From: a bacterium | GTDB lineage: Bacteria > SAR324 > NAC60-12 | Length of the DNA stretch: 64,000 bases | Direction of reading: 5' to 3' | Assembly: GCA_965233585.1 (NCBI GenBank) | Contig: CBDDTI010000746.1 | Coordinates: 128,001-192,000, forward strand | Made by a program: the position numbers and the translations under genes | Part shown: positions 1-64,000 of the stretch, piece by piece | How positions within the stretch are numbered: position 1 is the first letter of the stretch | Layout of the letters: each line of letters starts with the position of its first letter | Notes under the pieces: model-generated | The model's database searches: none | The model's input: only the letters and a program-made list of their open reading frames with translations | What the model was told of the DNA's origin: nothing

Positions 1-531
1 ATTTCTTTGGCATAATACACTAAATAAAAAATGCCTACATGCTTCAAAGAAAAAAGAAATCTCATCACAACAGTTGATAACTAAAACACCATTTTTTTTC
101 AAATGAAGGTCTAACAACTTTAAGATATCAAAACTGTTTTCAATGCAAATCAGTAGATTTTCGCAAATAACAATATCAAATTTTTCAGATTCATCAAGCT
201 GCTCAATATAAATATTTTGAATATCTATATTATTCATATTGACATTAAAATGATTAAAAGTTTTTCTACAATCTTCAAAAGCTATTTTATTTGGTTCAAT
301 AAGTTTATAAAAAAAGGGTTTTATATTTGCAATATAAAGTGAATCATAACCAGGACCTGGACCTACTTCAAGAAGTGAACTTTTTTTGAAAATCTCAGAA
401 GGTAAACCTAGAGATTCATAAAGTTTTTTTCTAATGTAAAGTTTTTTTGAAAGTTCTGATTGAGTTGAAAATCCTTGATATGAAGGAGATATATTGTATT
501 TTTTATAATGTTTTGTTAAAGCATTCTCCAT
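1..531 (-). CDS. Class I SAM-dependent methyltransferase (partial, runs off window start)
   Basis: Manual translation from ATG at 531: MENALTKHYKKYNISP...LLEVGPGPGYDS (motif I)...FDIVICENLL (motif IV); open to position 1; absent from ORF track. Confidence 0.8.
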   Translation of the reverse strand, partial: MENALTKHYKKYNISPSYQGFSTQSELSKKLYIRKKLYESLGLPSEIFKKSSLLEVGPGPGYDSLYIANIKPFFYKLIEPNKIAFEDCRKTFNHFNVNMNNIDIQNIYIEQLDESEKFDIVICENLLICIENSFDILKLLDLHLKKNGVLVINCCDEISFFFEACRHFLFSVLCQRN

Positions 532-556
532 ATTTTATCCTTATTATTAGAAATGA

Positions 557-1630
557 TTAGAAATTTAAATTTTTAATGATCTCAATGACTTGTTCAATAT
601 CTGTTAACTCCTGACTTGGTCCCGCAGGAAATATTAAAGCCTCTTGATCAAAAATATCTGCATTTTTAAAACTACGAGAAATATTAATATGTTTTGCTTT
701 ATCGATACTCCCCATATCTCTACAACACATGACACCATTTTCATTTAAAATTCTAATGATTTTTTCCCTTTTGGGGGACAAAAAGATTGGTCTCATAGGT
801 GTTTCTATTTCTGTATTCATTTCTAAGATTTTTAGGTAGGGGATGTTAGCTAAACCTTGTTCGTAAAGTTGATAGATTTCTCTTTGTCTTTGAACTAACT
901 TTTCTATCTTTTCTATTTGATTTAAACCTATACTTGCATAAATATCAGAATATTTGAAGTTGTAAGACAAGCATAGAGGTTCAAATTCTTTTCTGACATC
1001 AAAGACTCCTTGATTTCTTATTCTAAGAAGCTTTTCATAATCCTTATCGTTATGGCAAACGACAAAGCCACCAGATACAGTACTAAAAACTTTAGTAATT
1101 CCTAGAGAAAAACAACCAAATCTTGAAAGAGTTCCCGCATAACTATCATTTTGTTTAGATAAAATAGATTGTGCAGCATCTTCAACAATATCTATTTGAT
1201 GTTTTCTAGCTATGTTCTGGATAGCTTCCATATTCACCATTTTTCCATTGAGGTGAACTGGTACTATAGCTTTAGTTTTACTAGTAATAAGTGTTTCAAT
1301 CTGATCTATGTTCATCAGCTGAGTTTCCTTATCGACATCTACACAGACAATTTTAACTCCTAAAATCATACCAGCATTGGCTGTTGCAATATAGGTTCTT
1401 GCTGGAATAATGATTTCATCGTATGGCTTAACTCCTATTGCCATAAAAGACATTGTCAAAGCAGCTGTACCACTTGAACAACAAACTACATAAGGAACTT
1501 TTAACTTTTTGGCTAGTTTTTGTTCCAGTTCTTGCGTCAACACTCCTTGAGTTACAGTTTTGTTATTGATTGCTTGAGTGAGGCAATTGATATCTGTCTG
1601 ATCATATTTGATGTTCCATAAATTTATCAT
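557..1630 (-). CDS. DegT/DnrJ/EryC1/StrS family PLP-dependent sugar aminotransferase
   Basis: SSGTAAL, AIVPVHLNG, IVEDAAQS and CFSLGITK (PLP lysine) motifs. Confidence 0.92.
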   Translation of the reverse strand: MINLWNIKYDQTDINCLTQAINNKTVTQGVLTQELEQKLAKKLKVPYVVCCSSGTAALTMSFMAIGVKPYDEIIIPARTYIATANAGMILGVKIVCVDVDKETQLMNIDQIETLITSKTKAIVPVHLNGKMVNMEAIQNIARKHQIDIVEDAAQSILSKQNDSYAGTLSRFGCFSLGITKVFSTVSGGFVVCHNDKDYEKLLRIRNQGVFDVRKEFEPLCLSYNFKYSDIYASIGLNQIEKIEKLVQRQREIYQLYEQGLANIPYLKILEMNTEIETPMRPIFLSPKREKIIRILNENGVMCCRDMGSIDKAKHINISRSFKNADIFDQEALIFPAGPSQELTDIEQVIEIIKNLNF

Positions 1631-1638
1631 TTTATTTT

Positions 1639-2364
1639 TTAATTTATAGAGATTGAACCATTATTTTTTAATAAACTTTCACTTCCAATCAAAGAAATAC
1701 CTCCATCCATAACTATTTCTTGACCTGTAATATAAGAACAATCATCAGATAGTAAAAAATTTAAAGCATTATAAATATCATCAGAATTAGCAATTCTTTT
1801 TAGTGGGCATAATTCTTTATATATTTTTAAATTTTTTTCTTGATTATAGTATTTAGCATTACTTGACTTAATACAAGAAGATGGAGAAAGCATATTGACT
1901 CTAATATTTTTTTCACCCAGATGTACTGCATAATATCTTACTAAAGATTTTAAGGCACTTTTAGCAACAGAATACGAAATAGGTTGTTCATAAATAAAAT
2001 ACTGAGTGACAATAGAACCAATGATTACTATAGAAGCATTACGATTCAAAAATTCTCTAATATTTTCCATGATTAAAAAAGTTGCCTTTACACTTATCTG
2101 GAACTCTCCTTCAAAAGATTTTTTAGTATCTCCTCTATATCGCTGAAAGAAAACAACATAATCTATTTGTTTTTCAGTAATCTTCTTCAAGATATCTTCA
2201 GTAGAAGATTCATTTGCTAAATTAACTTGATAATATGAAATATTATGATTATTTTCTACAAATTCATTACCTATAACTGAAATTTTTACATTATTATGCA
2301 GTTTTTTAACATAAACAGCTCCTAAACCTGTTGTTCCACCTACTATTAAATAGTGTTTTTGCAT
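1639..2364 (-). CDS. Short-chain dehydrogenase/reductase (SDR)
   Basis: GGTTGLG, YSVAK, IRVNMLSP, YITGQEIVMDGG motifs. Confidence 0.9.
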   Translation of the reverse strand: MQKHYLIVGGTTGLGAVYVKKLHNNVKISVIGNEFVENNHNISYYQVNLANESSTEDILKKITEKQIDYVVFFQRYRGDTKKSFEGEFQISVKATFLIMENIREFLNRNASIVIIGSIVTQYFIYEQPISYSVAKSALKSLVRYYAVHLGEKNIRVNMLSPSSCIKSSNAKYYNQEKNLKIYKELCPLKRIANSDDIYNALNFLLSDDCSYITGQEIVMDGGISLIGSESLLKNNGSISIN

Positions 2365-2388
2365 TTCAAATTGTTAAGTACTAAAAAA

Positions 2389-3068
2389 TTATTTCGGATG
2401 TATTAAACTCAAATTTTTTGCTGTAACAAAAGCATAATCTCCAGTATATTGGACATGTTGTAAAACTTTTTCCCATTCTTTTTTTGAAAAAATAGTCGCA
2501 CCCAATAAAGTCCACATTTTAAATAAATCAAACTCTTCTTGAGTTTCATAAGAAGCTAAAGTGATAAAACTTTTTCCTTTTCCAACTCTCTGAATCTCTT
2601 TTAAACAAGAAATACCATCAGCTAGATTGAGAGGATAAACAACGCCAATAGCTACAATAAAATCAAATTGTGCATTGCCAAACGAAAGTTTTTCATAACG
2701 TCCTGTTTGATATTTTTTTGGATAGAAAGCATCGCATGTTCAATAGCATAGCTAGAGATTTCATAACGTGAAAGTTTTAAATCAGGAAAAAGAGTTTTCA
2801 AATCATGCAACAAGAAACCTTTTTCACAACCAATTTGTAAAATAGAAGCATTTTTTGGAAGTGAATAGCCTTTCATGATTCTTTCAGCAAAGACTTTCCA
2901 GCGGCCATCATATCGGTATCCACCATACCCATCATTACGTTCACCATCGTAATACCTTTGATCACGATAAGAAGCAATGATTCTATTTTCAATGGTTCGA
3001 GTCTTAGGACTAACCAGTCTATGATTTTTAGGAGGTGGATAATCTTGTAATAAATTGTATTCTCCCAT
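2389..3068 (-). pseudogene. SAM-dependent methyltransferase, frameshifted (paralog of 4054-4713)
   Basis: ORF 2652-3068 (GYGGYRYDGRW, LQIGCEKGFLL) continues in another frame from about 2703 as GRYEKLSFGNAQFDFIVAIG...YTGDYAF...HPK* (stop 2389), colinear with the 4054-4713 protein; one base is missing near 2700-2706. Confidence 0.85.
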
Positions 3069-3083
3069 TCTTTATTTTTAATA

Positions 3084-3257
3084 CTATATTAACATTAAAA
3101 AAATATTGATATTTAGAAGTAAAAAATTATCTTCAATATTATTGTTAGGATTAAACTTGATAAGATTACAGTGATTTTTCAATAAAGGTATTAAATCAGT
3201 TGCTACAGTACCTTTGTAACCACTTATTAAGACTTTTTTATTTTTGATGAAACTCAT
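3084..3257 (-). pseudogene. N-terminal remnant of NAD-dependent epimerase (duplicate of 6846-7673)
   Basis: MSFIKNKKVLISGYKGTVATDLIPLLKNHCNLIKFNPNNNIE aligns without gaps to MSFIEGKKVLWNGFRGSVGSDLSFLLKDHCNLINFDPAKNIE, then breaks off. Confidence 0.8.
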
Positions 3258-3274
3258 ATTTAGATTACAGCTAT

Positions 3275-4031
3275 TCAATTTGTGTAAGTTACTCCTTCCC
3301 CGTTATCTACAGGCAACATGCAACCGGCAAAAATATGAGAATTTTCAGAAATGAGTAATTGAATCAAAGGCATCAGTTGTGATGTGTTCATCACAGGTAC
3401 CGAATTTGGCAAATGTTCTTGAAACCATTTTTCATAGATATCTGGTTTGTTCTCTTTCAAACGATCCATGGCACTATTATGACCGAGAAAAGCACTAGGC
3501 ATAATTCCTGAAATTGTGACTCCGCGTGTACTCATTTCTCTACCTAGATATCTGACATAAGCAGCTAATGCTGCTTTCACAGTATTGTATCCAACTGAAG
3601 CCACTGCATAAGATGATGCGGTAGAACCAATATGCACTACATTTCCTTTTCGTTTTTCAATCATCAGAGGTATTAACGATTGGTTTAAAGCAATTCCTCC
3701 AGTTAAATTGACAGCGAGCAGTTGGTTGATTTCTTCAATAGTTAAAAGTGGTCTCCTCAAACCTAATCCGCCACCAGCACAATGAATAACATTATCAACA
3801 AATGGTGTAAATTTAAATAATTCTTTTTTAGCTATTGTAATACTTTTTTTGTCCAATAGATCTAGTTTGAGAACGAAATGATTGTATGGATTTTGAAAAG
3901 AAGAACGTATTTCTTCTAATTCTTCCAGAGATCGTGCTGCTAAAATTATGTGATACCCTTGTTGTTCAAAAAAAAATAGCACACTGCTTTCCTAAACCTC
4001 TGGAAGATCCTGTGATGAGCAGGGTTTTCAT
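3275..4031 (-). pseudogene. SDR oxidoreductase with +1 frameshift in a T9 tract
   Basis: True start ATG 4031 gives MKTLLITGSSRGLGKQCAIFF; T9 (plus-strand A 3968-3976) shifts the frame, whereas T8 would join it to FEQQGYHIILAARS...YNTVK. Confidence 0.85.
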
Positions 4032-4053
4032 TTATCAATATATCAAATAGATT

Positions 4054-4713
4054 CTAAGGAATAAACCAATAATAATCTCCAGTATAACTGGCTTCTTGAA
4101 AAAAAGTTTTCCACTCTTCGGTGTGCATGTAAGTCAGGCCTGTCAAATTCCATGCATTCATTCTTTTCTTTTCTTCGTTATTCCTATAAGCATCATTGAT
4201 GGTAAAAGCATCTTTTTTACTGACTCTCATCATTTCTTTCAGGGCTTTTTTACAAGCATCTTTTTCTAAATTATGAATCGTATTGATAGCAATCACCAAA
4301 TCAAAACTATTATCTTCAAAAGGCAAATCATCGGCACTAGCCACTTGGACAAAGTCTTTGATTTCTGCTTTAGCATTAGCAATAGCATACTCTGATATGT
4401 CAATCCCTCTGATTTCAAAAGTAGGATTATATTGTTTGAAATCATAAAGCATGAATCCTTTAGCACAACCTACATCTAAAATTGTTGCTCCATCTTGCAG
4501 ATCATAAAATTCTACAAAATCAGGCACTACTGGTTTCCAAAATCGTTCGCTATAATAATGCCCTCCATACCCTACTTTTCTGTCTCCATCAAAAAATTCT
4601 TGACCAAATTGTCTAGCAATTTTTCGATCTTCTTCTGTTTTTTCTTCAAGCCTTTGAGCTAGATCTCTTTTGGCTCTAGGATAGTTTTTCAATAAATTAA
4701 TCTCTTGTTGCAT
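4054..4713 (-). CDS. Class I SAM-dependent methyltransferase
   Basis: ILDVGCAKGF, DLPFEDNSFDLVIA motifs. Confidence 0.9.
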   Translation of the reverse strand: MQQEINLLKNYPRAKRDLAQRLEEKTEEDRKIARQFGQEFFDGDRKVGYGGHYYSERFWKPVVPDFVEFYDLQDGATILDVGCAKGFMLYDFKQYNPTFEIRGIDISEYAIANAKAEIKDFVQVASADDLPFEDNSFDLVIAINTIHNLEKDACKKALKEMMRVSKKDAFTINDAYRNNEEKKRMNAWNLTGLTYMHTEEWKTFFQEASYTGDYYWFIP

Positions 4714-4737
4714 GATTTTTTCTAAAAATTTGTGTTA

Positions 4738-5790
4738 TCAAAAGGGACCTTGAAACCAATCACCGGGAATATCATGGTGTTGATCTGATTTTAACAGAAT
4801 TTTTTCATCTAATTTCCAATTCAGCATCTCAAATACAGTATGAACAATATCATTAGCGTTTTTGTAATAATGCTTGCTCAAATAATAACTTGTAGGGCTA
4901 GGCATATTAGGAACAGCTAAAACACGAGGAGCAACCTTTAAATCTTGAAAACAGTGTTGACTCACTTTGGCTACAACCTCACTTGCAATACAAAAACTTT
5001 CATGCGATAAATCTACAGCTAACAATCTACCTGTTTTTTGAACAGAAGTTTTGATAGTTTCAAAATCCAAGGGTGATACACTTTTTAAATCAATCACTTC
5101 AGCATGGATTCCTACTTGTTCTAAAATTTGACTTGCTTTAAGAGATTCTAAAGCCATTAAAGAATAAGCCACAATAGTTATATCTTTGCCTTGCTTAACA
5201 ATTCTAGCTTGGTCTAAAGGAAGTTCAAAGTATTTGTCTCGTACTTCATCTTTGATGTTGTGTAACCAGCGATGCTCTAAAAATAAAATAGGATTAGGAT
5301 CAAAAATACTTGCCAGTAAAAATCCTTTTGCATCTGATGGAGTAGTAGGCATTATGACTTTTAACCCCGGTACATGAGCAAACAAACTTTGCAAAGATTG
5401 AGAATGCGTTGGTCCTTGTCCCCAACCTCTTCCAATAATCAAACGAATGGTAATAGGAACATGTGAAGCACCACCAAACATATAATGCCATTTTGCTGCA
5501 TTATTGACAAGTTGATCAAAGGCTAACAAAAAAAAATCTAACCTTTGATGGACAAACACACTTCTAACTCCATTCAAACTCGCACCTATGGCTATTCCCG
5601 TCATAGCATTTTCACTGCAAGGTGTGTCGAAAACTCTTGCTTTTCCAAAAGTTTCTTGTAGCCCAGTAGTAGTTCCAAAAATAGCTTTAGGATCAGGGAC
5701 TCCTAAACCATACACCAGCATATCACTATCTTTTTGCATAGCAATATGCAGTGCTTCATTGATAGCTTCAGCGAAGGTAATTGTTCTCAC
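4738..5790 (-). CDS. ThDP-dependent dehydrogenase E1 beta subunit (transketolase C-terminal type)
   Basis: RVFDTPCSE, GPTHSQS, PGLKVIMP, EVIDLKSVSPLD motifs. Confidence 0.92.
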   Translation of the reverse strand: MRTITFAEAINEALHIAMQKDSDMLVYGLGVPDPKAIFGTTTGLQETFGKARVFDTPCSENAMTGIAIGASLNGVRSVFVHQRLDFFLLAFDQLVNNAAKWHYMFGGASHVPITIRLIIGRGWGQGPTHSQSLQSLFAHVPGLKVIMPTTPSDAKGFLLASIFDPNPILFLEHRWLHNIKDEVRDKYFELPLDQARIVKQGKDITIVAYSLMALESLKASQILEQVGIHAEVIDLKSVSPLDFETIKTSVQKTGRLLAVDLSHESFCIASEVVAKVSQHCFQDLKVAPRVLAVPNMPSPTSYYLSKHYYKNANDIVHTVFEMLNWKLDEKILLKSDQHHDIPGDWFQGPF

Positions 5791-6770
5791 AACGCTTCTT
5801 GGAATAAGTGAGTGTAAATTTCACTTGGGGTTGGAAAAGGAGAAGACTGAGCAAAAGTAAAGGCATCATGGATTTCTTCTTGAATGTTATTTTCCATTTC
5901 CATCAAATCCTCTTGGCTCATGATTTGTATTTCTAAAAGTTTGTTTTGAAAATAACTGACAGGATCATGTTGGATCCAATCTTCAAATTCTTCTTGAGTT
6001 CGGTATCCTATGTCATTGTCAAAATTCGTTCCGCAGTGTTCTCTATGCCTGTAAGTATGAAATTCTAAAAAATAAGGTTGTTTCTCCTTTTTAATAAATT
6101 CCACTGCTTTTTTGCTTTGTTTCATGACTTCTAAAACATCATTACCATTGGCTTCTTCGGAAGTAATTCCAATCGCCTGAACCATTTCATGAATTTTTCT
6201 GTTCTTAGGTTGTCTCACAGCTAAAGGAGAATACACAGAATATAAATTATTTTCACAAATGAAAAGTACAGGTAAGTTTTGAAGAGCAGCAAAGTTAGCA
6301 CTTTCATAAAAAACTCCTTCTTCAGTGGCCCCCTCACCAAAAAAAACAGTTGAAACTCTATCCTCTTGTTTGGTTTGAATGGATAATCCCAATCCAACCC
6401 CAACTGGTATCGTGCCAGCCACAATAGCTGTACTTCCCATAAATCCAACTTTCGTATCTATCAAGTGCATAGAACCTCCCTTGCCTTGACAACAGCCTGT
6501 CACTTTGCCATAAATTTCAGCAATCATTGCTTTTAAACTTCCTCCCTTTGCTAAATAGTGAGCATGTGCCCTATGTCCAGACACTGCAAAATCATAGTCA
6601 CTTAAACTAGCACATACTCCAACAGCAACAGCTTCTTGACCTATTGACAAATGGGTAGGACAACGCATTTCTTGATTAGGATATTCTTTTACTATTTCTT
6701 CCTCCACTGCTCGTATCCGTTTGAGATCAAACAATAGAGTTTTTAAAGATTCTTGAGATGCTTGAAACAT
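5787..6770 (-). CDS. ThDP-dependent dehydrogenase E1 alpha subunit
   Basis: HLSIGQEA, GKGGSMH, FFGEGAT...ICENN (ThDP motif). Confidence 0.92.
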   Translation of the reverse strand: MFQASQESLKTLLFDLKRIRAVEEEIVKEYPNQEMRCPTHLSIGQEAVAVGVCASLSDYDFAVSGHRAHAHYLAKGGSLKAMIAEIYGKVTGCCQGKGGSMHLIDTKVGFMGSTAIVAGTIPVGVGLGLSIQTKQEDRVSTVFFGEGATEEGVFYESANFAALQNLPVLFICENNLYSVYSPLAVRQPKNRKIHEMVQAIGITSEEANGNDVLEVMKQSKKAVEFIKKEKQPYFLEFHTYRHREHCGTNFDNDIGYRTQEEFEDWIQHDPVSYFQNKLLEIQIMSQEDLMEMENNIQEEIHDAFTFAQSSPFPTPSEIYTHLFQEAL

Positions 6771-6845
6771 AGTATCAATTAAAATTTTTATAGAATTACA
6801 ACTGAACGATGATATATCTTTTAAAAAGTTTTATTATGAATTGTA

Positions 6846-7673
6846 TTATTTCATCATAGTTGAATGCTTTGGAGAATTAGAAAAGAGTAAATCTGTCCAA
6901 TAATCTATAGATTTTTTAGCATCTAATGCTAGATCATAGTCTTTCATTAATTTATCTACACTAATACTAAAATGATTCAGATTTTCAGAAGATTGTATAA
7001 TTTGCGATTTAGATTGTAGTTTTTCTTTCAAATAGACGACTAAATCTAACAAAGTATATTCAACCGAACTAGCAAAGTTTAAAATGTCAAATTTTTTATT
7101 AAAATCATTGTTTAAAAGAAATTTAAAAATATCATATGGATTTACTAATAAATTAAATTTTTTCAAACTATTAGTTAAGATTACGTCTTGATTCGTAATA
7201 AGTTTATCCAATAATCTGAAAAATAAGTGAGGGTGGATATTTTTTTTAGAAGTAAGTATTGCCGGAAAACGCAGACATAAAACATTCATATCAACACTTT
7301 CTAACATCTTTTCACCCACTAGTTTTGTCAACCCGTATAAGTCAGGTGTGGATAAAGTATGTTTTTCATCAATATTTTCTTGGTTCGCACTACCATAAAC
7401 CGAATTACTTGAGAAAAACACAAAGTTTTTGATTTGATTTCTATCACAAAACCTAATAACGTCCTGTAAGAAGATAATGTTAGATTGTATTACCTTTTCA
7501 TAACTATGAACAGGACTTGCACCTGCTAAATGCAAAAAAATATCTGCTTCAATATTCTTGGCAGGGTCAAAATTGATAAGATTACAATGATCTTTTAACA
7601 AAAAACTTAGATCAGAACCTACAGATCCTCTAAATCCATTCCACAAAACTTTTTTACCTTCAATAAAACTCAT
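6846..7673 (-). CDS. NAD-dependent epimerase/dehydratase
   Basis: HLAG, FFSSNSVYG, YGLTK motifs. Confidence 0.85.
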   Translation of the reverse strand: MSFIEGKKVLWNGFRGSVGSDLSFLLKDHCNLINFDPAKNIEADIFLHLAGASPVHSYEKVIQSNIIFLQDVIRFCDRNQIKNFVFFSSNSVYGSANQENIDEKHTLSTPDLYGLTKLVGEKMLESVDMNVLCLRFPAILTSKKNIHPHLFFRLLDKLITNQDVILTNSLKKFNLLVNPYDIFKFLLNNDFNKKFDILNFASSVEYTLLDLVVYLKEKLQSKSQIIQSSENLNHFSISVDKLMKDYDLALDAKKSIDYWTDLLFSNSPKHSTMMK

Positions 7674-7709
7674 AGCATTTTTATGAATCTAACATATTTG
7701 ATAGTTTTT

Positions 7710-8828
7710 TCAGAACGTGTTCTCTGTGGAATGAAAGAATTGTCCAATGGACTGACAAACAAACTCTATTTGTCCGTCTTTTAAAAAAGGATAAATAGGA
7801 AGACTCACAATTTCTTTAATAATCTTTTCAGTGATTGGAAAATCACTTTGTTGATAACTTAATCTTTTAGCAATCGGTTGGAGATGCAAAGGAACAGGAT
7901 AATGAATTTTGGTTTCTATGCCCTGCTCCAAAAGGAACCTCATCAACTCATCTCTCTGATTTGCATGGACTTGAATGACAAAATTATGATAAACACTTCT
8001 CAAATTTTTATTAGGAGGAAGACACTTAACAACGTCGTGTAAATTCTCATAATAAAATTTTGCAATTTCCTGATAACGTTTATTCCATTTTGCCAGACGC
8101 TTCAGTTTTACCAAACCAAAAGCCGCTTGTAAATTATCTAATCTGGAATTGACGCCCCAAACAATCGCTTCATCTCTGTTTTTCAATCCATAATTGCGTA
8201 AAAGTCTCAGCTGACTTGCAATATTTTCATCATGGGTAGTAATGATGCCTCCATCTCCCATCAAGTTAAGATTTTTTAGTGGGTGTAAGCTAAAACAACC
8301 CGCATCAGACAATCCCCCAGTTTTTTTAGCATAGTATGTGGCGCCAATGGATTGAGCTGCATCTTCAATCACGTGGAGACAATGCTTTTTAGCAATAGAA
8401 TTGATTTCATTCATTTTAGCAGGTCTTCCATTCAAATGGACAGGAATGATTGCTCTAGTTTTTGATGTGATGGCTGGCTCAATGAGGTTGGGGTCAATAT
8501 TAAAATCTTCAGCAACATCAACTAAAACAGGCTTTGCTCCAGCACTGATGACAGACGTCATAGTAGCTAGAAAAGAGTGAGCAGGAATAATCACTTCATC
8601 ATCTCTCTCTACTCCTAAAACCTTCAAACAAAGCGTGATTGCATCACCACCATTTGCGACACCAACAGCAAACTTTGTTTCACAAAAATCAGCAACTGCT
8701 TGCTCAAAACGCTCCAATTCCTCTCCTAAAATATAAGAACCTTTAGAGCAAACTTGATCAAAAGTTTCTATCAATTCCTCTCTAATTTCTTGATATTCTA
8801 AAGACAAATCAATAAAAGGAACTCTCAA
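7710..8828 (-). CDS. DegT/DnrJ/EryC1/StrS aminotransferase
   Basis: VPFIDL, IEDAAQS, FSLHPLKNL, NSRLDNLQAA, IHYPVPLHLQP. Confidence 0.93.
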   Translation of the reverse strand: MRVPFIDLSLEYQEIREELIETFDQVCSKGSYILGEELERFEQAVADFCETKFAVGVANGGDAITLCLKVLGVERDDEVIIPAHSFLATMTSVISAGAKPVLVDVAEDFNIDPNLIEPAITSKTRAIIPVHLNGRPAKMNEINSIAKKHCLHVIEDAAQSIGATYYAKKTGGLSDAGCFSLHPLKNLNLMGDGGIITTHDENIASQLRLLRNYGLKNRDEAIVWGVNSRLDNLQAAFGLVKLKRLAKWNKRYQEIAKFYYENLHDVVKCLPPNKNLRSVYHNFVIQVHANQRDELMRFLLEQGIETKIHYPVPLHLQPIAKRLSYQQSDFPITEKIIKEIVSLPIYPFLKDGQIEFVCQSIGQFFHSTENTF

Positions 8829-8829
8829 T

Positions 8830-9975
8830 TTAACCTTTATAAAAAGTTTTAATCAATTCAATCACTTGGTCTTGCTGTGCTTGAGTGATAAATTCATGAA
8901 CAGGCAGAGAAAGGCAGTGATTTGCAGTGTATTCGCTGACAGGAAAGTCTCCTTTTTGATGATTCAAAAAAGAAGAGGCAGGTTGAAGGTGCATAGGGAC
9001 TGGATAATGCACTTTAGCATCAACTCCATTTTGGATTAAGTAGTCTTTTAATTCATCTCGCCTTTCACAAGTGAACATGTACAGATGATACACATGTTTT
9101 TTATGAACTTCTCGTTTAGGAATTTTGATCTGTTCTATATTTTCTAACTCCTGGTCAAAATAATGAGCATGTTGGATTCGTTTTGCTGTGATATTTTCAA
9201 TGTGATGATCCAATAAATGTTGTCCCACTACTGCTTGAATAGTGTCTAATCTTGAGTTGTAAGCAAATTCTTGACAAACATTTCTTGAGACCAGCCCGTG
9301 GTTGCGAATCAATCTTAATTGTTCAACGATTTTTTTGTCGTTAGAAACGATGAGTCCCCCATCTCCCCAAACATTCAAATTCTTTAACGGATGCATGCTA
9401 AAACAAGAGGTGGTGCCAAAATCACCTATTTTCTGGCTCTGATATTCTGATAAAATAGCGTGGCAAGCATCATAAACAATCGGGACGCAATGTTTTTTAG
9501 CAAGATTTTCTAGGCAGATACAATCACAGGGGTTTCCTGACCAATGCACAGGCACTATCGCCTTAGTCTTTGGAGTCATTGCACTCTCAAGCTGAGAAAC
9601 ATCTATGTTGAAATCATCTTTAATATCTACAAAAACAGGCTTTGCTCCAGCAGTCACAATCGCTCCTACAGTTGCATAAAAAGTAAAAGAAGTTGTGATG
9701 ACTTCATCACCTTCTTTGACACCAAGAGCCTTTAAGCTTAGGAAAAGTGCATCTGTCCCAGAGCCAACTCCAATGGCATATTTTGCGCCAACTGCTTCTG
9801 CAAAATTTTCTTCAAACTGATCTACAGCTTTTCCCAAAGTAAAATCGTTTTCAAGTACAACTTGCTCTATCTTTTTGAAGATTTCTTGATAATCGCTAAA
9901 TTGTTCTTTCAGATAGTTATGTTTGATAGTCAATTCGCTATCTTTTAGATATTGTTCTGGATAAAAGTTTTTCAT
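8830..9975 (-). CDS. DegT/DnrJ/EryC1/StrS aminotransferase
   Basis: GSGTDAL, YDACHA, FSMHPLKNL, NSRLDTIQA, VHYPVPMHLQP. Confidence 0.93.
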   Translation of the reverse strand: MKNFYPEQYLKDSELTIKHNYLKEQFSDYQEIFKKIEQVVLENDFTLGKAVDQFEENFAEAVGAKYAIGVGSGTDALFLSLKALGVKEGDEVITTSFTFYATVGAIVTAGAKPVFVDIKDDFNIDVSQLESAMTPKTKAIVPVHWSGNPCDCICLENLAKKHCVPIVYDACHAILSEYQSQKIGDFGTTSCFSMHPLKNLNVWGDGGLIVSNDKKIVEQLRLIRNHGLVSRNVCQEFAYNSRLDTIQAVVGQHLLDHHIENITAKRIQHAHYFDQELENIEQIKIPKREVHKKHVYHLYMFTCERRDELKDYLIQNGVDAKVHYPVPMHLQPASSFLNHQKGDFPVSEYTANHCLSLPVHEFITQAQQDQVIELIKTFYKG

Positions 9976-9996
9976 GCGATTCCTTCAATAATAAAT

Positions 9997-10128
9997 CTAA
10001 ACAGGTTTGGTATTTAAGTCTTCTTTAGAATCTATTTCTACCCAACCTCCTTCTATGTAAATTGGAGTAGCATCTAATAAATTATCTATGATCAATTGAA
10101 GAAAACTTGTCATATGCATCTCATTCAT
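9997..10128 (-). pseudogene. C-terminal remnant of a LicC-like/sugar nucleotidyltransferase
   Basis: Manual translation MNEMHMTSFLQLIIDNLLDATPIYIEGGWVEIDSKEDLNTKPV*; the MTxxLQ...GGWxEIDxxEDL pattern matches the C-terminus of phosphocholine/phosphonate cytidylyltransferase-like enzymes. Confidence 0.6.
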
Positions 10129-10171
10129 CGAGTAATGTCGTAATTTTTTTGTAAATCAGAGAAGTTAAACC

Positions 10172-11113
10172 TTAGCTAATCTGCAAATTTTGCATCACTT
10201 TTATATTGTAAAATTTATTTTCATCTTTTAAGACTCCCTTATGATACAAATTAGCAATCTCATCAATTGCATCATCTACACAAAAGGAAGGTTGAAAACC
10301 TGTATTCAGGAGCTTATCAGAATTAAGCCTGTAAGAACGATGGTCTTGAGTATCTATCATTTCTATTTTGGCATCCACCTTTTGAATGATCTTTTCAGCA
10401 ATATTCAATATGGAAATGTTCTCAAAACCTGCATTATAGATGCCTTGTAGTTCTTGACCTTGCTTGATACAGTGCAAATAAACTTCTATCATGTCCTTGA
10501 TGTGTATGTTAGGTCTGATATTCTTCTCTCCAAAAACTTTAATCACGCCATTTTTCAAAGCGTGCATAGACAGCATATTGACTGCTGTATCTAACCGCAT
10601 TCTAGGAGAATACCCACAAACTGTTGCAGGTCTAATAATTTGGACAAGTATGTCTTTAGTATAGCTCAATAAAACTCGTTCACTAACCATTTTGGTTTTA
10701 TTGTAATCACTGATAGGGACTAAATCTAGGTCTTCAGTGACTTGCTCTTCTTCTTTGATGCCATAAACACTGCCACTACTTGCATAAATGAATTGCTTAA
10801 CATCATTTTTGATCGCTTTTTCTACTAAAAACTTTGTTGCTAAAACATTGGTTTCCCAAGAAAGTTTGGGATTTAAATCACTACATGGGTCATTTGCGAT
10901 ATTTGCCAGATGAATCAAAACATCAACATTCTGCATATTGATTGCTTGAACATCTCTAATATCACCCTTAATGACTTCTAAGTTTTGGTGTTCTTGTAAA
11001 AACTCTCCAAACCAAAATGTGTCTATGACACGCAGCTGGTGTGATTCTTTAAGTAACCTTTCTACCAAAGGAACTCCAACATATCCACCGCCACCTAATA
11101 TTAAGATATTCAT
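10172..11113 (-). CDS. NAD-dependent epimerase/dehydratase
   Basis: GGGGYVG, ASSGSVYG, YNKTK, RPATVCGYSPRMRLD. Confidence 0.92.
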   Translation of the reverse strand: MNILILGGGGYVGVPLVERLLKESHQLRVIDTFWFGEFLQEHQNLEVIKGDIRDVQAINMQNVDVLIHLANIANDPCSDLNPKLSWETNVLATKFLVEKAIKNDVKQFIYASSGSVYGIKEEEQVTEDLDLVPISDYNKTKMVSERVLLSYTKDILVQIIRPATVCGYSPRMRLDTAVNMLSMHALKNGVIKVFGEKNIRPNIHIKDMIEVYLHCIKQGQELQGIYNAGFENISILNIAEKIIQKVDAKIEMIDTQDHRSYRLNSDKLLNTGFQPSFCVDDAIDEIANLYHKGVLKDENKFYNIKVMQNLQIS

Positions 11114-11115
11114 GT

Positions 11116-12105
11116 TTATTCTTTATGTATATAGTTTAGATTTTGTTTCAAAAGTGTTTCCAAATTATTTTTGACCCAACAGATACAATCATCTAACCCT
11201 TGTTCAAGACTCGTATTGAAGTCTGTACAAAATTCATTGGTAAATTGGGAAGAATCTAGCAAGTACGCTTTATCTTTACCTTTTCGTTCTTCTCCAAAAT
11301 TGACATACTTGTCAAAAGAAATATTTAGTAAATCTGCAATCTTCACCACTAAATCTTTAATACTAATTTGCTCTTGGGTAGAAAGATGATAAAGACTTCC
11401 AATCTTGGATTGTTTCATAATGAGGTAAGTTGCTTGAGCCACATCCTGAATATGAATAAAACTTCTAATTGATGTTCCTCCACCATGCAATGTCAAATTT
11501 TGATTGGTTAAAAAGTACAAGATTGTTTTTGGAATGATGCGATAAAGTTGTTGACAAGCACCATAAACATTAGCCGCTCTTGTCCACACCACGGGGAAGC
11601 CGTAGGTATTCAGCAGCACTTTTAGGTGCATGTCTATACTTGCTTTAGAAACAGCATAAGGTGTGCTTGGTTGATAATGCGTATTTTCTTGCACTAGACC
11701 TTCCGTATTGCCATAGATTTCAGGAGTAGAAATTTGCACATACTTTTGAATAGAAGTCTCATCCTTTAAATGTTCTAAAAGTTCAACATGAGACAAAAAA
11801 TTGGCATGATACCAATGGCTTGGATTCTCAAAACTTTCAGCAACCATACACAGAGCAATAAAATTGACAATGTAGTCAGGCTTAAAAGTTTTGATAAAAT
11901 CTACAATTCCTTGTGTTTGATGGTTTAAGTTGTATTGATAAAAAGTGAAGTTTTTGTAATTAGAGTGGTTTTTGTAGGGAAGAAAGACTTCGTTAATTTC
12001 ATCAGATCTGCTGATGCCCACCACCTCATCACCTTGACTCAAACAATGGTTGATGAAGTGAGAACCTGAAAACGAATTACTGCCTAAAACGAGAACTTTA
12101 CTCAT
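11116..12105 (-). CDS. NDP-glucose 4,6-dehydratase-like epimerase
   Basis: Likely start MSKVLVLGSNSFSG (12105); ISTPEIYG, PSTPYAVSK, RAANVYG, RSFIHIQD. Confidence 0.88.
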   Translation of the reverse strand: MSKVLVLGSNSFSGSHFINHCLSQGDEVVGISRSDEINEVFLPYKNHSNYKNFTFYQYNLNHQTQGIVDFIKTFKPDYIVNFIALCMVAESFENPSHWYHANFLSHVELLEHLKDETSIQKYVQISTPEIYGNTEGLVQENTHYQPSTPYAVSKASIDMHLKVLLNTYGFPVVWTRAANVYGACQQLYRIIPKTILYFLTNQNLTLHGGGTSIRSFIHIQDVAQATYLIMKQSKIGSLYHLSTQEQISIKDLVVKIADLLNISFDKYVNFGEERKGKDKAYLLDSSQFTNEFCTDFNTSLEQGLDDCICWVKNNLETLLKQNLNYIHKE

Positions 12106-12376
12106 TTGACCACGTCTAAAAGCTAGAACAAAGCCCAACATTGTCCTGTAATGTAACCCAAATGTCAAAATGATTGTTCGTTCAAAATTTTGGTAGTGCT
12201 ACTTCTTGCTTTTTGGAACAATCAATGGTTTAATAGTGCGAATTTTGGTGTCTAATCGGAGTCAAAGAAAATTTGCACGTACGTTGTGTTTTTGATTTTT
12301 CGGGAAATTTTTTGAGATTTTTTACGAAAGAAGATTTAAACTGCCCCTAACTTGTCATGTTGTGAATGTTGATTGA

Positions 12377-13216
12377 ATGAAGACGGAATTGCTCAAAGCA
12401 GAAATTGACTCCGATTCTTTTCAGAGTTTTAAGAAGCAAAACCGCTTTCAAGTGTCTTTACCGGAGGTTGCTTTTACCAATCAGGGTGTGTTGTTGCTCA
12501 ACAGAGATGACACAACTTTAAAGCTACTAGCCTTATATGGAGGTCAAGATTGTTTTCTTCAGGTTGCTCAACAGCGTGAATGCTTTGGCTTGCGTTCAAA
12601 AAACTTTGAGCAGTCCTTTGCTCTACATTTGATTTTTGAAAAATCTATTTCCCTTGTCTCCTTGCTTGGAAAGTCCGGGACAGGAAAAACTTTGCTTGCA
12701 TTAGCTGCTGGATTGCATGGTGTCTTGATAGACCAAACTTATAGCAGTATCGTCATCGCAAGACCAACAGTTCCTGTGGGAAAAGACATTGGCTACTTGC
12801 CCGGTGATCTTGAAGAAAAATTAAGTCCTTGGATGTCTCCTATTTTTGATAACTTGGAAGTTTTGTTTGAAAGAACCAATGCACAAAAGCATGAGTTGGT
12901 AGAACAAGGAATCATTAGTTTCACTTCCATCACTCACTTACGAGGACGGAATTTGGCAAACAAATACGTCTTGATAGATGAAGCACAAAACCTTGACACC
13001 CACGAGATCAAGGCAATTCTGACACGTGCAGGTGAGGGAACAAAGGTGGTGTTGACTGGAGACCCTGAACAAGTTGACCATAAGCAGCTTAACCAATATT
13101 CAAACGGGTTAGTCCAAATGACTCAGGCTTTTCTACCGTACCAGATTTTTGGTACAATCTATTTGAACCATTGTGAGCGGTCTGCTTTAGCCGACCTTGC
13201 CTCACAGATTTTATAA
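12377..13216 (+). CDS. PhoH family ATPase (YlaK/PhoH2-like, without PIN domain)
   Basis: GKSGTGKT, IGYLPGDLEEKLSPW, LRGR, IDEAQN, LTRAGEGTKVVLTGDPEQVD. Confidence 0.9.
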   Translation: MKTELLKAEIDSDSFQSFKKQNRFQVSLPEVAFTNQGVLLLNRDDTTLKLLALYGGQDCFLQVAQQRECFGLRSKNFEQSFALHLIFEKSISLVSLLGKSGTGKTLLALAAGLHGVLIDQTYSSIVIARPTVPVGKDIGYLPGDLEEKLSPWMSPIFDNLEVLFERTNAQKHELVEQGIISFTSITHLRGRNLANKYVLIDEAQNLDTHEIKAILTRAGEGTKVVLTGDPEQVDHKQLNQYSNGLVQMTQAFLPYQIFGTIYLNHCERSALADLASQIL

Positions 13217-13226
13217 AAGAGAAAGT

Positions 13227-13988
13227 ATGTTAGAATCAACTGTCGATGTAGGAGACGAAGCCTCTATACAAAATGAAAATTCTTTTGTCATTAAAGGAGT
13301 CCAAAAACACATAGAGCTACAAATTACGCCAGGTGTTGATTTCATGAAGTTAAGGAATGACCTTGAAAGGTATTTTGAAGATGAGAACAACCAAAAACTG
13401 TATCAAGGACAAGTTTTAGTCCTGCAGCTTGGTGATTATGGAATGGAATGGCATCAATTTGAACACTTGAAGCATTATTTAAAAACTTGGTCTGATGTAG
13501 AGCTAGTCATTCATCCTGATTGGAGTAAAAATTTTTTTAAAGACTACTTTGAACAACCATCTTATCTTGATTTTGTAGAAAAAACTTTTGACTCCAGCAG
13601 TGAAGTTAGTCCCAACTTAGACATAGAAAATGCCGTGGTTATCAAAAATACCTTGCGTGCTGGAAGTTGTGTGAAGCATGATGAAACTGTGATTGTGCTT
13701 GGTGATATTCACAGTAGCGCCAGCGTTTATAGCCAAAAGAATGTAGTAGTGTTAGGTCGGATTAAAGGGAAGACTTGTGCAGGTATGAATGGAGACAGAA
13801 AGTCTTTTATTTTTGGACTCCAAATGTTAGACTCTCACCTTGTCATTGCAGGAACAGAAGAAGATTTAAAGGGAAACAGTCAGAAAAAACCTGCAATCGC
13901 ATACCTCAAACAAGAAAAAACAGAACAAAAGGAAGCAAAGATTCAAATTGATCCTTGTGAAACATTTCATTCATTTATTCCAAAATAG
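13227..13988 (+). CDS. minC: Septum site-determining protein MinC
   Basis: C-terminal TLRAGS...VIVLGDIHSSASV...NVVVLGRIKG..CAG; lies directly before minD. Confidence 0.85.
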   Translation: MLESTVDVGDEASIQNENSFVIKGVQKHIELQITPGVDFMKLRNDLERYFEDENNQKLYQGQVLVLQLGDYGMEWHQFEHLKHYLKTWSDVELVIHPDWSKNFFKDYFEQPSYLDFVEKTFDSSSEVSPNLDIENAVVIKNTLRAGSCVKHDETVIVLGDIHSSASVYSQKNVVVLGRIKGKTCAGMNGDRKSFIFGLQMLDSHLVIAGTEEDLKGNSQKKPAIAYLKQEKTEQKEAKIQIDPCETFHSFIPK

Positions 13989-13990
13989 CT

Positions 13991-14785
13991 ATGAGTCAAA
14001 TTTTTGTTGTGACTTCGGGAAAAGGAGGCGTTGGGAAGACAACAACGACTTGTAATCTAGCTGTTGCTGTTTGCAAGAATAAACCATCAGCTCAAGTCAT
14101 AGTAGTTGATGGAGACATTGGGTTACGCAACTTGGACGTCGTCATGGGATTGGAAAATCGCATTGTCCATGACATTATTGACCTCATCAATGAGAATTGT
14201 GAAATTGAACAGGCGTTAATTACACACAAGAAAGTGGCAAATCTCTCATTGATTGCTGCTTCTCAACATCACGAAAAAGAGGACATCTCATTGGAACAAA
14301 TGAAAAACCTGTGTAGCAAGCTCAAAAAACATGCTGATTATGTTTTTATTGACTGCCCTGCAGGCATTGAGCAAGGCTTTAAAAATTGTGTTGGTGCAGC
14401 CGATGAAGCGATTGTCATCTGTAATCCTGAAATGTCTGCTATTCGTGATGCTGACCGTGTCATTGGTTTGTTGAACTCTGAACAAATTTCTTCCAAACTG
14501 ATTGTCAATCGGTTGATTCCTGAATTGGTTAAAGATGAAAAAACTCTCTCTTACCAGGACATTCAAGACGGGTTAGCCATTCCTTTACTGGGGGTCATTC
14601 CTGAAGACCAAAATGTTTTACTTGCTTCCAATGAGGGTAAGTCGTTGTTTGATTTTAAAGATTCGCAAGCGGCATTGGCATATCAAAGAATTGCAAGACG
14701 ATTGAGTGGTGAAGAAGTCGTCGTCCCACGTTTTCGTTCGGATACTACCCTTTTTAGAAACCTAAAAAAATGGTTTAAAGGATGA
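13991..14785 (+). CDS. minD: Septum site-determining protein MinD
   Basis: SGKGGVGKTT, DGDIGLRNLD, DCPAGIEQGF, AIRDADRVIGLL, C-terminal amphipathic helix. Confidence 0.97.
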   Translation: MSQIFVVTSGKGGVGKTTTTCNLAVAVCKNKPSAQVIVVDGDIGLRNLDVVMGLENRIVHDIIDLINENCEIEQALITHKKVANLSLIAASQHHEKEDISLEQMKNLCSKLKKHADYVFIDCPAGIEQGFKNCVGAADEAIVICNPEMSAIRDADRVIGLLNSEQISSKLIVNRLIPELVKDEKTLSYQDIQDGLAIPLLGVIPEDQNVLLASNEGKSLFDFKDSQAALAYQRIARRLSGEEVVVPRFRSDTTLFRNLKKWFKG

Positions 14786-15036
14786 TTTTTGGGAAAAAAC
14801 AAAAAAAACCAAGTAGTGCAGAAATTGCGAAGAGCAGACTAAGTTTGGTCCTGGAGGAAGATAGAATCAATTTGCGACAAGAACAAAAAGAAGAAATGCA
14901 ACGAAGGCTTTACGATGTCGTTCAGGAGTTTCTGCCTAACATAGACCTACATATTGACATTACCTATGGTCAAGATAGTCCCGAAGTCAAAGTTGTAGCA
15001 AACCGATCCAAAAGAAAGTCTGGTCTAGCTACTTAA
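14782..15036 (+). CDS. minE: Cell division topological specificity factor MinE
   Basis: SAEIAKSRLSLVLEEDR motif; follows minD. Confidence 0.88.
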   Translation: MIFGKKQKKPSSAEIAKSRLSLVLEEDRINLRQEQKEEMQRRLYDVVQEFLPNIDLHIDITYGQDSPEVKVVANRSKRKSGLAT

Positions 15037-15102
15037 TTGAAAATCTGTTATACAACAATTATCATCACATAGTCCTATACTACTTTTTCGTTTTTCTGAA
15101 TT

Positions 15103-17100
15103 ATGCCAGATATAGGTTACCTTGTTCTTGTCCTTGCGCTCGTCTCTTGTGTTTACTCCATTTTAGCCACTCCATTAGCCATTTATTGGAATAACTGGAA
15201 CTTGGTGCAGTCTTCACAATATGCGGCTTTTGCAAACTTCTTTCTTTTGGCTGTTGCAGCAGCAACGATGGAATATAATCTCATCACAAGCAATTTTGAG
15301 GTTGCGTATGTTTGGAGGCATTCCAGCGCAGATATGCCACTTTTCTATAAAATCACAGCTTTGTGGGGTGGTTTGGAAGGGTCGTTGTTGTTTTGGGCAA
15401 CCTTGCAAAGCCTCTTTACAATGATTGTGGCGTATGTCTATCGCTATTCTCACCGTGAGGTCATTCCCTACGTGCTAGTGACTTTGCACTTCATTCTTGC
15501 CTTTTTCCTAACATTACTTGTCGGGTGGTCTAATCCTTTTGCAACTCAATTTCCCCAAGAATTGGGCAGAGGTCTCAACCCCTTGCTTCAAAATATTGCA
15601 ATGACCATGCACCCTCCTACTTTGTACTTAGGATACATTGGCTTTAGTGTCCCTTTTGCTTTTGCAATAGGTGGTCTGTTGAAGGGAAAGGTTGACAATG
15701 CGTGGGTGATGACGACAAGACGTTGGACGTTGTTTGCATGGTATTTTTTAAGTATGGGCTTGATGATTGGCGGAGAGTGGGCTTATGAAGAATTGGGCTG
15801 GGGAGGATACTGGGGCTGGGACCCTGTGGAAAACTCGGCTTTGATGCCATGGCTCACAGGAACAGCATTTTTGCATTCCATCATGGTTCAAGAAAAACGC
15901 AACATGCTGAAAATTTGGAATGTTGTCCTGATTATTGCCACATTCTCCCTAAGCATTCTCGGGACTTTCTTGACTCGTTCAGGTGTTGTCAATTCGGTGC
16001 ATTCCTTTTCTGAATCAGACATAGGTCCTGCCTTTGTCGGATTCTTGCTTTTTGTATTGATGACAGGACTTACCCTAATCTTTTGGAGAATTAGACAACT
16101 GGAGTCAAACTACCAAATTGAATCCATTTTTTGCAGAGAAAATATCTTTTTAGCACAAAATATTTTATTCATTGGGATTGCATTCACAGTGCTACTTGGC
16201 ACCATTTTTCCCATTCTTGCAGAAGCTGTAAGAGGCACAAAACTTTCTATTCAAGCCCCTTTTTTCACAGCAGTCACAGCCCCGATGGGTTACATTCTTT
16301 TTTTTCTCATTGGGATTGGAACACTGATCGCGTGGAGACGTGCAAGTTGGTCAAGCCTCAAAAGAAATTTTGCAATGCCTGCCATCGTTGGTTGTTTGGG
16401 AACAGCGGCGACGGCAATATTTATTCCTTTTCGTTTTTTTGAACCATTCCTGATTATTTGGATTGCCTTCTTCCTAACAACAACCATCGTCCGTGAGCTT
16501 ATTGTCGTTGTGAGGTCAAAAGCTAGACAACTTAAGTCAGATTGGCTCACGGCATTGGTGACAGTGGTGAGCAACAATTCAAGACGATATGGCGGTTTGA
16601 TTATTCATTTAGGAGTAGTAACTATGTTTTTGGGCTTTGCAGGACGTTTTTTTGATTTTGAAAAAGACATTGCTCTGCAAGTCAATCGTACCGAAGTGGT
16701 TGGGGACTATCAACTCAGGTTTAAGGGAATGGAGGAGTTTCCCGTCCGCAATGCTTTGCACCGTGCCGCTGTGATTGAAGTCTATCAAGAGGGTCAGTTG
16801 GTTGATGTAATGAAACCTGCCAAAAGCTTTTATCCTACGCAACCTGACCCGCTATCAGAGGTCGCAATACGCAGGTCTTTTTTCCATGACCTCTATCTAG
16901 TGCTTGCTAATGAATCGGAAGGTGGACAAGTTGCCGTGATTAGGGTTCACATCAATCCAATGGTGATGTGGGCGTGGATGACTTTGCCTTTGTTTACACT
17001 TGGATTTCTTGTTTCAATGGCATACTATCCAAAATCTCTGGTCTTTGATCGTCAAATAAGTTACATTCAACATCAGAAAACAATTAGAACAGGAGTCTAA
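15103..17100 (+). CDS. ccmF: Heme lyase CcmF
   Basis: WGGLEGSLLFW, GLNPLLQ, HPP, WAYEELGWGGYWGWDPVEN, SVHSF. Confidence 0.97.
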   Translation: MPDIGYLVLVLALVSCVYSILATPLAIYWNNWNLVQSSQYAAFANFFLLAVAAATMEYNLITSNFEVAYVWRHSSADMPLFYKITALWGGLEGSLLFWATLQSLFTMIVAYVYRYSHREVIPYVLVTLHFILAFFLTLLVGWSNPFATQFPQELGRGLNPLLQNIAMTMHPPTLYLGYIGFSVPFAFAIGGLLKGKVDNAWVMTTRRWTLFAWYFLSMGLMIGGEWAYEELGWGGYWGWDPVENSALMPWLTGTAFLHSIMVQEKRNMLKIWNVVLIIATFSLSILGTFLTRSGVVNSVHSFSESDIGPAFVGFLLFVLMTGLTLIFWRIRQLESNYQIESIFCRENIFLAQNILFIGIAFTVLLGTIFPILAEAVRGTKLSIQAPFFTAVTAPMGYILFFLIGIGTLIAWRRASWSSLKRNFAMPAIVGCLGTAATAIFIPFRFFEPFLIIWIAFFLTTTIVRELIVVVRSKARQLKSDWLTALVTVVSNNSRRYGGLIIHLGVVTMFLGFAGRFFDFEKDIALQVNRTEVVGDYQLRFKGMEEFPVRNALHRAAVIEVYQEGQLVDVMKPAKSFYPTQPDPLSEVAIRRSFFHDLYLVLANESEGGQVAVIRVHINPMVMWAWMTLPLFTLGFLVSMAYYPKSLVFDRQISYIQHQKTIRTGV

Positions 17101-17101
17101 C

Positions 17102-17641
17102 ATGTTTTTAAAGTCGTGGAAGTTTTGGAGCTTTGCATTTGTGATAGGGTCTTTTTCTGCATTGCTTGCCTTTGGACTGACAAAAGACCCTAAAAAAGTT
17201 CCCTCTCCTCTGCTAAATCAACCCGCACCAAGTTTTTCACTCAAAAGCCTATTTGATGATACAAAACAAAAATCTTTATCCAGCTTTCAGGGCAAGCCGC
17301 TGGTCATCAATTTTTGGGCGTCATGGTGTACAGAATGTCGCATTGAAGCAGGAACTCTCAAAGACTTTTACCAAAAATCAGAGTTGCAAGAAAAACGAGC
17401 AACATTGATTGGCATCGCAATTCAAGATACAGAAGACCGAGCAAAAGGTTTTGCCATCCAGTTTCAAAAAGAATACTTTCTGGCGTTGGACAATTCAGGA
17501 GATATTGCAATGGATTATGGTGTTTATGGCGTTCCCGAAACGTTTTTTATTGATGCTCAAGGCATTGTTCGTTACAAGCATATCGGGGTTGTCACTCCTG
17601 AACTCATGGAAGACACACTGAATTTGTTAGAAAGTTTCTGA
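17102..17641 (+). CDS. ccmG: Thiol:disulfide interchange protein CcmG/DsbE
   Basis: N-terminal TM, NFWASWCTEC, YGVYGVPETFFID; lies between ccmF and ccmH. Confidence 0.88.
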   Translation: MFLKSWKFWSFAFVIGSFSALLAFGLTKDPKKVPSPLLNQPAPSFSLKSLFDDTKQKSLSSFQGKPLVINFWASWCTECRIEAGTLKDFYQKSELQEKRATLIGIAIQDTEDRAKGFAIQFQKEYFLALDNSGDIAMDYGVYGVPETFFIDAQGIVRYKHIGVVTPELMEDTLNLLESF

Positions 17642-18108
17642 TGAGATTTGTCCTAATTTCCATCTTCTACCTGTTCTCTTTTGTTGCTTTTGCTCAGTCA
17701 TTAAACGAAGCTGCGCAAGAAAGTCGGATTCGTGATTTGTACACACAATTCCGTTGCCCAACCTGTCAAGGTCTTTCTGTCAAGGATTCTCAAGCAGGAT
17801 TTTCCCGAGAGATTCGTGAAAAAATTCAGCAGATGGTCAGGTCTGGTCAAACTGACGAACAGATTAAAGCATTCTTTGTCAAACGTTACGGTGACTGGAT
17901 TTTGCGGGCGCCTCCAAAAGAAGGATTTAATCTTGTGTTATGGATTGCCCCTTTTGCCTTGTTGCTGATTGCAGGTGTGTTCACTGCCAAAATGGTTTTA
18001 CGTTCCACAGAAAAACTCAAAGTCTCACAAAAAATGGACGATGAACCCCTCAGCGAACAGGAATTGCAGATTGTAGAAAGAGACCTTCAACGATTCAAAA
18101 AAAGTTGA
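17641..18108 (+). CDS. ccmH: Cytochrome c biogenesis protein CcmH
   Basis: FRCPTCQGLSVKDS, FFVKRYGDWILRAPP. Confidence 0.92.
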   Translation: MRFVLISIFYLFSFVAFAQSLNEAAQESRIRDLYTQFRCPTCQGLSVKDSQAGFSREIREKIQQMVRSGQTDEQIKAFFVKRYGDWILRAPPKEGFNLVLWIAPFALLLIAGVFTAKMVLRSTEKLKVSQKMDDEPLSEQELQIVERDLQRFKKS

Positions 18109-18869
18109 CTTTCTTCTCCATCATTACTCCCTCCTTTCAATCTGGGACGCTTCTCCCCAAAACTTGCGAAAGTTTGTACAGCCAAGATTTCACATCGTAT
18201 GAGCATCTCATCGTAGATGGAGGTTCAACTGATGGTACAGTGGAGTGGTTGCAACAAAACCTACCTGAACATTCTCGTTACCTTTCAGAACCAGACCAAG
18301 GCATCTATGATGCGATCAATAAGGGGATTCAGATGGCTAGTGGACAACTCGTTAATATTTTGAATGCAGGAGACTTGCTTGAACCCAATGCTTTAAGTTT
18401 CATGGCTCAAGAATATCAAAAAATTCCTTTTGAGATGGCTGTCGGAAAGTATTACTGGATTTATCCAAAGCAAGATATTTTAGTCACACCAAACCTTGTC
18501 AAACTGGCTCAAGGATACCCCATTTGCCATCAAGCTGTTTTTTATTCTCGCCAACTTCATGAAACATTAGGGTTATACGATTTAAGATACCCCAAAGCGG
18601 CAGATTATAAATTCATCAGACAACAAAAATGGATTCACGAGCTTGATTTTGCGGTTTGTCGTTATGACCTGTCAGGTGTCTCTGCCAAACATTTTCTGGA
18701 ATATGCAAAAGAAGTCTTAGAAATTGACAGAGAACTTGGAGTTCCCATTTGGAGACGTGAGATGACTTATTGGAACAAGTGGTGGCGTTTTCAAATCCGA
18801 AATCTTCTAAAAAGCCTTCGGATTGATTTTTTTCTTCTGATTTATAGAAAAATCATACATTCAAGCTAA
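18105..18869 (+). CDS. Glycosyltransferase family 2 (WfgS-like)
   Basis: SIITPS, VDGGSTDGT, EPDQGIYDAINKG, LNAGD, ICHQA. Confidence 0.9.
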   Translation: MTFFSIITPSFQSGTLLPKTCESLYSQDFTSYEHLIVDGGSTDGTVEWLQQNLPEHSRYLSEPDQGIYDAINKGIQMASGQLVNILNAGDLLEPNALSFMAQEYQKIPFEMAVGKYYWIYPKQDILVTPNLVKLAQGYPICHQAVFYSRQLHETLGLYDLRYPKAADYKFIRQQKWIHELDFAVCRYDLSGVSAKHFLEYAKEVLEIDRELGVPIWRREMTYWNKWWRFQIRNLLKSLRIDFFLLIYRKIIHSS

Positions 18870-18920
18870 AGTTTAGGGAGGGGAAGCCGATACGTTAGTT
18901 AAACCAATGTTTAACTTGTC

Positions 18921-19082
18921 ATGTCAAAGGCTCCCATGAAAAAGAAATCCAACAAAATCATCACCATCCCTAACTCTCGCAAAAAACGTTTTCACAGACT
19001 GACACCTGAAGAGGTGTTAATTCGCAAAGAAGAAAGTTGCAGAACTCGCCTGAGACGCAAAAGAAGACGTTCAAGAAAATAA
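18921..19082 (+). CDS. Small highly basic protein (48-53 aa), unknown function
   Basis: Manual translation MSKAPMKKKSNKIITIPNSRKKRFHRLTPEEVLIRKEESCRTRLRRKRRRSRK*; below ORF-track cutoff. Confidence 0.5.
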   Translation: MSKAPMKKKSNKIITIPNSRKKRFHRLTPEEVLIRKEESCRTRLRRKRRRSRK

Positions 19083-19090
19083 GAAATTTT

Positions 19091-19645
19091 CTACTTCCAC
19101 TTGATGTTGCAACCCAGACTAGGCTTTTGATGAGCTGGAATGTCTTTGCCTTCAAGGAGGCAATCCATTGCTTGTTTTAAGTCTTGACCTGTAACCGCAA
19201 CCCCGCTGTTTGGACGAGAATCATCAAATTGTCCACGATAGACGCATTCCAACTTCTGGTCAAATAGATAAAAGTCAGGAGTGCATGCTGCCTGATACGC
19301 CTTTGCAACTTCCTGTGTTTCATCAAAAAGATAAGGAAATTGAAAGCCAAATTGTTCTGCAAATTCTTTCATTTTTTCAGGAGAATCGTCAGGGTAATTT
19401 GCAACATCATTAGCACTGATTGCAGCAAAGGCAACCCCTTTTTTCATGTACTCGTGAGCCACTTGAACCAAAACTTCTCTAATTGCAATCACAAAAGGAC
19501 AGTGGTTACAGATGAACATCACGACGATAGGTCGCACCTGACTGATTTGCTCAAGTTTCATTTGTTGACCTGAAACAACGTCAGGCAGTGAAAAATCAGG
19601 AGCAACTGCCCCTAGTGGAATCATGTTTGAGGGTGTTCTAGCCAT
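19091..19645 (-). CDS. Thioredoxin-fold AhpC/TSA family protein
   Basis: FICNHCPFV, YPDDSPEKM, AACTPDFYLFD, PSLGCNIKWK. Confidence 0.93.
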   Translation of the reverse strand: MARTPSNMIPLGAVAPDFSLPDVVSGQQMKLEQISQVRPIVVMFICNHCPFVIAIREVLVQVAHEYMKKGVAFAAISANDVANYPDDSPEKMKEFAEQFGFQFPYLFDETQEVAKAYQAACTPDFYLFDQKLECVYRGQFDDSRPNSGVAVTGQDLKQAMDCLLEGKDIPAHQKPSLGCNIKWK

Positions 19646-20066
19646 ATTTAATTTTTCCTATTGGTCATTGTTAAAAAACGAAACACGGGGCCAATTTTAA
19701 AATGAAAATTAACACCTTGTCATCAAAAATTTACTGCATTTTAGCATGTTTGGCAATGCTGTTTTTGACCTTTTGAATCAATAATCCTGTCAGAGTCCTG
19801 TCTTTTTATTTTTCCTAAATTTTACATTTTTTAACAATTCTCAAAGTTTTAAGTCACTCATTAGCGCAATGATTGGTGGCTGTCACAGTCTTTGGTCTTC
19901 CATAGTTCATAATCTAATTATCTTGAGTATTTGGAGAAATAACGACTAAAAACCAGCTTTGACTCACTTGACAGCAGTATCTTTGTGACATCAATGATGA
20001 AGGTTTATTTAGATTTTTTGTGTTCTTCATGCAAAAGTTTCTGATTAAAAATACAGGATAAACATC

Positions 20067-20094
20067 TTGACATAAAAATAATTCAGTCTATAAT
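20067..20094 (+). promoter_or_regulatory. Sigma70 promoter for the ABC importer operon
   Basis: TTGACA (20067-20072), 16-nt spacer, TATAAT (20089-20094): both hexamers match consensus. Confidence 0.7.
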
Positions 20095-20198
20095 CTTTTG
20101 GCTAGTGCTATTTAATTTTCAGTTATCAAGCTAAATAAAAAAAGAAGATAGCACTTATTTTTTCTGTTGCTATTGCATGAAAAATATACGAGCTGAAA

Positions 20199-21251
20199 AT
20201 GACACATCCTATAGGAAGTTTACTTAGATACAGATCGCATCTTTTGTCTGTTATGTTTTTTGCTATTATGCTTACGATTGCTGTTTTTTCTTCTGGTTTG
20301 GGCCCTGTTTCCATTGATGCCTTGACTGTTTCAAAGGTAGCAACCCATCATATCATCGGCATACCATCAGAACCATCATGGCCTCTTTACATAGACTCTA
20401 TTGTTTGGTTGGCGCGGTTGCCCAGAATTTTCATGGCAATGGCAGCAGGGGCAATATTAGCAGTTTCTGGGGCGGTTCTGCAAGCCATCATTCGCAACCC
20501 ACTTGCAGAGCCGTATGTGTTGGGAGTGAATGCGGGTGCGTCAACAGGTGCGGCATTGGTCATCACAGGTTTGAGTTTTGCTGCAGGTAGTATTGTTCAT
20601 CTTTCTATTGCGGCATTTCTCGGAGCGTTATTCGCCATGGTGTTAGTCTTATTGATTACGGGCTTTCGGGACGTGACTTCGTTCCGTTTGATCATGTCAG
20701 GGCTAGCTGTTGGCTATGGACTGAGTTCTATTACCAGCTTTCTAATATTTGCATCAGATTCTCCAGAGATGTCCCGTTCAGTAATGTTTTGGCTGATGGG
20801 ATCCATGGCTGCCATTAAATGGCAAACAGCTATTTTAACGACAGTGATCTCCATCATATTTTTGTTAATGATTATGGTGTTTTCGGGTTATTTAGATGCC
20901 ATGGCTGCAGGTGATGAGACGTCTCTAGCAGTTGGCATATCACCCAGCCAAACACGTATTTCCCTAATGGTTATCATATCCATGGGGGTTGGAGTGGTCA
21001 TAGCGGGTGCTGGTAGTATTGGGTTTGTAGGGTTGATCATTCCCCATTTTGCCAGATCCGTATTAGGCTCAAGCCACCGTTTTATGTTGCCATCATGTGC
21101 ATTTATGGGCGGAGCATTTCTGTTAATTGCAGATATGGGAGCAAGACTCCTATTTGCACCTCAAGAAATGGCGATAGGTGTGGTCACCGGTGTTATCGGC
21201 TTTCCGTTCCTAGTGTACATTTTATACTCTAGCAATTCTTGTTCAAAATAA
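20199..21251 (+). CDS. FecCD/BtuC-family ABC permease
   Basis: RLPR, RNPLAEPYVLGVNAGA, GSIGFVGLIIPH. Confidence 0.93.
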   Translation: MTHPIGSLLRYRSHLLSVMFFAIMLTIAVFSSGLGPVSIDALTVSKVATHHIIGIPSEPSWPLYIDSIVWLARLPRIFMAMAAGAILAVSGAVLQAIIRNPLAEPYVLGVNAGASTGAALVITGLSFAAGSIVHLSIAAFLGALFAMVLVLLITGFRDVTSFRLIMSGLAVGYGLSSITSFLIFASDSPEMSRSVMFWLMGSMAAIKWQTAILTTVISIIFLLMIMVFSGYLDAMAAGDETSLAVGISPSQTRISLMVIISMGVGVVIAGAGSIGFVGLIIPHFARSVLGSSHRFMLPSCAFMGGAFLLIADMGARLLFAPQEMAIGVVTGVIGFPFLVYILYSSNSCSK

Positions 21252-21297
21252 GACTTGCTACTATTCATTATATTAATATCTTAATTCAAGGATAATT

Positions 21298-22272
21298 ATG
21301 ACTCATATTCTCAAAAAAACATATTTAGCAGCATCTGGTTTGTCTCTGATGCTTGCCAGTCAGACCACCATCCTAGCAGACGGTCACTTCCCAGTTACAG
21401 TTGAAAACTGCGGTGTACAAGTCACCATTGCCAAACAACCCAAGCGGGTATTCTTGGTAAACAATGACAGTATTTCTCTAGTTGATGAGGTAAATAGCTT
21501 AGACACCATCATTGCTAGAACTGCTACACCCGTTAAAGGCGCATACACAGATCAAGTCATGGAAATGATGGCAGATGTTCCTTTAGTGTCTAAGAAGAAA
21601 AATGACACTGGAGGTTCTATTATCACGTTGGAATCTGTGTTATCTTATCAACCTGATTTAGTGCTATCTCCTGATAGTTCTGTTGACCGTGATGCACTAG
21701 CTCAAAGTGGCATTCCCCTATATTCTCCCCCTGCCTTCTGCAAAGATAAAAGCAAACGTCCATCAGGTGATGCTAGCTACCAACTGGTCTATTCTGAACT
21801 GAAAAACTATGGCAAAATGTTTGGTCAAAGAGACTTGGCTAGTCAAAAAATTGCTAAACTAAAAGCCATTGCATCAAATCCCGGTGGATTAGGTAAATTT
21901 GGGGGTACTGGTGCAGCATTCTATGTTGGTGGTAATGGCACTCTATACCCCTACGGTGCTGGAAGTATGGTCACCCCCATTTTTAATGCCGTTGGTATTA
22001 AAAATGTTTACGAAGGTGAGAAACAACGTGTGTTTGAGGTTAGCATGGAGGACATTCTAGGTAAAAACCCTGATACTGTCGTCCTGTTGTTAGCATCAGG
22101 TACTGCAGAAGACCTAGTGAACAAGTTCTATTCTATCAGCGGTACTGAATCCCTAAACGCAGTGAAAAATGAGAAGGTTGTCGTTTTACCATTTGCGTTC
22201 ACTGATCCGCCCACACCTCATTCTGTATATGGTGCAAAAGAATTAGCAAAACGCCTATCAGAATTGAGGTGA
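21298..22272 (+). CDS. Iron-chelate/cobalamin-type ABC substrate-binding protein
   Basis: Signal peptide, FPVTVENCG, PKRV, ESVLSYQPDLV, LNAVKNEKV. Confidence 0.88.
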   Translation: MTHILKKTYLAASGLSLMLASQTTILADGHFPVTVENCGVQVTIAKQPKRVFLVNNDSISLVDEVNSLDTIIARTATPVKGAYTDQVMEMMADVPLVSKKKNDTGGSIITLESVLSYQPDLVLSPDSSVDRDALAQSGIPLYSPPAFCKDKSKRPSGDASYQLVYSELKNYGKMFGQRDLASQKIAKLKAIASNPGGLGKFGGTGAAFYVGGNGTLYPYGAGSMVTPIFNAVGIKNVYEGEKQRVFEVSMEDILGKNPDTVVLLLASGTAEDLVNKFYSISGTESLNAVKNEKVVVLPFAFTDPPTPHSVYGAKELAKRLSELR

Positions 22273-23025
22273 ATGATCAAAGCTAACAATTTATGTTTTT
22301 CCCGACAGGGAAAGTCCATATTAAATTCTGTTAGTCTGACTTTGGAACAGAGCGAAACCCTTGGTGTCATCGGTCCCAACGGTTGCGGAAAAACCACTTT
22401 ACTTCGCCTTTTATTTGGGGCGGAGCAAGTGGATCGTGGCTCCATTACTCTAAATGGTCACCCTCTAAAAGGAATGAATCGCAAACACATTGCCCGAAAC
22501 ATCGCTTACATGCCGCAGGAACGTCCTGTTGATTTTGGACAAACGGTGATGGATTTAGTTATGCTAGGGAGGTTGTGCCACCATGGTTTGTTATCTGTTC
22601 GGAATGAGGATGATACGAACCATGCCAAACAAGCTTTAGAAAAGGTTGGTCTCACTCATTTACAAGACCGTAAAATATCCAATTTGTCAGGGGGTGAAAT
22701 TCAACGCGTTCTGATTGCTCGAACTTTGTGTCAAGGAGCCGATGTTATCTTCTTAGATGAACCTACCAATCATTTAGACATCAGCTATCAAATAGAAATT
22801 CTTGATTTGATTACCCGCTTAAACTGTTCATCAATACTGGTATTACACGATATAAATTTGGCATCACGTTACTGCGATCGTATCATGCTGTTAAATAATG
22901 GTTGCATTCATGCTATTGGAACGCCGCAACAGGTTTTAACAGAACAAAATCTATCCCACGTCTATCAAATCCAAATGACCTGTATGCAGGATACAAGAGA
23001 CCGATTGCATGTCGTGGTGAATTAA
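22273..23025 (+). CDS. FecE-type ABC ATPase
   Basis: GPNGCGKTT, LSGGE, LDEPTNHLD, LHDINLA. Confidence 0.95.
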   Translation: MIKANNLCFSRQGKSILNSVSLTLEQSETLGVIGPNGCGKTTLLRLLFGAEQVDRGSITLNGHPLKGMNRKHIARNIAYMPQERPVDFGQTVMDLVMLGRLCHHGLLSVRNEDDTNHAKQALEKVGLTHLQDRKISNLSGGEIQRVLIARTLCQGADVIFLDEPTNHLDISYQIEILDLITRLNCSSILVLHDINLASRYCDRIMLLNNGCIHAIGTPQQVLTEQNLSHVYQIQMTCMQDTRDRLHVVVN

Positions 23026-23075
23026 ATCTCTTATGACACTCCAAATTTATTTGTACAAATTTTAAAGAACAACCC

Positions 23076-23849
23076 ATGAATACATCGGACATTACACCTC
23101 AATCCCTATTGGAAAGGTGGCACAAACAGCAAACAGGATTTATTAAATACCGTACCCTAAAAATAGAAATGATGGCAACGGTGGTGAGTCATGTGGGTGG
23201 TGAAGCTCCTAAAGTCTTAGATCTGGCCTGTGGACCCGGTGCATTGACTGACTTCATACTTAAACAAAACCCCAACGCTGAGATTATTGCCGTTGACAAA
23301 GACCCTCTCTTGTTAGCGATTGCCAGCGATGTTTACAGAAATGACAACAGGGTTACTGTGCTTGAGGTAGATTTAGACCACCGCAACTGGGTAGATACGG
23401 TCACATCCTTTTGTAATCGCCCCTTTGATGCGGTTGTTAGTGCTACTGCACTGCACTGGCTAGAACCACATATTTTAACCAATGTTTATATTGACCTGTA
23501 TCATCTAGTGCGTGATGGAGGTATTGTGATGAATTCGGACAGCCTATACCACCATCAAAGCTATAAACCCATGATGCGAGCCTTATCAGATAAACTGGAG
23601 AGAGAACACGAAGAAAATAGTTTTGGCATCATCGCTGACAGTTGGGATCATTGGTTTGCACTGGCGGAATCATACCCTGATTATGCTGATGCGGTAGAAC
23701 ACCGTAAACAGGTATGGCCCCAAGAAAAAAGACAGTTCCCCAATGCAACACTAGGCTTTCATCTGGAAGCCTTACGCAGTGCTGGCTTTCGTGAAGTGGA
23801 TACGATATGGCAATACTTCAATGATACCACCGTGTATGCCTTCCGTTAA
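23076..23849 (+). CDS. Class I SAM-dependent methyltransferase
   Basis: VLDLACGPG, VDKDPLLL, FDAVVSATALHWL. Confidence 0.9.
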   Translation: MNTSDITPQSLLERWHKQQTGFIKYRTLKIEMMATVVSHVGGEAPKVLDLACGPGALTDFILKQNPNAEIIAVDKDPLLLAIASDVYRNDNRVTVLEVDLDHRNWVDTVTSFCNRPFDAVVSATALHWLEPHILTNVYIDLYHLVRDGGIVMNSDSLYHHQSYKPMMRALSDKLEREHEENSFGIIADSWDHWFALAESYPDYADAVEHRKQVWPQEKRQFPNATLGFHLEALRSAGFREVDTIWQYFNDTTVYAFR

Positions 23850-23911
23850 TACAAGAACCTCATTAAATACTTGAACTTTAGTGCATATCAAGACAAAAAC
23901 CCATTTATCCG

Positions 23912-24478
23912 ATGGCTTACCAACTGAAACAAACCCCAGTACTGACCTTCATTTCGTCTAATGAAGGCAAAAGACAAGAGCTTCAACAGTCCCTTCCCTA
24001 TCCTGTCAGACTCCAGCAGATTGACCTTGAAGAAATTCAAACTGCTGATTTGGAAACTTTAGTTTTGCATAAACTGAAACAGGCAAAGCAGGTTGTGACA
24101 GATGGTATTTTGGTTGAAGACACCTCCTTAATTTTTACAGCATGGGGGAAGCTACCGGGTCCATTCATCAAATTTTTTTTGCAAGAAATTCATTTGGCAG
24201 AATTTCATAAAATGTTACAAGTGCAGGATCATTTTGAGGCAAAAGCGATTTCTATCATAGGTTTGTTTCATCAAGGGAAGACACTGATTTTTAGAGGAGA
24301 AATAGACGGGCAAATCGTTCTACCTCGTGGGGAAAATGGTTTTGGGTGGGATTCTATTTTTCAGCCGCAAGGAACTTTCAAGACATTCGCAGAAATGGAA
24401 GATGAGGAAAAGCAGGACTATTCCATGCGTCAAATTGCCCTTGACAAATTAACTTGCTATCTTAACCACCTGTCTTAA
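23912..24478 (+). CDS. rdgB: Non-canonical purine NTP pyrophosphatase (Ham1/ITPase)
   Basis: SSNEGK, VEDTSL, LPGPFIK, GFGWDSIF, SMR. Confidence 0.85.
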   Translation: MAYQLKQTPVLTFISSNEGKRQELQQSLPYPVRLQQIDLEEIQTADLETLVLHKLKQAKQVVTDGILVEDTSLIFTAWGKLPGPFIKFFLQEIHLAEFHKMLQVQDHFEAKAISIIGLFHQGKTLIFRGEIDGQIVLPRGENGFGWDSIFQPQGTFKTFAEMEDEEKQDYSMRQIALDKLTCYLNHLS

Positions 24479-25408
24479 CTCCTTAGGCAATGCAAACACG
24501 ACATTTTCATCAATCATTTTAATTTCTTGAGTAGTAGCATTGCTTGAAAGACTTTCCAATTTTTTCAGAATCTCTTTGACAAGTTCTTCTGGTGCTGATG
24601 CCCCCGCAGTGACTCCAATCATTTTTGAGTCTTTGATGTCTTCGGGGTCAATTTCAGAAGCTGATTCAATACGTTTCGCACGAACTCCTGTTTGTTCTGC
24701 CACTTCAACAAGTCTCAAAGTATTTGAGCTGTTAGATGCCCCAACAACAAAAACAAAGTCTGTCTGTTTTGCCAGCATTTTGACAGCATTTTGACGATTT
24801 TGAGTGGCGTAACAGACATCAGATTTTGCAGGTCCCTGAATGTTGGGAAAGCGTGTTTTGAGAGCATGGACGATTTCTGCAGTATCATCAATGGAAAGCG
24901 TGGTTTGCGTTATATACGCAAGTTTAGTATCAGAAGAAAACTGCAATGCTTCTACATCTTTTTTGTTTTCTACAATGACAATGTTCTCAGGCGATTGACC
25001 AACTGTGCCTTGCACTTCAACATGATTGCGATGCCCTATCAGAACGATACGATACCCTTCTCGTGCGTATCGCTTGGCTTCAAGATGAACTTTAGTGACA
25101 AGCGGGCATGTGGCATCAATACTCTTCAAGCCAAGTCTTGTCGCTTCTTCTCTGACTTGAGGTGAAATGCCATGAGCTGAAAAGATGACATAAGCACCTT
25201 TGGGGATTTCTTCTAAATGCTCAACAAAAATAGCGCCTTGATGTTCTAGTTTTTGGACAACATGAGGATTATGAACAATTTGATGCCTCACATAAATCGG
25301 AGGTCCGTAGAACTCCAATGCTTTTTCTACGATTGTCACTGCACGATGCACTCCTGCACAAAACCCTCTGGGGCTTGCTAACATCAGGTTGAAATTGAAA
25401 TCTTCCAT
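24449..25408 (-). CDS. ispH: 4-hydroxy-3-methylbut-2-enyl diphosphate reductase
   Basis: PRGFCAGV, IVHN, DATCPLV, CYATQNRQ, SSN, TAGASAP. Confidence 0.97.
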   Translation of the reverse strand: MEDFNFNLMLASPRGFCAGVHRAVTIVEKALEFYGPPIYVRHQIVHNPHVVQKLEHQGAIFVEHLEEIPKGAYVIFSAHGISPQVREEATRLGLKSIDATCPLVTKVHLEAKRYAREGYRIVLIGHRNHVEVQGTVGQSPENIVIVENKKDVEALQFSSDTKLAYITQTTLSIDDTAEIVHALKTRFPNIQGPAKSDVCYATQNRQNAVKMLAKQTDFVFVVGASNSSNTLRLVEVAEQTGVRAKRIESASEIDPEDIKDSKMIGVTAGASAPEELVKEILKKLESLSSNATTQEIKMIDENVVFALPKELRQVVKIAS

Positions 25409-25412
25409 ATAT

Positions 25413-26354
25413 CTAATCCAACTCTTGTAAAAACTTTCTTTCTGAACTCAATAGCAATGTTACTTGGTCATTGAGGGTGGTACGATAAGCATCATGGGTT
25501 CTTAAAAACCTAAAAAAATCGGGGTCTTTGCCATAAGCCTTAGCGTAAATTTCAAGGGCAATCGCATCTGCGGCACCTCTGACTTCTTCTGCAATCCTTG
25601 TGGATTCAGACAAGATGTCTATTCTCTCTCTTTCCGCTTGGGAACGAATTTTTAGTGCTTCTTCATCTCCTTCAGAACGGTATCGTTTTGCATCTCGCCT
25701 GCGTTCTGCGATCATACGACCGTAAACGGCTTGACTGTTAGAAGAGGGTAAATCTGCACGCTTGACACGAACATCGGTAATATCAATGCCCAAATTTTTC
25801 ACATTCTCCCGAGAAGAACTCGTAATTTCTTCAATGATAGCTTGCCTCAAGATAGAATCATCAGAACGATTTTTCAACTCACTAAATGATGACTCGCCTG
25901 AAACAATCTCGCTCAAAGTATGTTTCCCAAGCACTCGCCTCACTTGTGAATAAATCACATCGTCTAATCGGGATTGCGCTGCTGAAATACTTCCACCTCT
26001 CATGGCTCTATAAAACACGAGAGGATCCACAATTTTCCACTTGGCATAATTGTCAACAGACATCTCTTTTTTGTCTTTGGTAATGACAGAACCAGGCTCT
26101 GCATCGTAAGTCAGCAACCTGTTATCCACAAGAAAAATTTTAGTAATCAGTGGAATTTTAAAATAAAGTCCGGGTTCTTTGTAAATCTGAACAGGGTCTC
26201 CCAGACGAATTTTGACAGCAAACTGCGTTTGGTCAACAATAAATGCTGACAAGTAAATTCCAACCACAACTAAAAACCCAAGGGCTAGAAAAACACGAGG
26301 ATCAAGACGTTTCAACCCACCTACAGTGCCATTAGATGACTGACTTTTTTCCAT
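25413..26354 (-). CDS. hflC: Protease modulator HflC
   Basis: SPFH domain, VRVKRADLP, VYGRMIAER, AYGKDPDFFRFLR; likely start MEKSQ. Confidence 0.92.
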   Translation of the reverse strand: MEKSQSSNGTVGGLKRLDPRVFLALGFLVVVGIYLSAFIVDQTQFAVKIRLGDPVQIYKEPGLYFKIPLITKIFLVDNRLLTYDAEPGSVITKDKKEMSVDNYAKWKIVDPLVFYRAMRGGSISAAQSRLDDVIYSQVRRVLGKHTLSEIVSGESSFSELKNRSDDSILRQAIIEEITSSSRENVKNLGIDITDVRVKRADLPSSNSQAVYGRMIAERRRDAKRYRSEGDEEALKIRSQAERERIDILSESTRIAEEVRGAADAIALEIYAKAYGKDPDFFRFLRTHDAYRTTLNDQVTLLLSSERKFLQELD

Positions 26355-26486
26355 AAACCTCCAAATAAAAATTTTCAAAAAATTAAAAAAGACCATTCTA
26401 TCAGGTTTTTAAAAAGAAATATACTTGTCTTTGTTTTGGATAACTTTCATAATTCCTTTGCCATAACCTTTTTATAAAAATCACAA

Positions 26487-28007
26487 ATGCGTTCATTTAT
26501 TACCCGCGTGAGCGTCTGCCTCATCGCATTTTTTGTCGTTGGGTTCATTGTTGGAAGCATCATGAGTCATCATTTCTCACAAGGAGGAGCGACTTCTTGG
26601 AGTTGGCAAACGGTTTCAGTGGGCTTGTTGATTATGTCACTCGTGAGCTGGGTGGTCGTTTACTTCTTTTGTGAATGGCTACTTGCTCCTTTGTTTTATT
26701 GGTTTCGCCGTGTTTCCACATTACCGATTGACAAAGTTGTTGGCTCTCCTTCCGATGTGAAAAAAACAACAGAATGGTATTTTTTAAGAGACCATTTCAC
26801 TTACATGAAACGAACCATTGACTCACAACATCGCGAACTGCAACAAAAAACTCTTGAAAGCCAAGAGGCACATCAGCTGAAAATAGACTTCATCAAAAAT
26901 ATGTCTCACCACCTAAGAACTCCCCTCAACAGCATGATTGGTGCTTCTCGTCTTTTGTATGAAGGAGAATCTACCCAAGAACTTCAAAAAATCGCTTTTT
27001 GCAATGCTCAAGACATTTCGGGGTTAGTTGAAAGTTTAATGACTTTAGCAGAGATAGATTCTGCCATGTTAAGATACTCTCCCCAGTGGACAAATTTCAA
27101 AGAACTCATTGACCAAGCACTCACAGAAGTCGTGCAAACAACTGGTCTCTCACATCAAGAATTACCTCTTCACTTATCTCCAAATCTTCCTCAAAGAACC
27201 TTTTATGACCCCGATTTATTGGTGCGTATGGTGAAGGTTTTAACTAGGACGTGCTTGCGTTCTTTTCCCAAAGGAGTCCAAATGATTCAGGCATGGTCTG
27301 ATGAAAATTCTTTTGCTTTTACTTTGAAAACAGAAGAGTTTGAACAAGACAACTTAGACCGACTGTTAGACCGATTCCCCAAAATCAGCTCTCAATATGT
27401 ACAACAATATCCGCTGTTGTCTGTCAACTTGTCTTTAGTGAAAGAGTTGGCAGAATTTTGCGGGGGGAATTTGCTGGCTTCCTCTATTGATCACAAAGGA
27501 TTGTGTTTAGAGTTGAGACTCCCTTTGAATCATACGACTGCAGATTCACAACAAGAAAAACAGTGGGATTTGTTTGAAGAATCTGAAGAAGACCTGAAGC
27601 AAGTAGAAATAGAACCCAAACAACTTGAGCCACACCACAAAATTCTGATTGCAGAAGACAACCGAGAAAACCAATTTGTCTTTGCACAATATCTAACACA
27701 CAGACCAGACCAAAGCTACGAGGTCATTTTTGCATCAGACGGAGTGCAGGCATTGCAAAAAGTGAGGTCAGAAAAGCCAGACCTTGTGATGCTAGACATG
27801 ATGATGCCAAACATGGGAGGCATTGAAACTGCTAAAAAAATCAGAGCAGATGCCAAATTCAAAGACATTCCTTTGATTGCTGTAACATCTATGGCATCAG
27901 GGGAAGATAGAGAGCAAATAGAGGGTTACGTTGATGCTTATTTAAGCAAACCTGTCATGGTAGAGGATTTATACAAAACTTTGGACTGTTATCTAAAAGC
28001 GAATTAA
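26487..28007 (+). CDS. Hybrid sensor histidine kinase/receiver with degenerate ATPase domain
   Basis: Two TM helices, H-box MSHHLRTPLN, receiver ILIAEDN..LDMMMP..AVTS..SKP; N and G boxes not recognisable. Confidence 0.85.
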   Translation: MRSFITRVSVCLIAFFVVGFIVGSIMSHHFSQGGATSWSWQTVSVGLLIMSLVSWVVVYFFCEWLLAPLFYWFRRVSTLPIDKVVGSPSDVKKTTEWYFLRDHFTYMKRTIDSQHRELQQKTLESQEAHQLKIDFIKNMSHHLRTPLNSMIGASRLLYEGESTQELQKIAFCNAQDISGLVESLMTLAEIDSAMLRYSPQWTNFKELIDQALTEVVQTTGLSHQELPLHLSPNLPQRTFYDPDLLVRMVKVLTRTCLRSFPKGVQMIQAWSDENSFAFTLKTEEFEQDNLDRLLDRFPKISSQYVQQYPLLSVNLSLVKELAEFCGGNLLASSIDHKGLCLELRLPLNHTTADSQQEKQWDLFEESEEDLKQVEIEPKQLEPHHKILIAEDNRENQFVFAQYLTHRPDQSYEVIFASDGVQALQKVRSEKPDLVMLDMMMPNMGGIETAKKIRADAKFKDIPLIAVTSMASGEDREQIEGYVDAYLSKPVMVEDLYKTLDCYLKAN

Positions 28008-28124
28008 CTTTGATGAGCGATAGGTTTTACATGAGTCACTACGATTGTTCACCAACTAGATTTAGCAAAGTTTTGAAAAAAAGCTCACCATACACAACGT
28101 GGAATTGCATTCGCTATTGATTTT

Positions 28125-29066
28125 ATGTCAGTTTCAAAAGACATTGCAAATTTGGAGAAGTACCAAGAGGTCATCTATCAAAAAATGATAGATGTCATTG
28201 CAAATCAAAAAAAGATCAAACATCTAATTGATAAGCATAAATTAGAAATAGAACAATGGAATAAAAAAATCATCTTGGCACAGCAATTAGGAGATGAATC
28301 ACTTGTAAATAGCGCATTTATCCAAAAGAATAAACTGCAAAATCATATTTTAGAATTAAATCAACAATTAGAACTTGACCAACAAGAACAAAAAAAATTA
28401 CGTGGTAAATATGACCAATTAAAATCTCAAATCAATTTATTGAAAATCAAAAAACGTCATCATGCCTCTCAACAAAAAATAGAACAAGAACAATCTCCAA
28501 AGCAAACAAATTTTTCAAAAAGTGGGCATCAGAATAATAGAAAGTCAGACAAGATTTTTAATGCAAAAAAGTGGAGACAAAAAGCCAGTCAAGTTAAATT
28601 TAGATATTTAGCTAGTATCGTATTGATTATTTTGACTTTATATGCAATTTTTTCTAATAAAAATGAAGGAGGAAGAATAGTAGGAATTGTAAATAGAGTG
28701 ATAGACGGAGACACCATCATTGTAAAAAATATGAGAGTTCGCCTATTAAATGTTGATACAGAAGAAAGTGTCCACCCTACTAGAAGAAATACAGAGTTTG
28801 GAAGGATCACATCAGCTCATGTCCGTCAAGAGCTAACAGGAAAAGAAGTACAGCTAGAATGTCATGGACAAGATGTTTACGGCAGGAGTTTATGTTATGT
28901 TTTTATAAAAAGCTGGTTGGGTCAAAAACTTTACAATGTTGAGTTAGTTCAAGACGGTTGGAGCAAATACTATACAAAATATGGTATATCCCAAAACTAT
29001 CACAGTGAATTTACTAGGGCAGAAAAACAGGCTAAAAACAACGAGATTGGCGTGTGGGAAAAATAA
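28125..29066 (+). CDS. PspA/IM30-like helical hairpin - TM - thermonuclease (SNase) fusion
   Basis: N-terminal WNKKIILAQQLGDESLVNSAFIQKNKL (PspA-like); TM YLASIVLIILTLYAIFS; SNase motifs VIDGDT, RVRLLNVDTEE, DVYGRSLCYV, NVELVQDG, GVWE. Confidence 0.8.
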   Translation: MSVSKDIANLEKYQEVIYQKMIDVIANQKKIKHLIDKHKLEIEQWNKKIILAQQLGDESLVNSAFIQKNKLQNHILELNQQLELDQQEQKKLRGKYDQLKSQINLLKIKKRHHASQQKIEQEQSPKQTNFSKSGHQNNRKSDKIFNAKKWRQKASQVKFRYLASIVLIILTLYAIFSNKNEGGRIVGIVNRVIDGDTIIVKNMRVRLLNVDTEESVHPTRRNTEFGRITSAHVRQELTGKEVQLECHGQDVYGRSLCYVFIKSWLGQKLYNVELVQDGWSKYYTKYGISQNYHSEFTRAEKQAKNNEIGVWEK

Positions 29067-29234
29067 AAAATACTTATTTCTTGAAACAATAGATTGTTGT
29101 AACCTACTCTACCGATAAACATAAAAAGATTTGGTGATAGCTAAAATTATATTTTTATAAACTTTCCATAGCTAACCTATCACTCAAATCATCATTTGAG
29201 CTTTTTTAATCAACCTTTTTCTATAATAAACTTT

Positions 29235-29705
29235 ATGTTACAAACAGGAGACCAAGCACCACTTGACATAGTAGTCAGCAATCAAGAAGGCAAAACTGCA
29301 TCACTTCAAGACTGGCTTGGAAAATACACAGTCATTTATTTCTATCCTAAAGATGACACGCCCGGTTGCACCAAAGAGGCATGCGGAATCCGTGATGATT
29401 GGGGTCAGTTTGAAGCGATGGGAGTTTCCGTTTTTGGGGTCAGCCCAGACGGAGCAGAATCGCATCAGAAGTTTATCAACAAATTTCAGCTTCCTTTTCC
29501 GCTGTTATGTGACCCTGAACATCAACTTGCAGAAGCCTTTGGAGCGTGGGGAGAAAAAAAGAATTTTGGCAAAACGTATCATGGCACTTTGCGTTACACC
29601 TTCATTCTTGATGCACAAGGTGTGGTTGTCAAAGTCTATCCCAAAGTCAAACCTGAAGAACACGCCCAAGAGTTGCTGCAAGATTTGAAAACTCTTATTT
29701 CCTAA
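29235..29705 (+). CDS. bcp: Thioredoxin-dependent peroxiredoxin Bcp
   Basis: YFYPKDDTPGCTKEAC. Confidence 0.95.
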   Translation: MLQTGDQAPLDIVVSNQEGKTASLQDWLGKYTVIYFYPKDDTPGCTKEACGIRDDWGQFEAMGVSVFGVSPDGAESHQKFINKFQLPFPLLCDPEHQLAEAFGAWGEKKNFGKTYHGTLRYTFILDAQGVVVKVYPKVKPEEHAQELLQDLKTLIS

Positions 29706-29777
29706 ATTCTTAAAATTCCAAGACATTTTTTAGAATTTTGGCAGAAATTGCATCTGCAAGATGTGATTCCCATCACG

Positions 29778-29954
29778 TCAGTCTGATTGAGGCAATGAAG
29801 TTCCTGCTTGGTTGCTAGCTTGAAAACAGGCTTCTACAAGAGCCATTGTTTGAATGGCATCTTCTGTGGAGGTGAAAAGTATCGTATCTTCTCCTTGACT
29901 ACATCGTTGGAGATTACTCATTATGCCAATAAAAGCGTCAATGAACCATGCACC
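29778..29954 (-). pseudogene. C-terminal remnant of Gfo/Idh/MocA oxidoreductase
   Basis: Manual translation GAWFIDAFIGIMSNLQRCSQGEDTILFTSTEDAIQTMALVEACFQAS...*; no start or N-terminal domain. Confidence 0.6.
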
Positions 29955-30137
29955 TTATGGATAGATTGAGGTTGCATTTCAATACTGTATCCTGCTTCTT
30001 TGGATGGAATGTAAACTCCTCCTTTGACCTGACAAGGATTGATAAAATGTTCGTGCAGACGGTCTGCAAATTCCAAAACACTGTTCTAGCGATGCAGAGA
30101 TTTGCACATAGTCAACCATTGATAGATGTTGCACACC
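29955..30137 (-). pseudogene. C-terminal remnant of L-fuconate dehydratase (ENOSF1/FucD-like enolase), frameshifted
   Basis: VQHLSMVDYVQISASLE / NSVLEFADRLHEHFINPCQVKGGVYIPSKEAGYSIEMQPQSI in two frames resembles the ENOSF1 C-terminus as recalled (VQHL..FDY..VSASLENRVCEYVDHLHEHF..P...GYSTEM). Confidence 0.7.
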
Positions 30138-30217
30138 CAGAGGAAAATAAGAAATTAGGAGAAGCGGGGTTGTAGGTCAAGCCTGCAATAACTGGAAGGT
30201 AAAGAGTACTAAATTGG

Positions 30218-30502
30218 CTAAAGCAAAATTTCCCATTCAGAAGGTAAAAGGTAATGTTTGCTGCTGTTGCATTCTTTACAAGCAGGGACAACATTGGATT
30301 TGACGCTTTTGCCACCCCTTGAAATGGGGACAACATGATCCATCGTCAATGTTTTTGCTGCAAATTGTTGCTTGCAATAATGGCAGATGTTGTATGCCCT
30401 GCGGTTCTTCCACCATTGAGAGTTTCTTAAATCTCTTGCTTTACGTTTTTCTCTGGCAATGTGTTCTGGGTCTGCTACCTCAAAAAAAACAGAGTTTGTC
30501 AT
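30218..30502 (-). CDS. Small HNH endonuclease
   Basis: REKRKARDLRNSQWWK, CHYC, TMDHVVPISRGG, NVVPACKECN; ATG overlaps leuD stop. Confidence 0.9.
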   Translation of the reverse strand: MTNSVFFEVADPEHIAREKRKARDLRNSQWWKNRRAYNICHYCKQQFAAKTLTMDHVVPISRGGKSVKSNVVPACKECNSSKHYLLPSEWEILL

Positions 30503-31125
30503 CAGTGATTCAAGTCGTTCCAAGGTGTTTGGTGGATGCTGTTTTTTTCAAATTGTTCAATTTGTTCCAAAAATTGCAAAGTCCAACCAATCTCATCTAA
30601 TCCTTTCAACAATTTTTCTTTGGCAAATGAATCTACGTCAAAGCTAAAAAGGTTACCTTCAGGCGTCAATACGGTTTGCTCTCTCAAATCTACTTCTGCT
30701 TGAGCATGCTCTTTTGATTCAATTTCTGTGAATAGTTGTTGAATGTCAGCACTGCTTAATTTGATTGGTAAAATGCCATTTTTAAAGCAATTATTGTAAA
30801 AAATGTCAGCAAAACTTGGTGCTAAGAGGCAACGGAATCCGTAATCATGCAAAGCCCAAGGTGCATGTTCGCGGCTTGAACCACAGCCAAAGTTGTCTCG
30901 TGTGACAAGGATTTTTGCCCCTTGGTAACGTGGCTCATTTAGCTCAAACTCGGGGTTTGGAACTTCCCCTTCATCGTCAAGAAACCGCCAATCATGGAAA
31001 AGATGCTTGCCAAAACCTGTGCGTTCAATCTTTTTTAAGAATTGCTTGGGAATGATGGCATCAGTGTCCACATCAACACGGTTCAGCAATGCCGCAGTGG
31101 CTTTGAGGTGAATCAATGGAGTCAT
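30502..31125 (-). CDS. leuD: 3-isopropylmalate dehydratase small subunit
   Basis: VDTDAIIPKQFL, NFGCGSSREHAPWAL, SFADIFYNNCFKNG. Confidence 0.97.
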   Translation of the reverse strand: MTPLIHLKATAALLNRVDVDTDAIIPKQFLKKIERTGFGKHLFHDWRFLDDEGEVPNPEFELNEPRYQGAKILVTRDNFGCGSSREHAPWALHDYGFRCLLAPSFADIFYNNCFKNGILPIKLSSADIQQLFTEIESKEHAQAEVDLREQTVLTPEGNLFSFDVDSFAKEKLLKGLDEIGWTLQFLEQIEQFEKNSIHQTPWNDLNH

Positions 31126-31237
31126 TTTTTAAAAGATATTTTTTTGGATTTAAAGATGACGGAAGTCTGCATGCACACTTGACGCAACTGTTGACACGTC
31201 TCACTCCCTATTTATTGAAATGCAGCATTATCACCTT

Positions 31238-31720
31238 GGCATTGTTAATTTAATATAGTTAATTGATGATTGAGCTTTAAGAACAAGAGTTTGAGAGAAA
31301 GTATCATCATGTCTTGAGATTTAGAATAGCATTTAGTTTTTCTTTTGAATCTAGCAAGGTAGTGTCTGATTCTATTGTTATATCCTTCTATTGTATAGGT
31401 TTGTTTTTTGTCTTGAATATGTAGATGAAGAGGTGGGAACTCACAGTAGCTTTTCCAATGGTCAGTATAAAAAGTCTCAACATGCCTAGTCTTCAGAGCA
31501 TCCCAGATCTTCAGACCTGTTTGAGTAAACCTGTCTCCACAGATACAAGTGATAAATCGCTTTGCAAATCTATCAACAGCAACCCATATCCAGCTGTAGT
31601 TTTTTTTGACCCCACAATAAGTATGAAGCTCATCCAATTCTACCACCTTGAAACCTGACCCTGATGCTTCTGGCACTAAATCTCCAGCAGCTTGAGCATA
31701 CTGCTTAATCCAGGTTGGAA
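31238..31720 (-). mobile_element. IS1-family element, 5'-truncated remnant
   Basis: InsB motifs ELDELHTY, WIWVAVDR, YTDHW, IEGYNNRIRHYLARFKRKTKCYSKS; one terminal IR ggcattgttaat at 31238; no InsA zinc finger or left end seen. Confidence 0.88.
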
Positions 31721-31820
31721 TTGAAATGAGAGAAGAAATTGATGAATATTTTGCAAAATTCAAATGATTTATTTAGATAAGGATTGTAAGACTGTGAACA
31801 TTTAAAGCAAAAAATTCAAT

Positions 31821-32501
31821 TTAAAGTAAAGACGCAAAGTCTTGAGGGAAGTTGTCAGAAAAGTCTGTGATTTGTCCTTCTTTCAAAACAAGCAGTCTAT
31901 CAATGAAATTTTGTTCTTTTGAAAAATGGTGAGTGACCATCAAAACAGAGCCTCCTTGCTGGTGAAACTCTATCAGGTAATCTTGCAATTCCTGAATGGA
32001 TAAGGGGTCAAGCCCGCTGTAAGGTTCGTCAAGAATCAGCAAGTCAAACCGATGTAAAAGAAGTCTTGCCAATGCCAGACGTTTTCTCATGCCACTACTA
32101 AAATGCCTCACTGGAGTTTTTGAGGCACGTTGCAGACGCAGTGTTTCTAACGCATGATTGATTTTTTTGTCCATGTTCTCTACCTGAAAAAGTCTTGCAA
32201 AAAGTTGTAAATTTTCATAAGCAGAAAGCTCGTCATACAAACGATTTTCATGTGAAATCATTATGATATGACGGAACAAAAGATGCTTGTACGTTTGATA
32301 TTTTGAGCCTTTGAACAAAAGATGCCCAGAGTTAGGACGTGCCAAAGATGCAATGAGTTTCAGCAAAGAGGTCTTGCCTGTCCCATTCTCCCCAATCAAT
32401 AAAATAAATTCTCCTTGATGAATGTCCAAACACAAATTATTAAAGATTTGTTGAAATCCGTACTCCTTAGAAACAGATTGCAGTTGGACTAATGGCGTCA
32501 T
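31821..32501 (-). CDS. ccmA: Heme exporter ATP-binding protein CcmA-like
   Basis: GENGTGKT, HENRLYDELSAYENL, FSSGMRKRLALAR, LDEPYSGLD. Confidence 0.75.
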   Translation of the reverse strand: MTPLVQLQSVSKEYGFQQIFNNLCLDIHQGEFILLIGENGTGKTSLLKLIASLARPNSGHLLFKGSKYQTYKHLLFRHIIMISHENRLYDELSAYENLQLFARLFQVENMDKKINHALETLRLQRASKTPVRHFSSGMRKRLALARLLLHRFDLLILDEPYSGLDPLSIQELQDYLIEFHQQGGSVLMVTHHFSKEQNFIDRLLVLKEGQITDFSDNFPQDFASLL

Positions 32502-32536
32502 CTAGGAGCAAAAAATGATAAGAAATTTTTGAATCG

Positions 32537-33475
32537 TTATTCTGATTTGCTGAACACTTGATCAAAAATTGGTTGCCCTTCAGCATTCCAAATAATCACT
32601 CTGACATGAAGGATAGGATTCCTCCGATTGACAGGTTTTTTGAAGTCAAAACTTCTGAACCTTCGTATTGTAAATTGCTGAGATTTTGCAGGGTCAAAAG
32701 GGATAGGATTTTGGGAGACTTTTTGATTCTGACGGAACAGCACCGTGCGGACACTTCCTTTTTGCAAACGGTCAGAAAGGTTTCTTAACTTGAAGCCAAA
32801 GATTTCTTGATTACCCTGATTTTTCAGATAAAATCCATCTGCAATGACTTCAGATTTGACAGGTGGGGGAGTCGGTGGTGGGTTTTCAGCAGGCTTTTCC
32901 TGTTCTCTGATGATTTTAGCAAGCTCTAATTTGAGATAATCAATCTCGTCTTTTTGCTTCAAAAGTGTTTCTTTTTGCTCTGAAATTTGAAGGTTTTGGT
33001 CGTCTAGCTTTTGTTGTTGTGTCTCTAATTTTTGAGTTTGTTCTGAAAGCTGTTGCTCGTAAGTTTCAACTTGTTCTTGAAGGGTTTGATTAGTCTCTTG
33101 AACTTCTGCAAAATTTTGTTTTTGCCTAGCAAGAAGCACTTCCAAACGAATGACATTCTCTTTTTGCGATTCAGAATGACTGGATTCTTTTTGTTGAGGG
33201 CTAGTATTGCTGAGAACAGCAACCCGCTCTTTCTTCATAGATTGTTGCTGTCCAATTTTTAAATTTTTGATTTCATTTTGATAATGGACATACATGATGA
33301 TTGGCATAATGATCGCTGCTATCAAAAAAACAGCCAAAATGTAAGCGATGCTCTTGATAAAACCTTCTCTGATTTCCCAGTTGTTTCTTAACCCAACAAT
33401 GTGAATCTTCTCAGTCAAATGGCTTTTATCAACGGAATCCGTAGTCTCAAAGAACATTTTCAATGTAGTTTGCAT
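32537..33475 (-). CDS. Hypothetical membrane-anchored coiled-coil protein
   Basis: One TM helix, long Gln/Glu-rich coiled coil, Pro-rich linker, small beta-rich C-terminal domain. Confidence 0.7.
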   Translation of the reverse strand: MQTTLKMFFETTDSVDKSHLTEKIHIVGLRNNWEIREGFIKSIAYILAVFLIAAIIMPIIMYVHYQNEIKNLKIGQQQSMKKERVAVLSNTSPQQKESSHSESQKENVIRLEVLLARQKQNFAEVQETNQTLQEQVETYEQQLSEQTQKLETQQQKLDDQNLQISEQKETLLKQKDEIDYLKLELAKIIREQEKPAENPPPTPPPVKSEVIADGFYLKNQGNQEIFGFKLRNLSDRLQKGSVRTVLFRQNQKVSQNPIPFDPAKSQQFTIRRFRSFDFKKPVNRRNPILHVRVIIWNAEGQPIFDQVFSKSE

Positions 33476-33493
33476 GGAAAAAATTACCCAAAA

Positions 33494-34630
33494 CTACTCT
33501 TCAGCATAATACATGCCATGATGAATCTCATAACGTTGATTTTCTAACAAATCAACAAATTCTTGTAATTCTAATTCTGTCAATGCGTTTGATAGCGTGG
33601 GAACGTCCAGCTGTGTTTGTTCACAAAGTTCATCAAAAGAAGCAGAGTTTTGATGAAGGATTTGTAAGACAAGATGTTGGGATTCTGTCAGGTTTGCAGA
33701 AGGGATTTTTTGTTGGGTAGGAAAGTCAAAACTTTTTTGTTCAATTTTGGGAGTATGAGAAGGAAAGTGTTCCTCAAGAATGTCTTGAGCATTTTGAATC
33801 AGCTTGGCTTGGTTCTTAGAAATGAGACGATGACTGCCGTAGCTATGAATGGAAAAGATTCTGTCAGGAAGGGCAAAGACTTCTCTGTTTTGTTCAAGTG
33901 CAAAACCTGCTGTAATCAAAGACCCGCTTTTTTGACCTGCTTCTATCACGACAACGGCATGAGACAGACCACTGACGATGCGATTGCGAATAGCAAAGTG
34001 CTTGCCCAATGGCTTGGACGTCATGGGAAATTCTGAAAGCAGACAGCCTTGATGAGTGATTTGCTCTGCAAGGCTTGTGTTCTCTTTGGGATAAATATGA
34101 TTCACTCCCCCCGCTAAAACTGCAATCGTGCAAAGCCCTGACTCTAGTGCGGCTTGATGCGCAGCAGTGTCTATGCCCCTTGCCAGACCGCTGACCACCA
34201 CAGCATCAGGAACAAGTTTTGCGAAGTCAAAAATGATTTGCTTGGTCGCTTCCCTACCATAACTTGTGCAATTTCGTGAACCAACAAAACTGATGAAAAA
34301 GCTAGACTTTGGAAAATGTCCGTTGTAGTACAAAACAACGGGTGGTGCTGGAATCTCTTTGAGTAATTGAGGATACTCAGGTTGGTCTAAACAAATCAGT
34401 TGCGTTTGTGAATGTTGCAAAAGCTGACATTCTTTTTGAAATCTTGGGGCAGACTTCGCATGAACCACTTCAGTTGCCAGTTTTAAAGAAAGCCCTGACC
34501 TCCTTGCGAGGTCTTCTGGAGACATTGTAAAAACTTGCTCTAAACTTTCAAAACGAGATTGAAGGTGTTGAATGGTCTTGACCCCAATAGAAGGAATCAA
34601 ATGCAATGCTAGCCAATCCCATTGATTCAT
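33494..34630 (-). CDS. dprA: DNA-processing protein DprA
   Basis: VGSRNCTSYG, VVSGLARGIDTAAH, FAIRNRIVSGLS, SGSLITA. Confidence 0.96.
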   Translation of the reverse strand: MNQWDWLALHLIPSIGVKTIQHLQSRFESLEQVFTMSPEDLARRSGLSLKLATEVVHAKSAPRFQKECQLLQHSQTQLICLDQPEYPQLLKEIPAPPVVLYYNGHFPKSSFFISFVGSRNCTSYGREATKQIIFDFAKLVPDAVVVSGLARGIDTAAHQAALESGLCTIAVLAGGVNHIYPKENTSLAEQITHQGCLLSEFPMTSKPLGKHFAIRNRIVSGLSHAVVVIEAGQKSGSLITAGFALEQNREVFALPDRIFSIHSYGSHRLISKNQAKLIQNAQDILEEHFPSHTPKIEQKSFDFPTQQKIPSANLTESQHLVLQILHQNSASFDELCEQTQLDVPTLSNALTELELQEFVDLLENQRYEIHHGMYYAEE

Positions 34631-34633
34631 GCG

Positions 34634-35605
34634 TCAACTTGTTTTAAGAGTTTGTCCGTGAGTCAACTGAAACAAAGCCTCCCAGTTTTCAGATTCTGCA
34701 GAGACAGCTTGCAAAGTTTGAGTCAACTCTTGCAACGATTCAATTTCTATGGTGAGCGTGACGGCTTCCTTTTCAAAAGAAGGGTCATAGTCAAGTTTTG
34801 CATTACTGGGAAGTTGTAGCTTCCTGAGATGGACTTGAAATTGTTGCTGTGTTTTTGTTTTTTCAGGGTAGCGATGCTTTTCTAAAAAGAGTTTGAAATG
34901 TTTAAATTTAAGCGAGCTATCAAGCTGTGTGTTTGCCATAATCCGTTGGACTTCTGTTTGTTCTAAAATTTCATAAGGTGAGCATTGCATCAGTTTTGCC
35001 GTCTCACTCAAAAGTTTGATGGTGCTTTTAAATTTATTGCCCCCAATCATAAAATTTGCAAAAACTTTTCCAACCGCACGAATGTCTTCAGCTTTTAACG
35101 GAAGTAACGCCAATAAATCTGAGAGCGAGTACATTTTGAAACATTCTTGTTGTTCTTGCATTTGCTTTTGAAGTCGTTTGATTTGCTGAAGCCTTTGCAA
35201 AGATGCAGGAAACCCAAAACAAGGCAGGATTGCCACGATAGACTCTTGACTTGCACCATACTGGGCTAATAAATCCAAGATTCTGAATACCTCCAGAAAA
35301 GAACACTCTACCAACGAATGACTCTTGAGCTTCCATAACATCAACTCTTTCATGGAAAGGCTTGGCTTGAAGATTAAGCATGGTAGAGGTGAAACATCTT
35401 TTTGGAAGAGCCAACGAAACCTTTGAAATCCATCAACAATCATATAGTTTTTGTCATCTTGAGGATACACACAAAGTGGGTTGAGTAATCCTTCTTTTTC
35501 TAAAGATTCATGCAATGTCTCTTGCAATGCCCAATCAAATAAAAGATTGCGATGCTGAATTTGATGAATCTCTAATTTTTTAAAGGACTCAAAGTAATAC
35601 TTCAT
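34634..35605 (-). CDS. ParB/Srx N-terminal domain protein
   Basis: LHESLEKEGLLNPLCV..YMIVDGFQRF. Confidence 0.7.
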   Translation of the reverse strand: MKYYFESFKKLEIHQIQHRNLLFDWALQETLHESLEKEGLLNPLCVYPQDDKNYMIVDGFQRFRWLFQKDVSPLPCLIFKPSLSMKELMLWKLKSHSLVECSFLEVFRILDLLAQYGASQESIVAILPCFGFPASLQRLQQIKRLQKQMQEQQECFKMYSLSDLLALLPLKAEDIRAVGKVFANFMIGGNKFKSTIKLLSETAKLMQCSPYEILEQTEVQRIMANTQLDSSLKFKHFKLFLEKHRYPEKTKTQQQFQVHLRKLQLPSNAKLDYDPSFEKEAVTLTIEIESLQELTQTLQAVSAESENWEALFQLTHGQTLKTS

Positions 35606-35659
35606 ATCGGTCTAAATGCTTTGCATGCTGTTTGACATTTCATCAGTTGACTGAACAAC

Positions 35660-36499
35660 TCAATTCATTTCATTCTTAATGTAATGTTGTTGCAAATTTT
35701 GGTAGTAAAAGGCGGATTCAAACTTCATTCGTTTTAAAAATCCGTTGTGCAAAATCAAGCATCGTTGGCAAAGGTTTTGAACCAAATGCCTGCGATTTTC
35801 CAAAGACAAAGGCACAGAGTGTAGAATTTTACACAAAGATCGGACACGATGGCAATCATGCCCCCAACGATGAGACAGCTGGTCAGTATGTCCTCCGTAA
35901 CGTCTCATCAATTTTTCATTTAACAAACGCACAGGATAACGTGCTGTAATTCGCAACCACAAATCGTAATCTTCACAAACGGGAAGCGATTCATCAAACA
36001 GCCCAACATGCTGAAAGACGTATTTGGGAATCAAAGCAGTAGAAGGAGCAATCAAACATAAGTGAAGGCTTCTTTCAAAAATCCAACCTTCATGCTTTTG
36101 ATGTTTGGCGTGTGGGTTGACCCGCTTGGCATTCCTCATCCAAATTTCATCAGTCAAATATACTCCTGCATGAGGGAAATGTTGCAAATCATCATACTGC
36201 CTTTGCAGTTTCTGGGGAAGCCATTCATCGTCAGAATCTAAAAAGGCAACCCATTGACCTTTGGCTTTTGCAATTCCTACATTTCTTGAGGCACTGACCC
36301 CCCTATTTTTTGCTAAAGTGAAAATCCGAAGCCTTTCATCTTGATATGCTTTCAACACCTTTTGCGTTTCATCTGTTGAACCATCATCAACAATCATCAA
36401 TTCATAGTTTTGAAACGTTTGTGTCAAAACCGAATCTATGGCTCTTTTCAGGCAGTATGCACGATTGTAGGTGGGAATGATGACAGAAATGAGGGGCAT
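35660..36499 (-). CDS. Glycosyltransferase family 2
   Basis: SVIIPTYNR, VDDGSTD, AFLDSDD, CEDYDLWLR. Confidence 0.92.
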   Translation of the reverse strand: MPLISVIIPTYNRAYCLKRAIDSVLTQTFQNYELMIVDDGSTDETQKVLKAYQDERLRIFTLAKNRGVSASRNVGIAKAKGQWVAFLDSDDEWLPQKLQRQYDDLQHFPHAGVYLTDEIWMRNAKRVNPHAKHQKHEGWIFERSLHLCLIAPSTALIPKYVFQHVGLFDESLPVCEDYDLWLRITARYPVRLLNEKLMRRYGGHTDQLSHRWGHDCHRVRSLCKILHSVPLSLENRRHLVQNLCQRCLILHNGFLKRMKFESAFYYQNLQQHYIKNEMN

Positions 36500-36588
36500 G
36501 ATTTTTCGTGTCAATGTGTCTGACAGAAGATGAAAGAAGTCCCAAGTCTTTTAGAGTCTTGATAAGAAGTCAAAATCTCATACTTGGC

Positions 36589-37746
36589 TCATTGCTGATT
36601 TGGGTTGACAGGAGACAATTCTTGAGCGATGGCTAAATGCCCATAATACTTGGCAAGTTCATAGGGAGTTTGAGATTGTTGATTGGCTAGGGTCGGGTCT
36701 GCACCTGCTTTGAGCAACAATTTAACAATGTCATAAGCACCAGTGCGGGAGGCAAAGGCAAGGGCTGTCATTCCTGTTGAAGATTGATTGTTCACAGAAA
36801 CTCCTTGCTTTAATAATTCTTGTGCAATTTGAAAGCGTTGGTATTCTGCTGCTAGCATTAAAGCTGTGTAACGTTCTTGGTCTTGTTGATTCAGGTTTGC
36901 TCCTGCTTTGATTGCAAGCAATGCAATGTCATCGTGCGATTGAGCAATAGAAAGCATGAGGGCAGTTGTTCCATCATTTCTTTGTAGGTTGATGTCAGCA
37001 CCTGCTTTGAGCAACCACTGAAAGATGTCTTTTTTTCCTGAAAAAGCGGCAACCATCAAAAGACTCCAGCCTTCAGCATTTTGCAAATTGAGACTCCAGC
37101 CTTGTTGATAAAGTGCTTGTAAAACAAACTGATTCCCAGAATCAACGGCTTGTAGCATCTGTTGCCAGATTTGTTGTTTTTGTTGTTTTTGAGTTTTGTT
37201 GCGTTCTTGTCCCACTTCAAGAGCAATCAGTTCTTGCACGACATCTGTTCGGCTTTGTGATTTAGCAAGGGCAAGAGCCGTCTGGTCATCATCGTTTTCA
37301 AGGGTTAAATCTGCGCCTGAGGTGGCTAACATGCGCACCAAATCTAAATGCCCTGCATAAGAGGCAATCATTAAAGCAGTCCAATCTTCATGGTCTTGTA
37401 AATCCAAAGAAGCACCTGAATCTATCAAGACCCTAGCGATTGCAGTATCCCCTTGCATTGCCGCAACCATCAGAGCCGTCCAGCTTTCTTTGCTGATGGC
37501 ATTGACCTTGGCTTTCCTCTGAATCAACAGCCGAACGATTTCTAAGTGTTGATGAAAAACGGAGACAATCAATAATGACCTGCCGTCTCGGTCTTTGGAA
37601 TCAACAGAGATGCCTTGATCCAAAAAATTTTTGACCAACTCAATGTCTCCATTTGCTACTGCACTAAAAATCTGGGTAGTGGCGAAAACCTGCCATGTGA
37701 AGAAATTTAATGAGATGAAGATGAGGAAAACACGTAGAAACATCAT
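36589..37746 (-). CDS. Secreted ankyrin-repeat protein
   Basis: Signal peptide; many TALMxAA...LL..GAD.N repeats in two blocks. Confidence 0.92.
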   Translation of the reverse strand: MMFLRVFLIFISLNFFTWQVFATTQIFSAVANGDIELVKNFLDQGISVDSKDRDGRSLLIVSVFHQHLEIVRLLIQRKAKVNAISKESWTALMVAAMQGDTAIARVLIDSGASLDLQDHEDWTALMIASYAGHLDLVRMLATSGADLTLENDDDQTALALAKSQSRTDVVQELIALEVGQERNKTQKQQKQQIWQQMLQAVDSGNQFVLQALYQQGWSLNLQNAEGWSLLMVAAFSGKKDIFQWLLKAGADINLQRNDGTTALMLSIAQSHDDIALLAIKAGANLNQQDQERYTALMLAAEYQRFQIAQELLKQGVSVNNQSSTGMTALAFASRTGAYDIVKLLLKAGADPTLANQQSQTPYELAKYYGHLAIAQELSPVNPNQQ

Positions 37747-40160
37747 GGTTGATTGATGACGTGTTCATACTCTTCTGGCTCGGCTTCATATTGACATTGC
37801 TCGGCAGGACACAAGACTGTCGTCTTCGTTTTGTTTTCTTTCACGGTAAGGATAGGGAACTGACAATTAGGGCATGGATGTTTGATGGGACGATTCCACA
37901 ATGAGAATTTACATTTAGGATAACCTGCGCAGCTGTAAAAGATTTTTCCGCGTCTTGAACGTTTTTGTAAAATCTGTTCGTTGGAACATTCTGGGCAAAG
38001 GCAACCTGTGTCTGTTTTTTCTTTTTTGATGTATTTACAACTTGGGTATGTTTCGCAAGCAATAAAAGCACCATAACGTCCCTGCCTTTTCGCCAGTCCT
38101 GCATTGCAGTTTTCACATGTCCCCTCTACTTTTTCTGGGGCTTGAGCATTCAGAGGTTTGGTGTTTTTACATTTGGGATAATTCTGACAAGCGGCAAACT
38201 TCCCAAATCTTCCTGTCTTGATGACCATTTCGCCTCCGCACTTCTCGCATGGTTCATCTGACACTTGAACGTCTTGAAATCTGGGATTGCCTTGTTCATC
38301 AAACTCTACTTCTGCAGTAAAAGGGCATTCAGGATATGCGGAACAACTCAAAAAATCTCCATTTTTCCCCCAACGTAGCAACATGACTTCTCCACATTTT
38401 TTACATGGAATGTCTGTTGGCTTGGTCTCTCGCTTCAGATTCCGCATCTGGCTTTTGGCTAGTGTCAGATGTTTGGAAAACTCCTTGTAAAATTGAGAAA
38501 TGACATCTACCCAGTTGGCTTGACTGGCTTCAATGTTGTCAAGTTCCTTTTCCATGTTTGCAGTGAAGTCAACATTGATAAAATCAGAAAAATTTTCAAT
38601 TAACAATCCATTGACTCGTATGCCGATTTGGGTAGGTTCAAAACGTTTTTTGTCATTGATTTCAACATATTCACGTTTGGTGATGACTTCCATAATGGCA
38701 GTGAATGTGCTTGGACGACCGATTTCTAGTTCTTCTAATTCCTTAATCAAAGAAGCAGGTCCATAGCGTGGCGGAGGTTCAGTAAAATGTTGAGAAGGCA
38801 AAAAGTTTTGCACCGTCAAGATTTCTCCTTCTTGGACATCAGGCAAGAGTTTCTCCTTGTCATCGTCACTATTTTCGGTGTTGTAAAGCGTCAAAAAACC
38901 TGCAAACTTCAACACAGAACCACTTGCACGCCAGAGATAGTCGCCTGTTTGGACTTCTATTTGAGTTTGGTCAAACAAAGCTGATGTCATTTGGGAGGCA
39001 ACAAAACGTTTCCAAATCAACTCATATAATTTTTGTTGTTCCCGATTAAGGAATGATGCTGTTTCTTCAGGGGTTTGATTGACATTTGTAGGACGCACTG
39101 CCTCATGGGCATCTTGATTCCCTTTTTTAGAATATTGATTTGCTGTTTTAGGGCAAAAGGAATTGCCAAATTTCTTCTTAATCAAAGACCTGACTTCTTG
39201 AACTGCTGTGTCAGAAACACGGACAGAGTCTGTCCTCATATAAGTAATGAGTCCTCCCATCTTTTCATCAACACCTTCATAGAGTTGTTGTGCAATCCGC
39301 ATACAGCGGCTACTTGAAAATCCTAGTTTATTGATGGCATCTTGTTGAAGTGTGGAAGTGATGAATGGAGGGGGGGGCTTCCTAGAACGTTGTTTTTTCA
39401 CCACTTGAGAGATGACAAATTGTTCTTTTGAAACTTCACTTAAAATGACTTTGACTTCTTCTTCGCTGCGAATGACTGCTTTGTTTTGGTCTTTACTGTG
39501 AATGTCAATGGTTTTTCCCTGATGCTTCGCAAGTCTGATTTCAAGGGGAGCTTCTTGGCTTGTGGTTGTTTGAGCATGAATTTTCCAATATTCTTCTGAC
39601 TGGAATTTTCTGATTTCTTCTTCCCTTTCACAAATCAACCTTAATGCCACAGATTGCACCCTGCCTGCACTCAAACGATAGCGCACCCTCTCCCAAAGCA
39701 AAGGGCTAATTTGATAACCCACTAAACGGTCTAAGACCCTGCGTGCTTTTTGGGCGTCATATTTAGAAAAATTAAGTTCTTGGGGGTGTTCAAGGGCATC
39801 TAAGATCGTGTGTTTTGTAATTTCGTGGAGTAGTAGCCTGTATATCTTTCCTGAAAACACTCCTTGAATTTCTTCTGCCAAATGAGCAGCAATGGCTTCC
39901 CCTTCACGGTCAGGGTCAGAGGCAAGAAAAATATTTTTGGCAGATTTGGCAGCTTTGCGAATGTTACGAATGACATCGCTTTTGCTCTTCATCACTTGGT
40001 ATTGGGGTGCAAAGTTGTCGTCTATGCTGACACCAAGTTCTTTTTTGGGGAGGTCTTTGATGTGTCCAATAGAAGCGAGGACTTGATAATCTTTGCCAAG
40101 ATAACGATTGATTGTTTTAGCTTTGGCTGGTGATTCTACGATGATAAGTGATTTTGGCAT
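37743..40160 (-). CDS. topA: DNA topoisomerase I
   Basis: IVESPAKAKTI, DPDREGE, SAGRVQS, ITYMRTD, C-terminal Zn ribbons. Confidence 0.98.
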   Translation of the reverse strand: MPKSLIIVESPAKAKTINRYLGKDYQVLASIGHIKDLPKKELGVSIDDNFAPQYQVMKSKSDVIRNIRKAAKSAKNIFLASDPDREGEAIAAHLAEEIQGVFSGKIYRLLLHEITKHTILDALEHPQELNFSKYDAQKARRVLDRLVGYQISPLLWERVRYRLSAGRVQSVALRLICEREEEIRKFQSEEYWKIHAQTTTSQEAPLEIRLAKHQGKTIDIHSKDQNKAVIRSEEEVKVILSEVSKEQFVISQVVKKQRSRKPPPPFITSTLQQDAINKLGFSSSRCMRIAQQLYEGVDEKMGGLITYMRTDSVRVSDTAVQEVRSLIKKKFGNSFCPKTANQYSKKGNQDAHEAVRPTNVNQTPEETASFLNREQQKLYELIWKRFVASQMTSALFDQTQIEVQTGDYLWRASGSVLKFAGFLTLYNTENSDDDKEKLLPDVQEGEILTVQNFLPSQHFTEPPPRYGPASLIKELEELEIGRPSTFTAIMEVITKREYVEINDKKRFEPTQIGIRVNGLLIENFSDFINVDFTANMEKELDNIEASQANWVDVISQFYKEFSKHLTLAKSQMRNLKRETKPTDIPCKKCGEVMLLRWGKNGDFLSCSAYPECPFTAEVEFDEQGNPRFQDVQVSDEPCEKCGGEMVIKTGRFGKFAACQNYPKCKNTKPLNAQAPEKVEGTCENCNAGLAKRQGRYGAFIACETYPSCKYIKKEKTDTGCLCPECSNEQILQKRSRRGKIFYSCAGYPKCKFSLWNRPIKHPCPNCQFPILTVKENKTKTTVLCPAEQCQYEAEPEEYEHVINQP

Positions 40161-40201
40161 AAATTTTTAAATCATACTTTGTAATTTGTGTAAAAGAAAG
40201 C

Positions 40202-40411
40202 CTAACTACTACATTTCAGCAGTTCTTGATTTTCTTTTTCTATTTTTTGCAGTTTGACAGGGTCAGTGGTGGTCAAAGATTCTGCATGATTCAGCTCCAG
40301 ACGTCTTTTTTTCCAACTTTCACTTTTCCCGATGTATTGAGTGCAACAGGCACTGAACAAAAACATCAACCCAATAAGAGACAGTTTTTTTATTTGCTTT
40401 TGACTGACCAT
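40202..40411 (-). CDS. Small putative lipoprotein
   Basis: Basic N-terminus, hydrophobic core and lipobox-like FSAC. Confidence 0.55.
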   Translation of the reverse strand: MVSQKQIKKLSLIGLMFLFSACCTQYIGKSESWKKRRLELNHAESLTTTDPVKLQKIEKENQELLKCSS

Positions 40412-41568
40412 TTGAGGAGATAATCTAAAGAAAGCAAATTTCCTGCATCGTTCTCAATATAGCCTGTTGCATCTACAATTCTGATGTATTTAGGCAATGC
40501 GTCATCTGGATTTTTATGAGTCCATTCTATGATTTGAGATGAAGAAGTAGATGAATATTTCTTCAACTTCTTTTCACCAATTAAATTCCAGTTTTTATCA
40601 TAAATCCATATTTTAGGGAAAAGTCTTGTTTTTCCAATGGGAAACCATTGAAATTCTAGCCTCTCCAAATTCTCTCCTTCAAGTTGAAAAGATGCAGAAC
40701 CTCCCCTTCTCGGAATTTGTCCGTAAACTAAAGTTTCAGCAGGTAGTGATGACAGCACATCTCTTTGCATGACTACTTGCAAATCAGGTTGGGGCAAGCC
40801 TCTTTCATCTAAAGTTTGCTCAAGCTGTTTTGAAATTTGTGCAGAGGGAAGCTGTTGCACTTTTTGAAGCATATCCAACTGCAAATCAAGGTGTGGGGGC
40901 TTGTATTGGGCTTGTGAAATACGGATTTGCGAGCTAAACGTCTGTTTGGGAATTTGTTTGAGCCATTTTGAAAAATCACCGGCATATTCTCCACGATAAA
41001 TCGTGTTAGAGCGGGTCAGAACGTCAATTCTCCAGTCTCTCCAACGAAAATCTCTCTCAAACACTTCACCGATAAATTGCTGATGAACCTCCCCAAGAGA
41101 CACCCCACGAATGGTCACGATGACAGGAGTGAGACCCCCCGCAAACTGTACTGGTAACTCCAAACTTTCCAGCACTGAAATCAGATGCCCTTGAAAGACT
41201 GTTGCCCGAAGTTGAACGTCAACACGAGTGAAGTCTTTTGAAACATTTTCTTGAATCAGGCTTAACTCACCAATGAATCTATCAGGATTTTTTAAGACAT
41301 GCGTTTGTATGAGTTGTTGCTCTTTTTGAGTATCCTCATTTGGAATAAAACTTCGGTTTCGGAAGGGGAGTAGCAAGTCGTTGGGTAAAAAATCCCCTAG
41401 CAACTGAAGCATCAAGTTTCGCTTGGCATGAGCAATCGCTTTGGCTTTCGCTTGGGCATGGTCGTCCCTCAAAATCTTTGCAGAACCAGACACAACAAGT
41501 CTATTTTCTGATGCAAATGCCCCAACTAATTTGAAGAACAACAAAATGCTTAGCAAGAAGTATTTCAC
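40390..41568 (-). CDS. Exported protein with FlgT-N-like domain
   Basis: Signal peptide then GSAKI...AKAKAIAHAKRNLM pattern; remainder unassigned. Confidence 0.55.
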   Translation of the reverse strand: MKYFLLSILLFFKLVGAFASENRLVVSGSAKILRDDHAQAKAKAIAHAKRNLMLQLLGDFLPNDLLLPFRNRSFIPNEDTQKEQQLIQTHVLKNPDRFIGELSLIQENVSKDFTRVDVQLRATVFQGHLISVLESLELPVQFAGGLTPVIVTIRGVSLGEVHQQFIGEVFERDFRWRDWRIDVLTRSNTIYRGEYAGDFSKWLKQIPKQTFSSQIRISQAQYKPPHLDLQLDMLQKVQQLPSAQISKQLEQTLDERGLPQPDLQVVMQRDVLSSLPAETLVYGQIPRRGGSASFQLEGENLERLEFQWFPIGKTRLFPKIWIYDKNWNLIGEKKLKKYSSTSSSQIIEWTHKNPDDALPKYIRIVDATGYIENDAGNLLSLDYLLKWSVKSK

Positions 41569-41811
41569 AGGATTTCAAAGTTTGAATTTCAGGTTTGTCC
41601 TTAATGAAAGCATTCTATCATACCCCAATTTTTGTGTGTTCAAAGAATTTTTTGGAAAGGAGAAACTTTGGTCTGTCAGACTCTTGCAGGCTTGTCCACT
41701 TGCTTAAAAAAAGTCAAGTCATTCCTTCAAACATATTCTATATTCCACCAAATTAAAGTTATAATATTGAAGTTCAGCTTTCAAAAAATGACTTAATATT
41801 CATAAAAGAGA

Positions 41812-44800
41812 ATGATCCCCCTTCTCAATTCTACTGCTTCAGTCACGCCTGCTTATTTAAAATTTCTCAAGTCGCTTAAACAAAGCTCTTTTCAAGGGGA
41901 CATTGAAACCAGCCATGCCTCCCGCCTTTCTGTTGCCACAGACAACAGCATTTATCAGGTTTTACCGCAGGCAGTTTTGTTCCCCAAACACTCAAGAGAT
42001 GTGCAACTGATTTTACAACTGGCTCATCAAAAACCTTTTCAGCATCTTAAATTCACACCACGGGGAGGAGGCACTGGCACGAATGGGCAGTCTCTTGGTC
42101 AAGGAGTTGTGATAGATGCGTCAAGGTACATGAATAAGATTCTTGAAATGAATCTTGAGGCAGGTTGGGTGCGTGTGCAACCGGGTGTCGTGTTAGACCA
42201 GCTCAATGCTGAATTAAAACCGCATCAAGTCTTTTTTGCTCCAACACTTTCACCAAGCAACCGAGCAACGCTTGGGGGAATGATTAGTACTGATGCTTGT
42301 GGCAAAGGGTCGCGAGTCTATGGGCGGACAAGCGAACATGTGATTGAGTTGAAGTCTGTCCTTTGTGATGGCTCTCTTTTGCATTCTCAAGGAGTCAACC
42401 TTGACGAGTTAGAACAGGTGAAACAAGGTAAGTCTATGGAATCACAAATTTACCAAGAAGTTTGTGATTCTGTTTTGGAACACAAAGAACTGATTCAAGA
42501 GACTTTCCCCAAAATTCAAAGGTTTATGACAGGCTACAATCTTGCAAAAGTCTTTGCTGATGACGGACAGACGTTTAATCTCAATTACTTGCTTGCGGGT
42601 TCAGAAGGGACGCTTGCCTACTTGGTAGAAGCCAAGCTCAAGCTGACGCCTCTTGCCAAACACAAAATACTTTTTGTCATTGCATACGATTCCTTTCAAA
42701 ATTCGTTGGCTGATGCTCAAACTCTTTTAAAACACAAGCCAAGTGCCATTGAAACGATTGATGACACCATTTTAAATTTGGCAAAAAAAGATGTCGTTTA
42801 CGACGGAGTCAAAGACAAACTTTCTACTATCCAGAAAGACTTTAAAACCATCAACCTTGTAGAATTGAGCAGCAGCTTGCCAAAAGAACTTTTAACCAAG
42901 CAACAAAATTTAGAGAAAGAGTTACAAGAACGTGTAAAAAGCGGCAAAATTTGTGGATTTGTGCAGGCAGAAGAGTCAGGACAGATTGAGAAATTTTGGA
43001 ATGTGAGGAAAAAAGGTGTGGGCTTGCTTGGGGCTTTCCCGGGTGAAAGACGCCCTGTGCCATTTATTGAAGACACTGCCGTGCCTCCTGAAAAACTCTC
43101 ACAATACATCATGGAACTTTGCCAAGAATTTGACCGCATCGGTTTGCGTTATGGTTTGTTTGGACACGTAGATGTGGGGTGCTTGCATGTGAGACCTGCC
43201 TTAGATTTGAAAACTGAAGAAGATGAGCAAACGATGAAGCATCTTTCCGACTTCACTGCCAATCTGGTTCAAAAATATGGTGGCGTCATGTGGGCAGAGC
43301 ATGGACGGGGCTTTCGTAGTCAATACACTGAACAATACTTTGGGAAAACCCTAAACCATGAATTGAGAAGAATCAAAGGAGTGTTTGACCCAAACAATCA
43401 ACTGAACCCCGGTAAAATTGCAGTCCCTCTTACATCAAATGAAAAGTTAGTACAAGTGGAAGGTTCTTTGCGTGGACAACTGGACAGAACCATTGCAAAG
43501 CAACTTTGGCAAGCCTATTCTCCTGCTGTGCATTGTAACGGCAATGGTTTGTGTTTTGACTATGACGATGACCACCTCATGTGTCCTTCCTACAAGGCAA
43601 CAAGAAATCATCTTCATTCTCCCAAAGGCAGGTCTTCCATGATTCGTGAATGGATTCGTCAACTTTCTGAAAAAGACTACACTGCCTCCTTTTCAACAGC
43701 AGAACAATTTCAAAATCAAACATTGTTCTTTAAAAAACTTTTAACTTTGATTCAGGACAAAATCAGCAGGAAGCAGACAGATTTTTCACATCAAGTGTAC
43801 GATGCCATGTCAGGTTGCTTGTCTTGCAAAGCCTGTGGAACATACTGCCCTGTTCGTGTGGACATACCAAGTGTCAAAGCTCATTTTTTGGAACAATATC
43901 ATTCTCGTTATTTCAGACACCCCAGAGATTATTTAATTGGGTTTTCAGAATGGATTGCCTCAATCCAAGTTCAGATTCCACGAATCAGCAATTTGATGAC
44001 GCATTCCAAAATCAGTCTGTATTTATTGCAAAAATATCTTGGAATGATAGACCCCCCGCCTTTGAGCGAACAAACATGGAAGGCATTGCTTAAAAAAAGA
44101 GGGGCATTGCACACCAAAGAGATTCCCTATGGACTTTCTGAAGACCAGCGAAAACGTTCGGTCATTTTGTTACCTGATGCCTTCAGCTCTTTTTATGATG
44201 TGCCTCAAACAATAGCCGTTTATGATTTGTTCCGTTTACTTGGCTTTTCGGTGTATGTTGCACCGTTTCTTGTCAATGGCAAGCCTTTGTATATCAAGGG
44301 ATTTGTCAAGCAATTCTTGAAAGTGGCACAAAAAAATTGGAGGAATTTGTACCGCCTTGCACAATCAGGTGTCTCCATTGTGGGGTTAGAACCTAGCGTC
44401 GTGATGACTTATCGTGATGAGTATTTACGTGCAACAGGAAGAGAAGATTTAGGCTTTCAGGTGCTTCTAATTCAAGAGTTTTTAACAGAGAGGATAGAAC
44501 GTTTGTCAAAAATTGCTGAAAAGCTCAAAATTGAAGAAAAAACCCAGTATTACCTCTTTTCACATTGTATGGAAAGAGGAGGGGCTAAAGATGCACCAGA
44601 ACAATGGAGAAAGATTTTTGCAGTGTTTGGATTGGATTTGCAACCTGTGGAGTCAGGTTGTTGTGGCATGGCAGGTGCGTACGGACACGAGTCTCAAAAC
44701 TTTCAGCATTCCCGAAGTATCTATCTTTCAAGCTGGGAACGTCTTATCCAAGACCACCAACCTCATCAAATTCTGGTTGATGGGTTTTCATGCAGAAAGC

Positions 44801-44883
44801 AGACAGAACGTTTTGGACACTTCACGCCTGAACATCCTGCCAAAACATTGTTAAAGCATTTGTCCATGCCTGCCAAAATTTGA
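41812..44883 (+). CDS. ydiJ: FAD-binding, Fe-S-binding oxidoreductase (YdiJ/D-2-hydroxyglutarate dehydrogenase-like)
   Basis: TDNSIYQ, PRGGGTGTNGQSL, FGHVDVGCLHVRP, WAEHGRGFRS, CNGNGLC, CLSCKAC, CCGMAGAYGHE. Confidence 0.88.
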   Translation: MIPLLNSTASVTPAYLKFLKSLKQSSFQGDIETSHASRLSVATDNSIYQVLPQAVLFPKHSRDVQLILQLAHQKPFQHLKFTPRGGGTGTNGQSLGQGVVIDASRYMNKILEMNLEAGWVRVQPGVVLDQLNAELKPHQVFFAPTLSPSNRATLGGMISTDACGKGSRVYGRTSEHVIELKSVLCDGSLLHSQGVNLDELEQVKQGKSMESQIYQEVCDSVLEHKELIQETFPKIQRFMTGYNLAKVFADDGQTFNLNYLLAGSEGTLAYLVEAKLKLTPLAKHKILFVIAYDSFQNSLADAQTLLKHKPSAIETIDDTILNLAKKDVVYDGVKDKLSTIQKDFKTINLVELSSSLPKELLTKQQNLEKELQERVKSGKICGFVQAEESGQIEKFWNVRKKGVGLLGAFPGERRPVPFIEDTAVPPEKLSQYIMELCQEFDRIGLRYGLFGHVDVGCLHVRPALDLKTEEDEQTMKHLSDFTANLVQKYGGVMWAEHGRGFRSQYTEQYFGKTLNHELRRIKGVFDPNNQLNPGKIAVPLTSNEKLVQVEGSLRGQLDRTIAKQLWQAYSPAVHCNGNGLCFDYDDDHLMCPSYKATRNHLHSPKGRSSMIREWIRQLSEKDYTASFSTAEQFQNQTLFFKKLLTLIQDKISRKQTDFSHQVYDAMSGCLSCKACGTYCPVRVDIPSVKAHFLEQYHSRYFRHPRDYLIGFSEWIASIQVQIPRISNLMTHSKISLYLLQKYLGMIDPPPLSEQTWKALLKKRGALHTKEIPYGLSEDQRKRSVILLPDAFSSFYDVPQTIAVYDLFRLLGFSVYVAPFLVNGKPLYIKGFVKQFLKVAQKNWRNLYRLAQSGVSIVGLEPSVVMTYRDEYLRATGREDLGFQVLLIQEFLTERIERLSKIAEKLKIEEKTQYYLFSHCMERGGAKDAPEQWRKIFAVFGLDLQPVESGCCGMAGAYGHESQNFQHSRSIYLSSWERLIQDHQPHQILVDGFSCRKQTERFGHFTPEHPAKTLLKHLSMPAKI

Positions 44884-45160
44884 CTGACAACATTTTTAGA
44901 CACTCACTGACTTAAACCCCTTAGCATAGTGGATTCAATAGATTTTTTTCAAAAAAACTCCAATCAATCAGATTTTTCTCAAAACTCTAACTTTTTCTGA
45001 CCTTCCAACCTGTCTATTTTCCAATGTTCTAAAAAATCTTAAAAACTCCTTAAATTTTCTTCAAAATCCTGCATCTTTGAGGTTTTGGAAGGTTTGATAG
45101 TTATCAAAAGTGGCAGAAGGCATCATTCATTTTTTGAAGAAAGTGAAACACTTCGTCCCT

Positions 45161-45217
45161 CCGTCATTGCTCACCTTGTCCGCAATCTCATTCTTCTTAA
45201 AATACAGGACAAACTAC
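45161..45217. repeat. Deleted copy of the 59439-59533 palindromic repeat unit, abutting the lipoprotein A stop codon
   Basis: ccgtcattgctcaccttg..ccgcaatctcattcttcttaaaa(t/c)acaggacaaac is shared with 59439-59514. Confidence 0.85.
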
Positions 45218-46317
45218 CTCCCAAACTTGATTAAAAGCATGTCCTCATTTCCTGAATTGGTGTGTCCATCAAAATTTCCTCCAGAGAATCCTGTCACGTA
45301 AACATTGCCTGCTGAATCCACACTCACTCCCTTTCCTGCATCACTACTGGTAGTGCCAAGCAACTTAGACCTTTTTTTGACACCTGAAGTATCATACTTG
45401 ATTAAAAATATGTCAAAGTCTCCTGAATGGGTCTTTCCATCAAAAGCTCCTGAAGAGCTTCCTGTCACGTAAACATTGCCTACTGAATCCACACTCACTC
45501 CATTTCCTGCATCACTACTGGTAGTGCCAAGCAGTTTTGACCACTGCTTGTTGCCTGAAGTATCATACTTGATTAAAAACATATCCTTACCTCCTGAATT
45601 GGTCTGTCCATCAAAGGCTCCTGCAGAGAATCCTGTCACGTAAACATTGCCTGAAGCATCCACACTCACTCCATGTCCTCTATCATCACCGCTAGTGCCA
45701 AGCAGTTTTGACCACTGCTTGTTGCCTGAACTGTCATACTTGATTAAAAACATGTCCTCTTTTCCTGAATTGGTCTTTGTATCAAAAGCTCCTTTAGAAT
45801 ATCCTGTCACGTAAACATTGCCTGCTGAATCTACACTCACTCCTAATCCGTCATCACGAGATCGACTGCCAAGCAGTTCAGACCATTGTTTAGCCAAGTG
45901 TTCAGCAATGGCTTGGTTGTGGCAAGCCCATTCAGAAGCAGAAGTCTTGCCTGATGCTTTCACACGAACGCAGAGTTTGTCTTTGGCAATGGCATCATCT
46001 CCAAAACTAAAAGGGCTGCTGCAATCAGTAGGAGTTGTGCCTCCATCTTTGGAACATTGATAGCTTTGCCCTGAAGTGGTGGCAAAGGTCAAGGTTCTGC
46101 CTGAAATAGCAAGAGAAGTTGGCGGCTTTGGTGGCTTGGTAGCTTCAGCAGTGTTGTCATCTGATGGACTACGTTTGTCAGTGCAAGAAACGAGGACACT
46201 GAGACCAAGCAGGACTGAACATTTCTTCAAAGAAGAAGGTTTAAGAAATGATGCAAAAGCATCGGTGCAGGCAACAAGTGCTTTGATAAACGTTTTGATT
46301 GTATGACGTGCAAACAT
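45214..46317 (-). CDS. Surface lipoprotein A: extended signal, Cys module, 4 SBBP beta-propeller repeats
   Basis: Lipobox LVSC at residue 45; repeats GVSVDSAGNVYVTG...DMFLIKYDxSG; GGAG RBS. Confidence 0.88.
   Translation of the reverse strand: MFARHTIKTFIKALVACTDAFASFLKPSSLKKCSVLLGLSVLVSCTDKRSPSDDNTAEATKPPKPPTSLAISGRTLTFATTSGQSYQCSKDGGTTPTDCSSPFSFGDDAIAKDKLCVRVKASGKTSASEWACHNQAIAEHLAKQWSELLGSRSRDDGLGVSVDSAGNVYVTGYSKGAFDTKTNSGKEDMFLIKYDSSGNKQWSKLLGTSGDDRGHGVSVDASGNVYVTGFSAGAFDGQTNSGGKDMFLIKYDTSGNKQWSKLLGTTSSDAGNGVSVDSVGNVYVTGSSSGAFDGKTHSGDFDIFLIKYDTSGVKKRSKLLGTTSSDAGKGVSVDSAGNVYVTGFSGGNFDGHTNSGNEDMLLIKFGR
45225..45890 (-). repeat. Intragenic tandem repeat, 4 x 171 bp (57 aa)
   Basis: cctgtcacgtaaacattgcct recurs at 45290, 45461, 45632, 45803. 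Confidence 0.92.
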
Positions 46318-46486
46318 TTGATGGACTCCATTTAGAGGTTAGATAAAAAAACAACATTCAACACAATGAATGTCGTCATGGTAAAACTCTTGGTTTGAAA
46401 AAAAACATCATCTGATTTTCAAGGAAAAGAGTTGAATAAAAACCAAAGCTATACTATGCAAGTACAAAAAAAAAATACAAGCCACG
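46318..46486 (-). promoter_or_regulatory. Poly-T promoter and two-hairpin leader of lipoprotein A
   Basis: ggcTTGTA-T10-gtacttgCATAGT, then two hairpins and GGAG; homologous to 55569-55736. Confidence 0.65.
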
Positions 46487-46595
46487 ACTTAGAATATTTG
46501 AAGTTTTCTTGAGTTGGTGTAATTTTTGTCAAGAGAAGGAAGGACTGGCAAAAAGTGGTCAAGTTTGGGGTTAAAAAGTTTTTTCAATATAAATT

Positions 46596-46624
46596 TTGAA
46601 TATTTGACAAGTTTTTGCTATACT
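46596..46624 (+). promoter_or_regulatory. Sigma70 promoter for mrp-ftsH
   Basis: TTGAAT, 17 nt, TG-c-TATACT (extended -10). Confidence 0.55.
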
Positions 46625-46652
46625 TCGAAGATTTTGCATTGCCTAATAAATC

Positions 46653-47711
46653 ATGGATTTGAGAGAGCAGTTTGAGACGGTCTTTTGTTCTATCCCCTAT
46701 GGAACATCTGGTCAAAATTTGATTGATGCTGAAGTGGTGCATGGTTGCATCATCAATGAAGATTTTGCAAAGGTGACGCTGATTGTGCCAAATCATCTTT
46801 TGCATGCAGAGTTGTCCCATGTTGTCAAAGACAAGCTGACAGCGATTCCAGAGATCAACCGTGTGGCTATTGAGTTTCTTGACCAAGCACCTGCTGAAGA
46901 ACCCCACAGTTCCAAGCCTTCTACCAAGCTCAAAAAGCCTTCTTCAGTGCTTTATCTTGAGGAGTATAAAGAAGTGATTGCCGTTGCCAGTGGCAAAGGC
47001 GGGGTGGGGAAGTCCACGGTGGCAGTCAATCTTGCGATTGCTTTGGCACAAATGGATTATCAAGTCAGCTTGTTTGATGCAGATATTTTTGGACCAAGTC
47101 TGCCAATGATGCTGAACATACGCAATGAACGTCCAACCACTGTCAAAAATCGTATCTTGCCAATCAAACAGTATGGCATTCAAACTATGTCTATTGGGAA
47201 TTTGATTGAAGAGCAGTCGTCTGTGATTTGGCGTGGTCCGATGGTGCATCAAGCGATTCAGCAGTTGTTGCGTGATACCAACTGGACAGGTGGAGATTTT
47301 ATGATCATTGACCTACCACCTGGAACGGGAGACGCCCAGCTCACTCTTTCGCAAAGTGTTCAGATTTCTGGTGCAGTGATTGTCTCCACGCCTCAAGATG
47401 TTGCACTACTTGATGCTAGAAAAGCAATCAATATGTTTGAAAAAGTGGATGTGGAAGTCTTGGGCTTGGTTGAAAATATGAGTTCTTTCATCTGTCCTCA
47501 TTGCCAGACGGCTTCTCATATCTTCGGAAAACATGGGGCAAAGCAAGAAAGCGAACGTTTAGACATTCCCTTCTTAGGCTCAATTCCACTTGAGCTAGCA
47601 GTGAGAGAAGGTGGAGACTCTGGTGAACCTGTTGTTACTCAAAAACAAAGCACTCCTGCAAAAGATGCTTTTTTTGAACTAGCAACAGCATTATCTGACA
47701 TTTTATCTTAA
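46653..47711 (+). CDS. mrp: Mrp/NBP35 (ApbC) Fe-S carrier ATPase
   Basis: SGKGGVGKSTV, DADIFGPS, WRGPM, DLPPGTGD, ENMSSFICPHC. Confidence 0.93.
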   Translation: MDLREQFETVFCSIPYGTSGQNLIDAEVVHGCIINEDFAKVTLIVPNHLLHAELSHVVKDKLTAIPEINRVAIEFLDQAPAEEPHSSKPSTKLKKPSSVLYLEEYKEVIAVASGKGGVGKSTVAVNLAIALAQMDYQVSLFDADIFGPSLPMMLNIRNERPTTVKNRILPIKQYGIQTMSIGNLIEEQSSVIWRGPMVHQAIQQLLRDTNWTGGDFMIIDLPPGTGDAQLTLSQSVQISGAVIVSTPQDVALLDARKAINMFEKVDVEVLGLVENMSSFICPHCQTASHIFGKHGAKQESERLDIPFLGSIPLELAVREGGDSGEPVVTQKQSTPAKDAFFELATALSDILS

Positions 47712-47735
47712 ACTTTTCTTTCCTTTGAGGTTTTA

Positions 47736-49517
47736 GTGAATTCTTTTTTTAAAAATATCGGCTTATGGCTGATGATTGGTTTATCATTCCTTTTAGGTTT
47801 CATGTTTTTTGGTGAAAGCCAGCCAACTGCAGGGAACCACGTTGCATTTTCTGAATTTATGACAGACTTGGAGAGGGGAAACATCACAGGGGTTGTTGTG
47901 AGAAGCAATGAATTACTGGGGATTCGTCTTGACAAAAGCGTCGTGCAAACACTTGCACCTGACTATCCCAATCTCATCAGTGATCTTGAAAAGCAACAAG
48001 TGACAATTCAAGTAGAACCGACCGAGACACGTAGCTTATTCCTTGCCATACTCAACAGCTGGCTGCCTATCTTATTGATTGTGGGCATCTGGGTTTTCTT
48101 TGTCCGACAAGTCCAAGGCAACGCAGGGAAGGCGCTGGGCTTTCAAAAAATGAAGCTCCCTTCTACTGATGGTGCAGACAAAACCGTGACGTTCCAAGAT
48201 GTTGCAGGAATTGATGAAGCCAAAGAAGAGCTTTCGGAGATTGTAGATTTTCTGGCAGACCCCAAAAAATTTAGTGAACTTGGAGGCGAGATTCCAAGAG
48301 GCGCCTTGCTCATTGGCAACCCTGGCACAGGGAAAACACTCATGGCAAAGGCAATCGCAGGAGAAGCAGAAGTTCCGTTTTTTAACATCAGTGGCTCTGA
48401 TTTTGTTGAAATGTTTGTTGGTGTTGGGGCAAGTCGTGTGAGAGATTTGTTTGACCAAGCCAAGAAAAGCGCACCTTGTATTATTTTTATTGATGAAATT
48501 GATGCACTTGGCAGAAGTCGTGGCTCTGGCATGGGAGGTGGACATGATGAACGTGAGCAGACCTTGAATCAATTACTGGTGGAGATGGACGGCTTTGAAG
48601 TCAATGAAGGGATCATCGTCATTGCCGCAACCAACCGACCTGATGTGCTAGATTCTGCACTCTTGCGACCCGGACGTTTTGACAGACACATCACAATTCC
48701 CATGCCTGATATTGCAGGACGCCAAGCCATTTTAGAAGCCCATGTGAAACATGTGACATTGGCAGAAGATGTGGATTTACATGTGATTGCAAGAGGCACT
48801 CCGGGCTTTACAGGGGCAGACCTTGCTAACCTTGTCAATGAATCTGCGCTTTGGGCAGCACGTCAAAATAAAGAAGAGGTCAACAAAGATGCCTTTGAGT
48901 ATGCACGTGATAAAGTCCTGATGGGAACAGAACGCAAAACTGCATTGATCCACGAAAGCGAAAAACGCACCACTGCCTATCACGAGGCAGGACATGCCAT
49001 TGTTGCTGTTGCCATTCCAGAAGTTGACCCTGTCCACAAAGTCACCATTATCCCACGTGGGCAAGCTCTTGGGGTGACTCAATTATTGCCAGAAGAAGAC
49101 CGCCACAGCTACACCCAAAAAGGATTGCTTGGACAGATTGCTATGATTATGGGAGGACGCGCTGCAGAGCATCTGGTGTTTCAACGTTTCACAACAGGTG
49201 CAAGTGATGACTTGAAAAAAGCAACAGACATCGCACAACGCATGGTGTGTCAGTGGGGAATGAGTGAAAAACTAGGACCGCTTTGCTGTTCAGATGATGA
49301 ATCTAAACAAAACTATTCACAAAAATCATACAGCAATCACACTTCACAAATCATTGATTCTGAAATCAAACGTATCTTAGAACAGGCTTATGCCAGAGCC
49401 AAAGACATTTTGACAGTACACCGAAACGTCCTTGACGAAATTGCCGATGCCCTCATGGAACAAGAAACGATTGACGGAGCCGTGGTAGAAAGCACATTCG
49501 CCAGACACTCCTCCTGA
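47736..49517 (+). CDS. ftsH: ATP-dependent zinc metalloprotease FtsH
   Basis: Two [28 protein letters not shown]. Confidence 0.97.
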
Positions 49518-49608
49518 GCTTTTTGAATCTTTCTCAAACCTCAAAAATGGGACAGAGATTGAAAATCAGGGACTCAAAGAGTTGACCGATGCCACTTCAA
49601 AAGATTTT

Positions 49609-50319
49609 TTAATCAAAATCCCAGCCAAGAAACAACTCTAGCAAAGTATCATTTCCTGCTTTCACAGACTCATTGCCTGCTGAATCTACTGCTGTTGCAC
49701 CTAAAATACAAGCACAGACAGAAACCCCTGCCATAAAGGAATCTACCTGATAGAAAAATGGCAAAACAAAGCCTAACGTCTCAAAGCCAGAGTCTTCTAC
49801 TGATTCAGAAATCTCCTGTTCGGTCTCGTTACCTCCAATAAACGTAGTCAGAGTGCCTTTGTAGGACATTTTCATGTCATTAGCAATGCCAACCCGCAAC
49901 TGTGGTTGGAAAAACTCCCAAAAAGCATATCCCACGTTGACCACAAAACCTGACAGACTATAATCCATTTCTAGCTCAACTTCTTGCCTAGTTTGAAGTA
50001 TTCCTCCTCCCTCACTCTCTCCAATTTTTTCCTTGCCATGAGATAAAGTCAGACTTTGAAAGCCAATTCCCCAAACCCATTCATCAACAAAAGAATATCC
50101 CACATAAAAGGAACTCCCTGACGTTTTGACAACTTTGTCTTCAGAAATGCTTGTCACAGCTTTTTTGAAATAGGTGGTGGTTCCTGTGGCAGGACCCCCT
50201 GAAAGTTCCAAACGATCGGCAACAGACGTTGTAGTGAACATCCAAGTATTCAGCACGCCTATCAAGATTGATTTCTTTGTCAATGATTTAAATGCGTTCT
50301 TTGTAAATAATTTTTTCAT
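49609..50319 (-). CDS. Putative outer-membrane beta-barrel protein
   Basis: Signal peptide, amphipathic beta strands, C-terminal LELFLGWDF. Confidence 0.6.
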   Translation of the reverse strand: MKKLFTKNAFKSLTKKSILIGVLNTWMFTTTSVADRLELSGGPATGTTTYFKKAVTSISEDKVVKTSGSSFYVGYSFVDEWVWGIGFQSLTLSHGKEKIGESEGGGILQTRQEVELEMDYSLSGFVVNVGYAFWEFFQPQLRVGIANDMKMSYKGTLTTFIGGNETEQEISESVEDSGFETLGFVLPFFYQVDSFMAGVSVCACILGATAVDSAGNESVKAGNDTLLELFLGWDFD

Positions 50320-50464
50320 AGCGACTTGATTCTAAAAATTTTAAAAAGTGTTGGTGTTGAAAGAGATTGAAATTTTTTTAGGGAGTCGTCGTCCTTTTGT
50401 TGTTCATAACCTCTACCTATCAAGCACGATTTTTGTTTCAAAAACTTTTGCTTGTTGAGTGTCA

Positions 50465-50779
50465 TTATGCCACCTCAAGCAAATAATCATGTATCACTTT
50501 TTCTATCAACTCATCTTCTTTCATACCTTTCTTTTTTGATTGTTCTTGAAGTTTTAAAAAATCTGTTTGCCTTATTCTACAAGAAACTTTTTTGACTTCT
50601 TCCCTCTCAACTCCCAAAGATTTGTAAAAATCATCTACTCTTTTTTGTCTTTCTTCCTCACTAAAAAAAGAAGGGGGTTGACTTTCCAAATAATCATCAA
50701 TAGAGTTAGATGTTTCTATTTCATAATCATCTAACTTATACTGTTTTACAAAGGGGTGTTCTTTGTGTAATTTTTCCAT
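50465..50779 (-). CDS. Putative antitoxin (C-terminal RHH/CopG-like)
   Basis: Acidic N-terminus, KKVSCRIRQTDFLKLQEQSKKKGM...LIEKVIHDYL; directly downstream of the toxin. Confidence 0.7.
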   Translation of the reverse strand: MEKLHKEHPFVKQYKLDDYEIETSNSIDDYLESQPPSFFSEEERQKRVDDFYKSLGVEREEVKKVSCRIRQTDFLKLQEQSKKKGMKEDELIEKVIHDYLLEVA

Positions 50780-50785
50780 ATTGAC

Positions 50786-51076
50786 CTATTTTAAGTTATA
50801 TTGTTTATTCAATTTTTGACTTGGTATGATAGTAATCAAGTTTAATACATTCTCTCTTACTTCAAAAGGAACATAATGAATATAATCATGTAAACTGATT
50901 ATAAAAGATAACTGATTTGGATATTTAACTTGATTCGGTGTGAAAATTATATCTATAACTTTTCCAAGCCTTATCTCTTTCTCTACCATTTCAAAACTAA
51001 CTTTCCTGACACTGTTCTTTAATATTTCATTCTTTTCTTCTTTCCATTCAATAGGAACTTCTTTTAAATTCATCAC
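50786..51076 (-). CDS. BrnT-like toxin
   Basis: EWKEEKNEILK..RKVSFE, KYPNQ, YIHYVPF, LITIIPSQKLNKQY. Confidence 0.72.
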   Translation of the reverse strand: MMNLKEVPIEWKEEKNEILKNSVRKVSFEMVEKEIRLGKVIDIIFTPNQVKYPNQLSFIISLHDYIHYVPFEVRENVLNLITIIPSQKLNKQYNLK

Positions 51077-51157
51077 TATAAAGATTAAACGTCTATCATA
51101 ATAATCAAAAATTCTACAAAAGCAAATTTATTTCATCATCATCAAAACCTTGTTCCC

Positions 51158-51610
51158 TTATTGATTTTTTAAAGACCTTTCCATGTCACGTTGAGCAGTT
51201 TTCTTTTTAAGAGACTCCCGCTTGTCGTGAATTTTTTTGCCTTTCACCAATGCAATTTCTACTTTCACTTGACCATTTTTGAAGTACAGACTGAGAGGGA
51301 CAAGCGTCAGCCCTTTCTCCCTTACCTGACCATAGAGACGTTTAATCTGGTATTTATGTAAAAGTAATTTACGACTCCTATCAGACTGATGATTCATGCG
51401 ATTGCCATATTCATATTGTGCAATGTGCGTGTTCATCAAAAAAACCTCCATCATGCTATCCACTTTGCAGTAGCCATCATTGATGTTGGCTTTATTCAGC
51501 CGTAGGCTTTTGACTTCTGTGCCTTTGAGAACGATGCCTGCTTCAAACTTTTGTATGATTTCATGTTCAAAGCGTGCTTTTTTATTAGAGGCAATGATTT
51601 TCTGTCCCAT
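51158..51610 (-). CDS. smpB: SsrA-binding protein
   Basis: NKKARFEH, EAGIVLKGTEVKSLR, RKLLLHK, GKKIHDKR. Confidence 0.97.
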   Translation of the reverse strand: MGQKIIASNKKARFEHEIIQKFEAGIVLKGTEVKSLRLNKANINDGYCKVDSMMEVFLMNTHIAQYEYGNRMNHQSDRSRKLLLHKYQIKRLYGQVREKGLTLVPLSLYFKNGQVKVEIALVKGKKIHDKRESLKKKTAQRDMERSLKNQ

Positions 51611-52973
51611 TCTCTGTTTTCAGTTTGTGTGATGCCCATTCTAAAACGCTGTCCAATGATGGAAAATGTCCTTCTAGTTGTAGTTGAAAGCTTTCCCGAA
51701 TCAATGCCCCCATAGCAGGACCAGGTGCCATGCCTAAGGCGATTAAATGCCTTCCTAAAAGCATAGGAGTAAACCCTTTTTTAGGAACTGACAACGTCTT
51801 GAATTGGCGTCTTAACCAATCCCCTGCTGGAAAGGAACGATACATGGCATCAATCGTCGTGCGTCCAAAATGGTCTGCTTGTGCAAGCCTTAACAAATTG
51901 GGAATGTCCACACGCAATGAAAGTCTGCGGATTGCAGAGTCTTTGATGACATGCCTTTGCTGATATAGCATAGCAGGTTGCAAATGTTCTTTGACAAAAA
52001 TTTTGACGTTTTCAATGAGTTCTTTCTCATCTGTCAGCTTTCTCAAAAAAAGTTCAGTTGGTTTCATACCTAGAACATCATGTGCAGGGCTTCGCCATCT
52101 GCCATCTTTAAAAACAGTGGTGACAGGCTTGCCAAAATCATGACACAAGGCACTGAACATCAGTTGTAAATCTTGTTTGGGGTTGCCATCACGCAATCTT
52201 GCCGCCTCGTCTATCACCATGAGTGTATGAATCCAAACATCACCTTCAGGGTGCCATTGAGGGTCTTGAGGTGTCCCAATCAATGCACCAAGCTCGTCAA
52301 AATGCTCTAAAATCCCAAGTTCATTGGCATATTGAAGACCCAGCGAAGGCTTTCTTGCAAGCAAGAATAATTTTTTAAATTCTTCAAACAAACGTTCTTT
52401 GGAAAGTTCAGCAATTTCAAGATTTCTGCAGACTGCCAGTGTTTCAGAGTCAATACGAAATTCAAAACGTCCTGCAAATTGCATCGCACGGAGTACTCGC
52501 AAGGGGTCTTCGCCAAAAGCATCAGAAATATGCTTGAGTTGTTTTTTTTGAATCGCTGTGCGTCCGTCAAAGGGGTCATGCCATTCCTCTTTGGTGGGGT
52601 CATACCCAATGGCATTGATTGTAAAATCTCTTCTTGCTGCCGCTTCTTCAAAGGTAAAGGAAGAGTTCAGCTCTACCTCAAAAGCACGATGTCCCCTGCC
52701 AAGTTTTCTCTCTTTACGAGGCAACGAAAAATCATACTCCCTTTCTTGTGTGAAAAGTTTAAACACTCCAAAAGACTTGCCAACTTCTATGACTTGACCA
52801 AAGCGACCTAACAAAGTTTGCAAACGTTCAGCGTCAATCCCGTAGCACTCAATATCAAAATCTCCGCTTGATGACCTTCCCAAAATAAAATCACGTGTTG
52901 AACCACCGACAAGAATCATCTTGTGAGGTTTCGCACTTTGCATGATTGCCATCAACTCTTGTGGAATATCCAT
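51585..52973 (-). CDS. cca: CCA tRNA nucleotidyltransferase with HD domain
   Basis: VGGSTRD, DFDIE, RRDFTINA, EDPLRVLR, HPEGDVWIHT, LCHDFGK. Confidence 0.88.
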   Translation of the reverse strand: MDIPQELMAIMQSAKPHKMILVGGSTRDFILGRSSSGDFDIECYGIDAERLQTLLGRFGQVIEVGKSFGVFKLFTQEREYDFSLPRKERKLGRGHRAFEVELNSSFTFEEAAARRDFTINAIGYDPTKEEWHDPFDGRTAIQKKQLKHISDAFGEDPLRVLRAMQFAGRFEFRIDSETLAVCRNLEIAELSKERLFEEFKKLFLLARKPSLGLQYANELGILEHFDELGALIGTPQDPQWHPEGDVWIHTLMVIDEAARLRDGNPKQDLQLMFSALCHDFGKPVTTVFKDGRWRSPAHDVLGMKPTELFLRKLTDEKELIENVKIFVKEHLQPAMLYQQRHVIKDSAIRRLSLRVDIPNLLRLAQADHFGRTTIDAMYRSFPAGDWLRRQFKTLSVPKKGFTPMLLGRHLIALGMAPGPAMGALIRESFQLQLEGHFPSLDSVLEWASHKLKTENGTENHCL

Positions 52974-53022
52974 TTTTGCAAAAACTGTGATTGGAGTGAC
53001 TTAAAACGTCTTCACAGATTCA

Positions 53023-53193
53023 TCATCTCTGCTTAGACTGCTTTGAACCTGAAAGGTAGAGGTTAAAAAGGATAGAGGACAAAAGTGCTTTGGCTTCAGC
53101 AAAAATGTTCTCTTCTTGACCTTGGAAAACGGGAGTAGAAACGGCTGTCTCTGTTTCTGCTTGATTGCTAAGGACGTTGTTGATATATTTCAT
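53023..53193 (-). CDS. Small hypothetical protein (56 aa)
   Basis: Manual translation MKYINNVLSNQAETETAVSTPVFQGQEENIFAEAKALLSSILFNLYLSGSKQSKQR*; no recognised motif. Confidence 0.3.
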   Translation of the reverse strand: MKYINNVLSNQAETETAVSTPVFQGQEENIFAEAKALLSSILFNLYLSGSKQSKQR

Positions 53194-53313
53194 AACTCTA
53201 GCACTTTTTTGCTCATTGCTTGCTTTATTTCTTTCAAAAGCAAGGCATCTAGTCTAGCAGATTTTTGAGAAAAAGAAGGAGAAGCAACAAGTTTTCTGTC
53301 ATTAATAAAATTC

Positions 53314-54015
53314 ATGGATTCCAAAAAAGTCAATCAGCTGTGTGAAAAGCTGGGGTATCAGTTTGAAAATGCGCAACTCTTGGAACAAGCGATGACTCAC
53401 ACTTCTTACTGTTCAGGAGTGGCATCAACCCCATACCACAATGAAAGACTTGAGTTTTTAGGAGATGCCTTGCTTGAACTAGCGATTAGCGAACACTTAA
53501 TGAATGCTTACCCTCATCTGCGAGAAGGGACTTTGAGCCAAATGCGGGCAAAACTGGTCAACACAGAAAGCCTCAGTCAACTTTCAAACAAGCTAGGACT
53601 TCATCTTTTGCTTCAATTAGGAAGGAGTGAAGAAAAATCTGGAGGCAGGAAGAAGCAGTCTATTTTAGCAGATGCCTTTGAGGCACTGATGGCGGCAGTT
53701 TATTTGGACGCCAAGCTAGACTTTGGAGTAATACGTCAGTTGTCAAAACACTTGTTTCAGGAACAAATCCAGCAATTACAGCACGTCTCTTCTCTGGACT
53801 TCAAGGGGCATTTACAGCAATACACCCAAGCCGAATTTCAAACTTTGCCTGTTTACCAGACCGTGAAGGAATCAGGTGCAGACCATGACAAACTTTTTGA
53901 AGTAGTGGTCTTAATCAATGACACCGAACATGGCAAAGGGAGTGGCAAAAGTAGAAAACAAGCAGAATTGTCTGCCGCACAATCTGCACTTGCTCAACTT
54001 CGGTTGTCAACCTGA
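53314..54015 (+). CDS. rnc: Ribonuclease III
   Basis: HNERLEFLGDA, ADAFEA, C-terminal dsRBD. Confidence 0.97.
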   Translation: MDSKKVNQLCEKLGYQFENAQLLEQAMTHTSYCSGVASTPYHNERLEFLGDALLELAISEHLMNAYPHLREGTLSQMRAKLVNTESLSQLSNKLGLHLLLQLGRSEEKSGGRKKQSILADAFEALMAAVYLDAKLDFGVIRQLSKHLFQEQIQQLQHVSSLDFKGHLQQYTQAEFQTLPVYQTVKESGADHDKLFEVVVLINDTEHGKGSGKSRKQAELSAAQSALAQLRLST

Positions 54016-54039
54016 CCCCTTCTTTCAAAACACAATTCC

Positions 54040-55035
54040 ATGACGTTTGACTGTTCTCCATCTATTCCAAGAGATTGGATTCTTTCGCTCATCTGTCTTA
54101 CAAACACTTCTCCATGTCTGCAAACAATTTCAGACCTTTGCCAACCCTTCGGCTTACAAATCGTGGCATGTCAAAAATTATCTTCAAATGATAGCCAAAA
54201 AAACCATAGCACCCAAAATGACACTCAAGAACCTGATGTCTTGGAAGTCTCATTGAAACAACAAGGCTCTTTTTGCAAGCAAGAGTGGATTCATGCCTTA
54301 CTTCAAAAGCATCAGCAAGGTTTGTTTGACTTCGCTGTTCAGGCGGCAACCCCCTTTTATCAAAGACCGAGATTGGTCATGTTTGATGTGGATATGACGT
54401 TCTTGCAGTGTGAAGTCATTGATGAACTGGCTTGTTTGTCAGGGGAAGATCACGCAGTGAAAGCCATCACGCATCAGACGATGTTGGGGCATCTTGATTT
54501 TAAACAGGCACTTGAACAACGTGTCGCACTGCTCAAAGGGATTCAAGTGGGGGCAATGAATCAAATTTGCGAAAACTTACCCTATACGCAGGGGATTCAA
54601 GTCTTAGTTCCAATTCTTAAGACGATGGGTTGTGAAGTGGGCATCGTCAGTGGAGGCTTTGATTTTTTGGCAAATTGCCTGAAAAAAGAATTTGGGTTGC
54701 ATCATGCCTACGCCAACCAACTTGAAATCCAGCAAGGCAGGCTGACAGGCAGACTGCTTGGTCAAATTGTTGATGCTGACCAAAAAGGCAAGATTGTCAA
54801 AGCCATTGCCGAGCAGCAAGGGCTTTTTCCTGAACAGGTCATCACAGTAGGCGATGGTGCAAACGATTTGCAAATGTTGCAATTTGCAGGTTTAGGAGTG
54901 GCGTTTAATGCAAAACCCGTTGTCAAGGCATCTGCAACGGGAGTCCTTTCTACTCCTGACATCAGCAGACTGCTTTATTTTTTAGGATTCTCAGCGTTTG
55001 AACAACATCAACTCAAACAAAAACTTGGTCTTTAA
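54040..55035 (+). CDS. serB: Phosphoserine phosphatase
   Basis: FDVDMTFLQCEVIDELA, VSGGF, VGDGANDL, AFNAKP. Confidence 0.92.
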   Translation: MTFDCSPSIPRDWILSLICLTNTSPCLQTISDLCQPFGLQIVACQKLSSNDSQKNHSTQNDTQEPDVLEVSLKQQGSFCKQEWIHALLQKHQQGLFDFAVQAATPFYQRPRLVMFDVDMTFLQCEVIDELACLSGEDHAVKAITHQTMLGHLDFKQALEQRVALLKGIQVGAMNQICENLPYTQGIQVLVPILKTMGCEVGIVSGGFDFLANCLKKEFGLHHAYANQLEIQQGRLTGRLLGQIVDADQKGKIVKAIAEQQGLFPEQVITVGDGANDLQMLQFAGLGVAFNAKPVVKASATGVLSTPDISRLLYFLGFSAFEQHQLKQKLGL

Positions 55036-55159
55036 AACTCCCATAATTTTTGACCTTCAGCCTATTCATTTCCCTAGTTTCTTCACTTTCTGATTCCCCC
55101 TTTGGTGAAGGTGTGCTTGCCTTCAGCAAGTAGGGTGTTTTTTTCGTTACCACACAACC

Positions 55160-55354
55160 GTCATTGAGGGCTTGACCCGCAATCTCTCTTGTCTTTTTCT
55201 CACTTCCCCGTCATTGCTGACCTTGAAAAAAGTCATTGCGGGACCTGACCCGCAATCTCTCTTTTATTTTTTGAGATTCCGCATCAAGTGCGGAATGACT
55301 GAGAGGTTTTGTAGGCGTGTCTTTTCGTCATTGCGGGACCTGACCCGCAATCTC
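55160..55354. repeat. Cluster of GTCATT-headed palindromic repeats (REP/dRS3/RPE-like)
   Basis: gtcattgcgggacctgacccgcaatctc at 55232 and 55327, variant at 55160, inverted unit gattccgcatcaagtgcggaatgac at 55275. Confidence 0.9.
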
Positions 55355-55568
55355 CCTTGTTTTTTCACAATAACCCTCATCTTTCCTGACCTCCCAATCT
55401 GCTCCTTTTTTCCTTTTTTTGAAAAATCTTCAAAACTTTTTAAAACTTTTTAAATTTTTTTCAAAACCTTTCAAACCCTTATCTTTTCTGACTTCCTGAC
55501 CTTCCTCTTTTTCCAAAAAATCTTTAAAATTCCTTAAAAAACTAAAAAATGACCCAAAAATTAAAAAC

Positions 55569-55736
55569 GTTGGCTTGTTTTTTTTTTTTGTACGTGCATA
55601 ATGCCCGTTTTGGCTTTTCGCAAAACTCTCATCTTGAAAACAAATGAGGTTTTCATTTCAAGAGGGGAGTTTTTCGTGTGACAGCACCCGCAGGGGGTGC
55701 TGTTGTTTTGTTTCATCTCTCATTGGAGTTAATCAA
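55569..55736 (+). promoter_or_regulatory. Poly-T promoter and two-hairpin leader of lipoprotein B
   Basis: ggcTTG-T12(55578-55589)-gtacgtgCATAAT; hairpins 55622-55673 and 55680-55704; GGAG at 55725. Confidence 0.65.
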
Positions 55737-58700
55737 ATGTTTGCATTTCGTACGATGAAAGTGTTCCCCAAAGCACTTGTTGCCCTCACCGATGCTTTGG
55801 CATCATTCCTCAAACCTTCTTGCCTTAAAAAATGCTCAATCCTGCTTGGCGCCAGTGTTGTGATTGGCTGCGGTGAAGATGGTGCTGTGTCAGTGTCAGC
55901 CAAACACACTGCCCAGACCAAGCCAGAGTCAAGCGAGTCTGTGTGTCTGGAGATTCCCCAAGCCCTGACGCAAGGCACAGGCAACCTTGCCGTCTTCAAT
56001 TCACTGGGTCAAGATGTCCTGCTGTCGTATTCCAGCAAGCTGAATACAGATGATGTGCTTGCCGTCATTGGTGCCAAGCAAAAAGGGGTCAAAGTGGACA
56101 TTTCCAAAAGGACTTCTTCCATCGTCACCTTGTTCGCCTTCAAGATGCCAGCTGTCCAAGACTACTTTGAAGCAGACTGCGATGATTCCCAAATGCCAAC
56201 GGCTTTTATGCAGAGTGGGTTCATTCCATCAGCCAAATCCAGTTTTGTGATAGGCACTAAAGAATCCAAGTCAGACTATGGCATGTTGCTGGTGCGAAAC
56301 AATCGTGATGAGAAGGTGTCTATTTTTCAAGGCAGTTCGCAGAATCAGCAAATTGGCGTCATTGCCAGCAAGGAACTGGACTACCGAATCAAGATTCCTG
56401 TCGGTGCTAGACTGCTGATGTTTTACCCACACACAGATTCAGGAGAGATTGACTTCCAAAATCCTGTCCTTGTGAAGAACCTAGTCTTTAACAAAGATGA
56501 CAAAAAACGCATCATCATTCCTGAACAACAAGTCTTGAGCGTGGCAAAAATCAACTTTACTAATTCTTCTGACCAAGATGTGATGCTGACCGTGAAGAAC
56601 AGTGATGAGGCGTTGTTTAATGTAGAATGCAGTTGTGCAGATTTTAACAAAAATTCTGTGTCAGCCAAGATGATTCTGGTCAATGGAAAGTATTATGCTG
56701 ATGACTTCTTCTTTTCTGTCATTAGTTTAGACACAGGTCAAACTTTGATTCGGAGTAAGCCTTTTCAGCTGGACAAAAACACGAATGTGAATTTTACATT
56801 GAACAAGAATTTGACGCTGACGAAGGGCTTGGTCAATGCCGTTGTTGCGAAGAATCAAGAGCCAGAGAAGCCAGAAGACTTGAAAATCAGCCAAGTGACC
56901 TCTAATAGTTTGCAATTAAGCTGGTCGCCTTCTGCAGACGCTGATGGCGAAGTGACAGGTTACGAAGTCTCTCACAAAACAGGCAATGGAAACTGGCAAG
57001 TCGGCACAGACACCACTCAAACAATCGTCATCGTCTCTGGTTTGCAACCTGCCACTGCCTACACCTTTCGTGTCCGTGCCAAAGATGATGAAAATGCTTG
57101 GAGTGATTATGAAGAAAGCAAACCTGTCCAGACGCTTCCTGCTGCCAACAAACCACCTGAAAAACCCAGCAACATCAGCACCAGCGATGTCACTGCAGAC
57201 AGCATCAAGGTCTCATGGACTGCTGCCACAGATTCTGACGGACAAGTGACAGGCTACGAAATCTCTTACAAAACAGGCAATGGATTCTGGTCAGGCACAA
57301 GCACGACAGCCAACACGGCATACACCTTTCAATCGCTGCAACCTGCCACCAGCTACACTTTCCGCATTCGTGCCAAAGATGATGACGGAGATTGGAGTCC
57401 TTACCAGACAAGCACCGCTGTCAGCACTGCACCCAATGCACCAACTTCCCTTGCAGTGTCTGCCAGAAGCCTGACCTTTATGATGACTTTAGGCAACAGC
57501 TATGAATGTTCCAAAGATGCAGGCACCACAAAAACCAACTGCAACAGCCCCTTTAGTTTTGGTGATGATGCCATTGCCAAAGACAAGCTGTGCGTCCGTG
57601 TCAAAGCATCAGGCAACACTCCCGCATCAGACTGGGCTTGCTATGACCAAGACATTGCTCAAAAAACTCCTGCTGTCAGCCAAGCAGTCACTTGGAATTT
57701 TGACAACGGCAACAAGCCAAATGGCTTAACAGGCAACTGGTCTGTTGTCTCTGGTGGGGCAAACAGCACTTCCAAAAGCCTCAAATCTGCAAACATTGGC
57801 AGCAATCAACAAACCTGCGTCCAAACCACACGCAATGTCTCAGCAGGAGACGTGGAATTTCAATACAAAGTCAGTTCAGAACAAAATTATGACGAACTCT
57901 TCTTCTACATTGATTCTTCAGAAAAGCTAGGGGGCAAAAGTGGAAACATCGGCTGGACACAAGCCAGCTATGCTGTCTCGGCTGGAAGCCACACCTTCAA
58001 ATGGTGCTACAAAAAAGACTATGCCCTCAGTGAAGGAGACGATGCCGCTTGGATTGACCAAGTCAACTTTCCAGACTCTTCTGCTGCCTCCCATGACTTC
58101 TCCAAATACACTTGGAAAGAAATCAAACCCAATGACAACACAGGCTGGTCTAAACGTTGGGGGCATACCAGCGTCGTTTTTAACAACAAAATCTGGGTAA
58201 TTGAAGGTGATGTCTGGAGTTCTGCTGATGGTCAAACTTGGACTAAAGAGACGAGCAATCCTGGCTGGTCTTGGCGTATTCGTCATACAAGCGTTGTTTT
58301 TGATAATAAAATCTGGGTGCTGGGGGGAACTGATAGTCCTAAAAACGATGTCTGGAGTTCTTCTGATGGCAAGAATTGGACTAAAGTCACTGCTTCAGCA
58401 GATTGGTCTAATCGCAGAGAGCATAGCAGCGTTGTATTTAAGAACAAAATCTGGGTGCTGGGAGGATGGTCTAACACTCACAAAAACGATGTCTGGAGTT
58501 CTTCTGATGGCAAGAATTGGACTAAAGAGACGAACAATGCAGGCTGGTCAAAACGTTATTCACATACAAGCGTTGTCTTTAACAACAAAATTTGGGTGAT
58601 TGGAGGAGGTGTAGGGAATGGAATTGTCAAAAATGATGTCTGGAGTTCTTCTAATGGAACAACTTGGGAAGAGCATAAGATTCCATCAGGCAAGACCCGT

Positions 58701-59351
58701 TGGTCTTCAAGGGAAGAACATAAAAGCGTTGTGTTTGATGGCAAAATCTGGATTCTTGTGGGAGATGGTATTGGATTTCACTACAACGATGTTTGGAGTT
58801 CTTCTGACGGAGCAAACTGGACAAAAGTCACTGATTCAGCAGTCTGGATAAAACGTCGGCAACATAGCAGCGTTGTATTTAATGATAAAATCTGGGTGCT
58901 GGGTGGATATGATGGTTCTAGCAGAAACGATGTTTGGGCATTTGGTCCTCCGTCTTCTCAAATTTGGAGTTTTGAGGACAATAAAAAGCCTAGTGGTTTG
59001 AGTGGCAACTGGGCTGTGGTCTCTGGTGGTGCAAGTGGCAGTTCCAAAAGCCTTAAGTCTGCAAGCATTGGCAATAATCAAGAGACTTGTGTCCAAACAA
59101 CGCAAACCGTTTCCAACGGACAAATCAAGTTTCACTACAAAGTGAGTTCAGAACGAAGGTATGACAAACTCTTCTTTTACATCGGGTCTTCAGAAAAGCT
59201 AGGAGGCAAAAGTGGAACGATTGCTTGGAAGCAAGCCAGTTTCAACGTCTCTGCTGGAAGCCACACCTTCAAATGGTGCTACAAGAAGGACAGTTCCGAC
59301 AGCGAAGGAAGAGATGCCGTCTGGATTGATGACGTCCAGTTCCCACAATAA
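55737..59351 (+). CDS. Large surface lipoprotein B: extended signal, unknown N-domain, 2 FN3, Cys module, beta-sandwich, 6 Kelch-like repeats, beta-sandwich
   Basis: Start at 55737 by homology to lipoprotein A and RBS; lipobox VIGC; FN3 LQPATxYTFRxRAKD x2; WSxRxxHxSVVFxNKIWVxGG..NDVWSSxDG x6; duplicated domain of about 128 aa. Confidence 0.88.
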   Translation: MFAFRTMKVFPKALVALTDALASFLKPSCLKKCSILLGASVVIGCGEDGAVSVSAKHTAQTKPESSESVCLEIPQALTQGTGNLAVFNSLGQDVLLSYSSKLNTDDVLAVIGAKQKGVKVDISKRTSSIVTLFAFKMPAVQDYFEADCDDSQMPTAFMQSGFIPSAKSSFVIGTKESKSDYGMLLVRNNRDEKVSIFQGSSQNQQIGVIASKELDYRIKIPVGARLLMFYPHTDSGEIDFQNPVLVKNLVFNKDDKKRIIIPEQQVLSVAKINFTNSSDQDVMLTVKNSDEALFNVECSCADFNKNSVSAKMILVNGKYYADDFFFSVISLDTGQTLIRSKPFQLDKNTNVNFTLNKNLTLTKGLVNAVVAKNQEPEKPEDLKISQVTSNSLQLSWSPSADADGEVTGYEVSHKTGNGNWQVGTDTTQTIVIVSGLQPATAYTFRVRAKDDENAWSDYEESKPVQTLPAANKPPEKPSNISTSDVTADSIKVSWTAATDSDGQVTGYEISYKTGNGFWSGTSTTANTAYTFQSLQPATSYTFRIRAKDDDGDWSPYQTSTAVSTAPNAPTSLAVSARSLTFMMTLGNSYECSKDAGTTKTNCNSPFSFGDDAIAKDKLCVRVKASGNTPASDWACYDQDIAQKTPAVSQAVTWNFDNGNKPNGLTGNWSVVSGGANSTSKSLKSANIGSNQQTCVQTTRNVSAGDVEFQYKVSSEQNYDELFFYIDSSEKLGGKSGNIGWTQASYAVSAGSHTFKWCYKKDYALSEGDDAAWIDQVNFPDSSAASHDFSKYTWKEIKPNDNTGWSKRWGHTSVVFNNKIWVIEGDVWSSADGQTWTKETSNPGWSWRIRHTSVVFDNKIWVLGGTDSPKNDVWSSSDGKNWTKVTASADWSNRREHSSVVFKNKIWVLGGWSNTHKNDVWSSSDGKNWTKETNNAGWSKRYSHTSVVFNNKIWVIGGGVGNGIVKNDVWSSSNGTTWEEHKIPSGKTRWSSREEHKSVVFDGKIWILVGDGIGFHYNDVWSSSDGANWTKVTDSAVWIKRRQHSSVVFNDKIWVLGGYDGSSRNDVWAFGPPSSQIWSFEDNKKPSGLSGNWAVVSGGASGSSKSLKSASIGNNQETCVQTTQTVSNGQIKFHYKVSSERRYDKLFFYIGSSEKLGGKSGTIAWKQASFNVSAGSHTFKWCYKKDSSDSEGRDAVWIDDVQFPQ
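58140..58945 (+). repeat. Six intragenic Kelch-like repeats
   Basis: Six copies of H.SVVF..KIW..G followed by DVWS/DVWA. Confidence 0.9.
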
Positions 59352-59368
59352 GCAACCTTTCAAAAACT

Positions 59369-59904
59369 TCCCTTCCTTTCTTGAGAAAGGAGGGCAGTCA
59401 AAGCCTGACGGGGTAATCTTTTTTTGTTTGTGACTACCCCGTCATTGCTCACCTTGAAAAATGTCATTGCGAATCTTGCCCGCAATCTCATTCTTCTTAA
59501 AACACAGGACAAACACGTGGGTTTGTCCCTACTCTGTCATTGCGGACTGTGTATTTAGTCATTCCTGCGAAAGCAGGAATCTCTCTTTTGTTTTTTCTCA
59601 TTTCCCCGTCATTGCTCACTTTGACCCGCAGTCTCTATCTTGTTTTTTGAGATTCCGCATCAAGTGCGGAATGACAACTATTGTCATTCCTGCGGAAGCG
59701 GGAATCTACCCTCTCACTGCTGATGGATTCCGCATCAAGCACGGAATGACAGACTTGTAATTGTGCGAAAGAACGTCACCCCTGTGAAAACAGGGGCAGG
59801 AATCCAGTCACGTTAGTAATCTGTGCTTGGTTTGGTGATAGATTCCGCATCAAGTGCGGAATGACGGAGGGCGTTTGAGATTCCGTGTTAGGCAGGGAAT
59901 GACG
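59369..59904. repeat. Array of about 10 palindromic repeats in both orientations
   Basis: gattccgcatcaagtgcggaatgac at 59651 and 59841, variant at 59726; gtcattcctgc(gaa/gga)agc(a/g)ggaatc units; GTAG-type hairpin ggacaaac..gtttgtccctac. Confidence 0.92.
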
Positions 59905-60005
59905 AAAGGAAGTGAGGTGGATTGAAGAACTTTGCCCTTCTGCTACTCATTAGAGAGAAGATGACCCCAGAAGTAACAGAGATTGGTCTCTCTGCTACTT
60001 GTTTT

Positions 60006-60764
60006 GGTATTGTTAAACTATAAGTGATATGCGATATTAAGTTCATTTAATTGAATTGATAGTCATGGTGTAGCAATGAAGTCGTGTCCTAGATGTGAAA
60101 GTGAGAAGACGGTTAAGAATGGTTTTTTATATGGTAAACCGAGGAGGCGTTGCAATGCCTGCAACTATCAATATACCAAGTCCTATCGTGGTCAAATCTC
60201 ACCACAGATCAAAAGAAGAGCATTAGAGTTGTATTTGGAGGGTCTTGGTTTCAGGTCAATCGGTCGTTTGCTGAATTGTTCTCATGTTTCAGTTTATAAT
60301 TGGGTCTGTAGTTTTGGCGAACAGCTCAAGGCATTAAGAAAGGACACAGACATTGAAATTATGGAAATTGATGAAATGCACACCTACATCCAGTCAAAAA
60401 AACTACTGCTGGCTCTGGATTGCTGTTGATAGATGTGGGAAGCAATTTATCAATTGTGTGCTTGGAAACAGAGACTCAAAAGCCTGTAGGCATTTATGGG
60501 ACAAGGTCAAGGAAACAAAACCTCTTCAGGTGATGACTGATCACTGGAAGGCTTACAAACAAGTCATTCCCAAAGAAATTCATACATGTTCCAAGGCAGA
60601 AACATACACGGTAGAAGAGTATAATTCTCTCTTGAGACATTTCTTGGCAAGAATGAGAAGGAAAACCAAATGTTACAGCAAGTCTCTTAAAGCATTACAA
60701 TATTCTGTTCTTTTGTTCATGGCAAAACGGAATAATCAGCTATCACTTATTAATTAACAATGCC
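60006..60764 (+). mobile_element. IS1-family insertion sequence, apparently complete
   Basis: IRs ggtattgttaaactataagtgata / ggcattgttaattaataagtgata (20/24); InsA with CPRC..CNAC zinc finger and HTH (60076-60429); InsB (to 60757); A7C slippery site 60396-60403. Confidence 0.93.
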
Positions 60765-60888
60765 AAAAATTCTATTTGGTGTGTGTGGTTTTGCGTTTCC
60801 GTTTGCTAAAAAACAGCTTTTAAAGCCTTGTGAATTGTCATAAGATGACGACAGGCTGAAGTATCAACAGACGACAACACCTTAAAAG

Positions 60889-62289
60889 ATGATTAATCGC
60901 AGGCAATTTTTGCAATACTCTTCACTAGCTACTTTTTCACTGACAGGATTCACTCAAGTCATTGCATCAAGTTCAAAAATCAATGAATTTGAAATCGTTG
61001 CCAAAGAAAGCAGGCATGTTTTTGTAGATGACATTCCCACGTTGACAAATCGCTATGATGCAGGGCAAGACAGCTTTTTCCCAGTGTTGCGAGTGAAGCA
61101 AGGAGACACCCTTCGTGCCACCATCAAAAATCAGCTGACTGAAGCCACCACAGTTCACTGGCACGGCATCAGACTGCCAAATGCGATGGACGGAGTGCCT
61201 CATCTGACACAAAAACCGATTGAATCAGGGGACGTTTTTACTTATGAGTTTTCATGTCCTGATGCTGGTCTTTTTTGGTTTCATTCACATCTGGCATCCA
61301 CTCGTCAAATTGCCAATGGATTGGTTGGTGTTCTCATTGTAGAAGAGCCTGAAGCCCTTGATTTTTCAAGAGATTTCATTTGGGTTTACAAGGATTGGTT
61401 TGTCAAAGAGCCTGCTGATTTTATCAAAGCCCTAAATCGTCAAGATGATGTCAATTTGCTCAAACATTCCAACGCTGGTAAGCAAGGGACTTATGGAGAT
61501 TTTGCAAGTGTCAATTTGCAATCAGAAGTCAAAGAGCAAGCGCCTGAGCATTCATGGGTGCGTTTGGGCTTGTTTAATGTGGATATTTCCCGCCTGATGA
61601 GGATTCATGCCTACGGGGTAAAAGACGTGAAAATATTGGGAGTTGATGGGAATGCTTTGGCACAGCCTGAAGAATTGCACCGCAGGTTGTTGACCCCTGC
61701 ACAGCGTTTGGACTTGGCAATTCAAATGCCTGAGGCAGGCAAGGCAGTAGAGTTAAAAAATGTCTTTTTAAAAAATCCTAAACGTCTTGGCACGATTCAG
61801 GCTGTTAAAAGCTCACAACGCAAAGGACTTTCTGACTGTCCAAGACTCAAAGTCAACCCTATTGCCACACCAGACCTTGAGAATGCGGTTGAGCTGTCGT
61901 TTCAATTTTTAGCGGCTGGGGCATTGTCCCCTGAAAACAACCCAACCTTTTGGAGCATCAACAAACGTTCTATGACAGAACTAGACCATTCTGCACATGT
62001 CAAACTTCCGCCTCCCCTTGCCGTTTTGCAACATGGCAAGACTTATCTTTTGACCTTACAAAATACAACACCCCATACGCACCCAATTCACTTGCACGGA
62101 CACACTTTTTTGGTCATTGAATCCTCAAAACGCAAAATCAAACCTTTTCACACTGATGTTGTGAATCTGACAACCAAAGAAAAAATCAAGGTGGCATTTG
62201 TAGCAGACAATCTTGGCAAGTGGATGTTTCATTGCCATATCATAGAACATGCTGTTTCTGGAATGATGGGATATGTGGAGGTGCGGTAG
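60889..62289 (+). CDS. Tat-exported multicopper oxidase
   Basis: NRRQFL Tat motif; HWHG, WFHSH, HPIHLHGH, HCHIIEH...M. Confidence 0.95.
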   Translation: MINRRQFLQYSSLATFSLTGFTQVIASSSKINEFEIVAKESRHVFVDDIPTLTNRYDAGQDSFFPVLRVKQGDTLRATIKNQLTEATTVHWHGIRLPNAMDGVPHLTQKPIESGDVFTYEFSCPDAGLFWFHSHLASTRQIANGLVGVLIVEEPEALDFSRDFIWVYKDWFVKEPADFIKALNRQDDVNLLKHSNAGKQGTYGDFASVNLQSEVKEQAPEHSWVRLGLFNVDISRLMRIHAYGVKDVKILGVDGNALAQPEELHRRLLTPAQRLDLAIQMPEAGKAVELKNVFLKNPKRLGTIQAVKSSQRKGLSDCPRLKVNPIATPDLENAVELSFQFLAAGALSPENNPTFWSINKRSMTELDHSAHVKLPPPLAVLQHGKTYLLTLQNTTPHTHPIHLHGHTFLVIESSKRKIKPFHTDVVNLTTKEKIKVAFVADNLGKWMFHCHIIEHAVSGMMGYVEVR

Positions 62290-62361
62290 TTTGAGAGGAG
62301 AGTTTTTTTGTGGAAGTTTTCGTCTGGTGTGCAATTTTTGAATTTCAAAATGAATCAATTT

Positions 62362-63402
62362 TTAGAATGAGTTAATGACTAAAATGCCTTGATTGGCGAA
62401 TTGATTCATTTGGGGCAACTCCATTGTGGCTTGTTCTAGTGTGATAGTGCGTTCTATTAATTGTTGGGGGTTGAGTTTGCCACTTTTAATCAACTCCAAC
62501 ATATCAGGATATTGAAACGCCTGCATTCCATGACTGCCGATGATTTCTAATTCATCAGCAATCACTTTGTCCATCGGTATTTGAGGATGCTGATGTTCAG
62601 CAGTCATCAATCCAACTTGAATGTGTCTTCCTCTTTTTCGCAAGCTAGCAATAGAATTGAAACAAGTGCTTTGGCTTCCCAAAGCATCAAGCGAGATGTG
62701 AGCGCCACCTTGAGTGGAGTCTTGAATGGCTTCTACAATGTTTTGATGATGAGAGGCATTGATTGTTTGAGTTGCTCCTATTTGCTGAGCTAGGTTCAAT
62801 GTCTGTTCGTTGACGTCTATTGCAATGACTTGGGCGCCTAACGCACTGGCAATCATAATCGCTGACAGCCCCACTCCTCCACAACCATGAACGGCAACAT
62901 ACTGCCCCCCTTTCACCTTCCCTTGTTCTACAACTGCTCTGTAAGATGTGACAAAACGGCAGCCTAAAGTTGCCGCTGTGACATCATCTATTTCTTCTGG
63001 AACTTTGACTAAATTCGTGTCAGCAAAATCTATGGCAACATATTGAGCAAATGACCCCCAATGCGTGAAACCCGGTTGCGATTGATAACCGCAGACTTGA
63101 TGATTGCCTGACCGACATTCTTGGCAAGTTCCACATCCGCACACAAAGGGAACAGTGACCCGTTCTCCAACCTGAAACTGGCGAACATTTTTGCCAGTTT
63201 CACTGATGACTCCTACTAATTCATGCCCGGGAACATGGGGCAAAGTGATGTCTGGTTCATGCCCCACCCAACCGTGCCAATCACTTCTACACAAGCCAGT
63301 TGCTTTGACTTCTATGATGACTCCATGATCTCTGACAGCAGGGTCTTTGACATTTTGAATGGTGATGACACCACCAAACTTTTCATAAATTGCGGCTTTC
63401 AT
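62362..63402 (-). CDS. Zinc-dependent alcohol dehydrogenase family protein
   Basis: [26 protein letters not shown]. Confidence 0.93.
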
Positions 63403-63417
63403 TTTTTTTCTTGAACG

Positions 63418-63978
63418 TTAGTGGTCATTTGAATAGTGATTGACGTGCATTTCTATCTTCCTTAATTTGTCTAAATTTTCTGGAATTAGTTGACTTTCCT
63501 TTGCTTTTAGCTCAGAGATTAGATTTTGTAAAGAAGGAGAGGGTAGAATTACCTCTTGATGTTCCCAATAACAATAAAGTTCATATTCTTTTTCATTAAT
63601 TGCTTTCAAAATACTACCATAGTTGCCAAATGGATCTATAATATTCATATTTATTTTTACGAGTTCTCCATCTTTTGCATAACTTTCTTTGGAGTAATAG
63701 TTCAAATAATTGTTTTCTTCTTGACGAAGATACTCTAGACAATCTTCTTTTTTGTCAAATATCAAAAACAATGTTTTAACAGACCTTTCATAATCTTGCT
63801 GATCTTTATAATGTACGGAGAGGTCATAAGTAATTCTTAAAAAACAGTAAAGACATTTGTAATATAAGCCAGAATCTTTCCAAAAAATATCATAAGGACA
63901 TTGACTGTTAAAACATAATAAATCACTAAAAATTTTGGATCCTTTTTCCAATACTTCTAATCTTTCTTTATCTTGCAT
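63418..63978 (-). CDS. Hypothetical protein
   Basis: 186-aa AT-rich ORF; no recognised motif. Confidence 0.55.
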   Translation of the reverse strand: MQDKERLEVLEKGSKIFSDLLCFNSQCPYDIFWKDSGLYYKCLYCFLRITYDLSVHYKDQQDYERSVKTLFLIFDKKEDCLEYLRQEENNYLNYYSKESYAKDGELVKINMNIIDPFGNYGSILKAINEKEYELYCYWEHQEVILPSPSLQNLISELKAKESQLIPENLDKLRKIEMHVNHYSNDH

Positions 63979-64000
63979 GAGGCTAGCATATTCTTCTTTG

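Follow-up and report, generated by a model that had tools for sequence, protein, structure and literature searches.

Architecture and rarity of the fusion gene

The gene described here lies in a 64-kb window, by which we mean the whole stretch of DNA analysed, and encodes a protein, P0001, that consists of a helical hairpin of the PspA/IM30 type, a basic linker, a transmembrane (TM) helix and a staphylococcal-nuclease (SNase) domain, in that order. The features referred to below are listed first.

26487..28007, + strand: hybrid histidine kinase/receiver with HisKA and Response_reg domains, ending 117 bp upstream of the P0001 gene; given for context only
28125..29066, + strand: whole P0001 gene, 313 codons plus stop (open reading frame list, at the position given by the initial annotation)
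28131..28490, + strand: predicted cytoplasmic PspA/IM30 (ESCRT-III-type) helical hairpin, alpha1 plus alpha2/3, residues 3-122 (Pfam, PDB search, AF2, Foldseek)
28257..28328, + strand: hairpin-tip region, residues 45-68 (alignment; turn position from AF2 secondary structure)
28491..28598, + strand: basic linker, residues 123-158, comprising a low-complexity stretch (123-141, low pLDDT) and a basic juxtamembrane helix (142-158) (AF2, composition)
28599..28655, + strand: single TM helix, predicted N-in/C-out, residues 159-177 (hydropathy, flank charges, AF2)
28674..29063, + strand: predicted extracytoplasmic SNase (thermonuclease) domain, residues 184-313 (Pfam, NCBIfam, alignment, AF2, Foldseek)

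An in-frame TGA (28074-28076) lies 16 codons 5' of the start codon with no ATG, GTG or TTG in between, and the N-terminus of P0001 thus cannot be extended to include the alpha0 helix of PspA. Expression signals around the gene are inconspicuous. No Shine-Dalgarno-like sequence was seen by eye before the start, a promoter scan around the gene returned four promoter-like sites where 6.2 were expected and so does not rise above chance, and a terminator scan of the same surroundings found none.

The initial annotation had described the gene as standing alone and as visibly more AT-rich than its neighbours. Gaps of 117 and 129 bp do separate it from the adjoining genes, and its GC content, 0.313, lies below the average of the genes (0.396, sd 0.043), but those neighbours are encoded on the same strand and the gene ranks only fourth lowest by GC, and eighth lowest by GC3, among 55 ORFs. 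Part of the low GC is due to a composition rich in K, Q, N and I (GC2 of the N-terminal part is 0.163). For these reasons we set aside horizontal acquisition as an explanation of the base composition.

A single further protein with this fusion, P0002, was present in the collections searched. It is likewise 313 residues long, is 57% identical to P0001 overall, starts at the same position when the two are aligned, and agrees with it in the order of the domains, the place of the TM helix and the Cys pair. That order and length are conserved at this level of identity implies that neither half was lost while the two proteins diverged substantially. The uninterrupted architecture of P0002 also leads us to reject the idea that two genes were joined artificially by a frameshift or an assembly error, and settles the earlier concern that no homolog might retain the fusion. 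Other searches added no members. A genome-contig scan with P0001 gave 111 pattern matches, none coding for a relative, and the same kind of scan with the neighboring IspH, made to find related genomes for a comparison of gene order, yielded 13 loci from Nitrospira and other MAGs with at most 55% identity, hence no close genome. None of 1879 candidates in a search for longer relatives reached E<=0.001. A region-restricted search with residues 1-135 returned the query alone among 92 candidates; it missed P0002 too and is hence insensitive.

Our literature search found no account of a PspA/IM30 hairpin fused to an SNase/thermonuclease domain, in agreement with the view of the initial annotation that the fusion had not been described. 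In a published survey of about 2,500 PspA homologs more than 98% are single-domain proteins, and as fusions it lists tandem repeats, NlpC/P60 and PspAA (PMC11237479). The word nuclease occurs nowhere in the main text and one supplement of that survey, whose web application may list further PspA architectures. The combination of a PspA hairpin with SNase is very rare and absent from the literature searched, and the function considered below is a proposal. With only two members in the collections searched, the fusion may be a peculiarity of one lineage and of minor importance.

The PspA/IM30-type hairpin

The N-terminus of P0001 is a genuine PspA/IM30-type hairpin that stands clear of coiled-coil noise. 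Pfam family PF04012 (PspA_IM30) matches residues 7-133 over positions 32-158 of its 220-position profile, and because the two segments are of equal length the match is gap-free. The whole protein scores 31.9 bits (E=1.3e-7), slightly below the family cutoff of 33.9 bits, the isolated residues 1-125 score 34.5 bits, slightly above it, and the second-best Pfam family for the P0001 N-terminus has an E value of 0.068. P0002 scores 27.3 bits, below the cutoff, with other helical families within two orders of magnitude of the PspA match (V_ATPase_I, 1.1e-4; DUF4349, 2.9e-4); the precomputed Pfam annotation of the sequence collection assigns PF04012 to both proteins. The NCBIfam pspA model (TIGR02977) is matched by P0001 at E=4e-6, far under its equivalog cutoff.

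All 13 distinct sequences found at E<=10 in a PDB sequence search with residues 1-135 are PspA, Vipp1 or IM30. They share one register, in which query residues 17-23 lie opposite residues 43-49 (the numbering differs for a Vipp1 chain that is truncated at its N-terminus and for two chains with tags). E. coli PspA, which the initial annotation had aligned by eye to about residues 7-110, is represented by 4whe, whose residues 49-133 pair with residues 23-107 of P0001, again without a gap but with an E value of only 1.5. A phmmer search with the N-terminus only, against 1.84 billion representatives of all protein lengths, gave four matches at E<=1e-3, namely P0002 and three further proteins, P0013, P0014 and P0015; these three all pass PF04012 (E from 9e-29 to 2e-13) and are bona fide PspA. 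With a small PspA profile, built from proteins selected as matches to this query, the N-termini of P0001 and P0002 score 63.2 and 60.1 bits, their reversed sequences -5.2 and -3.1 bits, and none of 2000 shuffled sequences reaches the real score (maximum 12.0). A PHROGs search gave no match for the N-terminus and matched the C-terminus to nuclease families only; an ESM Atlas search gave no usable match.

The structural model agrees with the profile matches. AF2 predicts two helices (residues 3-54 and 58-122, pLDDT >90) joined by a turn at 55-57, and the first 16 among the Foldseek matches listed for this hairpin are Vipp1 or PspA. Against 4whe TMt is 0.74 with an rmsd of 1.8 Å, and superpositions on Vipp1/PspA structures give rmsd values of 1.6-2.8 Å over 112-121 columns. 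The worry that the N-terminus would score as a generic coiled coil is therefore dispelled by Pfam, the PDB search, Foldseek and the shuffle control alike. Five residues, W45, A52, L60, A64 and K68, are invariant in the two fusion proteins and the three canonical PspA proteins, and they cluster at the hairpin tip.

P0001 thus shares with the PspA/IM30 (Vipp1)/LiaH family the register and fold of the alpha1-alpha2/3 hairpin and the residues of its tip. It differs from canonical members in lacking the flanking helices, as the initial annotation had noted. The amphipathic alpha0 is absent, since the PF04012 match begins only at profile position 32 and the stop codon upstream leaves no room for it; relative to P0001, the canonical proteins P0013 and P0015 are longer at the N-terminus by about 26 residues. 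The C-terminal helices alpha4 and alpha5 are absent as well, the match stopping at position 158 of 220 and giving way to the basic linker, modeled with low confidence, and then the TM helix. In PspA/Vipp1 protofilaments, as described in PMC7619361, subunits lie side by side, H0 attaches to the membrane and H5 contacts the hairpin of subunit j+3. From that account, a protein without alpha4-alpha5 would not form the canonical H5-to-hairpin contact by itself, and judging from the three missing helices we regard canonical ESCRT-III polymerization by P0001 alone as excluded. Canonical PspA/IM30 proteins are moreover peripheral, whereas P0001 is predicted to be integral, through a TM helix placed C-terminal to the hairpin, and unlike them it carries a predicted extracytoplasmic enzyme.

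The disappearance of the known functional contacts together with alpha0, alpha4 and alpha5 would suit a simpler picture, in which P0001 is an ordinary anchored nuclease for scavenging or for extracellular DNA and its PspA-derived N-terminus is a passive cytoplasmic stalk or stabilizer. SNase enzymes are typically secreted or surface-located, the S. aureus enzyme Nuc2 works with a plain anchor (PMC3994088), and between P0001 and P0002 the N-terminus is less well conserved (47% identity) than the nuclease (about 75%). We nevertheless consider this explanation, the most serious of the alternatives, to be somewhat unlikely. A confidently folded hairpin of 120 residues, held at the same length and in the same register at 57% overall identity, argues for selection; the family-invariant tip residues are kept, and basic juxtamembrane positions (KKW.QK.S) are conserved too.

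Membrane topology and the nuclease domain

Residues 159-177 have a mean Kyte-Doolittle hydropathy of 1.96 and are the only stretch of P0001 in which a 19-residue mean exceeds 1.6. AF2 models them as part of one continuous helix, from residue 142 to 179. The preceding segment (123-157) has a net charge of +8 in P0001 and +5 in P0002, and the KKW.QK.S motif next to the membrane is retained in P0002. The basic linker and single TM helix described in the initial annotation are both present. The N-terminal flank of the TM helix has five K/R and no D/E against three K/R and one D/E on the C-terminal flank; for P0002 the corresponding charges are +4/-2 and +2/-2. The argument for topology from these charges is of moderate strength.

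The C-terminal part of P0001 is identified as an SNase domain by PF00565, whose profile is matched over positions 1-106 of 107 with 68.2 bits (E=1e-18; cutoff 21), and by the NCBIfam NucI model (E=6e-24, under the equivalog cutoff). The motifs DGDT, R..L..VDT.E and YGR that had been read from the sequence as intact are confirmed by alignment, in which D194-G-D196-T197, R206, D211, T212, E214 and Y252-G-R254 fall on the equivalent positions in S. aureus nuclease. Residues D196, D211, T212, R206, E214 and R254 lie opposite identical residues in the S. aureus nuclease chains; the Ca2+ ligands and catalytic residues of the SNase family are, in S. aureus numbering, D21, D40, T41, R35, E43 and R87. 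The D, T, E and R residues of the site are invariant in a 12-sequence alignment. This alignment also gave an AF2 model of the domain with a pLDDT of 90.3, the 2-sequence alignment used before having modeled it poorly (pLDDT 25-66). The model contains the OB-fold barrel and three helices of the SNase fold, and Foldseek matches it to solved S. aureus nuclease structures with TM scores of 0.78-0.82 (E=5e-11, identity about 28-31%). Fold and catalytic positions are thus common to P0001 and the S. aureus enzyme, and with all catalytic and Ca-binding positions confirmed as kept, the domain is predicted to be an intact nuclease.

The nuclease domain has its closest relatives in P0003 and P0004, secreted tandem-SNase proteins from metagenomes that are 52-54% identical over the domain and have the same catalytic motifs. 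The Cys246/Cys257 pair of P0001 recurs at equivalent spacing in P0002 and in the secreted relatives P0003, P0004 and P0005. Unlike P0001, P0003 and P0004 have an N-terminus that resembles a signal peptide, a Cys-rich segment and, in addition, a partial second repeat of SNase type, and they lack both the PspA hairpin and the internal TM helix. Nuc2 provides a precedent for an SNase of type II signal-anchored topology (PMC3994088): its anchor is N-terminal to the SNase domain, as in P0001, and the enzyme faces outwards and cleaves single- and double-stranded DNA in a Ca2+-dependent manner. The anchor of Nuc2 is at the N-terminus of the protein, whereas that of P0001 is internal and follows a putatively cytoplasmic PspA-type domain of 158 residues.

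From the flank charges, the Cys pair found also in relatives with signal peptides, and the dependence of the SNase family on Ca2+, we infer that the nuclease of P0001 plausibly faces outwards, in an N-in/C-out topology. Were the protein inserted in reverse or not at all, the SNase domain would be cytoplasmic and act as a toxic effector that low Ca2+ restrains; alternatively the gene might not be expressed. Such readings would draw on the moderate charge bias, especially in P0002, and on ribosome-binding and promoter signals that do not stand out. We give them the least credence of all the explanations considered. An N-out orientation would require export of a highly charged 158-residue domain without a signal peptide, the closest SNase relatives combine signal-peptide-like N-termini with the same Cys pair, and an intact 313-residue frame conserved in two diverged genomes speaks against a dead gene.

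Genomic surroundings and a proposed role

The genes around P0001 are ispH, hflC, the hybrid kinase, bcp and leuD, of which the kinase and bcp adjoin it directly. Rfam and tRNA scans of the 64-kb window found nothing. The initial annotation had suggested that the cytoplasmic domain may attach to Psp assemblies or detect membrane stress; in its strong form this idea makes the periplasmic nuclease a defense that destroys DNA crossing the envelope by phage injection, conjugation or transformation. Several observations point in this direction. A PspA-type module and a nuclease would occupy opposite faces of one membrane, and the conserved hairpin tip corresponds to the surface to which H5 binds in PspA/Vipp1 filaments (PMC7619361). 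The upstream kinase, with two to three N-terminal membrane segments within residues 1-71 and almost no external loop, resembles the intramembrane-sensing type, and the SPFH-family gene hflC lies two genes away, links between SPFH proteins and PspA being described in PMC10936438 and bioRxiv 10.64898/2026.10.24.761521. The GC content of the P0001 gene is below that of its direct neighbors, and PADLOC matches P0001 to the candidate defense model PDLC01096, 'SNc+LTD' (E=1.6e-21).

This last match is, however, confined to the SNase part (profile positions 49-178 of 279), and P0001 has neither the lamin-tail domain of that system nor a defense-gene context. PADLOC 2.0 applied to 18 neighbors and two further genes revealed no defense island and returned generic domain matches only (ABC ATPases, DprA to ShosA, ankyrin, HNH), and the neighbors are housekeeping genes. 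No Psp or Lia gene (canonical psp, PspB/C/F, LiaI/F) was found among the 59 window ORFs scanned, which include 57 of the 62 ORFs of at least 120 residues. A family of two members, finally, makes co-occurrence statistics impossible. None of these results lends support to docking on Psp assemblies, to stress sensing or to a role in defense, and we judge the proposal improbable. A related reading casts the hairpin as a sensor-adaptor, in which inner-membrane damage or local acidification would lead the hairpins to condense, or to join a PspA polymer, at the lesion, so concentrating the nuclease where foreign or leaking DNA crosses the envelope; this we hold to be slightly more doubtful.

Some 4.4 kb downstream, on the opposite strand, lies a bona fide dprA gene (TIGR00732, 236 bits; cutoff 191), which raises a different option, that the outward-facing SNase domain processes incoming double-stranded DNA for uptake and the hairpin couples it to the uptake machinery. 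Membrane nucleases at the site of DNA uptake are known in naturally transformable bacteria; those described belong to folds other than SNase. Since dprA is widespread and not adjacent to the P0001 gene, and no comEC, comEA or pilin genes were seen among the window ORFs scanned, a competence function appears very unlikely.

We favor, tentatively and at a probability of about 0.45, the reading that P0001 is a single-pass, signal-anchored extracytoplasmic nuclease that is clustered or localized by a cytoplasmic ESCRT-III-type hairpin. P0001 would sit in the inner membrane, with a cytoplasmic N-terminus and an external C-terminus. The outer part would act as a catalytically intact, Ca2+-dependent SNase and, in the manner of Nuc2, cleave DNA or RNA within the periplasm or on the surface of the cell. 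The inner part would be more than an anchor, being the alpha1-alpha3 hairpin of PspA/IM30 relieved of the membrane-binding alpha0 and of alpha4-alpha5, with the TM helix taking over from alpha0 as the membrane attachment. Tethered in the plane of the membrane, such hairpins would associate side by side with one another, and they may also accept H5 of a canonical PspA if the genome encodes one. A recent report describes the alpha1-3 hairpin of IM30 alone as the minimal driver of condensate formation (bioRxiv 10.64898/2026.02.28.708693). Either kind of association would cluster the nuclease or position it at particular membrane sites, and the simplest biological use would be the breakdown of extracellular or periplasmic nucleic acid.

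What is directly evident in P0001, that is the identity and order of its domains, its conserved catalytic residues and the recurrence of the whole architecture in the diverged P0002, is informative for the family to which the hairpin belongs. PspA, IM30 and Vipp1 are almost always single-domain peripheral proteins, and how a lone hairpin behaves and whether it is able to recruit cargo are active questions for bacterial ESCRT-III. P0001 amounts to a natural construct for these questions, a hairpin core without alpha0 and alpha4-alpha5, tethered by a TM helix and coupled across the membrane to an easily assayed enzyme, and it would serve as a ready-made in vivo probe of hairpin-only association. 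P0001 is also evidence that the ESCRT-III hairpin can be reused by evolution as a module. If membrane stress does localize or activate the nuclease, P0001 would link the envelope-stress machinery to nucleic-acid degradation. The sensor-adaptor reading, if true, would make it a breach-triggered nucleic-acid defense and the first enzyme-bearing, membrane-spanning relative of bacterial ESCRT-III.

The PspA/IM30 hairpin and its missing helices

The N-terminal domain of P0001, the 313-residue product of the fusion gene (28125..29066, +), is a PspA/IM30 hairpin, as the initial annotation had recognized by eye. The Pfam family PspA_IM30 (PF04012) aligns positions 32-158 of its 220-position profile with residues 7-133, and the alignment is gapless since both spans are of equal length. 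Against a curated cutoff of 33.9, residues 1-125 alone score 34.5 bits, while the whole protein, at 31.9 bits, falls marginally under it; the runner-up family on the N-terminus reaches E=0.068. For the NCBIfam pspA model TIGR02977 the match has E=4e-6 and stays well short of the equivalog cutoff. A further counterpoint is that P0002, the sole other protein found with this fusion, scores 27.3 bits for PspA_IM30, with V_ATPase_I (1.1e-4) and DUF4349 (2.9e-4) close behind.

Searching PDB chains by phmmer with residues 1-135 at a permissive E<=10 returned PspA, Vipp1 or IM30 for all 13 distinct sequences, in a single register placing P0001 17-23 opposite 43-49 (the numbering differs in two tagged chains and in a Vipp1 chain truncated at its N-terminus). 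The E. coli PspA fragment 4whe, for example, aligns over 49-133 with residues 23-107 with no gaps, a match that is weak alone (E=1.5). Among 1.84 billion representatives, phmmer found four proteins at E<=1e-3, namely P0002 and three others, all three of which pass PF04012 (E from 9e-29 to 2e-13). As a chance control we made a small profile from these three, on which the N-termini of P0001 and P0002 score 63.2 and 60.1 bits, the source proteins having been chosen as matches to the P0001 query and P0002 lying outside that choice. Reversed N-termini, with composition and heptad periodicity preserved, score -5.2 and -3.1, and the real score was reached by 0 of 2000 shuffles (best 12.0). AlphaFold2, using a two-sequence alignment, predicts helices at 3-54 and 58-122 with pLDDT above 90. 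The first 16 Foldseek rows against the PDB are all Vipp1/PspA (E from 2e-4 to 1.3e-2), hairpin-only superpositions giving an rmsd of 1.6-2.8 Å over 112-121 columns; helical hairpins of unrelated proteins start only near E=0.1. The PspA-only PDB matches, Foldseek and the shuffle/reversal control set the domain apart from a generic coiled coil.

P0001 starts ~26 residues into canonical PspA, and the extra N-terminal segment, amphipathic α0, is present in P0013 and P0015, two of the three PF04012 proteins. The profile match stops at 158 and is followed by ~20 basic, low-complexity, low-confidence residues. Helices α0, α4 and α5 are thus absent, in agreement with the initial annotation. The N-terminus is as annotated, with no room for a further helix, because an in-frame TGA (28074-28076) lies 16 codons 5' of the start with no ATG, GTG or TTG between, and P0002, the only full-length relative, begins at the same position. 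According to PMC7619361, the ESCRT-III superfamily is defined by the hairpin of H1 and H2/H3, H0 is the membrane-binding helix, and the PspA/Vipp1 protofilament is built by H5 contacting the hairpin three subunits along. On this account P0001 retains the accepting surface, without the donating helix or the membrane-binding helix. Six residues (W45, A52, L60, A64, K68 and L92) are invariant in an alignment of the two fusion proteins with three canonical PspA proteins, five of them around the hairpin tip. As P0001 lacks three hallmarks of a functional PspA (α0, α4-5 and, among the window ORFs scanned, Psp partners), we class it as a protein that contains a PspA hairpin and not as a PspA proper.

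In a 5.8-billion-cluster collection, 12 of 872 candidates matched at E<=0.001, and both domains are present only in P0001 and P0002, the remaining ten being SNase proteins whose N-termini differ. P0002 (313 aa) shares 57% identity with P0001 over its whole length, 47% over the hairpin region and ~75% over the nuclease, so a homolog does keep the fusion. No longer form occurs among 1879 candidates, and no P0001 relative was found in species-representative genomes. In PMC11237479, over 98% of some 2,500 PspA homologs have a single domain, tandem repeats, NlpC/P60 and PspAA are the only PspA fusions named, and the word 'nuclease' is missing from the main text and one supplement. Full-text literature searches found no paper joining PspA_IM30 with SNase, and matches for phage shock protein with thermonuclease were unrelated by title. 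P0001 is a new domain architecture assembled from known parts.

Nuclease domain and membrane topology

P0001 has the testable features of an SNase. The Pfam family is matched over its entire profile (E=1e-18, 68.2 bits against a cutoff of 21), and alignment with S. aureus nuclease (E=6.6e-12) sets D194-G-D196-T197, R206, D211, T212, E214 and Y252-G-R254 opposite identical residues, which we take to comprise, in S. aureus numbering, the Ca2+ ligands D21, D40 and T41 and catalytic R35, E43 and R87. The D, T, E and R residues are unchanged across a 12-sequence alignment of the domain, whose AlphaFold2 model from that alignment has a pLDDT of 90.3 and superposes on the solved enzyme with a Foldseek TM of 0.78-0.82. 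The earlier label of an intact thermonuclease is supported at the level of sequence and predicted fold.

Residues 159-177 (mean Kyte-Doolittle 1.96) are the sole hydrophobic stretch, and linker 123-157 carries a net charge of +8, matching the basic linker and single TM helix first described. P0002 has a hydrophobic stretch at the matching place and a linker charge of +5; K148, K149, W150, Q152, K153 and S155 are kept between the two. The 15 residues before the P0001 helix hold 5 K/R and 0 D/E, and the 15 after it 3 K/R and 1 D/E. By the positive-inside rule, these flank charges moderately favor a predicted N-in/C-out orientation, with a smaller bias in P0002. The closest nuclease-domain relatives, metagenomic P0003 and P0004, have signal-peptide-like starts, and a pair spaced equivalently to Cys246/Cys257 is found again in both and in the SNase relative P0005, compatible with a disulfide in an oxidizing compartment. 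P0003 and P0004 (318 aa) also contain a Cys-rich segment plus two repeats resembling SNase; the first of these is incomplete and escapes the Pfam call.

These predictions give good support to the view that P0001 would span the membrane once, with a PspA-type hairpin in the cytoplasm and a putative Ca2+-dependent nuclease facing outward. This predicted topology is like that of S. aureus Nuc2, a surface-active DNase that depends on Ca2+ and has a type II signal anchor (PMC3994088). Promoter-like and terminator-like sites around the gene were not above chance expectation in a site scan. That P0001 is cytoplasmic or unexpressed is the least probable reading considered here.

Genomic neighborhood

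The window is ordinary chromosome, with phoH, minCD, ccmF, dsbE, ccmH and an iron-siderophore-type ABC transporter. The gene order is ispH, hflC, a hybrid histidine kinase, the P0001 gene and bcp, beyond which lie a small HNH gene, leuD, an IS1 fragment, ccmA, dprA, an ankyrin protein and topA.

Features of the window
557-12168, -, sugar-modification cluster
24449-25408, -, ispH
26487-28007, +, hybrid histidine kinase/receiver, directly upstream of the P0001 gene
28125..29066, +, P0001 gene
30218-30523, -, HNH endonuclease ORF (101 aa), sharing 22 nt with the 3' end of leuD
30502-31125, -, leuD
31245-31763 (-) and 60353-60757 (+), IS1-family transposase ORFs (NF033558 positions 71-199; PF03400)
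33494-34630, -, dprA (DprA above equivalog cutoff)
36589-37746, -, ankyrin-repeat protein
55644-59351, +, 1235-aa protein with fibronectin type III and Kelch repeats

The AT-richness remarked on in the initial annotation holds for overall GC (0.313, the mean being 0.396 with sd 0.043; fourth lowest of 55 window ORFs), but GC3 (0.252) ranks only eighth lowest, and amino-acid composition accounts for much of the deficit, since GC2 in the hairpin region is only 0.163. The sugar cluster falls below the P0001 gene, with GC down to 0.258 and GC3 0.124 at 1639-2364; it comprises three DegT-type aminotransferases, epimerases/dehydratases, short-chain dehydrogenases, a methyltransferase and an E1 dehydrogenase alpha/beta pair, and resembles an O-antigen-type block that was possibly acquired.

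Almost everything that the initial annotation observed holds. A defense or stress-docking role, as originally proposed, is a reasonable hypothesis to which the genomic context lends no support. PADLOC matches the nuclease part alone of P0001 to the candidate model 'SNc+LTD' (positions 49-178 of 279) and gives generic domain similarities only for 20 neighbors, revealing no defense island among them; there is no Psp partner gene among 59 window ORFs scanned (these cover 57 of the 62 that reach 120 aa). The upstream kinase, with 2-3 hydrophobic membrane segments within residues 1-71 and next to no external loop, resembles the intramembrane-sensing type, a weak single-genome hint. Its HATPase_c match is weak (E=0.0035; 18.2 bits, cutoff 26.4). 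Such kinases are tied to systems for cell-envelope stress, among them that of the PspA-like LiaH. An SPFH-family gene two genes away is a similarly weak, single-genome hint, SPFH-PspA associations having been reported (PMC10936438; 2026 bioRxiv preprint). We consider the defense or docking role unlikely, and a role in competence very unlikely.

DprA also matches the PADLOC ShosA model (E=5.5e-64), and its gene is flanked by two ORFs of >300 aa without a Pfam or NCBIfam family (32537-33475 and 34634-35605). leuC is not adjacent to leuD, the IS1 fragment occupying its expected place; both IS1-family ORFs are shorter than a full transposase. The eukaryote-like repeat proteins and IS elements hint at a host-associated lifestyle. 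No tRNA or Rfam match occurs in the 64 kb. IspH has nothing above 55% identity among 185,579 species representatives (best matches, loci L001-L013, in Nitrospira, a Piscirickettsiaceae MAG and PVC-group MAGs), indicating a lineage without a close sequenced representative among those genomes.

A possible role for the hairpin

Canonical polymerization is impossible for the P0001 hairpin because H5 is missing, and the hairpin might be a mere passive stalk, which we regard as possible but less probable than a part in association. Side-by-side hairpin packing is described as common to all ESCRT-III filaments (PMC7619361), and the IM30 α1-3 hairpin on its own is reported to be the minimal unit driving condensates induced by stress and pH (bioRxiv 10.64898/2026.02.28.708693). 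With the TM helix confining them to two dimensions, P0001 hairpins would be expected to associate with one another, and they might also take H5 from a canonical PspA, if the genome encodes one. By either route the nuclease would be clustered or positioned. Our tentatively preferred reading, with a probability of roughly 0.45, is that the hairpin may serve as an association module that clusters or positions the nuclease.

Follow-up and report, generated by a model that had tools for sequence, protein, structure and literature searches.

The opa genes of Neisseria are complete paralogues at dispersed sites, each of which can be switched separately; recombination between the genes has made them mosaic, and their binding loops are hypervariable. 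The Opa proteins themselves are beta-barrels of fixed architecture, and a pentamer repeat lies in the signal sequence. Silent-cassette variation of the vlsE or pilE/pilS type uses one expression site and promoterless silent cassettes, a shufflon or other site-specific inversion has a recombinase gene beside clustered modules and one short fixed crossover site, and a diversity-generating retroelement (DGR) has an RT and a template repeat matching the variable region. The Vlp lipoproteins of Mycoplasma hyorhinis are described as having a transcript of their own for each, a homopolymer tract in their promoters, and size variation by repeat number (PMC10502178). The MAT fibres of Bdellovibrio are described as some 21 surface proteins of mosaic build, whose presenting end is conserved and whose binding tips are diversified (PMC10769870). 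LipL53-like SBBP lipoproteins are reported to attach to extracellular matrix, with laminin, fibronectin and also collagen IV as ligands (PMC13066512). Most of the known mosaic surface repertoires with phase variation belong to cultured pathogens, and to one predator.

We describe here a family of about 23 lipoprotein loci, scattered over four contigs of the assembly of one uncultured bacterium. Two members, genes A and B, lie in the window (the whole stretch of DNA that was analysed, 64,000 nucleotides). The explanation that we favour, and consider probable, is that of a family evolving by birth and death at dispersed loci, whose products are lipid-anchored binding proteins of the cell surface (adhesins or receptors), phase-variable and mosaic in a Vlp- or Opa-like way. 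Set beside Vlp by description, the family shares a promoter homopolymer of variable length, and also size variation by repeat change, which here is seen between paralogues, gene A being without three of seven blades. It differs in its poly-T run, its scattered genes, its folded multi-domain stalks and its propeller heads that swap domains; and while ON/OFF switching is proven for Vlp, it is something we infer for the family. Dispersed mosaic paralogues and hypervariable binding surfaces are found both here and in opa, but the architecture of Opa is fixed, whereas that of the family is itself shuffled. The Bdellovibrio MATs are trimeric and phage-fibre-like, whereas the present proteins are lipoproteins with Ig/FN3 stalks and propellers. 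With Leptospira LipL53 (NF047494) the family has the SBBP-propeller lipoprotein in common; the stalk is different, the heads of the family are interchangeable, and gene A scores 144.6 against the NF047494 model, below its cut-off of 400. A full-text literature search, judged from listings and with subscription papers outside its coverage, gave nothing on this lipoprotein family.

The ORFs of both genes were verified. From ORF and Pfam evidence, gene A (45214-46317, minus strand) encodes a 367-aa lipoprotein with the layout Lead1-CM-SBBPx4, and gene B (55737-59351, plus strand) a 1204-aa lipoprotein with the layout Lead1-ND-FN3x2-CM-BS-Kelchx6-BS. Lead1 is a 45-aa lipoprotein signal, located by tblastn at 46183-46317 (minus) in A, where its last residue is the lipobox Cys45, and at 55737-55871 (plus) in B; the lipobox Cys was read from the sequence in both leaders. 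CM is a 73-aa four-Cys stalk domain of the FN3/Ig type, likewise located by tblastn (45904-46122, minus, in A, also by fold match; 57441-57659, plus, in B). The head of A consists of four blades of the SBBP propeller, hypervariable at positions of the top face (45217-45885, minus; Pfam, pN/pS). Compared with a paralogue of seven blades, this head has lost 171 aa in frame, and gene A is, judged from this comparison, a 7-blade ancestor minus three blades. In B, on the plus strand, CM is preceded by ND, a region of about 300 aa seen in this genome only (55938-56840), and two Pfam fn3 domains (56868-57431). It is followed by a first BS domain of about 130 aa without a Pfam match (57687-58076), six Kelch blades with hypervariable loop positions and approximate borders (58104-58952; Pfam, pN/pS) and a second BS domain (58959-59348).

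A sequence-only reading had pointed out the parts shared by the two genes, and its figures are reproduced by tblastn: 32 of 45 residues are identical in the leader (71.1%) and 55 of 73 in the module (75.3%), over exactly the CM borders given above. The 23-aa core of CM is indeed identical in A and B, and Pfam returns the domains claimed, namely four SBBP stretches in A and two fn3 plus Kelch in B. For the regions common to both genes the BLASTP E-values are 2e-35 and 3e-16. The homology starts about 170 nt upstream of the ATG (293 nt at 73%) and not at the ATG itself, and this upstream part spans the promoter and a two-hairpin 5' UTR. Gene B starts with ATG, with GGAG upstream at 55725. A shorter signal in A starting at TTG was rejected, because B reads CTT at that place and the ATG of A has a GGAG.

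Genes A and B had been read as possible members of a wider set, and a genome-wide tBLASTn search with a table of architectures bears this out. Instead of only two copies in a fixed architecture, there are many copies in varied layouts: the bacterial contigs of the assembly hold 32 copies of CM, spread over 22 ORFs, and 18 distinct architectures occur among 24 ORFs. The view that leader and module lie outside the named families also stands, as neither has a Pfam or NCBIfam match. The two are uncoupled, Lead1 being present in 8 of the 22 CM ORFs and one Lead1 carrier having no CM. About 7 of the 23 family loci are damaged. With a single-sequence query, CM was found in 0 of 40 relatives (24 of the same family and 16 of the same order, none of the same genus), and searches of metagenome contigs and of viral contigs found none. 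One genome-contig match, a weak 17-residue stretch, was rejected; the scans covered records from which the closest ones to this genome may have been withheld. The family is known from one assembly, of a genome that is 92% complete.

According to the favoured explanation, each gene is built from a front part of promoter, hairpin UTR and signal, a stalk drawn from ND, FN3, CM and BS, and a head, which may be an SBBP, Kelch, RCC1 or DUF5122-like propeller, Lcl_C, or LamG/ConA. Ectopic recombination and gene conversion in any common module, presumably RecA-type, reassort stalks and heads, as mosaic tracts show; rare short-homology joins, visible in the sequence, give new neighbours, and unequal exchange between blades alters blade number, as shown by gene A. 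Selection, by its signature, diversifies the propeller top face, and slippage in the poly-T spacer, and in one member in a (CCGCAAT)24 repeat, would probably set which members are displayed.

The structure prediction that had been proposed for CM has a pLDDT of 90.6 and upholds the FN3-like fold, without singling out a particular relative. The best match to an FN3 domain has a Z of 7.9 and an rmsd of 2.5 over 74 of 80 residues, and many FN3 rows are tied, so the fold class is established and no specific relative is. We are thus confident of the FN3/Ig-type fold, at the level of a predicted model. Foldseek gave no match at E<=0.001, with chitobiase among the top rows, and the Atlas leads are CHB_HEX_C/Fn3_assoc at 0.80-0.83, all Atlas matches to CM and ND being below 0.9 and thus leads only. 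When 17 CM copies were compared with Pfam at E up to 10, none matched a family, fn3, CHB_HEX_C and Big included. The sequence kin of CM are weak and widespread; those at a distance consist of Ig-like repeats in tandem, and some of them coincide with weak CHB_HEX_C matches. CM shares the FN3/Ig fold with CHB_HEX_C and Fn3-like bacterial Ig repeats, but differs in having no Pfam match and in its four-Cys form, which at more than 60% identity was seen outside this genome in a single protein (P0009). From the model, CM is probably a compact spacer domain with two disulfides, for which the order of strands suggests the pairs C30-C41 and C58-C74 (model numbering). For disulfide formation the genome has a VKOR gene, while a search of the 92% complete genome for DsbB did not find it. 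Of the other stalk parts, ND is itself mosaic, with one visible chimaera, and its predicted structure has a pLDDT of 34 from an alignment of eight sequences; the first BS domain of B has a weak match to a non-protease domain of VesC (E 8.5e-5).

We now turn to the recombination of the family. The earlier reading had proposed binding heads shuffled on a modular lipoprotein, with leader and CM acting as the joints, and here the exchange of heads is seen directly in one recent swap: two family genes are 99.8% identical over 1073 nt and then carry different heads, Kelch/LamG in one and SBBP in the other, the crossover falling inside CM at position 44. The special role of leader and CM as dedicated joints is not upheld. 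The ends of near-identical tracts number 6.2 per kb in ND, 5.2 in the beta-sandwich, 4.9 in FN3 and 2.1 in CM, and the density in CM is below that in ND, FN3 and BS at all three thresholds. Counted in 5-aa bins, the ends occupy 19 in ND, 12 in FN3 and 5 in CM, and no single short fixed crossover site was found among them. Nor is CM more conserved than the rest, the median amino-acid identity among copies being 67% for CM, 71% for ND and 81% for the beta-sandwich; with a pN/pS of 0.39, CM is conserved as a protein. No effector function, also suggested earlier, was found.

A dedicated cassette system, in which leader and CM are joints kept for the purpose and perhaps served by a specific recombinase that swaps heads, is for these reasons quite improbable. 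It can draw on the one clear head swap in CM, on the position of CM at the stalk-head border in many genes (the order CM-SBBP is found 11 times), and on a linkage that decays 5' to 3' across CM: the 5' quarter correlates with the upstream flank at a Mantel r of 0.52 and with the downstream one at 0.25, compared with 0.27 and 0.29 for the 3' quarter. Against it, besides the tract ends, the identical 23-aa core differs between A and B at six silent sites and no non-synonymous one, and the longest identical DNA run in the CM of the two genes is 23 nt. The same head types also stand on another stalk without CM, Kelch heads being found in 19 ORFs without CM and 6 with it. Silent promoterless cassettes were searched for and none found; 17 of the 23 loci come with a promoter-like element of their own, and most with a signal of their own. 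No recombinase was found beside the family genes. The core contigs hold three tyrosine recombinases, one serine recombinase and one RT, which lie at least 40 kb from any CM or ND locus on the same contig, apart from one serine recombinase at about 25 kb. The sole core RT (a 556-aa frame) is not near family genes, the 113 RT matches lie nearly all in the foreign low-coding part of the bin, and no DGR template repeat was found for the Lcl_C head, the last 900 nt of its gene matching only themselves. As part of the favoured explanation, and with the same degree of confidence as that explanation as a whole, CM is a protein spacer and not a DNA joint. The recombination mechanism looks ordinary, which limits the surprise. 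The recA gene is present, and, as an example of a short-homology join, CM is fused to a REP through a common CATTGC. MutS and MutL are also present, so slippage and homeologous exchange should be restrained.

Upstream of A is a promoter-like element (46453-46481, minus) with TTG, a T10 run (46466-46475), GTACTTG and the -10-like CATAGT, and upstream of B one (55574-55602, plus) with TTG, a T12 run (55578-55589), GTACGTG and CATAAT; a promoter scan did not call the element in either gene. It has 22 copies in the genome, 17 of them in front of family loci, with runs of T8 to T12. In the 2.96-Mb core genome, all 7 T12 runs and 16 of the 25 T/A runs of at least 10 fall in this element. Copies with identical flanks differ in run length alone; four of the B type carry T10, T11, T12 and T12. 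Further downstream is the two-hairpin UTR (46350-46433, minus, in A, the second hairpin at 46350-46377 being followed by a T run; 55619-55706, plus, in B, with hairpins at 55619-55676 and 55678-55706). Over 15 copies, 8 of 21 consensus pairs show compensatory change, and Rfam gave nothing credible, only four weak matches far below gathering scores. The (CCGCAAT)24 repeat of one member follows the ATG, and this gene is out of frame; the leader of a paralogue is in frame.

A more far-reaching version, in which the family serves as a live repertoire of receptors comparable to antibodies, is tentative, and we hold it to be rather unlikely. In this version the cells of one host-associated population would turn about 20 genes on and off by poly-T slippage, while ectopic exchange via CM, FN3 and between blades would go on producing new combinations of stalk with head and of top-face residues. 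T-run variants of -1 and -2 in reads match the assembly paralogues T11, T10 and T8 and are therefore not evidence for switching within a locus. Against the favoured explanation itself stand the damaged loci, the negative promoter scan and the presence of MutS and MutL. In addition, no T run is longer than the modal spacing, only contractions being seen, and broken genes more often have a short spacer in front of them (3/7 versus 1/10, our own tally), which fits simple decay or under-calling of homopolymers.

These observations also bear on a neutral reading, which we regard as unlikely. In it the family would have expanded and decayed in a small population associated with a host, through duplications near REP clusters and IS1, conversion between copies and erosion of T runs, with no adaptive switching. 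The broken members, the four-blade head and the T-run contractions agree with it, as do the mobile elements. Palindromes of REP type with a CGTC/GTC tag are clustered upstream (55159-55365) and downstream (59406-59918) of B, as read from the sequence; one palindrome core has 240 copies in the genome, most preceded by (C/T)GTCATTG. CGTC-type REP elements are described as short, high-copy palindromes tagged by CGTC (PMC3733652). REP tags lie 3' of 13 of 21 CM genes, compared with 73 of 1319 long ORFs, and 33 near-full IS copies are present, with insertions in or at three family loci; no RAYT was found in the 92% complete genome. Against neutrality are the compensatory changes in the hairpins and the pattern of selection: stalks and blade cores are under purifying selection, and dN/dS above 1 is confined to top-face positions.

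The numbers for the propellers are as follows. At SBBP positions 10, 12, 14, 29, 31, 42 and 43 pN/pS is 1.9-2.9 versus 0.18 in strands (58 blades), and at Kelch positions 5, 6 and 22-24 it is 1.4-2.8 versus 0.28 (93 part-blades), with the sites chosen post hoc, the blade pairs non-independent and recombination able to raise such ratios. Tree-based counts, with the sites' own synonymous rate, give 1.7 for SBBP and 1.4-1.5 for Kelch; for SBBP, loop classes fixed a priori reach 2.1 and 1.4 when their own pS is used, and only 1.3 and 1.1 with the global pS. These sequence ratios carry the signature of a top face diversified by selection. A parallel to such faces is in the Podospora HNWD (het-d/het-e) WD40 repeats, described as very similar to one another apart from a small number of hypervariable codons on which diversifying selection acts (PMC12222747). 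Their repeat number is changed by unequal exchange, as in the family, but HNWD proteins are intracellular fungal NLRs, whereas the present proteins are exported bacterial lipoproteins, and the members scanned had no NACHT or effector Pfam hits.

For the SBBP head, the best relative with a solved structure is CylK (E 2.7e-56), whose active-site cleft is described at the top face of the propeller (PMC8916777). In a hand-counted alignment, all eight propeller residues named for the CylK active site (S318, W320, N334, E374, L438, D440, Y473 and F499) align to the variable positions. This agreement counts for the favoured explanation and also raises the option that the family members are enzymes of the surface, either CylK/BrtB-like or propeller hydrolases of another kind, whose substrate pockets have been diversified; this option we find very improbable. 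The positions aligned to the catalytic residues carry 12-13 different residues, the equivalents of Tyr473 and Asp440 being hypervariable here and not conserved; the N-terminal domain that supplies Arg105 in CylK has no counterpart, the 73-aa CM preceding the head instead; and the unrelated Kelch, RCC1, LamG and Lcl_C heads are interchangeable with it.

Finally, an assembly artefact was considered, in which repeats in a contaminated bin would have been collapsed or joined into chimaeras, and the foreign, low-coding DNA that makes up about 9 of the 12 Mb of the bin speaks for it. It is nevertheless hardly credible, as all family genes are on large contigs sharing a tetranucleotide profile and there are differences between the copies at silent as well as top-face sites. 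The CM-REP-Lead3-BS junction moreover recurs in a read contig, although the run may be the source sample itself: the reads are from four runs of at most two samples in one study, giving contigs at a depth of about 3-5. No RNA data set was listed as containing the sequence. Among the other read-contig joints, 57577>57675 matches paralogues and 58081>57140 fits the BS-FN3 order of paralogues, at the level of order only. Joint 58823>59440 has no exact paralogue match and probably derives from a paralogue that ends in Kelch and has a REP cluster downstream of it.

In summary, one family is seen, at the level of sequence, to combine domain shuffling, HNWD-like faces and a signature of promoter slippage, with none in the 40 relatives searched. 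Its small, well-predicted stalk domain and its orphan 300-aa region both lack Pfam models, and its SBBP and Kelch propellers form a natural library diversified at seven and five positions, respectively. The finding points to a strong arms race at the cell surface. If the repertoire were indeed live and antibody-like, an uncultured marine bacterium would be able to recognise host, prey or phage combinatorially, with neither DGRs nor silent cassettes.

Genes A (45214-46317, minus strand) and B (55737-59351, plus strand) are both borne out, together with the two blocks they share: 32 of 45 residues are identical in the lipoprotein leader and 55 of 73 in the four-cysteine module, called CM (BLASTP E-values 3e-16 and 2e-35). 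Pfam also recovers the domains assigned by the sequence-only reading, four SBBP stretches in A, and fn3 and Kelch in B. At the nucleotide level, CM matches at 79% over 233 nt, and its core, described as identical, is indeed the same in amino acids but carries six silent differences in the DNA. The leader match (73% over 293 nt) starts ca 170 nt 5′ of the ATG, and the common front block is therefore a whole expression cassette, beyond the signal peptide alone. Gene A equals a seven-blade paralogue minus exactly 171 aa, with the crossover in a conserved GxGVSVD stretch.

AT-rich repeats with a 10-nt period are found just upstream of the B promoter (55405-55545) and between the end of gene A and an oxidase gene (44940-45070). 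The window also holds two exported-looking ORFs without a Pfam match, 40390-41568 and 49609-50319, the latter with the aromatic-rich C-terminal tail typical of small beta-barrels.

The bin comprises 12 Mb in 747 contigs. A core of ca 2.96 Mb (C747, C746, C745, C295, C729 and C723) has a common tetranucleotide profile and high coding density, and carries recA, mutS, mutL and VKOR. Since the non-core contigs are low-coding and hold 112 of the 113 reverse-transcriptase matches, we regard them as eukaryote-like contamination, which suggests a host-associated sample. This DNA (ca 9 Mb) makes up three-quarters of the bin, yet marker contamination is listed at 2%. The sole reverse transcriptase of the core contigs (C746:294563-295024, in a 556-aa frame) lies away from the family.

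The whole-genome search that the earlier reading had called for shows that there are far more than two copies. An iterated profile search gave 32 CM matches in 22 ORFs, namely 25 typical full copies, three truncated, three divergent and one remnant, while the leader occurs in nine ORFs, eight of them with CM. All family ORFs lie on four core contigs, and there are ca 23 loci when split pieces are merged and the divergent gene and the remnant are added. Counted without these two, the module catalogue comprises 24 ORFs, which show 18 architectures once collapsed and 27 kinds of domain adjacency. The CM genes carry at least five different signals, and among their head types are SBBP, Kelch, RCC1, a DUF5122-like propeller, Lcl_C and LamG. 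The same head types are also found on FN3 rods or on an unrelated stalk of ca 110 aa; Kelch heads occur in 19 ORFs without CM versus six with it, and RCC1 in six versus one. In this second stalk family the ca 110-aa domain follows the lipobox, CM is lacking, and the heads are Kelch, RCC1 or FN3 (C747:985004-993907, 406682, 439057, 517907, 199429, 202108, 529196 and 738576; C746:242808 and 244255; C745:237210; C295:74461 and 226308).

AlphaFold prediction on 17 CM copies is all beta (pLDDT 90.6). In a wide structural search the matches to the CM model are consistently FN3 domains (best Z 7.9, rmsd 2.5 over 74 residues; none with Z of at least 8), which places it in the FN3-type fold class but beside no particular relative. 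None of the 17 copies has a Pfam family match. Among 1.84 billion representatives, 75 proteins matched CM, seven of them from this genome. The only close CM outside the assembly is 64% identical and belongs to a protein on another contig (P0009; 8.8 kb), in which an M23 peptidase domain is followed by CM and a different propeller-like region; this suggests a sister population or species. The remaining relatives are Ig-like repeats of ca 30-45% identity, mostly tandem; one group has the first cysteine pair in common with CM, and another, of lipoproteins, resembles it in the C-terminal half and, in some cases, in the second pair. CM is under purifying selection (pN/pS 0.39), which, together with the silent differences in the A/B core, argues for a lineage-specific spacer domain kept as protein, probably disulfide-stabilised. 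The extra n-region of the signal is weakly constrained (ca 0.5, a hand sum over 15 pairs) and in two copies accommodates an insertion of 22 residues. The ND region of gene B (55938-56840, ca 300 aa) was found in this genome alone, with five matches among 2500 candidates of 662-2107 aa.

The 24 ORFs are joined as a patchwork by 97 tracts (at least 150 nt and 95% identity), a few between physical neighbours being left out. The plainest case of a head swap is that of C295:233649 and C745:227517, which are 99.8% identical over 1073 nt, from the signal type Lead3 through a beta-sandwich domain (BS) and FN3 up to CM position 44; past this point, BS-Kelch-LamG follows in the one and SBBP in the other. 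A further gene departs from this tract inside FN3, and yet another leaves it two residues into that domain and passes directly to SBBP; in C747:469395, ND changes type mid-domain. A head swap does pass through CM, but the proposal that leader and CM act as special recombination joints is not supported: tract ends are less dense in CM (2.1 per kb) than in ND (6.2), BS (5.2) or FN3 (4.9), the counts being of non-independent events. At each of the three thresholds, and also per covered base, the density in CM is below that in ND and FN3. In Mantel tests, the 5′ quarter of CM is tied to upstream sequence at 0.52 versus 0.25 downstream, and the 3′ quarter equally to both (0.27 versus 0.29), in keeping with some crossing-over within CM. 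New domain adjacencies show short homologies only. At three loci, CM is cut at a CATTGC common to the REP-like palindrome of the genome (REP) and joined there to a second gene's promoter and signal, a junction also present in one read contig. No recombinase or reverse transcriptase adjoins the family on the core contigs. CM is thus one among several homology blocks that can be used; general recombination, presumably RecA-dependent, would suffice.

At C745:66849-61777 (L018) and C747:469395, in-frame fusion through a REP gives an ORF of 1673 aa. Midway along it there is a second set of promoter-like T7 element, signal peptide and lipobox, and its 3′ half may therefore be made separately.

An IS1-family element, with one copy at 60006-60760 in the window (two ORFs) and 33 near-full copies in the core, has inserted in or adjoining three family loci. 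Of the other members, some are frameshifted, lack their leader or persist as a remnant. C745 and C295 have IS1 at the same 8-bp target beside the Lead3 promoter but in opposite orientations; the C745 copy has a target duplication, and the other end of the C295 copy lies in unrelated DNA, hinting at IS-mediated rearrangement. In the C747:469430 region (L025), a family gene is frameshifted within a G7 run that immediately precedes ND, by slippage or through an assembly error. Of 21 CM genes, 13 have REP tags no more than 500 nt from their 3′ end, versus 73 of 1319 long ORFs.

We now turn to expression. Both A and B are preceded by TTG-(T run)-GTAC(G/T)TG-CATA(A/G)T, which a consensus promoter scan did not call upstream of either gene. 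The core has 22 copies, 17 before family loci, four before other lipoprotein genes and one before another gene. The run covers a distance of 12 nt in 12 copies, 11 in three, 10 in five, 9 in one and 8 in one, and in four identically flanked copies it is T10, T11, T12 and T12. In the 2.96 Mb, all seven T12 runs and 16 of the 25 runs of at least 10 fall in the element, these copies being co-ancestral and not independent events. If TTGnnn is taken as the -35 and CATA(A/G)T as the -10, the modal spacer would be 16 bp, and contractions would weaken the element. The same promoter layout is reported for the M. hyorhinis vlp genes (PMC10502178). Against switching, the variants are contractions only and commoner before broken genes (3/7 versus 1/10); in read contigs, within-locus variants are not separable from paralogues. 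The 5′ UTR, which matches nothing in Rfam, forms two hairpins; 8 of their 21 pairs show compensatory changes across 15 copies. The poly-T promoter is also found at three large lipoproteins that are paralogues within another family (C747:368553, C747:819406 and C745:128177), where REP clusters separate it from the gene.

One CM gene (C746:488451, L029) instead has (CCGCAAT)24 right after the ATG, out of frame; a paralogous leader has two units, in frame. Further repeats are at C746:71143 (n=18), C745:167299 (n=9), C747:156575 (n=8) and C295:101579 (n=17). Four of the five lie directly 3′ of the ATG of a shared long lipoprotein leader, and are candidate translational switches.

The propeller heads are hypervariable on their top face. 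SBBP positions 10, 12, 14, 29, 31, 42 and 43 hold 9-13 different residues with pN/pS 1.9-2.9, against 0.18 in the strands (58 blades, 13 ORFs), and Kelch positions 5, 6 and 22-24 have 1.4-2.8 against 0.28 (93 part-blades, 19 ORFs, both stalk families); off-pattern blades, not of the fixed length, were left out, the sites were picked post hoc, and the counts ignore recombination. Tree-based parsimony counts on the sites' own synonymous rate give 1.7 for SBBP and 1.4-1.5 for Kelch, and a-priori loop classes are weaker (SBBP 1.1-1.3 on global pS). Among solved structures, CylK is the best relative of the SBBP head (E 2.7e-56), and its active-site cleft is placed at the propeller top face (PMC8916777); counted along the CylK alignment, the eight propeller residues named there for the active site map to SBBP positions 12, 14, 29, 12, 10, 12, 43 and 12. 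The site pattern matches the one described for fungal HNWD repeats (PMC12222747).

No paper listed in full-text literature searches describes this lipoprotein family, and in tests for silent-cassette, shufflon and DGR systems it behaved as none of these. We infer that its proteins would be displayed at the surface, bind through their heads and undergo phase variation; the family would work like the Opa, Vlp or MAT-type surface repertoires but belongs to none of them.

Follow-up and report, generated by a model that had tools for sequence, protein, structure and literature searches.

The 5' untranslated region of E. coli ompA, an mRNA stabiliser, has a two-hairpin layout, and the classic stabiliser hairpin of the ompA type is 5'-terminal. 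Terminators in other leaders are relieved by antiterminators of the BglG/LicT or ANTAR type or by NusG paralogues. Surface variation driven by slippage is best known from pathogens. According to PMC10502178, every vlp promoter of Mycoplasma hyorhinis holds a homopolymeric A tract, and the promoter spacer of vmm in M. mycoides holds a dinucleotide repeat. Phase variation is defined by high rate and reversibility in PMC11868660. For Helicobacter pylori sabA, PMC2715451 describes a promoter poly-T tract (13-19 T) together with a coding CT repeat, with variation measured within strains.

Here we present an analysis of two stretches of a 64,000-nucleotide window (the whole stretch of DNA analysed), namely 46318-46486 on the minus strand (A) and 55569-55736 on the plus strand (B). 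Both are copies of a cassette that precedes 17 related lipoprotein-type genes in an uncultured SAR324-like bacterium. An earlier note on this DNA had described them as colinear leaders of two lipoprotein genes and had quoted the arms of two hairpins; both stretches are present as described and colinear, and the arms are correct in A and B. The two open reading frames (ORFs) are of lipoprotein type by their lipobox pattern, and comparison of the proteins revealed related N-termini, each with a lipobox-like cysteine. The similarity of A and B is due to paralogy, as 17 copies stand before related genes. A slippery promoter combined with a structural two-hairpin leader, spread and reshuffled by recombination, is the best explanation overall, and we consider it, narrowly, probable.

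Source genome and copies of the cassette

The assembly comprises 12.0 Mb, of which five large gene-dense contigs (2.92 Mb) were treated as the bacterium. Sparsely coding contigs that contain long homopolymers make up 7.8 Mb and are likely co-binned eukaryotic DNA, despite the contamination figure of 2%. The FtsH encoded in the window shows 63-67% identity to SAR324-type records, the next group yielding 57% or less. The bacterium may be host-associated. The features of the two copies are as follows.

55536..55567, + strand: A-rich stretch 5' of the B -35 box, UP-element-like in its sequence
55570-55575, + strand: B candidate -35 box TTGGCT, predicted spacer 21 at T12
55575-55580, + strand: B candidate -35 box TTGTTT, overlapping TTGGCT, predicted spacer 16 at T12
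55578..55589, + strand: B poly-T tract T12 in the promoter spacer, candidate slipped-strand switch
55597..55602, + strand: B predicted -10 hexamer CATAAT, a hexamer shared with the rRNA promoter of the genome, with almost identical bases after it
55609..55736, + strand: B predicted 5' untranslated leader, about 128 nt, its start placed 7-8 nt past the -10 box
55622..55673, + strand: B hairpin 1, long stem with an A.G mismatch and a variable loop
55680-55704, + strand: B hairpin 2, 10 bp, about -18.4 to -19 kcal/mol, terminator-like
to 55713, + strand: tail of B hairpin 2, G/U-rich, U run broken by G
55725..55728, + strand: B GGAG, Shine-Dalgarno-like site
55737..59351, + strand: B ORF, lipoprotein-type (lipobox by pattern), 1204 aa, two fibronectin III domains and Kelch repeats
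46451..46480, - strand: A predicted promoter, -35 box TTGTAT (46480-46475)
within 46451..46480, - strand: A predicted -10 options, CATAGT (spacer 16) or TAGTAT (spacer 18)
46466..46475, - strand: A poly-T tract T10 in the promoter spacer
46385..46433, - strand: A hairpin 1, weaker, -8.5 kcal/mol
46350-46377, - strand: A hairpin 2, 11 bp, about -12.5 to -12.8 kcal/mol, site of most compensatory changes
to 46345, - strand: A T run directly 3' of hairpin 2
46326..46329, - strand: A GGAG, Shine-Dalgarno-like site
45214..46317, - strand: A ORF, lipoprotein-type, 367 aa, SBBP beta-propeller repeats, ATG at 46317, N-terminus related to that of B

The order reported previously (hairpin 2, U-rich run, GGAG) holds in both copies, with the qualification that the tail in B is interrupted by G. 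Copies of the A type have a second T run (6-8 T) on the 3' side of hairpin 1 (window 46398-46405, - strand), which also differs in length among paralogues. REP-like palindromic repeats are abundant beside the A and B genes (window 55150-55360 and 45160-45215), with a pile-up of read depth there. An element of two ORFs, IS-like by appearance, lies 3' of the B gene (window 60076-60757), and a near-identical IS-like element at C746:53100-53780 truncates the lipoprotein at C746:52362.

The collection of paralogous leaders that had been suggested as a check yielded 17 full copies in the genome, all on contigs C745-C747, with agreement between iterated nhmmer and a covariance model. Fifteen of the 17 precede ORFs with a signal-like segment and a cysteine; regarding the other two genes, one is frameshifted past its signal and one has no start. 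The cargo domains vary and include fn3, Kelch, SBBP and Lcl_C in a Pfam scan of 17 ORFs drawn from the 29 promoter loci described below, four of which gave no match at 1e-5. The copies are mosaics in which types of upstream flank, of hairpin 1, of hairpin 2 and of start region are combined in different ways, which suggests recombination among paralogues. Recombination between copies would spread and reshuffle the cassette.

Cassette DNA was not matched in any of 40 relatives, nor was the covariance model in any of 60 relatives (stricter filters, 71 candidates scored per genome), nor the N-terminal 370 aa of the B protein in any of 87 other genomes of the phylum. Two metagenome matches to the promoter pattern were attributed to chance: the loci are unrelated, and the matches lie in or against their coding regions. 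A two-hairpin leader at C746:634000-634300 was not matched by the covariance model and is therefore at most analogous.

Predicted promoter and poly-T spacer

Conservation across the element is highest in CTTG-N0-2-T(n)-GTAC-N3-CATAAT/CATAGT. Positions 55569-55602 are predicted to form a sigma-70 promoter with a poly-T spacer, transcription starting near 55609. The leader as delimited in the earlier note thus stands from about 55609 onwards, whereas 55569-55602 would be promoter DNA without leader RNA. The poly-T spacer, which lies inside the coordinates of that note yet was missed there, is the likeliest candidate for a feature regulating the genes. The promoter layout was found at 29 loci, 17 with the two-hairpin leader and 12 with other leaders. 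By lipobox pattern, 28 of the 29 precede lipoprotein-type genes, two of them broken, and at 28 of 29 a run of T7-T12 lies between TTGnnn and the -10 hexamer (both boxes as predicted).

The rRNA promoter of the genome ends in CATAATGCTCGTTT, and the CATAATGCCCGTTT of B resembles it. Across upstream regions of the whole genome, the spacer between TTGnnn and TAnnnT peaks at 17 (212 sites vs 99-136 at other lengths). Using a promoter matrix derived from the genome (99th percentile of shuffles 12.4), the top score of 16.6 was obtained for the paralogue at C746:391591, which has an interrupted tract (TTGCCT-17-TAGCAT). The B promoter scores only 2.3 and the B-type copies are poor as a group, partly because the seed demanded a T, and hence no C, as the first base of the -10 hexamer. 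A generic promoter scan called neither the A nor the B promoter. In B-type copies another -35 candidate lies 5 nt further upstream, for which the spacer would be 17 at T8. A spacer of 17 in any register is present at only 4 of the 29 loci and one of 16-18 in some register at 24, while spacer 16 (CATAAT-type register) recurs across diverged families with differing tract lengths; the recurrence of spacer 16 and the 24 loci at 16-18 also fit selection for a fixed working promoter.

The 2.92 Mb of bacterial contigs contain 597 runs of T8, 43 of T9, 14 of T10, 3 of T11, 7 of T12 and 1 of T13. Promoter context holds 18 of the 25 runs of at least 10 T, including all seven T12, as against 129 of 9608 runs of 6-8. 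With at least 10 T, the promoter pattern was counted 19 times in the assembly, 18 times on the bacterial contigs and once on a small one, whereas the 63 other members of the order that were searched have 0-1 each. Four B-type copies carry T12, T12, T11 and T10 although they are identical over 36 nt on the upstream side of the run and 60 nt on its downstream side, and another pair with identical flanks carries T12 and T10.

In a separate lipoprotein family, a poly-G run lies behind the start codon and ahead of the signal peptide; of the 16 members, 7 are in frame and 9 are truncated at 18-22 aa. Its members are located as follows.

C747: 406675, 432679, 434423, 436962, 440851, 517914, 984995, 987182, 990624, 993898
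C746: 50591, 321993, 325691, 328176
C745: 43705, 319764

The excess of T runs in promoters, the differing tracts within identical flanks and the parallel poly-G family argue for slippage; MutL, which is encoded in the genome, counts against it. Replication slippage would alter the length of the poly-T spacer at the predicted sigma-70 promoter, and a changed tract would move the -35/-10 spacing into or out of the 16-18 window, tuning each paralogue up or down. We regard it as fairly probable that slippage in the T run alters this spacing and hence the output of each paralogue.

Contigs from four runs (at most three samples from one study, possibly including the source) support the assembled tract lengths as real. 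The A tract is T10 in the run X1 contig, as assembled. At the B locus each of the four runs has a contig one T shorter, best explained as the T11 paralogue C747:157215. Among the matches listed for the four contig sets (depth 3-5), no within-locus length variation was seen beyond the assembled paralogue alleles.

These observations also bear on an alternative account, which we consider improbable. On this view the promoters are ordinary and constitutive with a T-rich spacer, changes in tract length accumulate by drift once a copy has arisen and serve no adaptive switching, and gene conversion among paralogues takes the leader along. Modules shuffled between copies are what recombination would give, the tract length per locus agrees between runs where visible, spacer 16 is common across families, and the compensatory changes in the leader (see below) come from few lineages; long T runs are, however, scarce elsewhere in the genome and yet are kept in promoters of unrelated lipoprotein families. 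The excess of the pattern over the 63 other members of the order, pairing in the leader beyond the tree-aware null and the parallel poly-G frameshift family likewise speak against drift, and slippage at the promoter remains the preferred reading.

Related promoter sites were observed in other settings. A T7-spacer promoter followed by a lipoprotein signal lies in frame at C745:64830 and C747:471114 within long lipoprotein ORFs (C745:61777-66795 and C747:469458-472946), by which one gene could yield a long and a short lipoprotein; similar T7-spacer sites are found at C745:227481 and C295:233601. Promoters of the same kind with T11-12 are located at C747:368019, C747:820226 and C745:128650. Their predicted leaders of 460-810 nt are packed with REP-like palindromic repeats and close with a hairpin and a U run at about 30 nt from the ATG.

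Folding and possible role of the two-hairpin leader

The predicted leader of about 130 nt would fold into two hairpins acting as a fixed structure and not as a ligand switch. The B fold was more stable than those of shuffled sequences (z -3.59, 0/200), whereas the A fold yielded z -1.57 (16/200), or z -2.25 for a 150-nt cut, a weak signal. The claim that both hairpins covary is borne out for hairpin 2, at 4 of its 10 pairs; hairpin 1 is paired, but its covariation does not exceed that of shuffles.

Regarding hairpin 2, 95.9% of 170 cells pair, four of ten pairs change on both sides, G.U intermediates are visible, and the covariation score was reached by 0 of 500 shuffles; slid controls were 41-72% paired. 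Against a tree-aware null (14 of the 17 copies, three near-duplicates being left out), pairing was 0.95 vs 0.75 (1/2000) and the four double changes had p about 0.037, figures to be read with the structure having been chosen on sequences also used to test it and with the compensatory changes coming from few lineages. Hairpin 2 thus covaries modestly.

Regarding hairpin 1, 86% of cells pair and pairing was 0.91 vs 0.72 under the tree-aware null (0/2000), while covariation was found in 1 of 16 pairs and matched by shuffles in 305 of 500 cases. Its loop length differs among copies. It begins about 13 nt past the predicted start site, and this position just downstream of the start, together with the single covarying pair and a count of seven G.U as against seven A.C states, is what one would see if hairpin 1 were an operator in the DNA, an inverted repeat bound by a repressor, and the RNA function were confined to hairpin 2. 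This is very unlikely, as the spacing of the two arms differs by several bases from copy to copy and the repeat is about 50 bp long; a loop of variable length is easier to reconcile with an RNA hairpin than with a DNA operator.

As reported earlier, the leader resembles no known riboswitch consensus: a search of the window against Rfam yielded nothing at gathering score, and the 17 and 3 generic sub-threshold matches at E up to 10 were not near the cut-off. The lack of an Rfam match, the cis position and the terminator-like end would suit a new ligand-sensing riboswitch or thermosensor, a reading that we nevertheless find barely credible, since the invariant bases lie mostly in stems, the loops are variable, no switch fold was found, the element occurs in one genome only among 61 searched, and the downstream genes, judged from their sequences, encode surface proteins and form no metabolic pathway.

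A generic scan called hairpin 2 terminator-like on the sense strand in both A and B. By a formula after d'Aubenton-Carafa, 11 of the 17 copies pass on the sense strand, 6 fail, and none passes on the antisense strand. Hairpin 2 is unusual for its position: of 302 divergent gene starts (family members included), 10 are preceded by a hairpin of -12 kcal/mol or better, 3 of them with a T-rich tail, as compared with -18.4 in B and -12.5 in A. These results favour a scheme in which hairpin 2 is a true intrinsic terminator, placed on top of the promoter tract and relieved by a trans-acting protein on hairpin 1; the conservation of hairpin 1 without covariation, as a protein-binding site could show, and the presence of CsrA and Rho also count for it. 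The 6 failing copies and the tails broken by G count against it, as does the lack of the alternative fold that it would use: blocking the 3' arm of hairpin 2 carries a penalty of about 4-17 kcal/mol, with 15 for B and 11 for A, and with that arm forbidden no mutually exclusive antiterminator fold was conserved across the copies. The genome (92% complete) encodes one NusG only and gave no match to CAT_RBD, for which the control worked; an ANTAR search was blank, and so was its control. We consider this scheme unlikely.

Two further candidates in the leader were rejected. A leader peptide is not conserved: the ATG in the hairpin 1 loop is absent in 3 of 14 aligned copies, has no evident ribosome-binding site and opens differing frames. 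The word TGATCTTT, found in the rRNA leader and spacer of the genome and taken by us to be Nus boxA-like, is only partly matched in hairpin 1 of B and is matched by no A-type copy.

The previous description of a structured cis-regulatory leader therefore survives in part. The leader is structured, its second hairpin is terminator-like and pairing is kept across paralogues, whereas a regulated attenuator is not supported: neither a conserved alternative fold nor a conserved leader peptide was found, the genome as assembled has a single NusG and no CAT_RBD match, and 6 of 17 copies fail the terminator score. A stable hairpin some 30 nt ahead of the ATG likewise closes leaders of other lipoprotein genes that are unrelated in sequence, and its repeated appearance speaks for a structural role rather than a specific switch. 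One unrelated leader, at C745:293161-293377 (- strand), has the same plan (long hairpin, short hairpin, about 30 nt, start) without a U tail. The hairpins would protect the long mRNA, and hairpin 2 may be a leaky terminator that passes part of the polymerases. A protective or dampening role is somewhat likely, as against regulated attenuation, which is doubtful. A composite mechanism appears decidedly improbable; in it, the poly-T tract slides the -10 box between two -35 boxes and so chooses among paralogues, while a protein-binding hairpin 1 and a terminator hairpin 2 gate all of them via an antitermination factor in a host-associated SAR324 lineage.

Comparison with known systems

No literature joining SAR324 with phase variation was found, most subscription papers lying outside the search. 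The mechanism itself is already known, and the leader RNA is an uncatalogued motif of a single genome among those searched, probably structural. If real, the arrangement would give a SAR324-like bacterium two lipoprotein contingency systems, one of poly-T promoters and one of poly-G frameshifts, which would point to host contact or phage pressure.

With the systems of BglG/LicT, ANTAR and NusG-paralogue antiterminators the cassette shares a hairpin resembling a terminator, placed after the promoter and before the start codon; unlike in those systems, no overlapping antiterminator fold, CAT_RBD match or second NusG was found here. The ompA 5' untranslated region is comparable as well, without any claim of homology: the gene encodes an envelope protein, the leader is about as long, and it too contains two hairpins, linkers of single-stranded RNA and a ribosome-binding site. 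Here, however, hairpin 1 stands away from the 5' end as predicted, and a U-rich tail follows hairpin 2.

The promoter resembles that of sabA, but here the tract has 7-12 T, sits in the predicted -35/-10 spacer and varies between paralogues only. The likeness to vlp and vmm extends to a multigene lipoprotein family with a repeat-bearing promoter of its own for each gene, shared N-termini and variable C-terminal parts. The differences from vlp are the poly-T tract, the 29 dispersed loci, the fn3, Kelch, SBBP and Lcl domains and the two-hairpin leader at 17 loci; no sequence relationship is expected. Switching is proven for vlp, whereas here it is suggested by variation seen between paralogues only. 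To judge from these sequence features, the cassette appears to work like vlp-type promoter phase variation and shares three of its five defining features: a repeat between the predicted -35 and -10 boxes (28 of 29 loci), a repeat that is over-represented (18 of 25 long runs) and more mutable than its flanks (T12, T12, T11 and T10 in identical surroundings), and genes that, by lipobox pattern (28 of 29) and domains, would encode surface structures.
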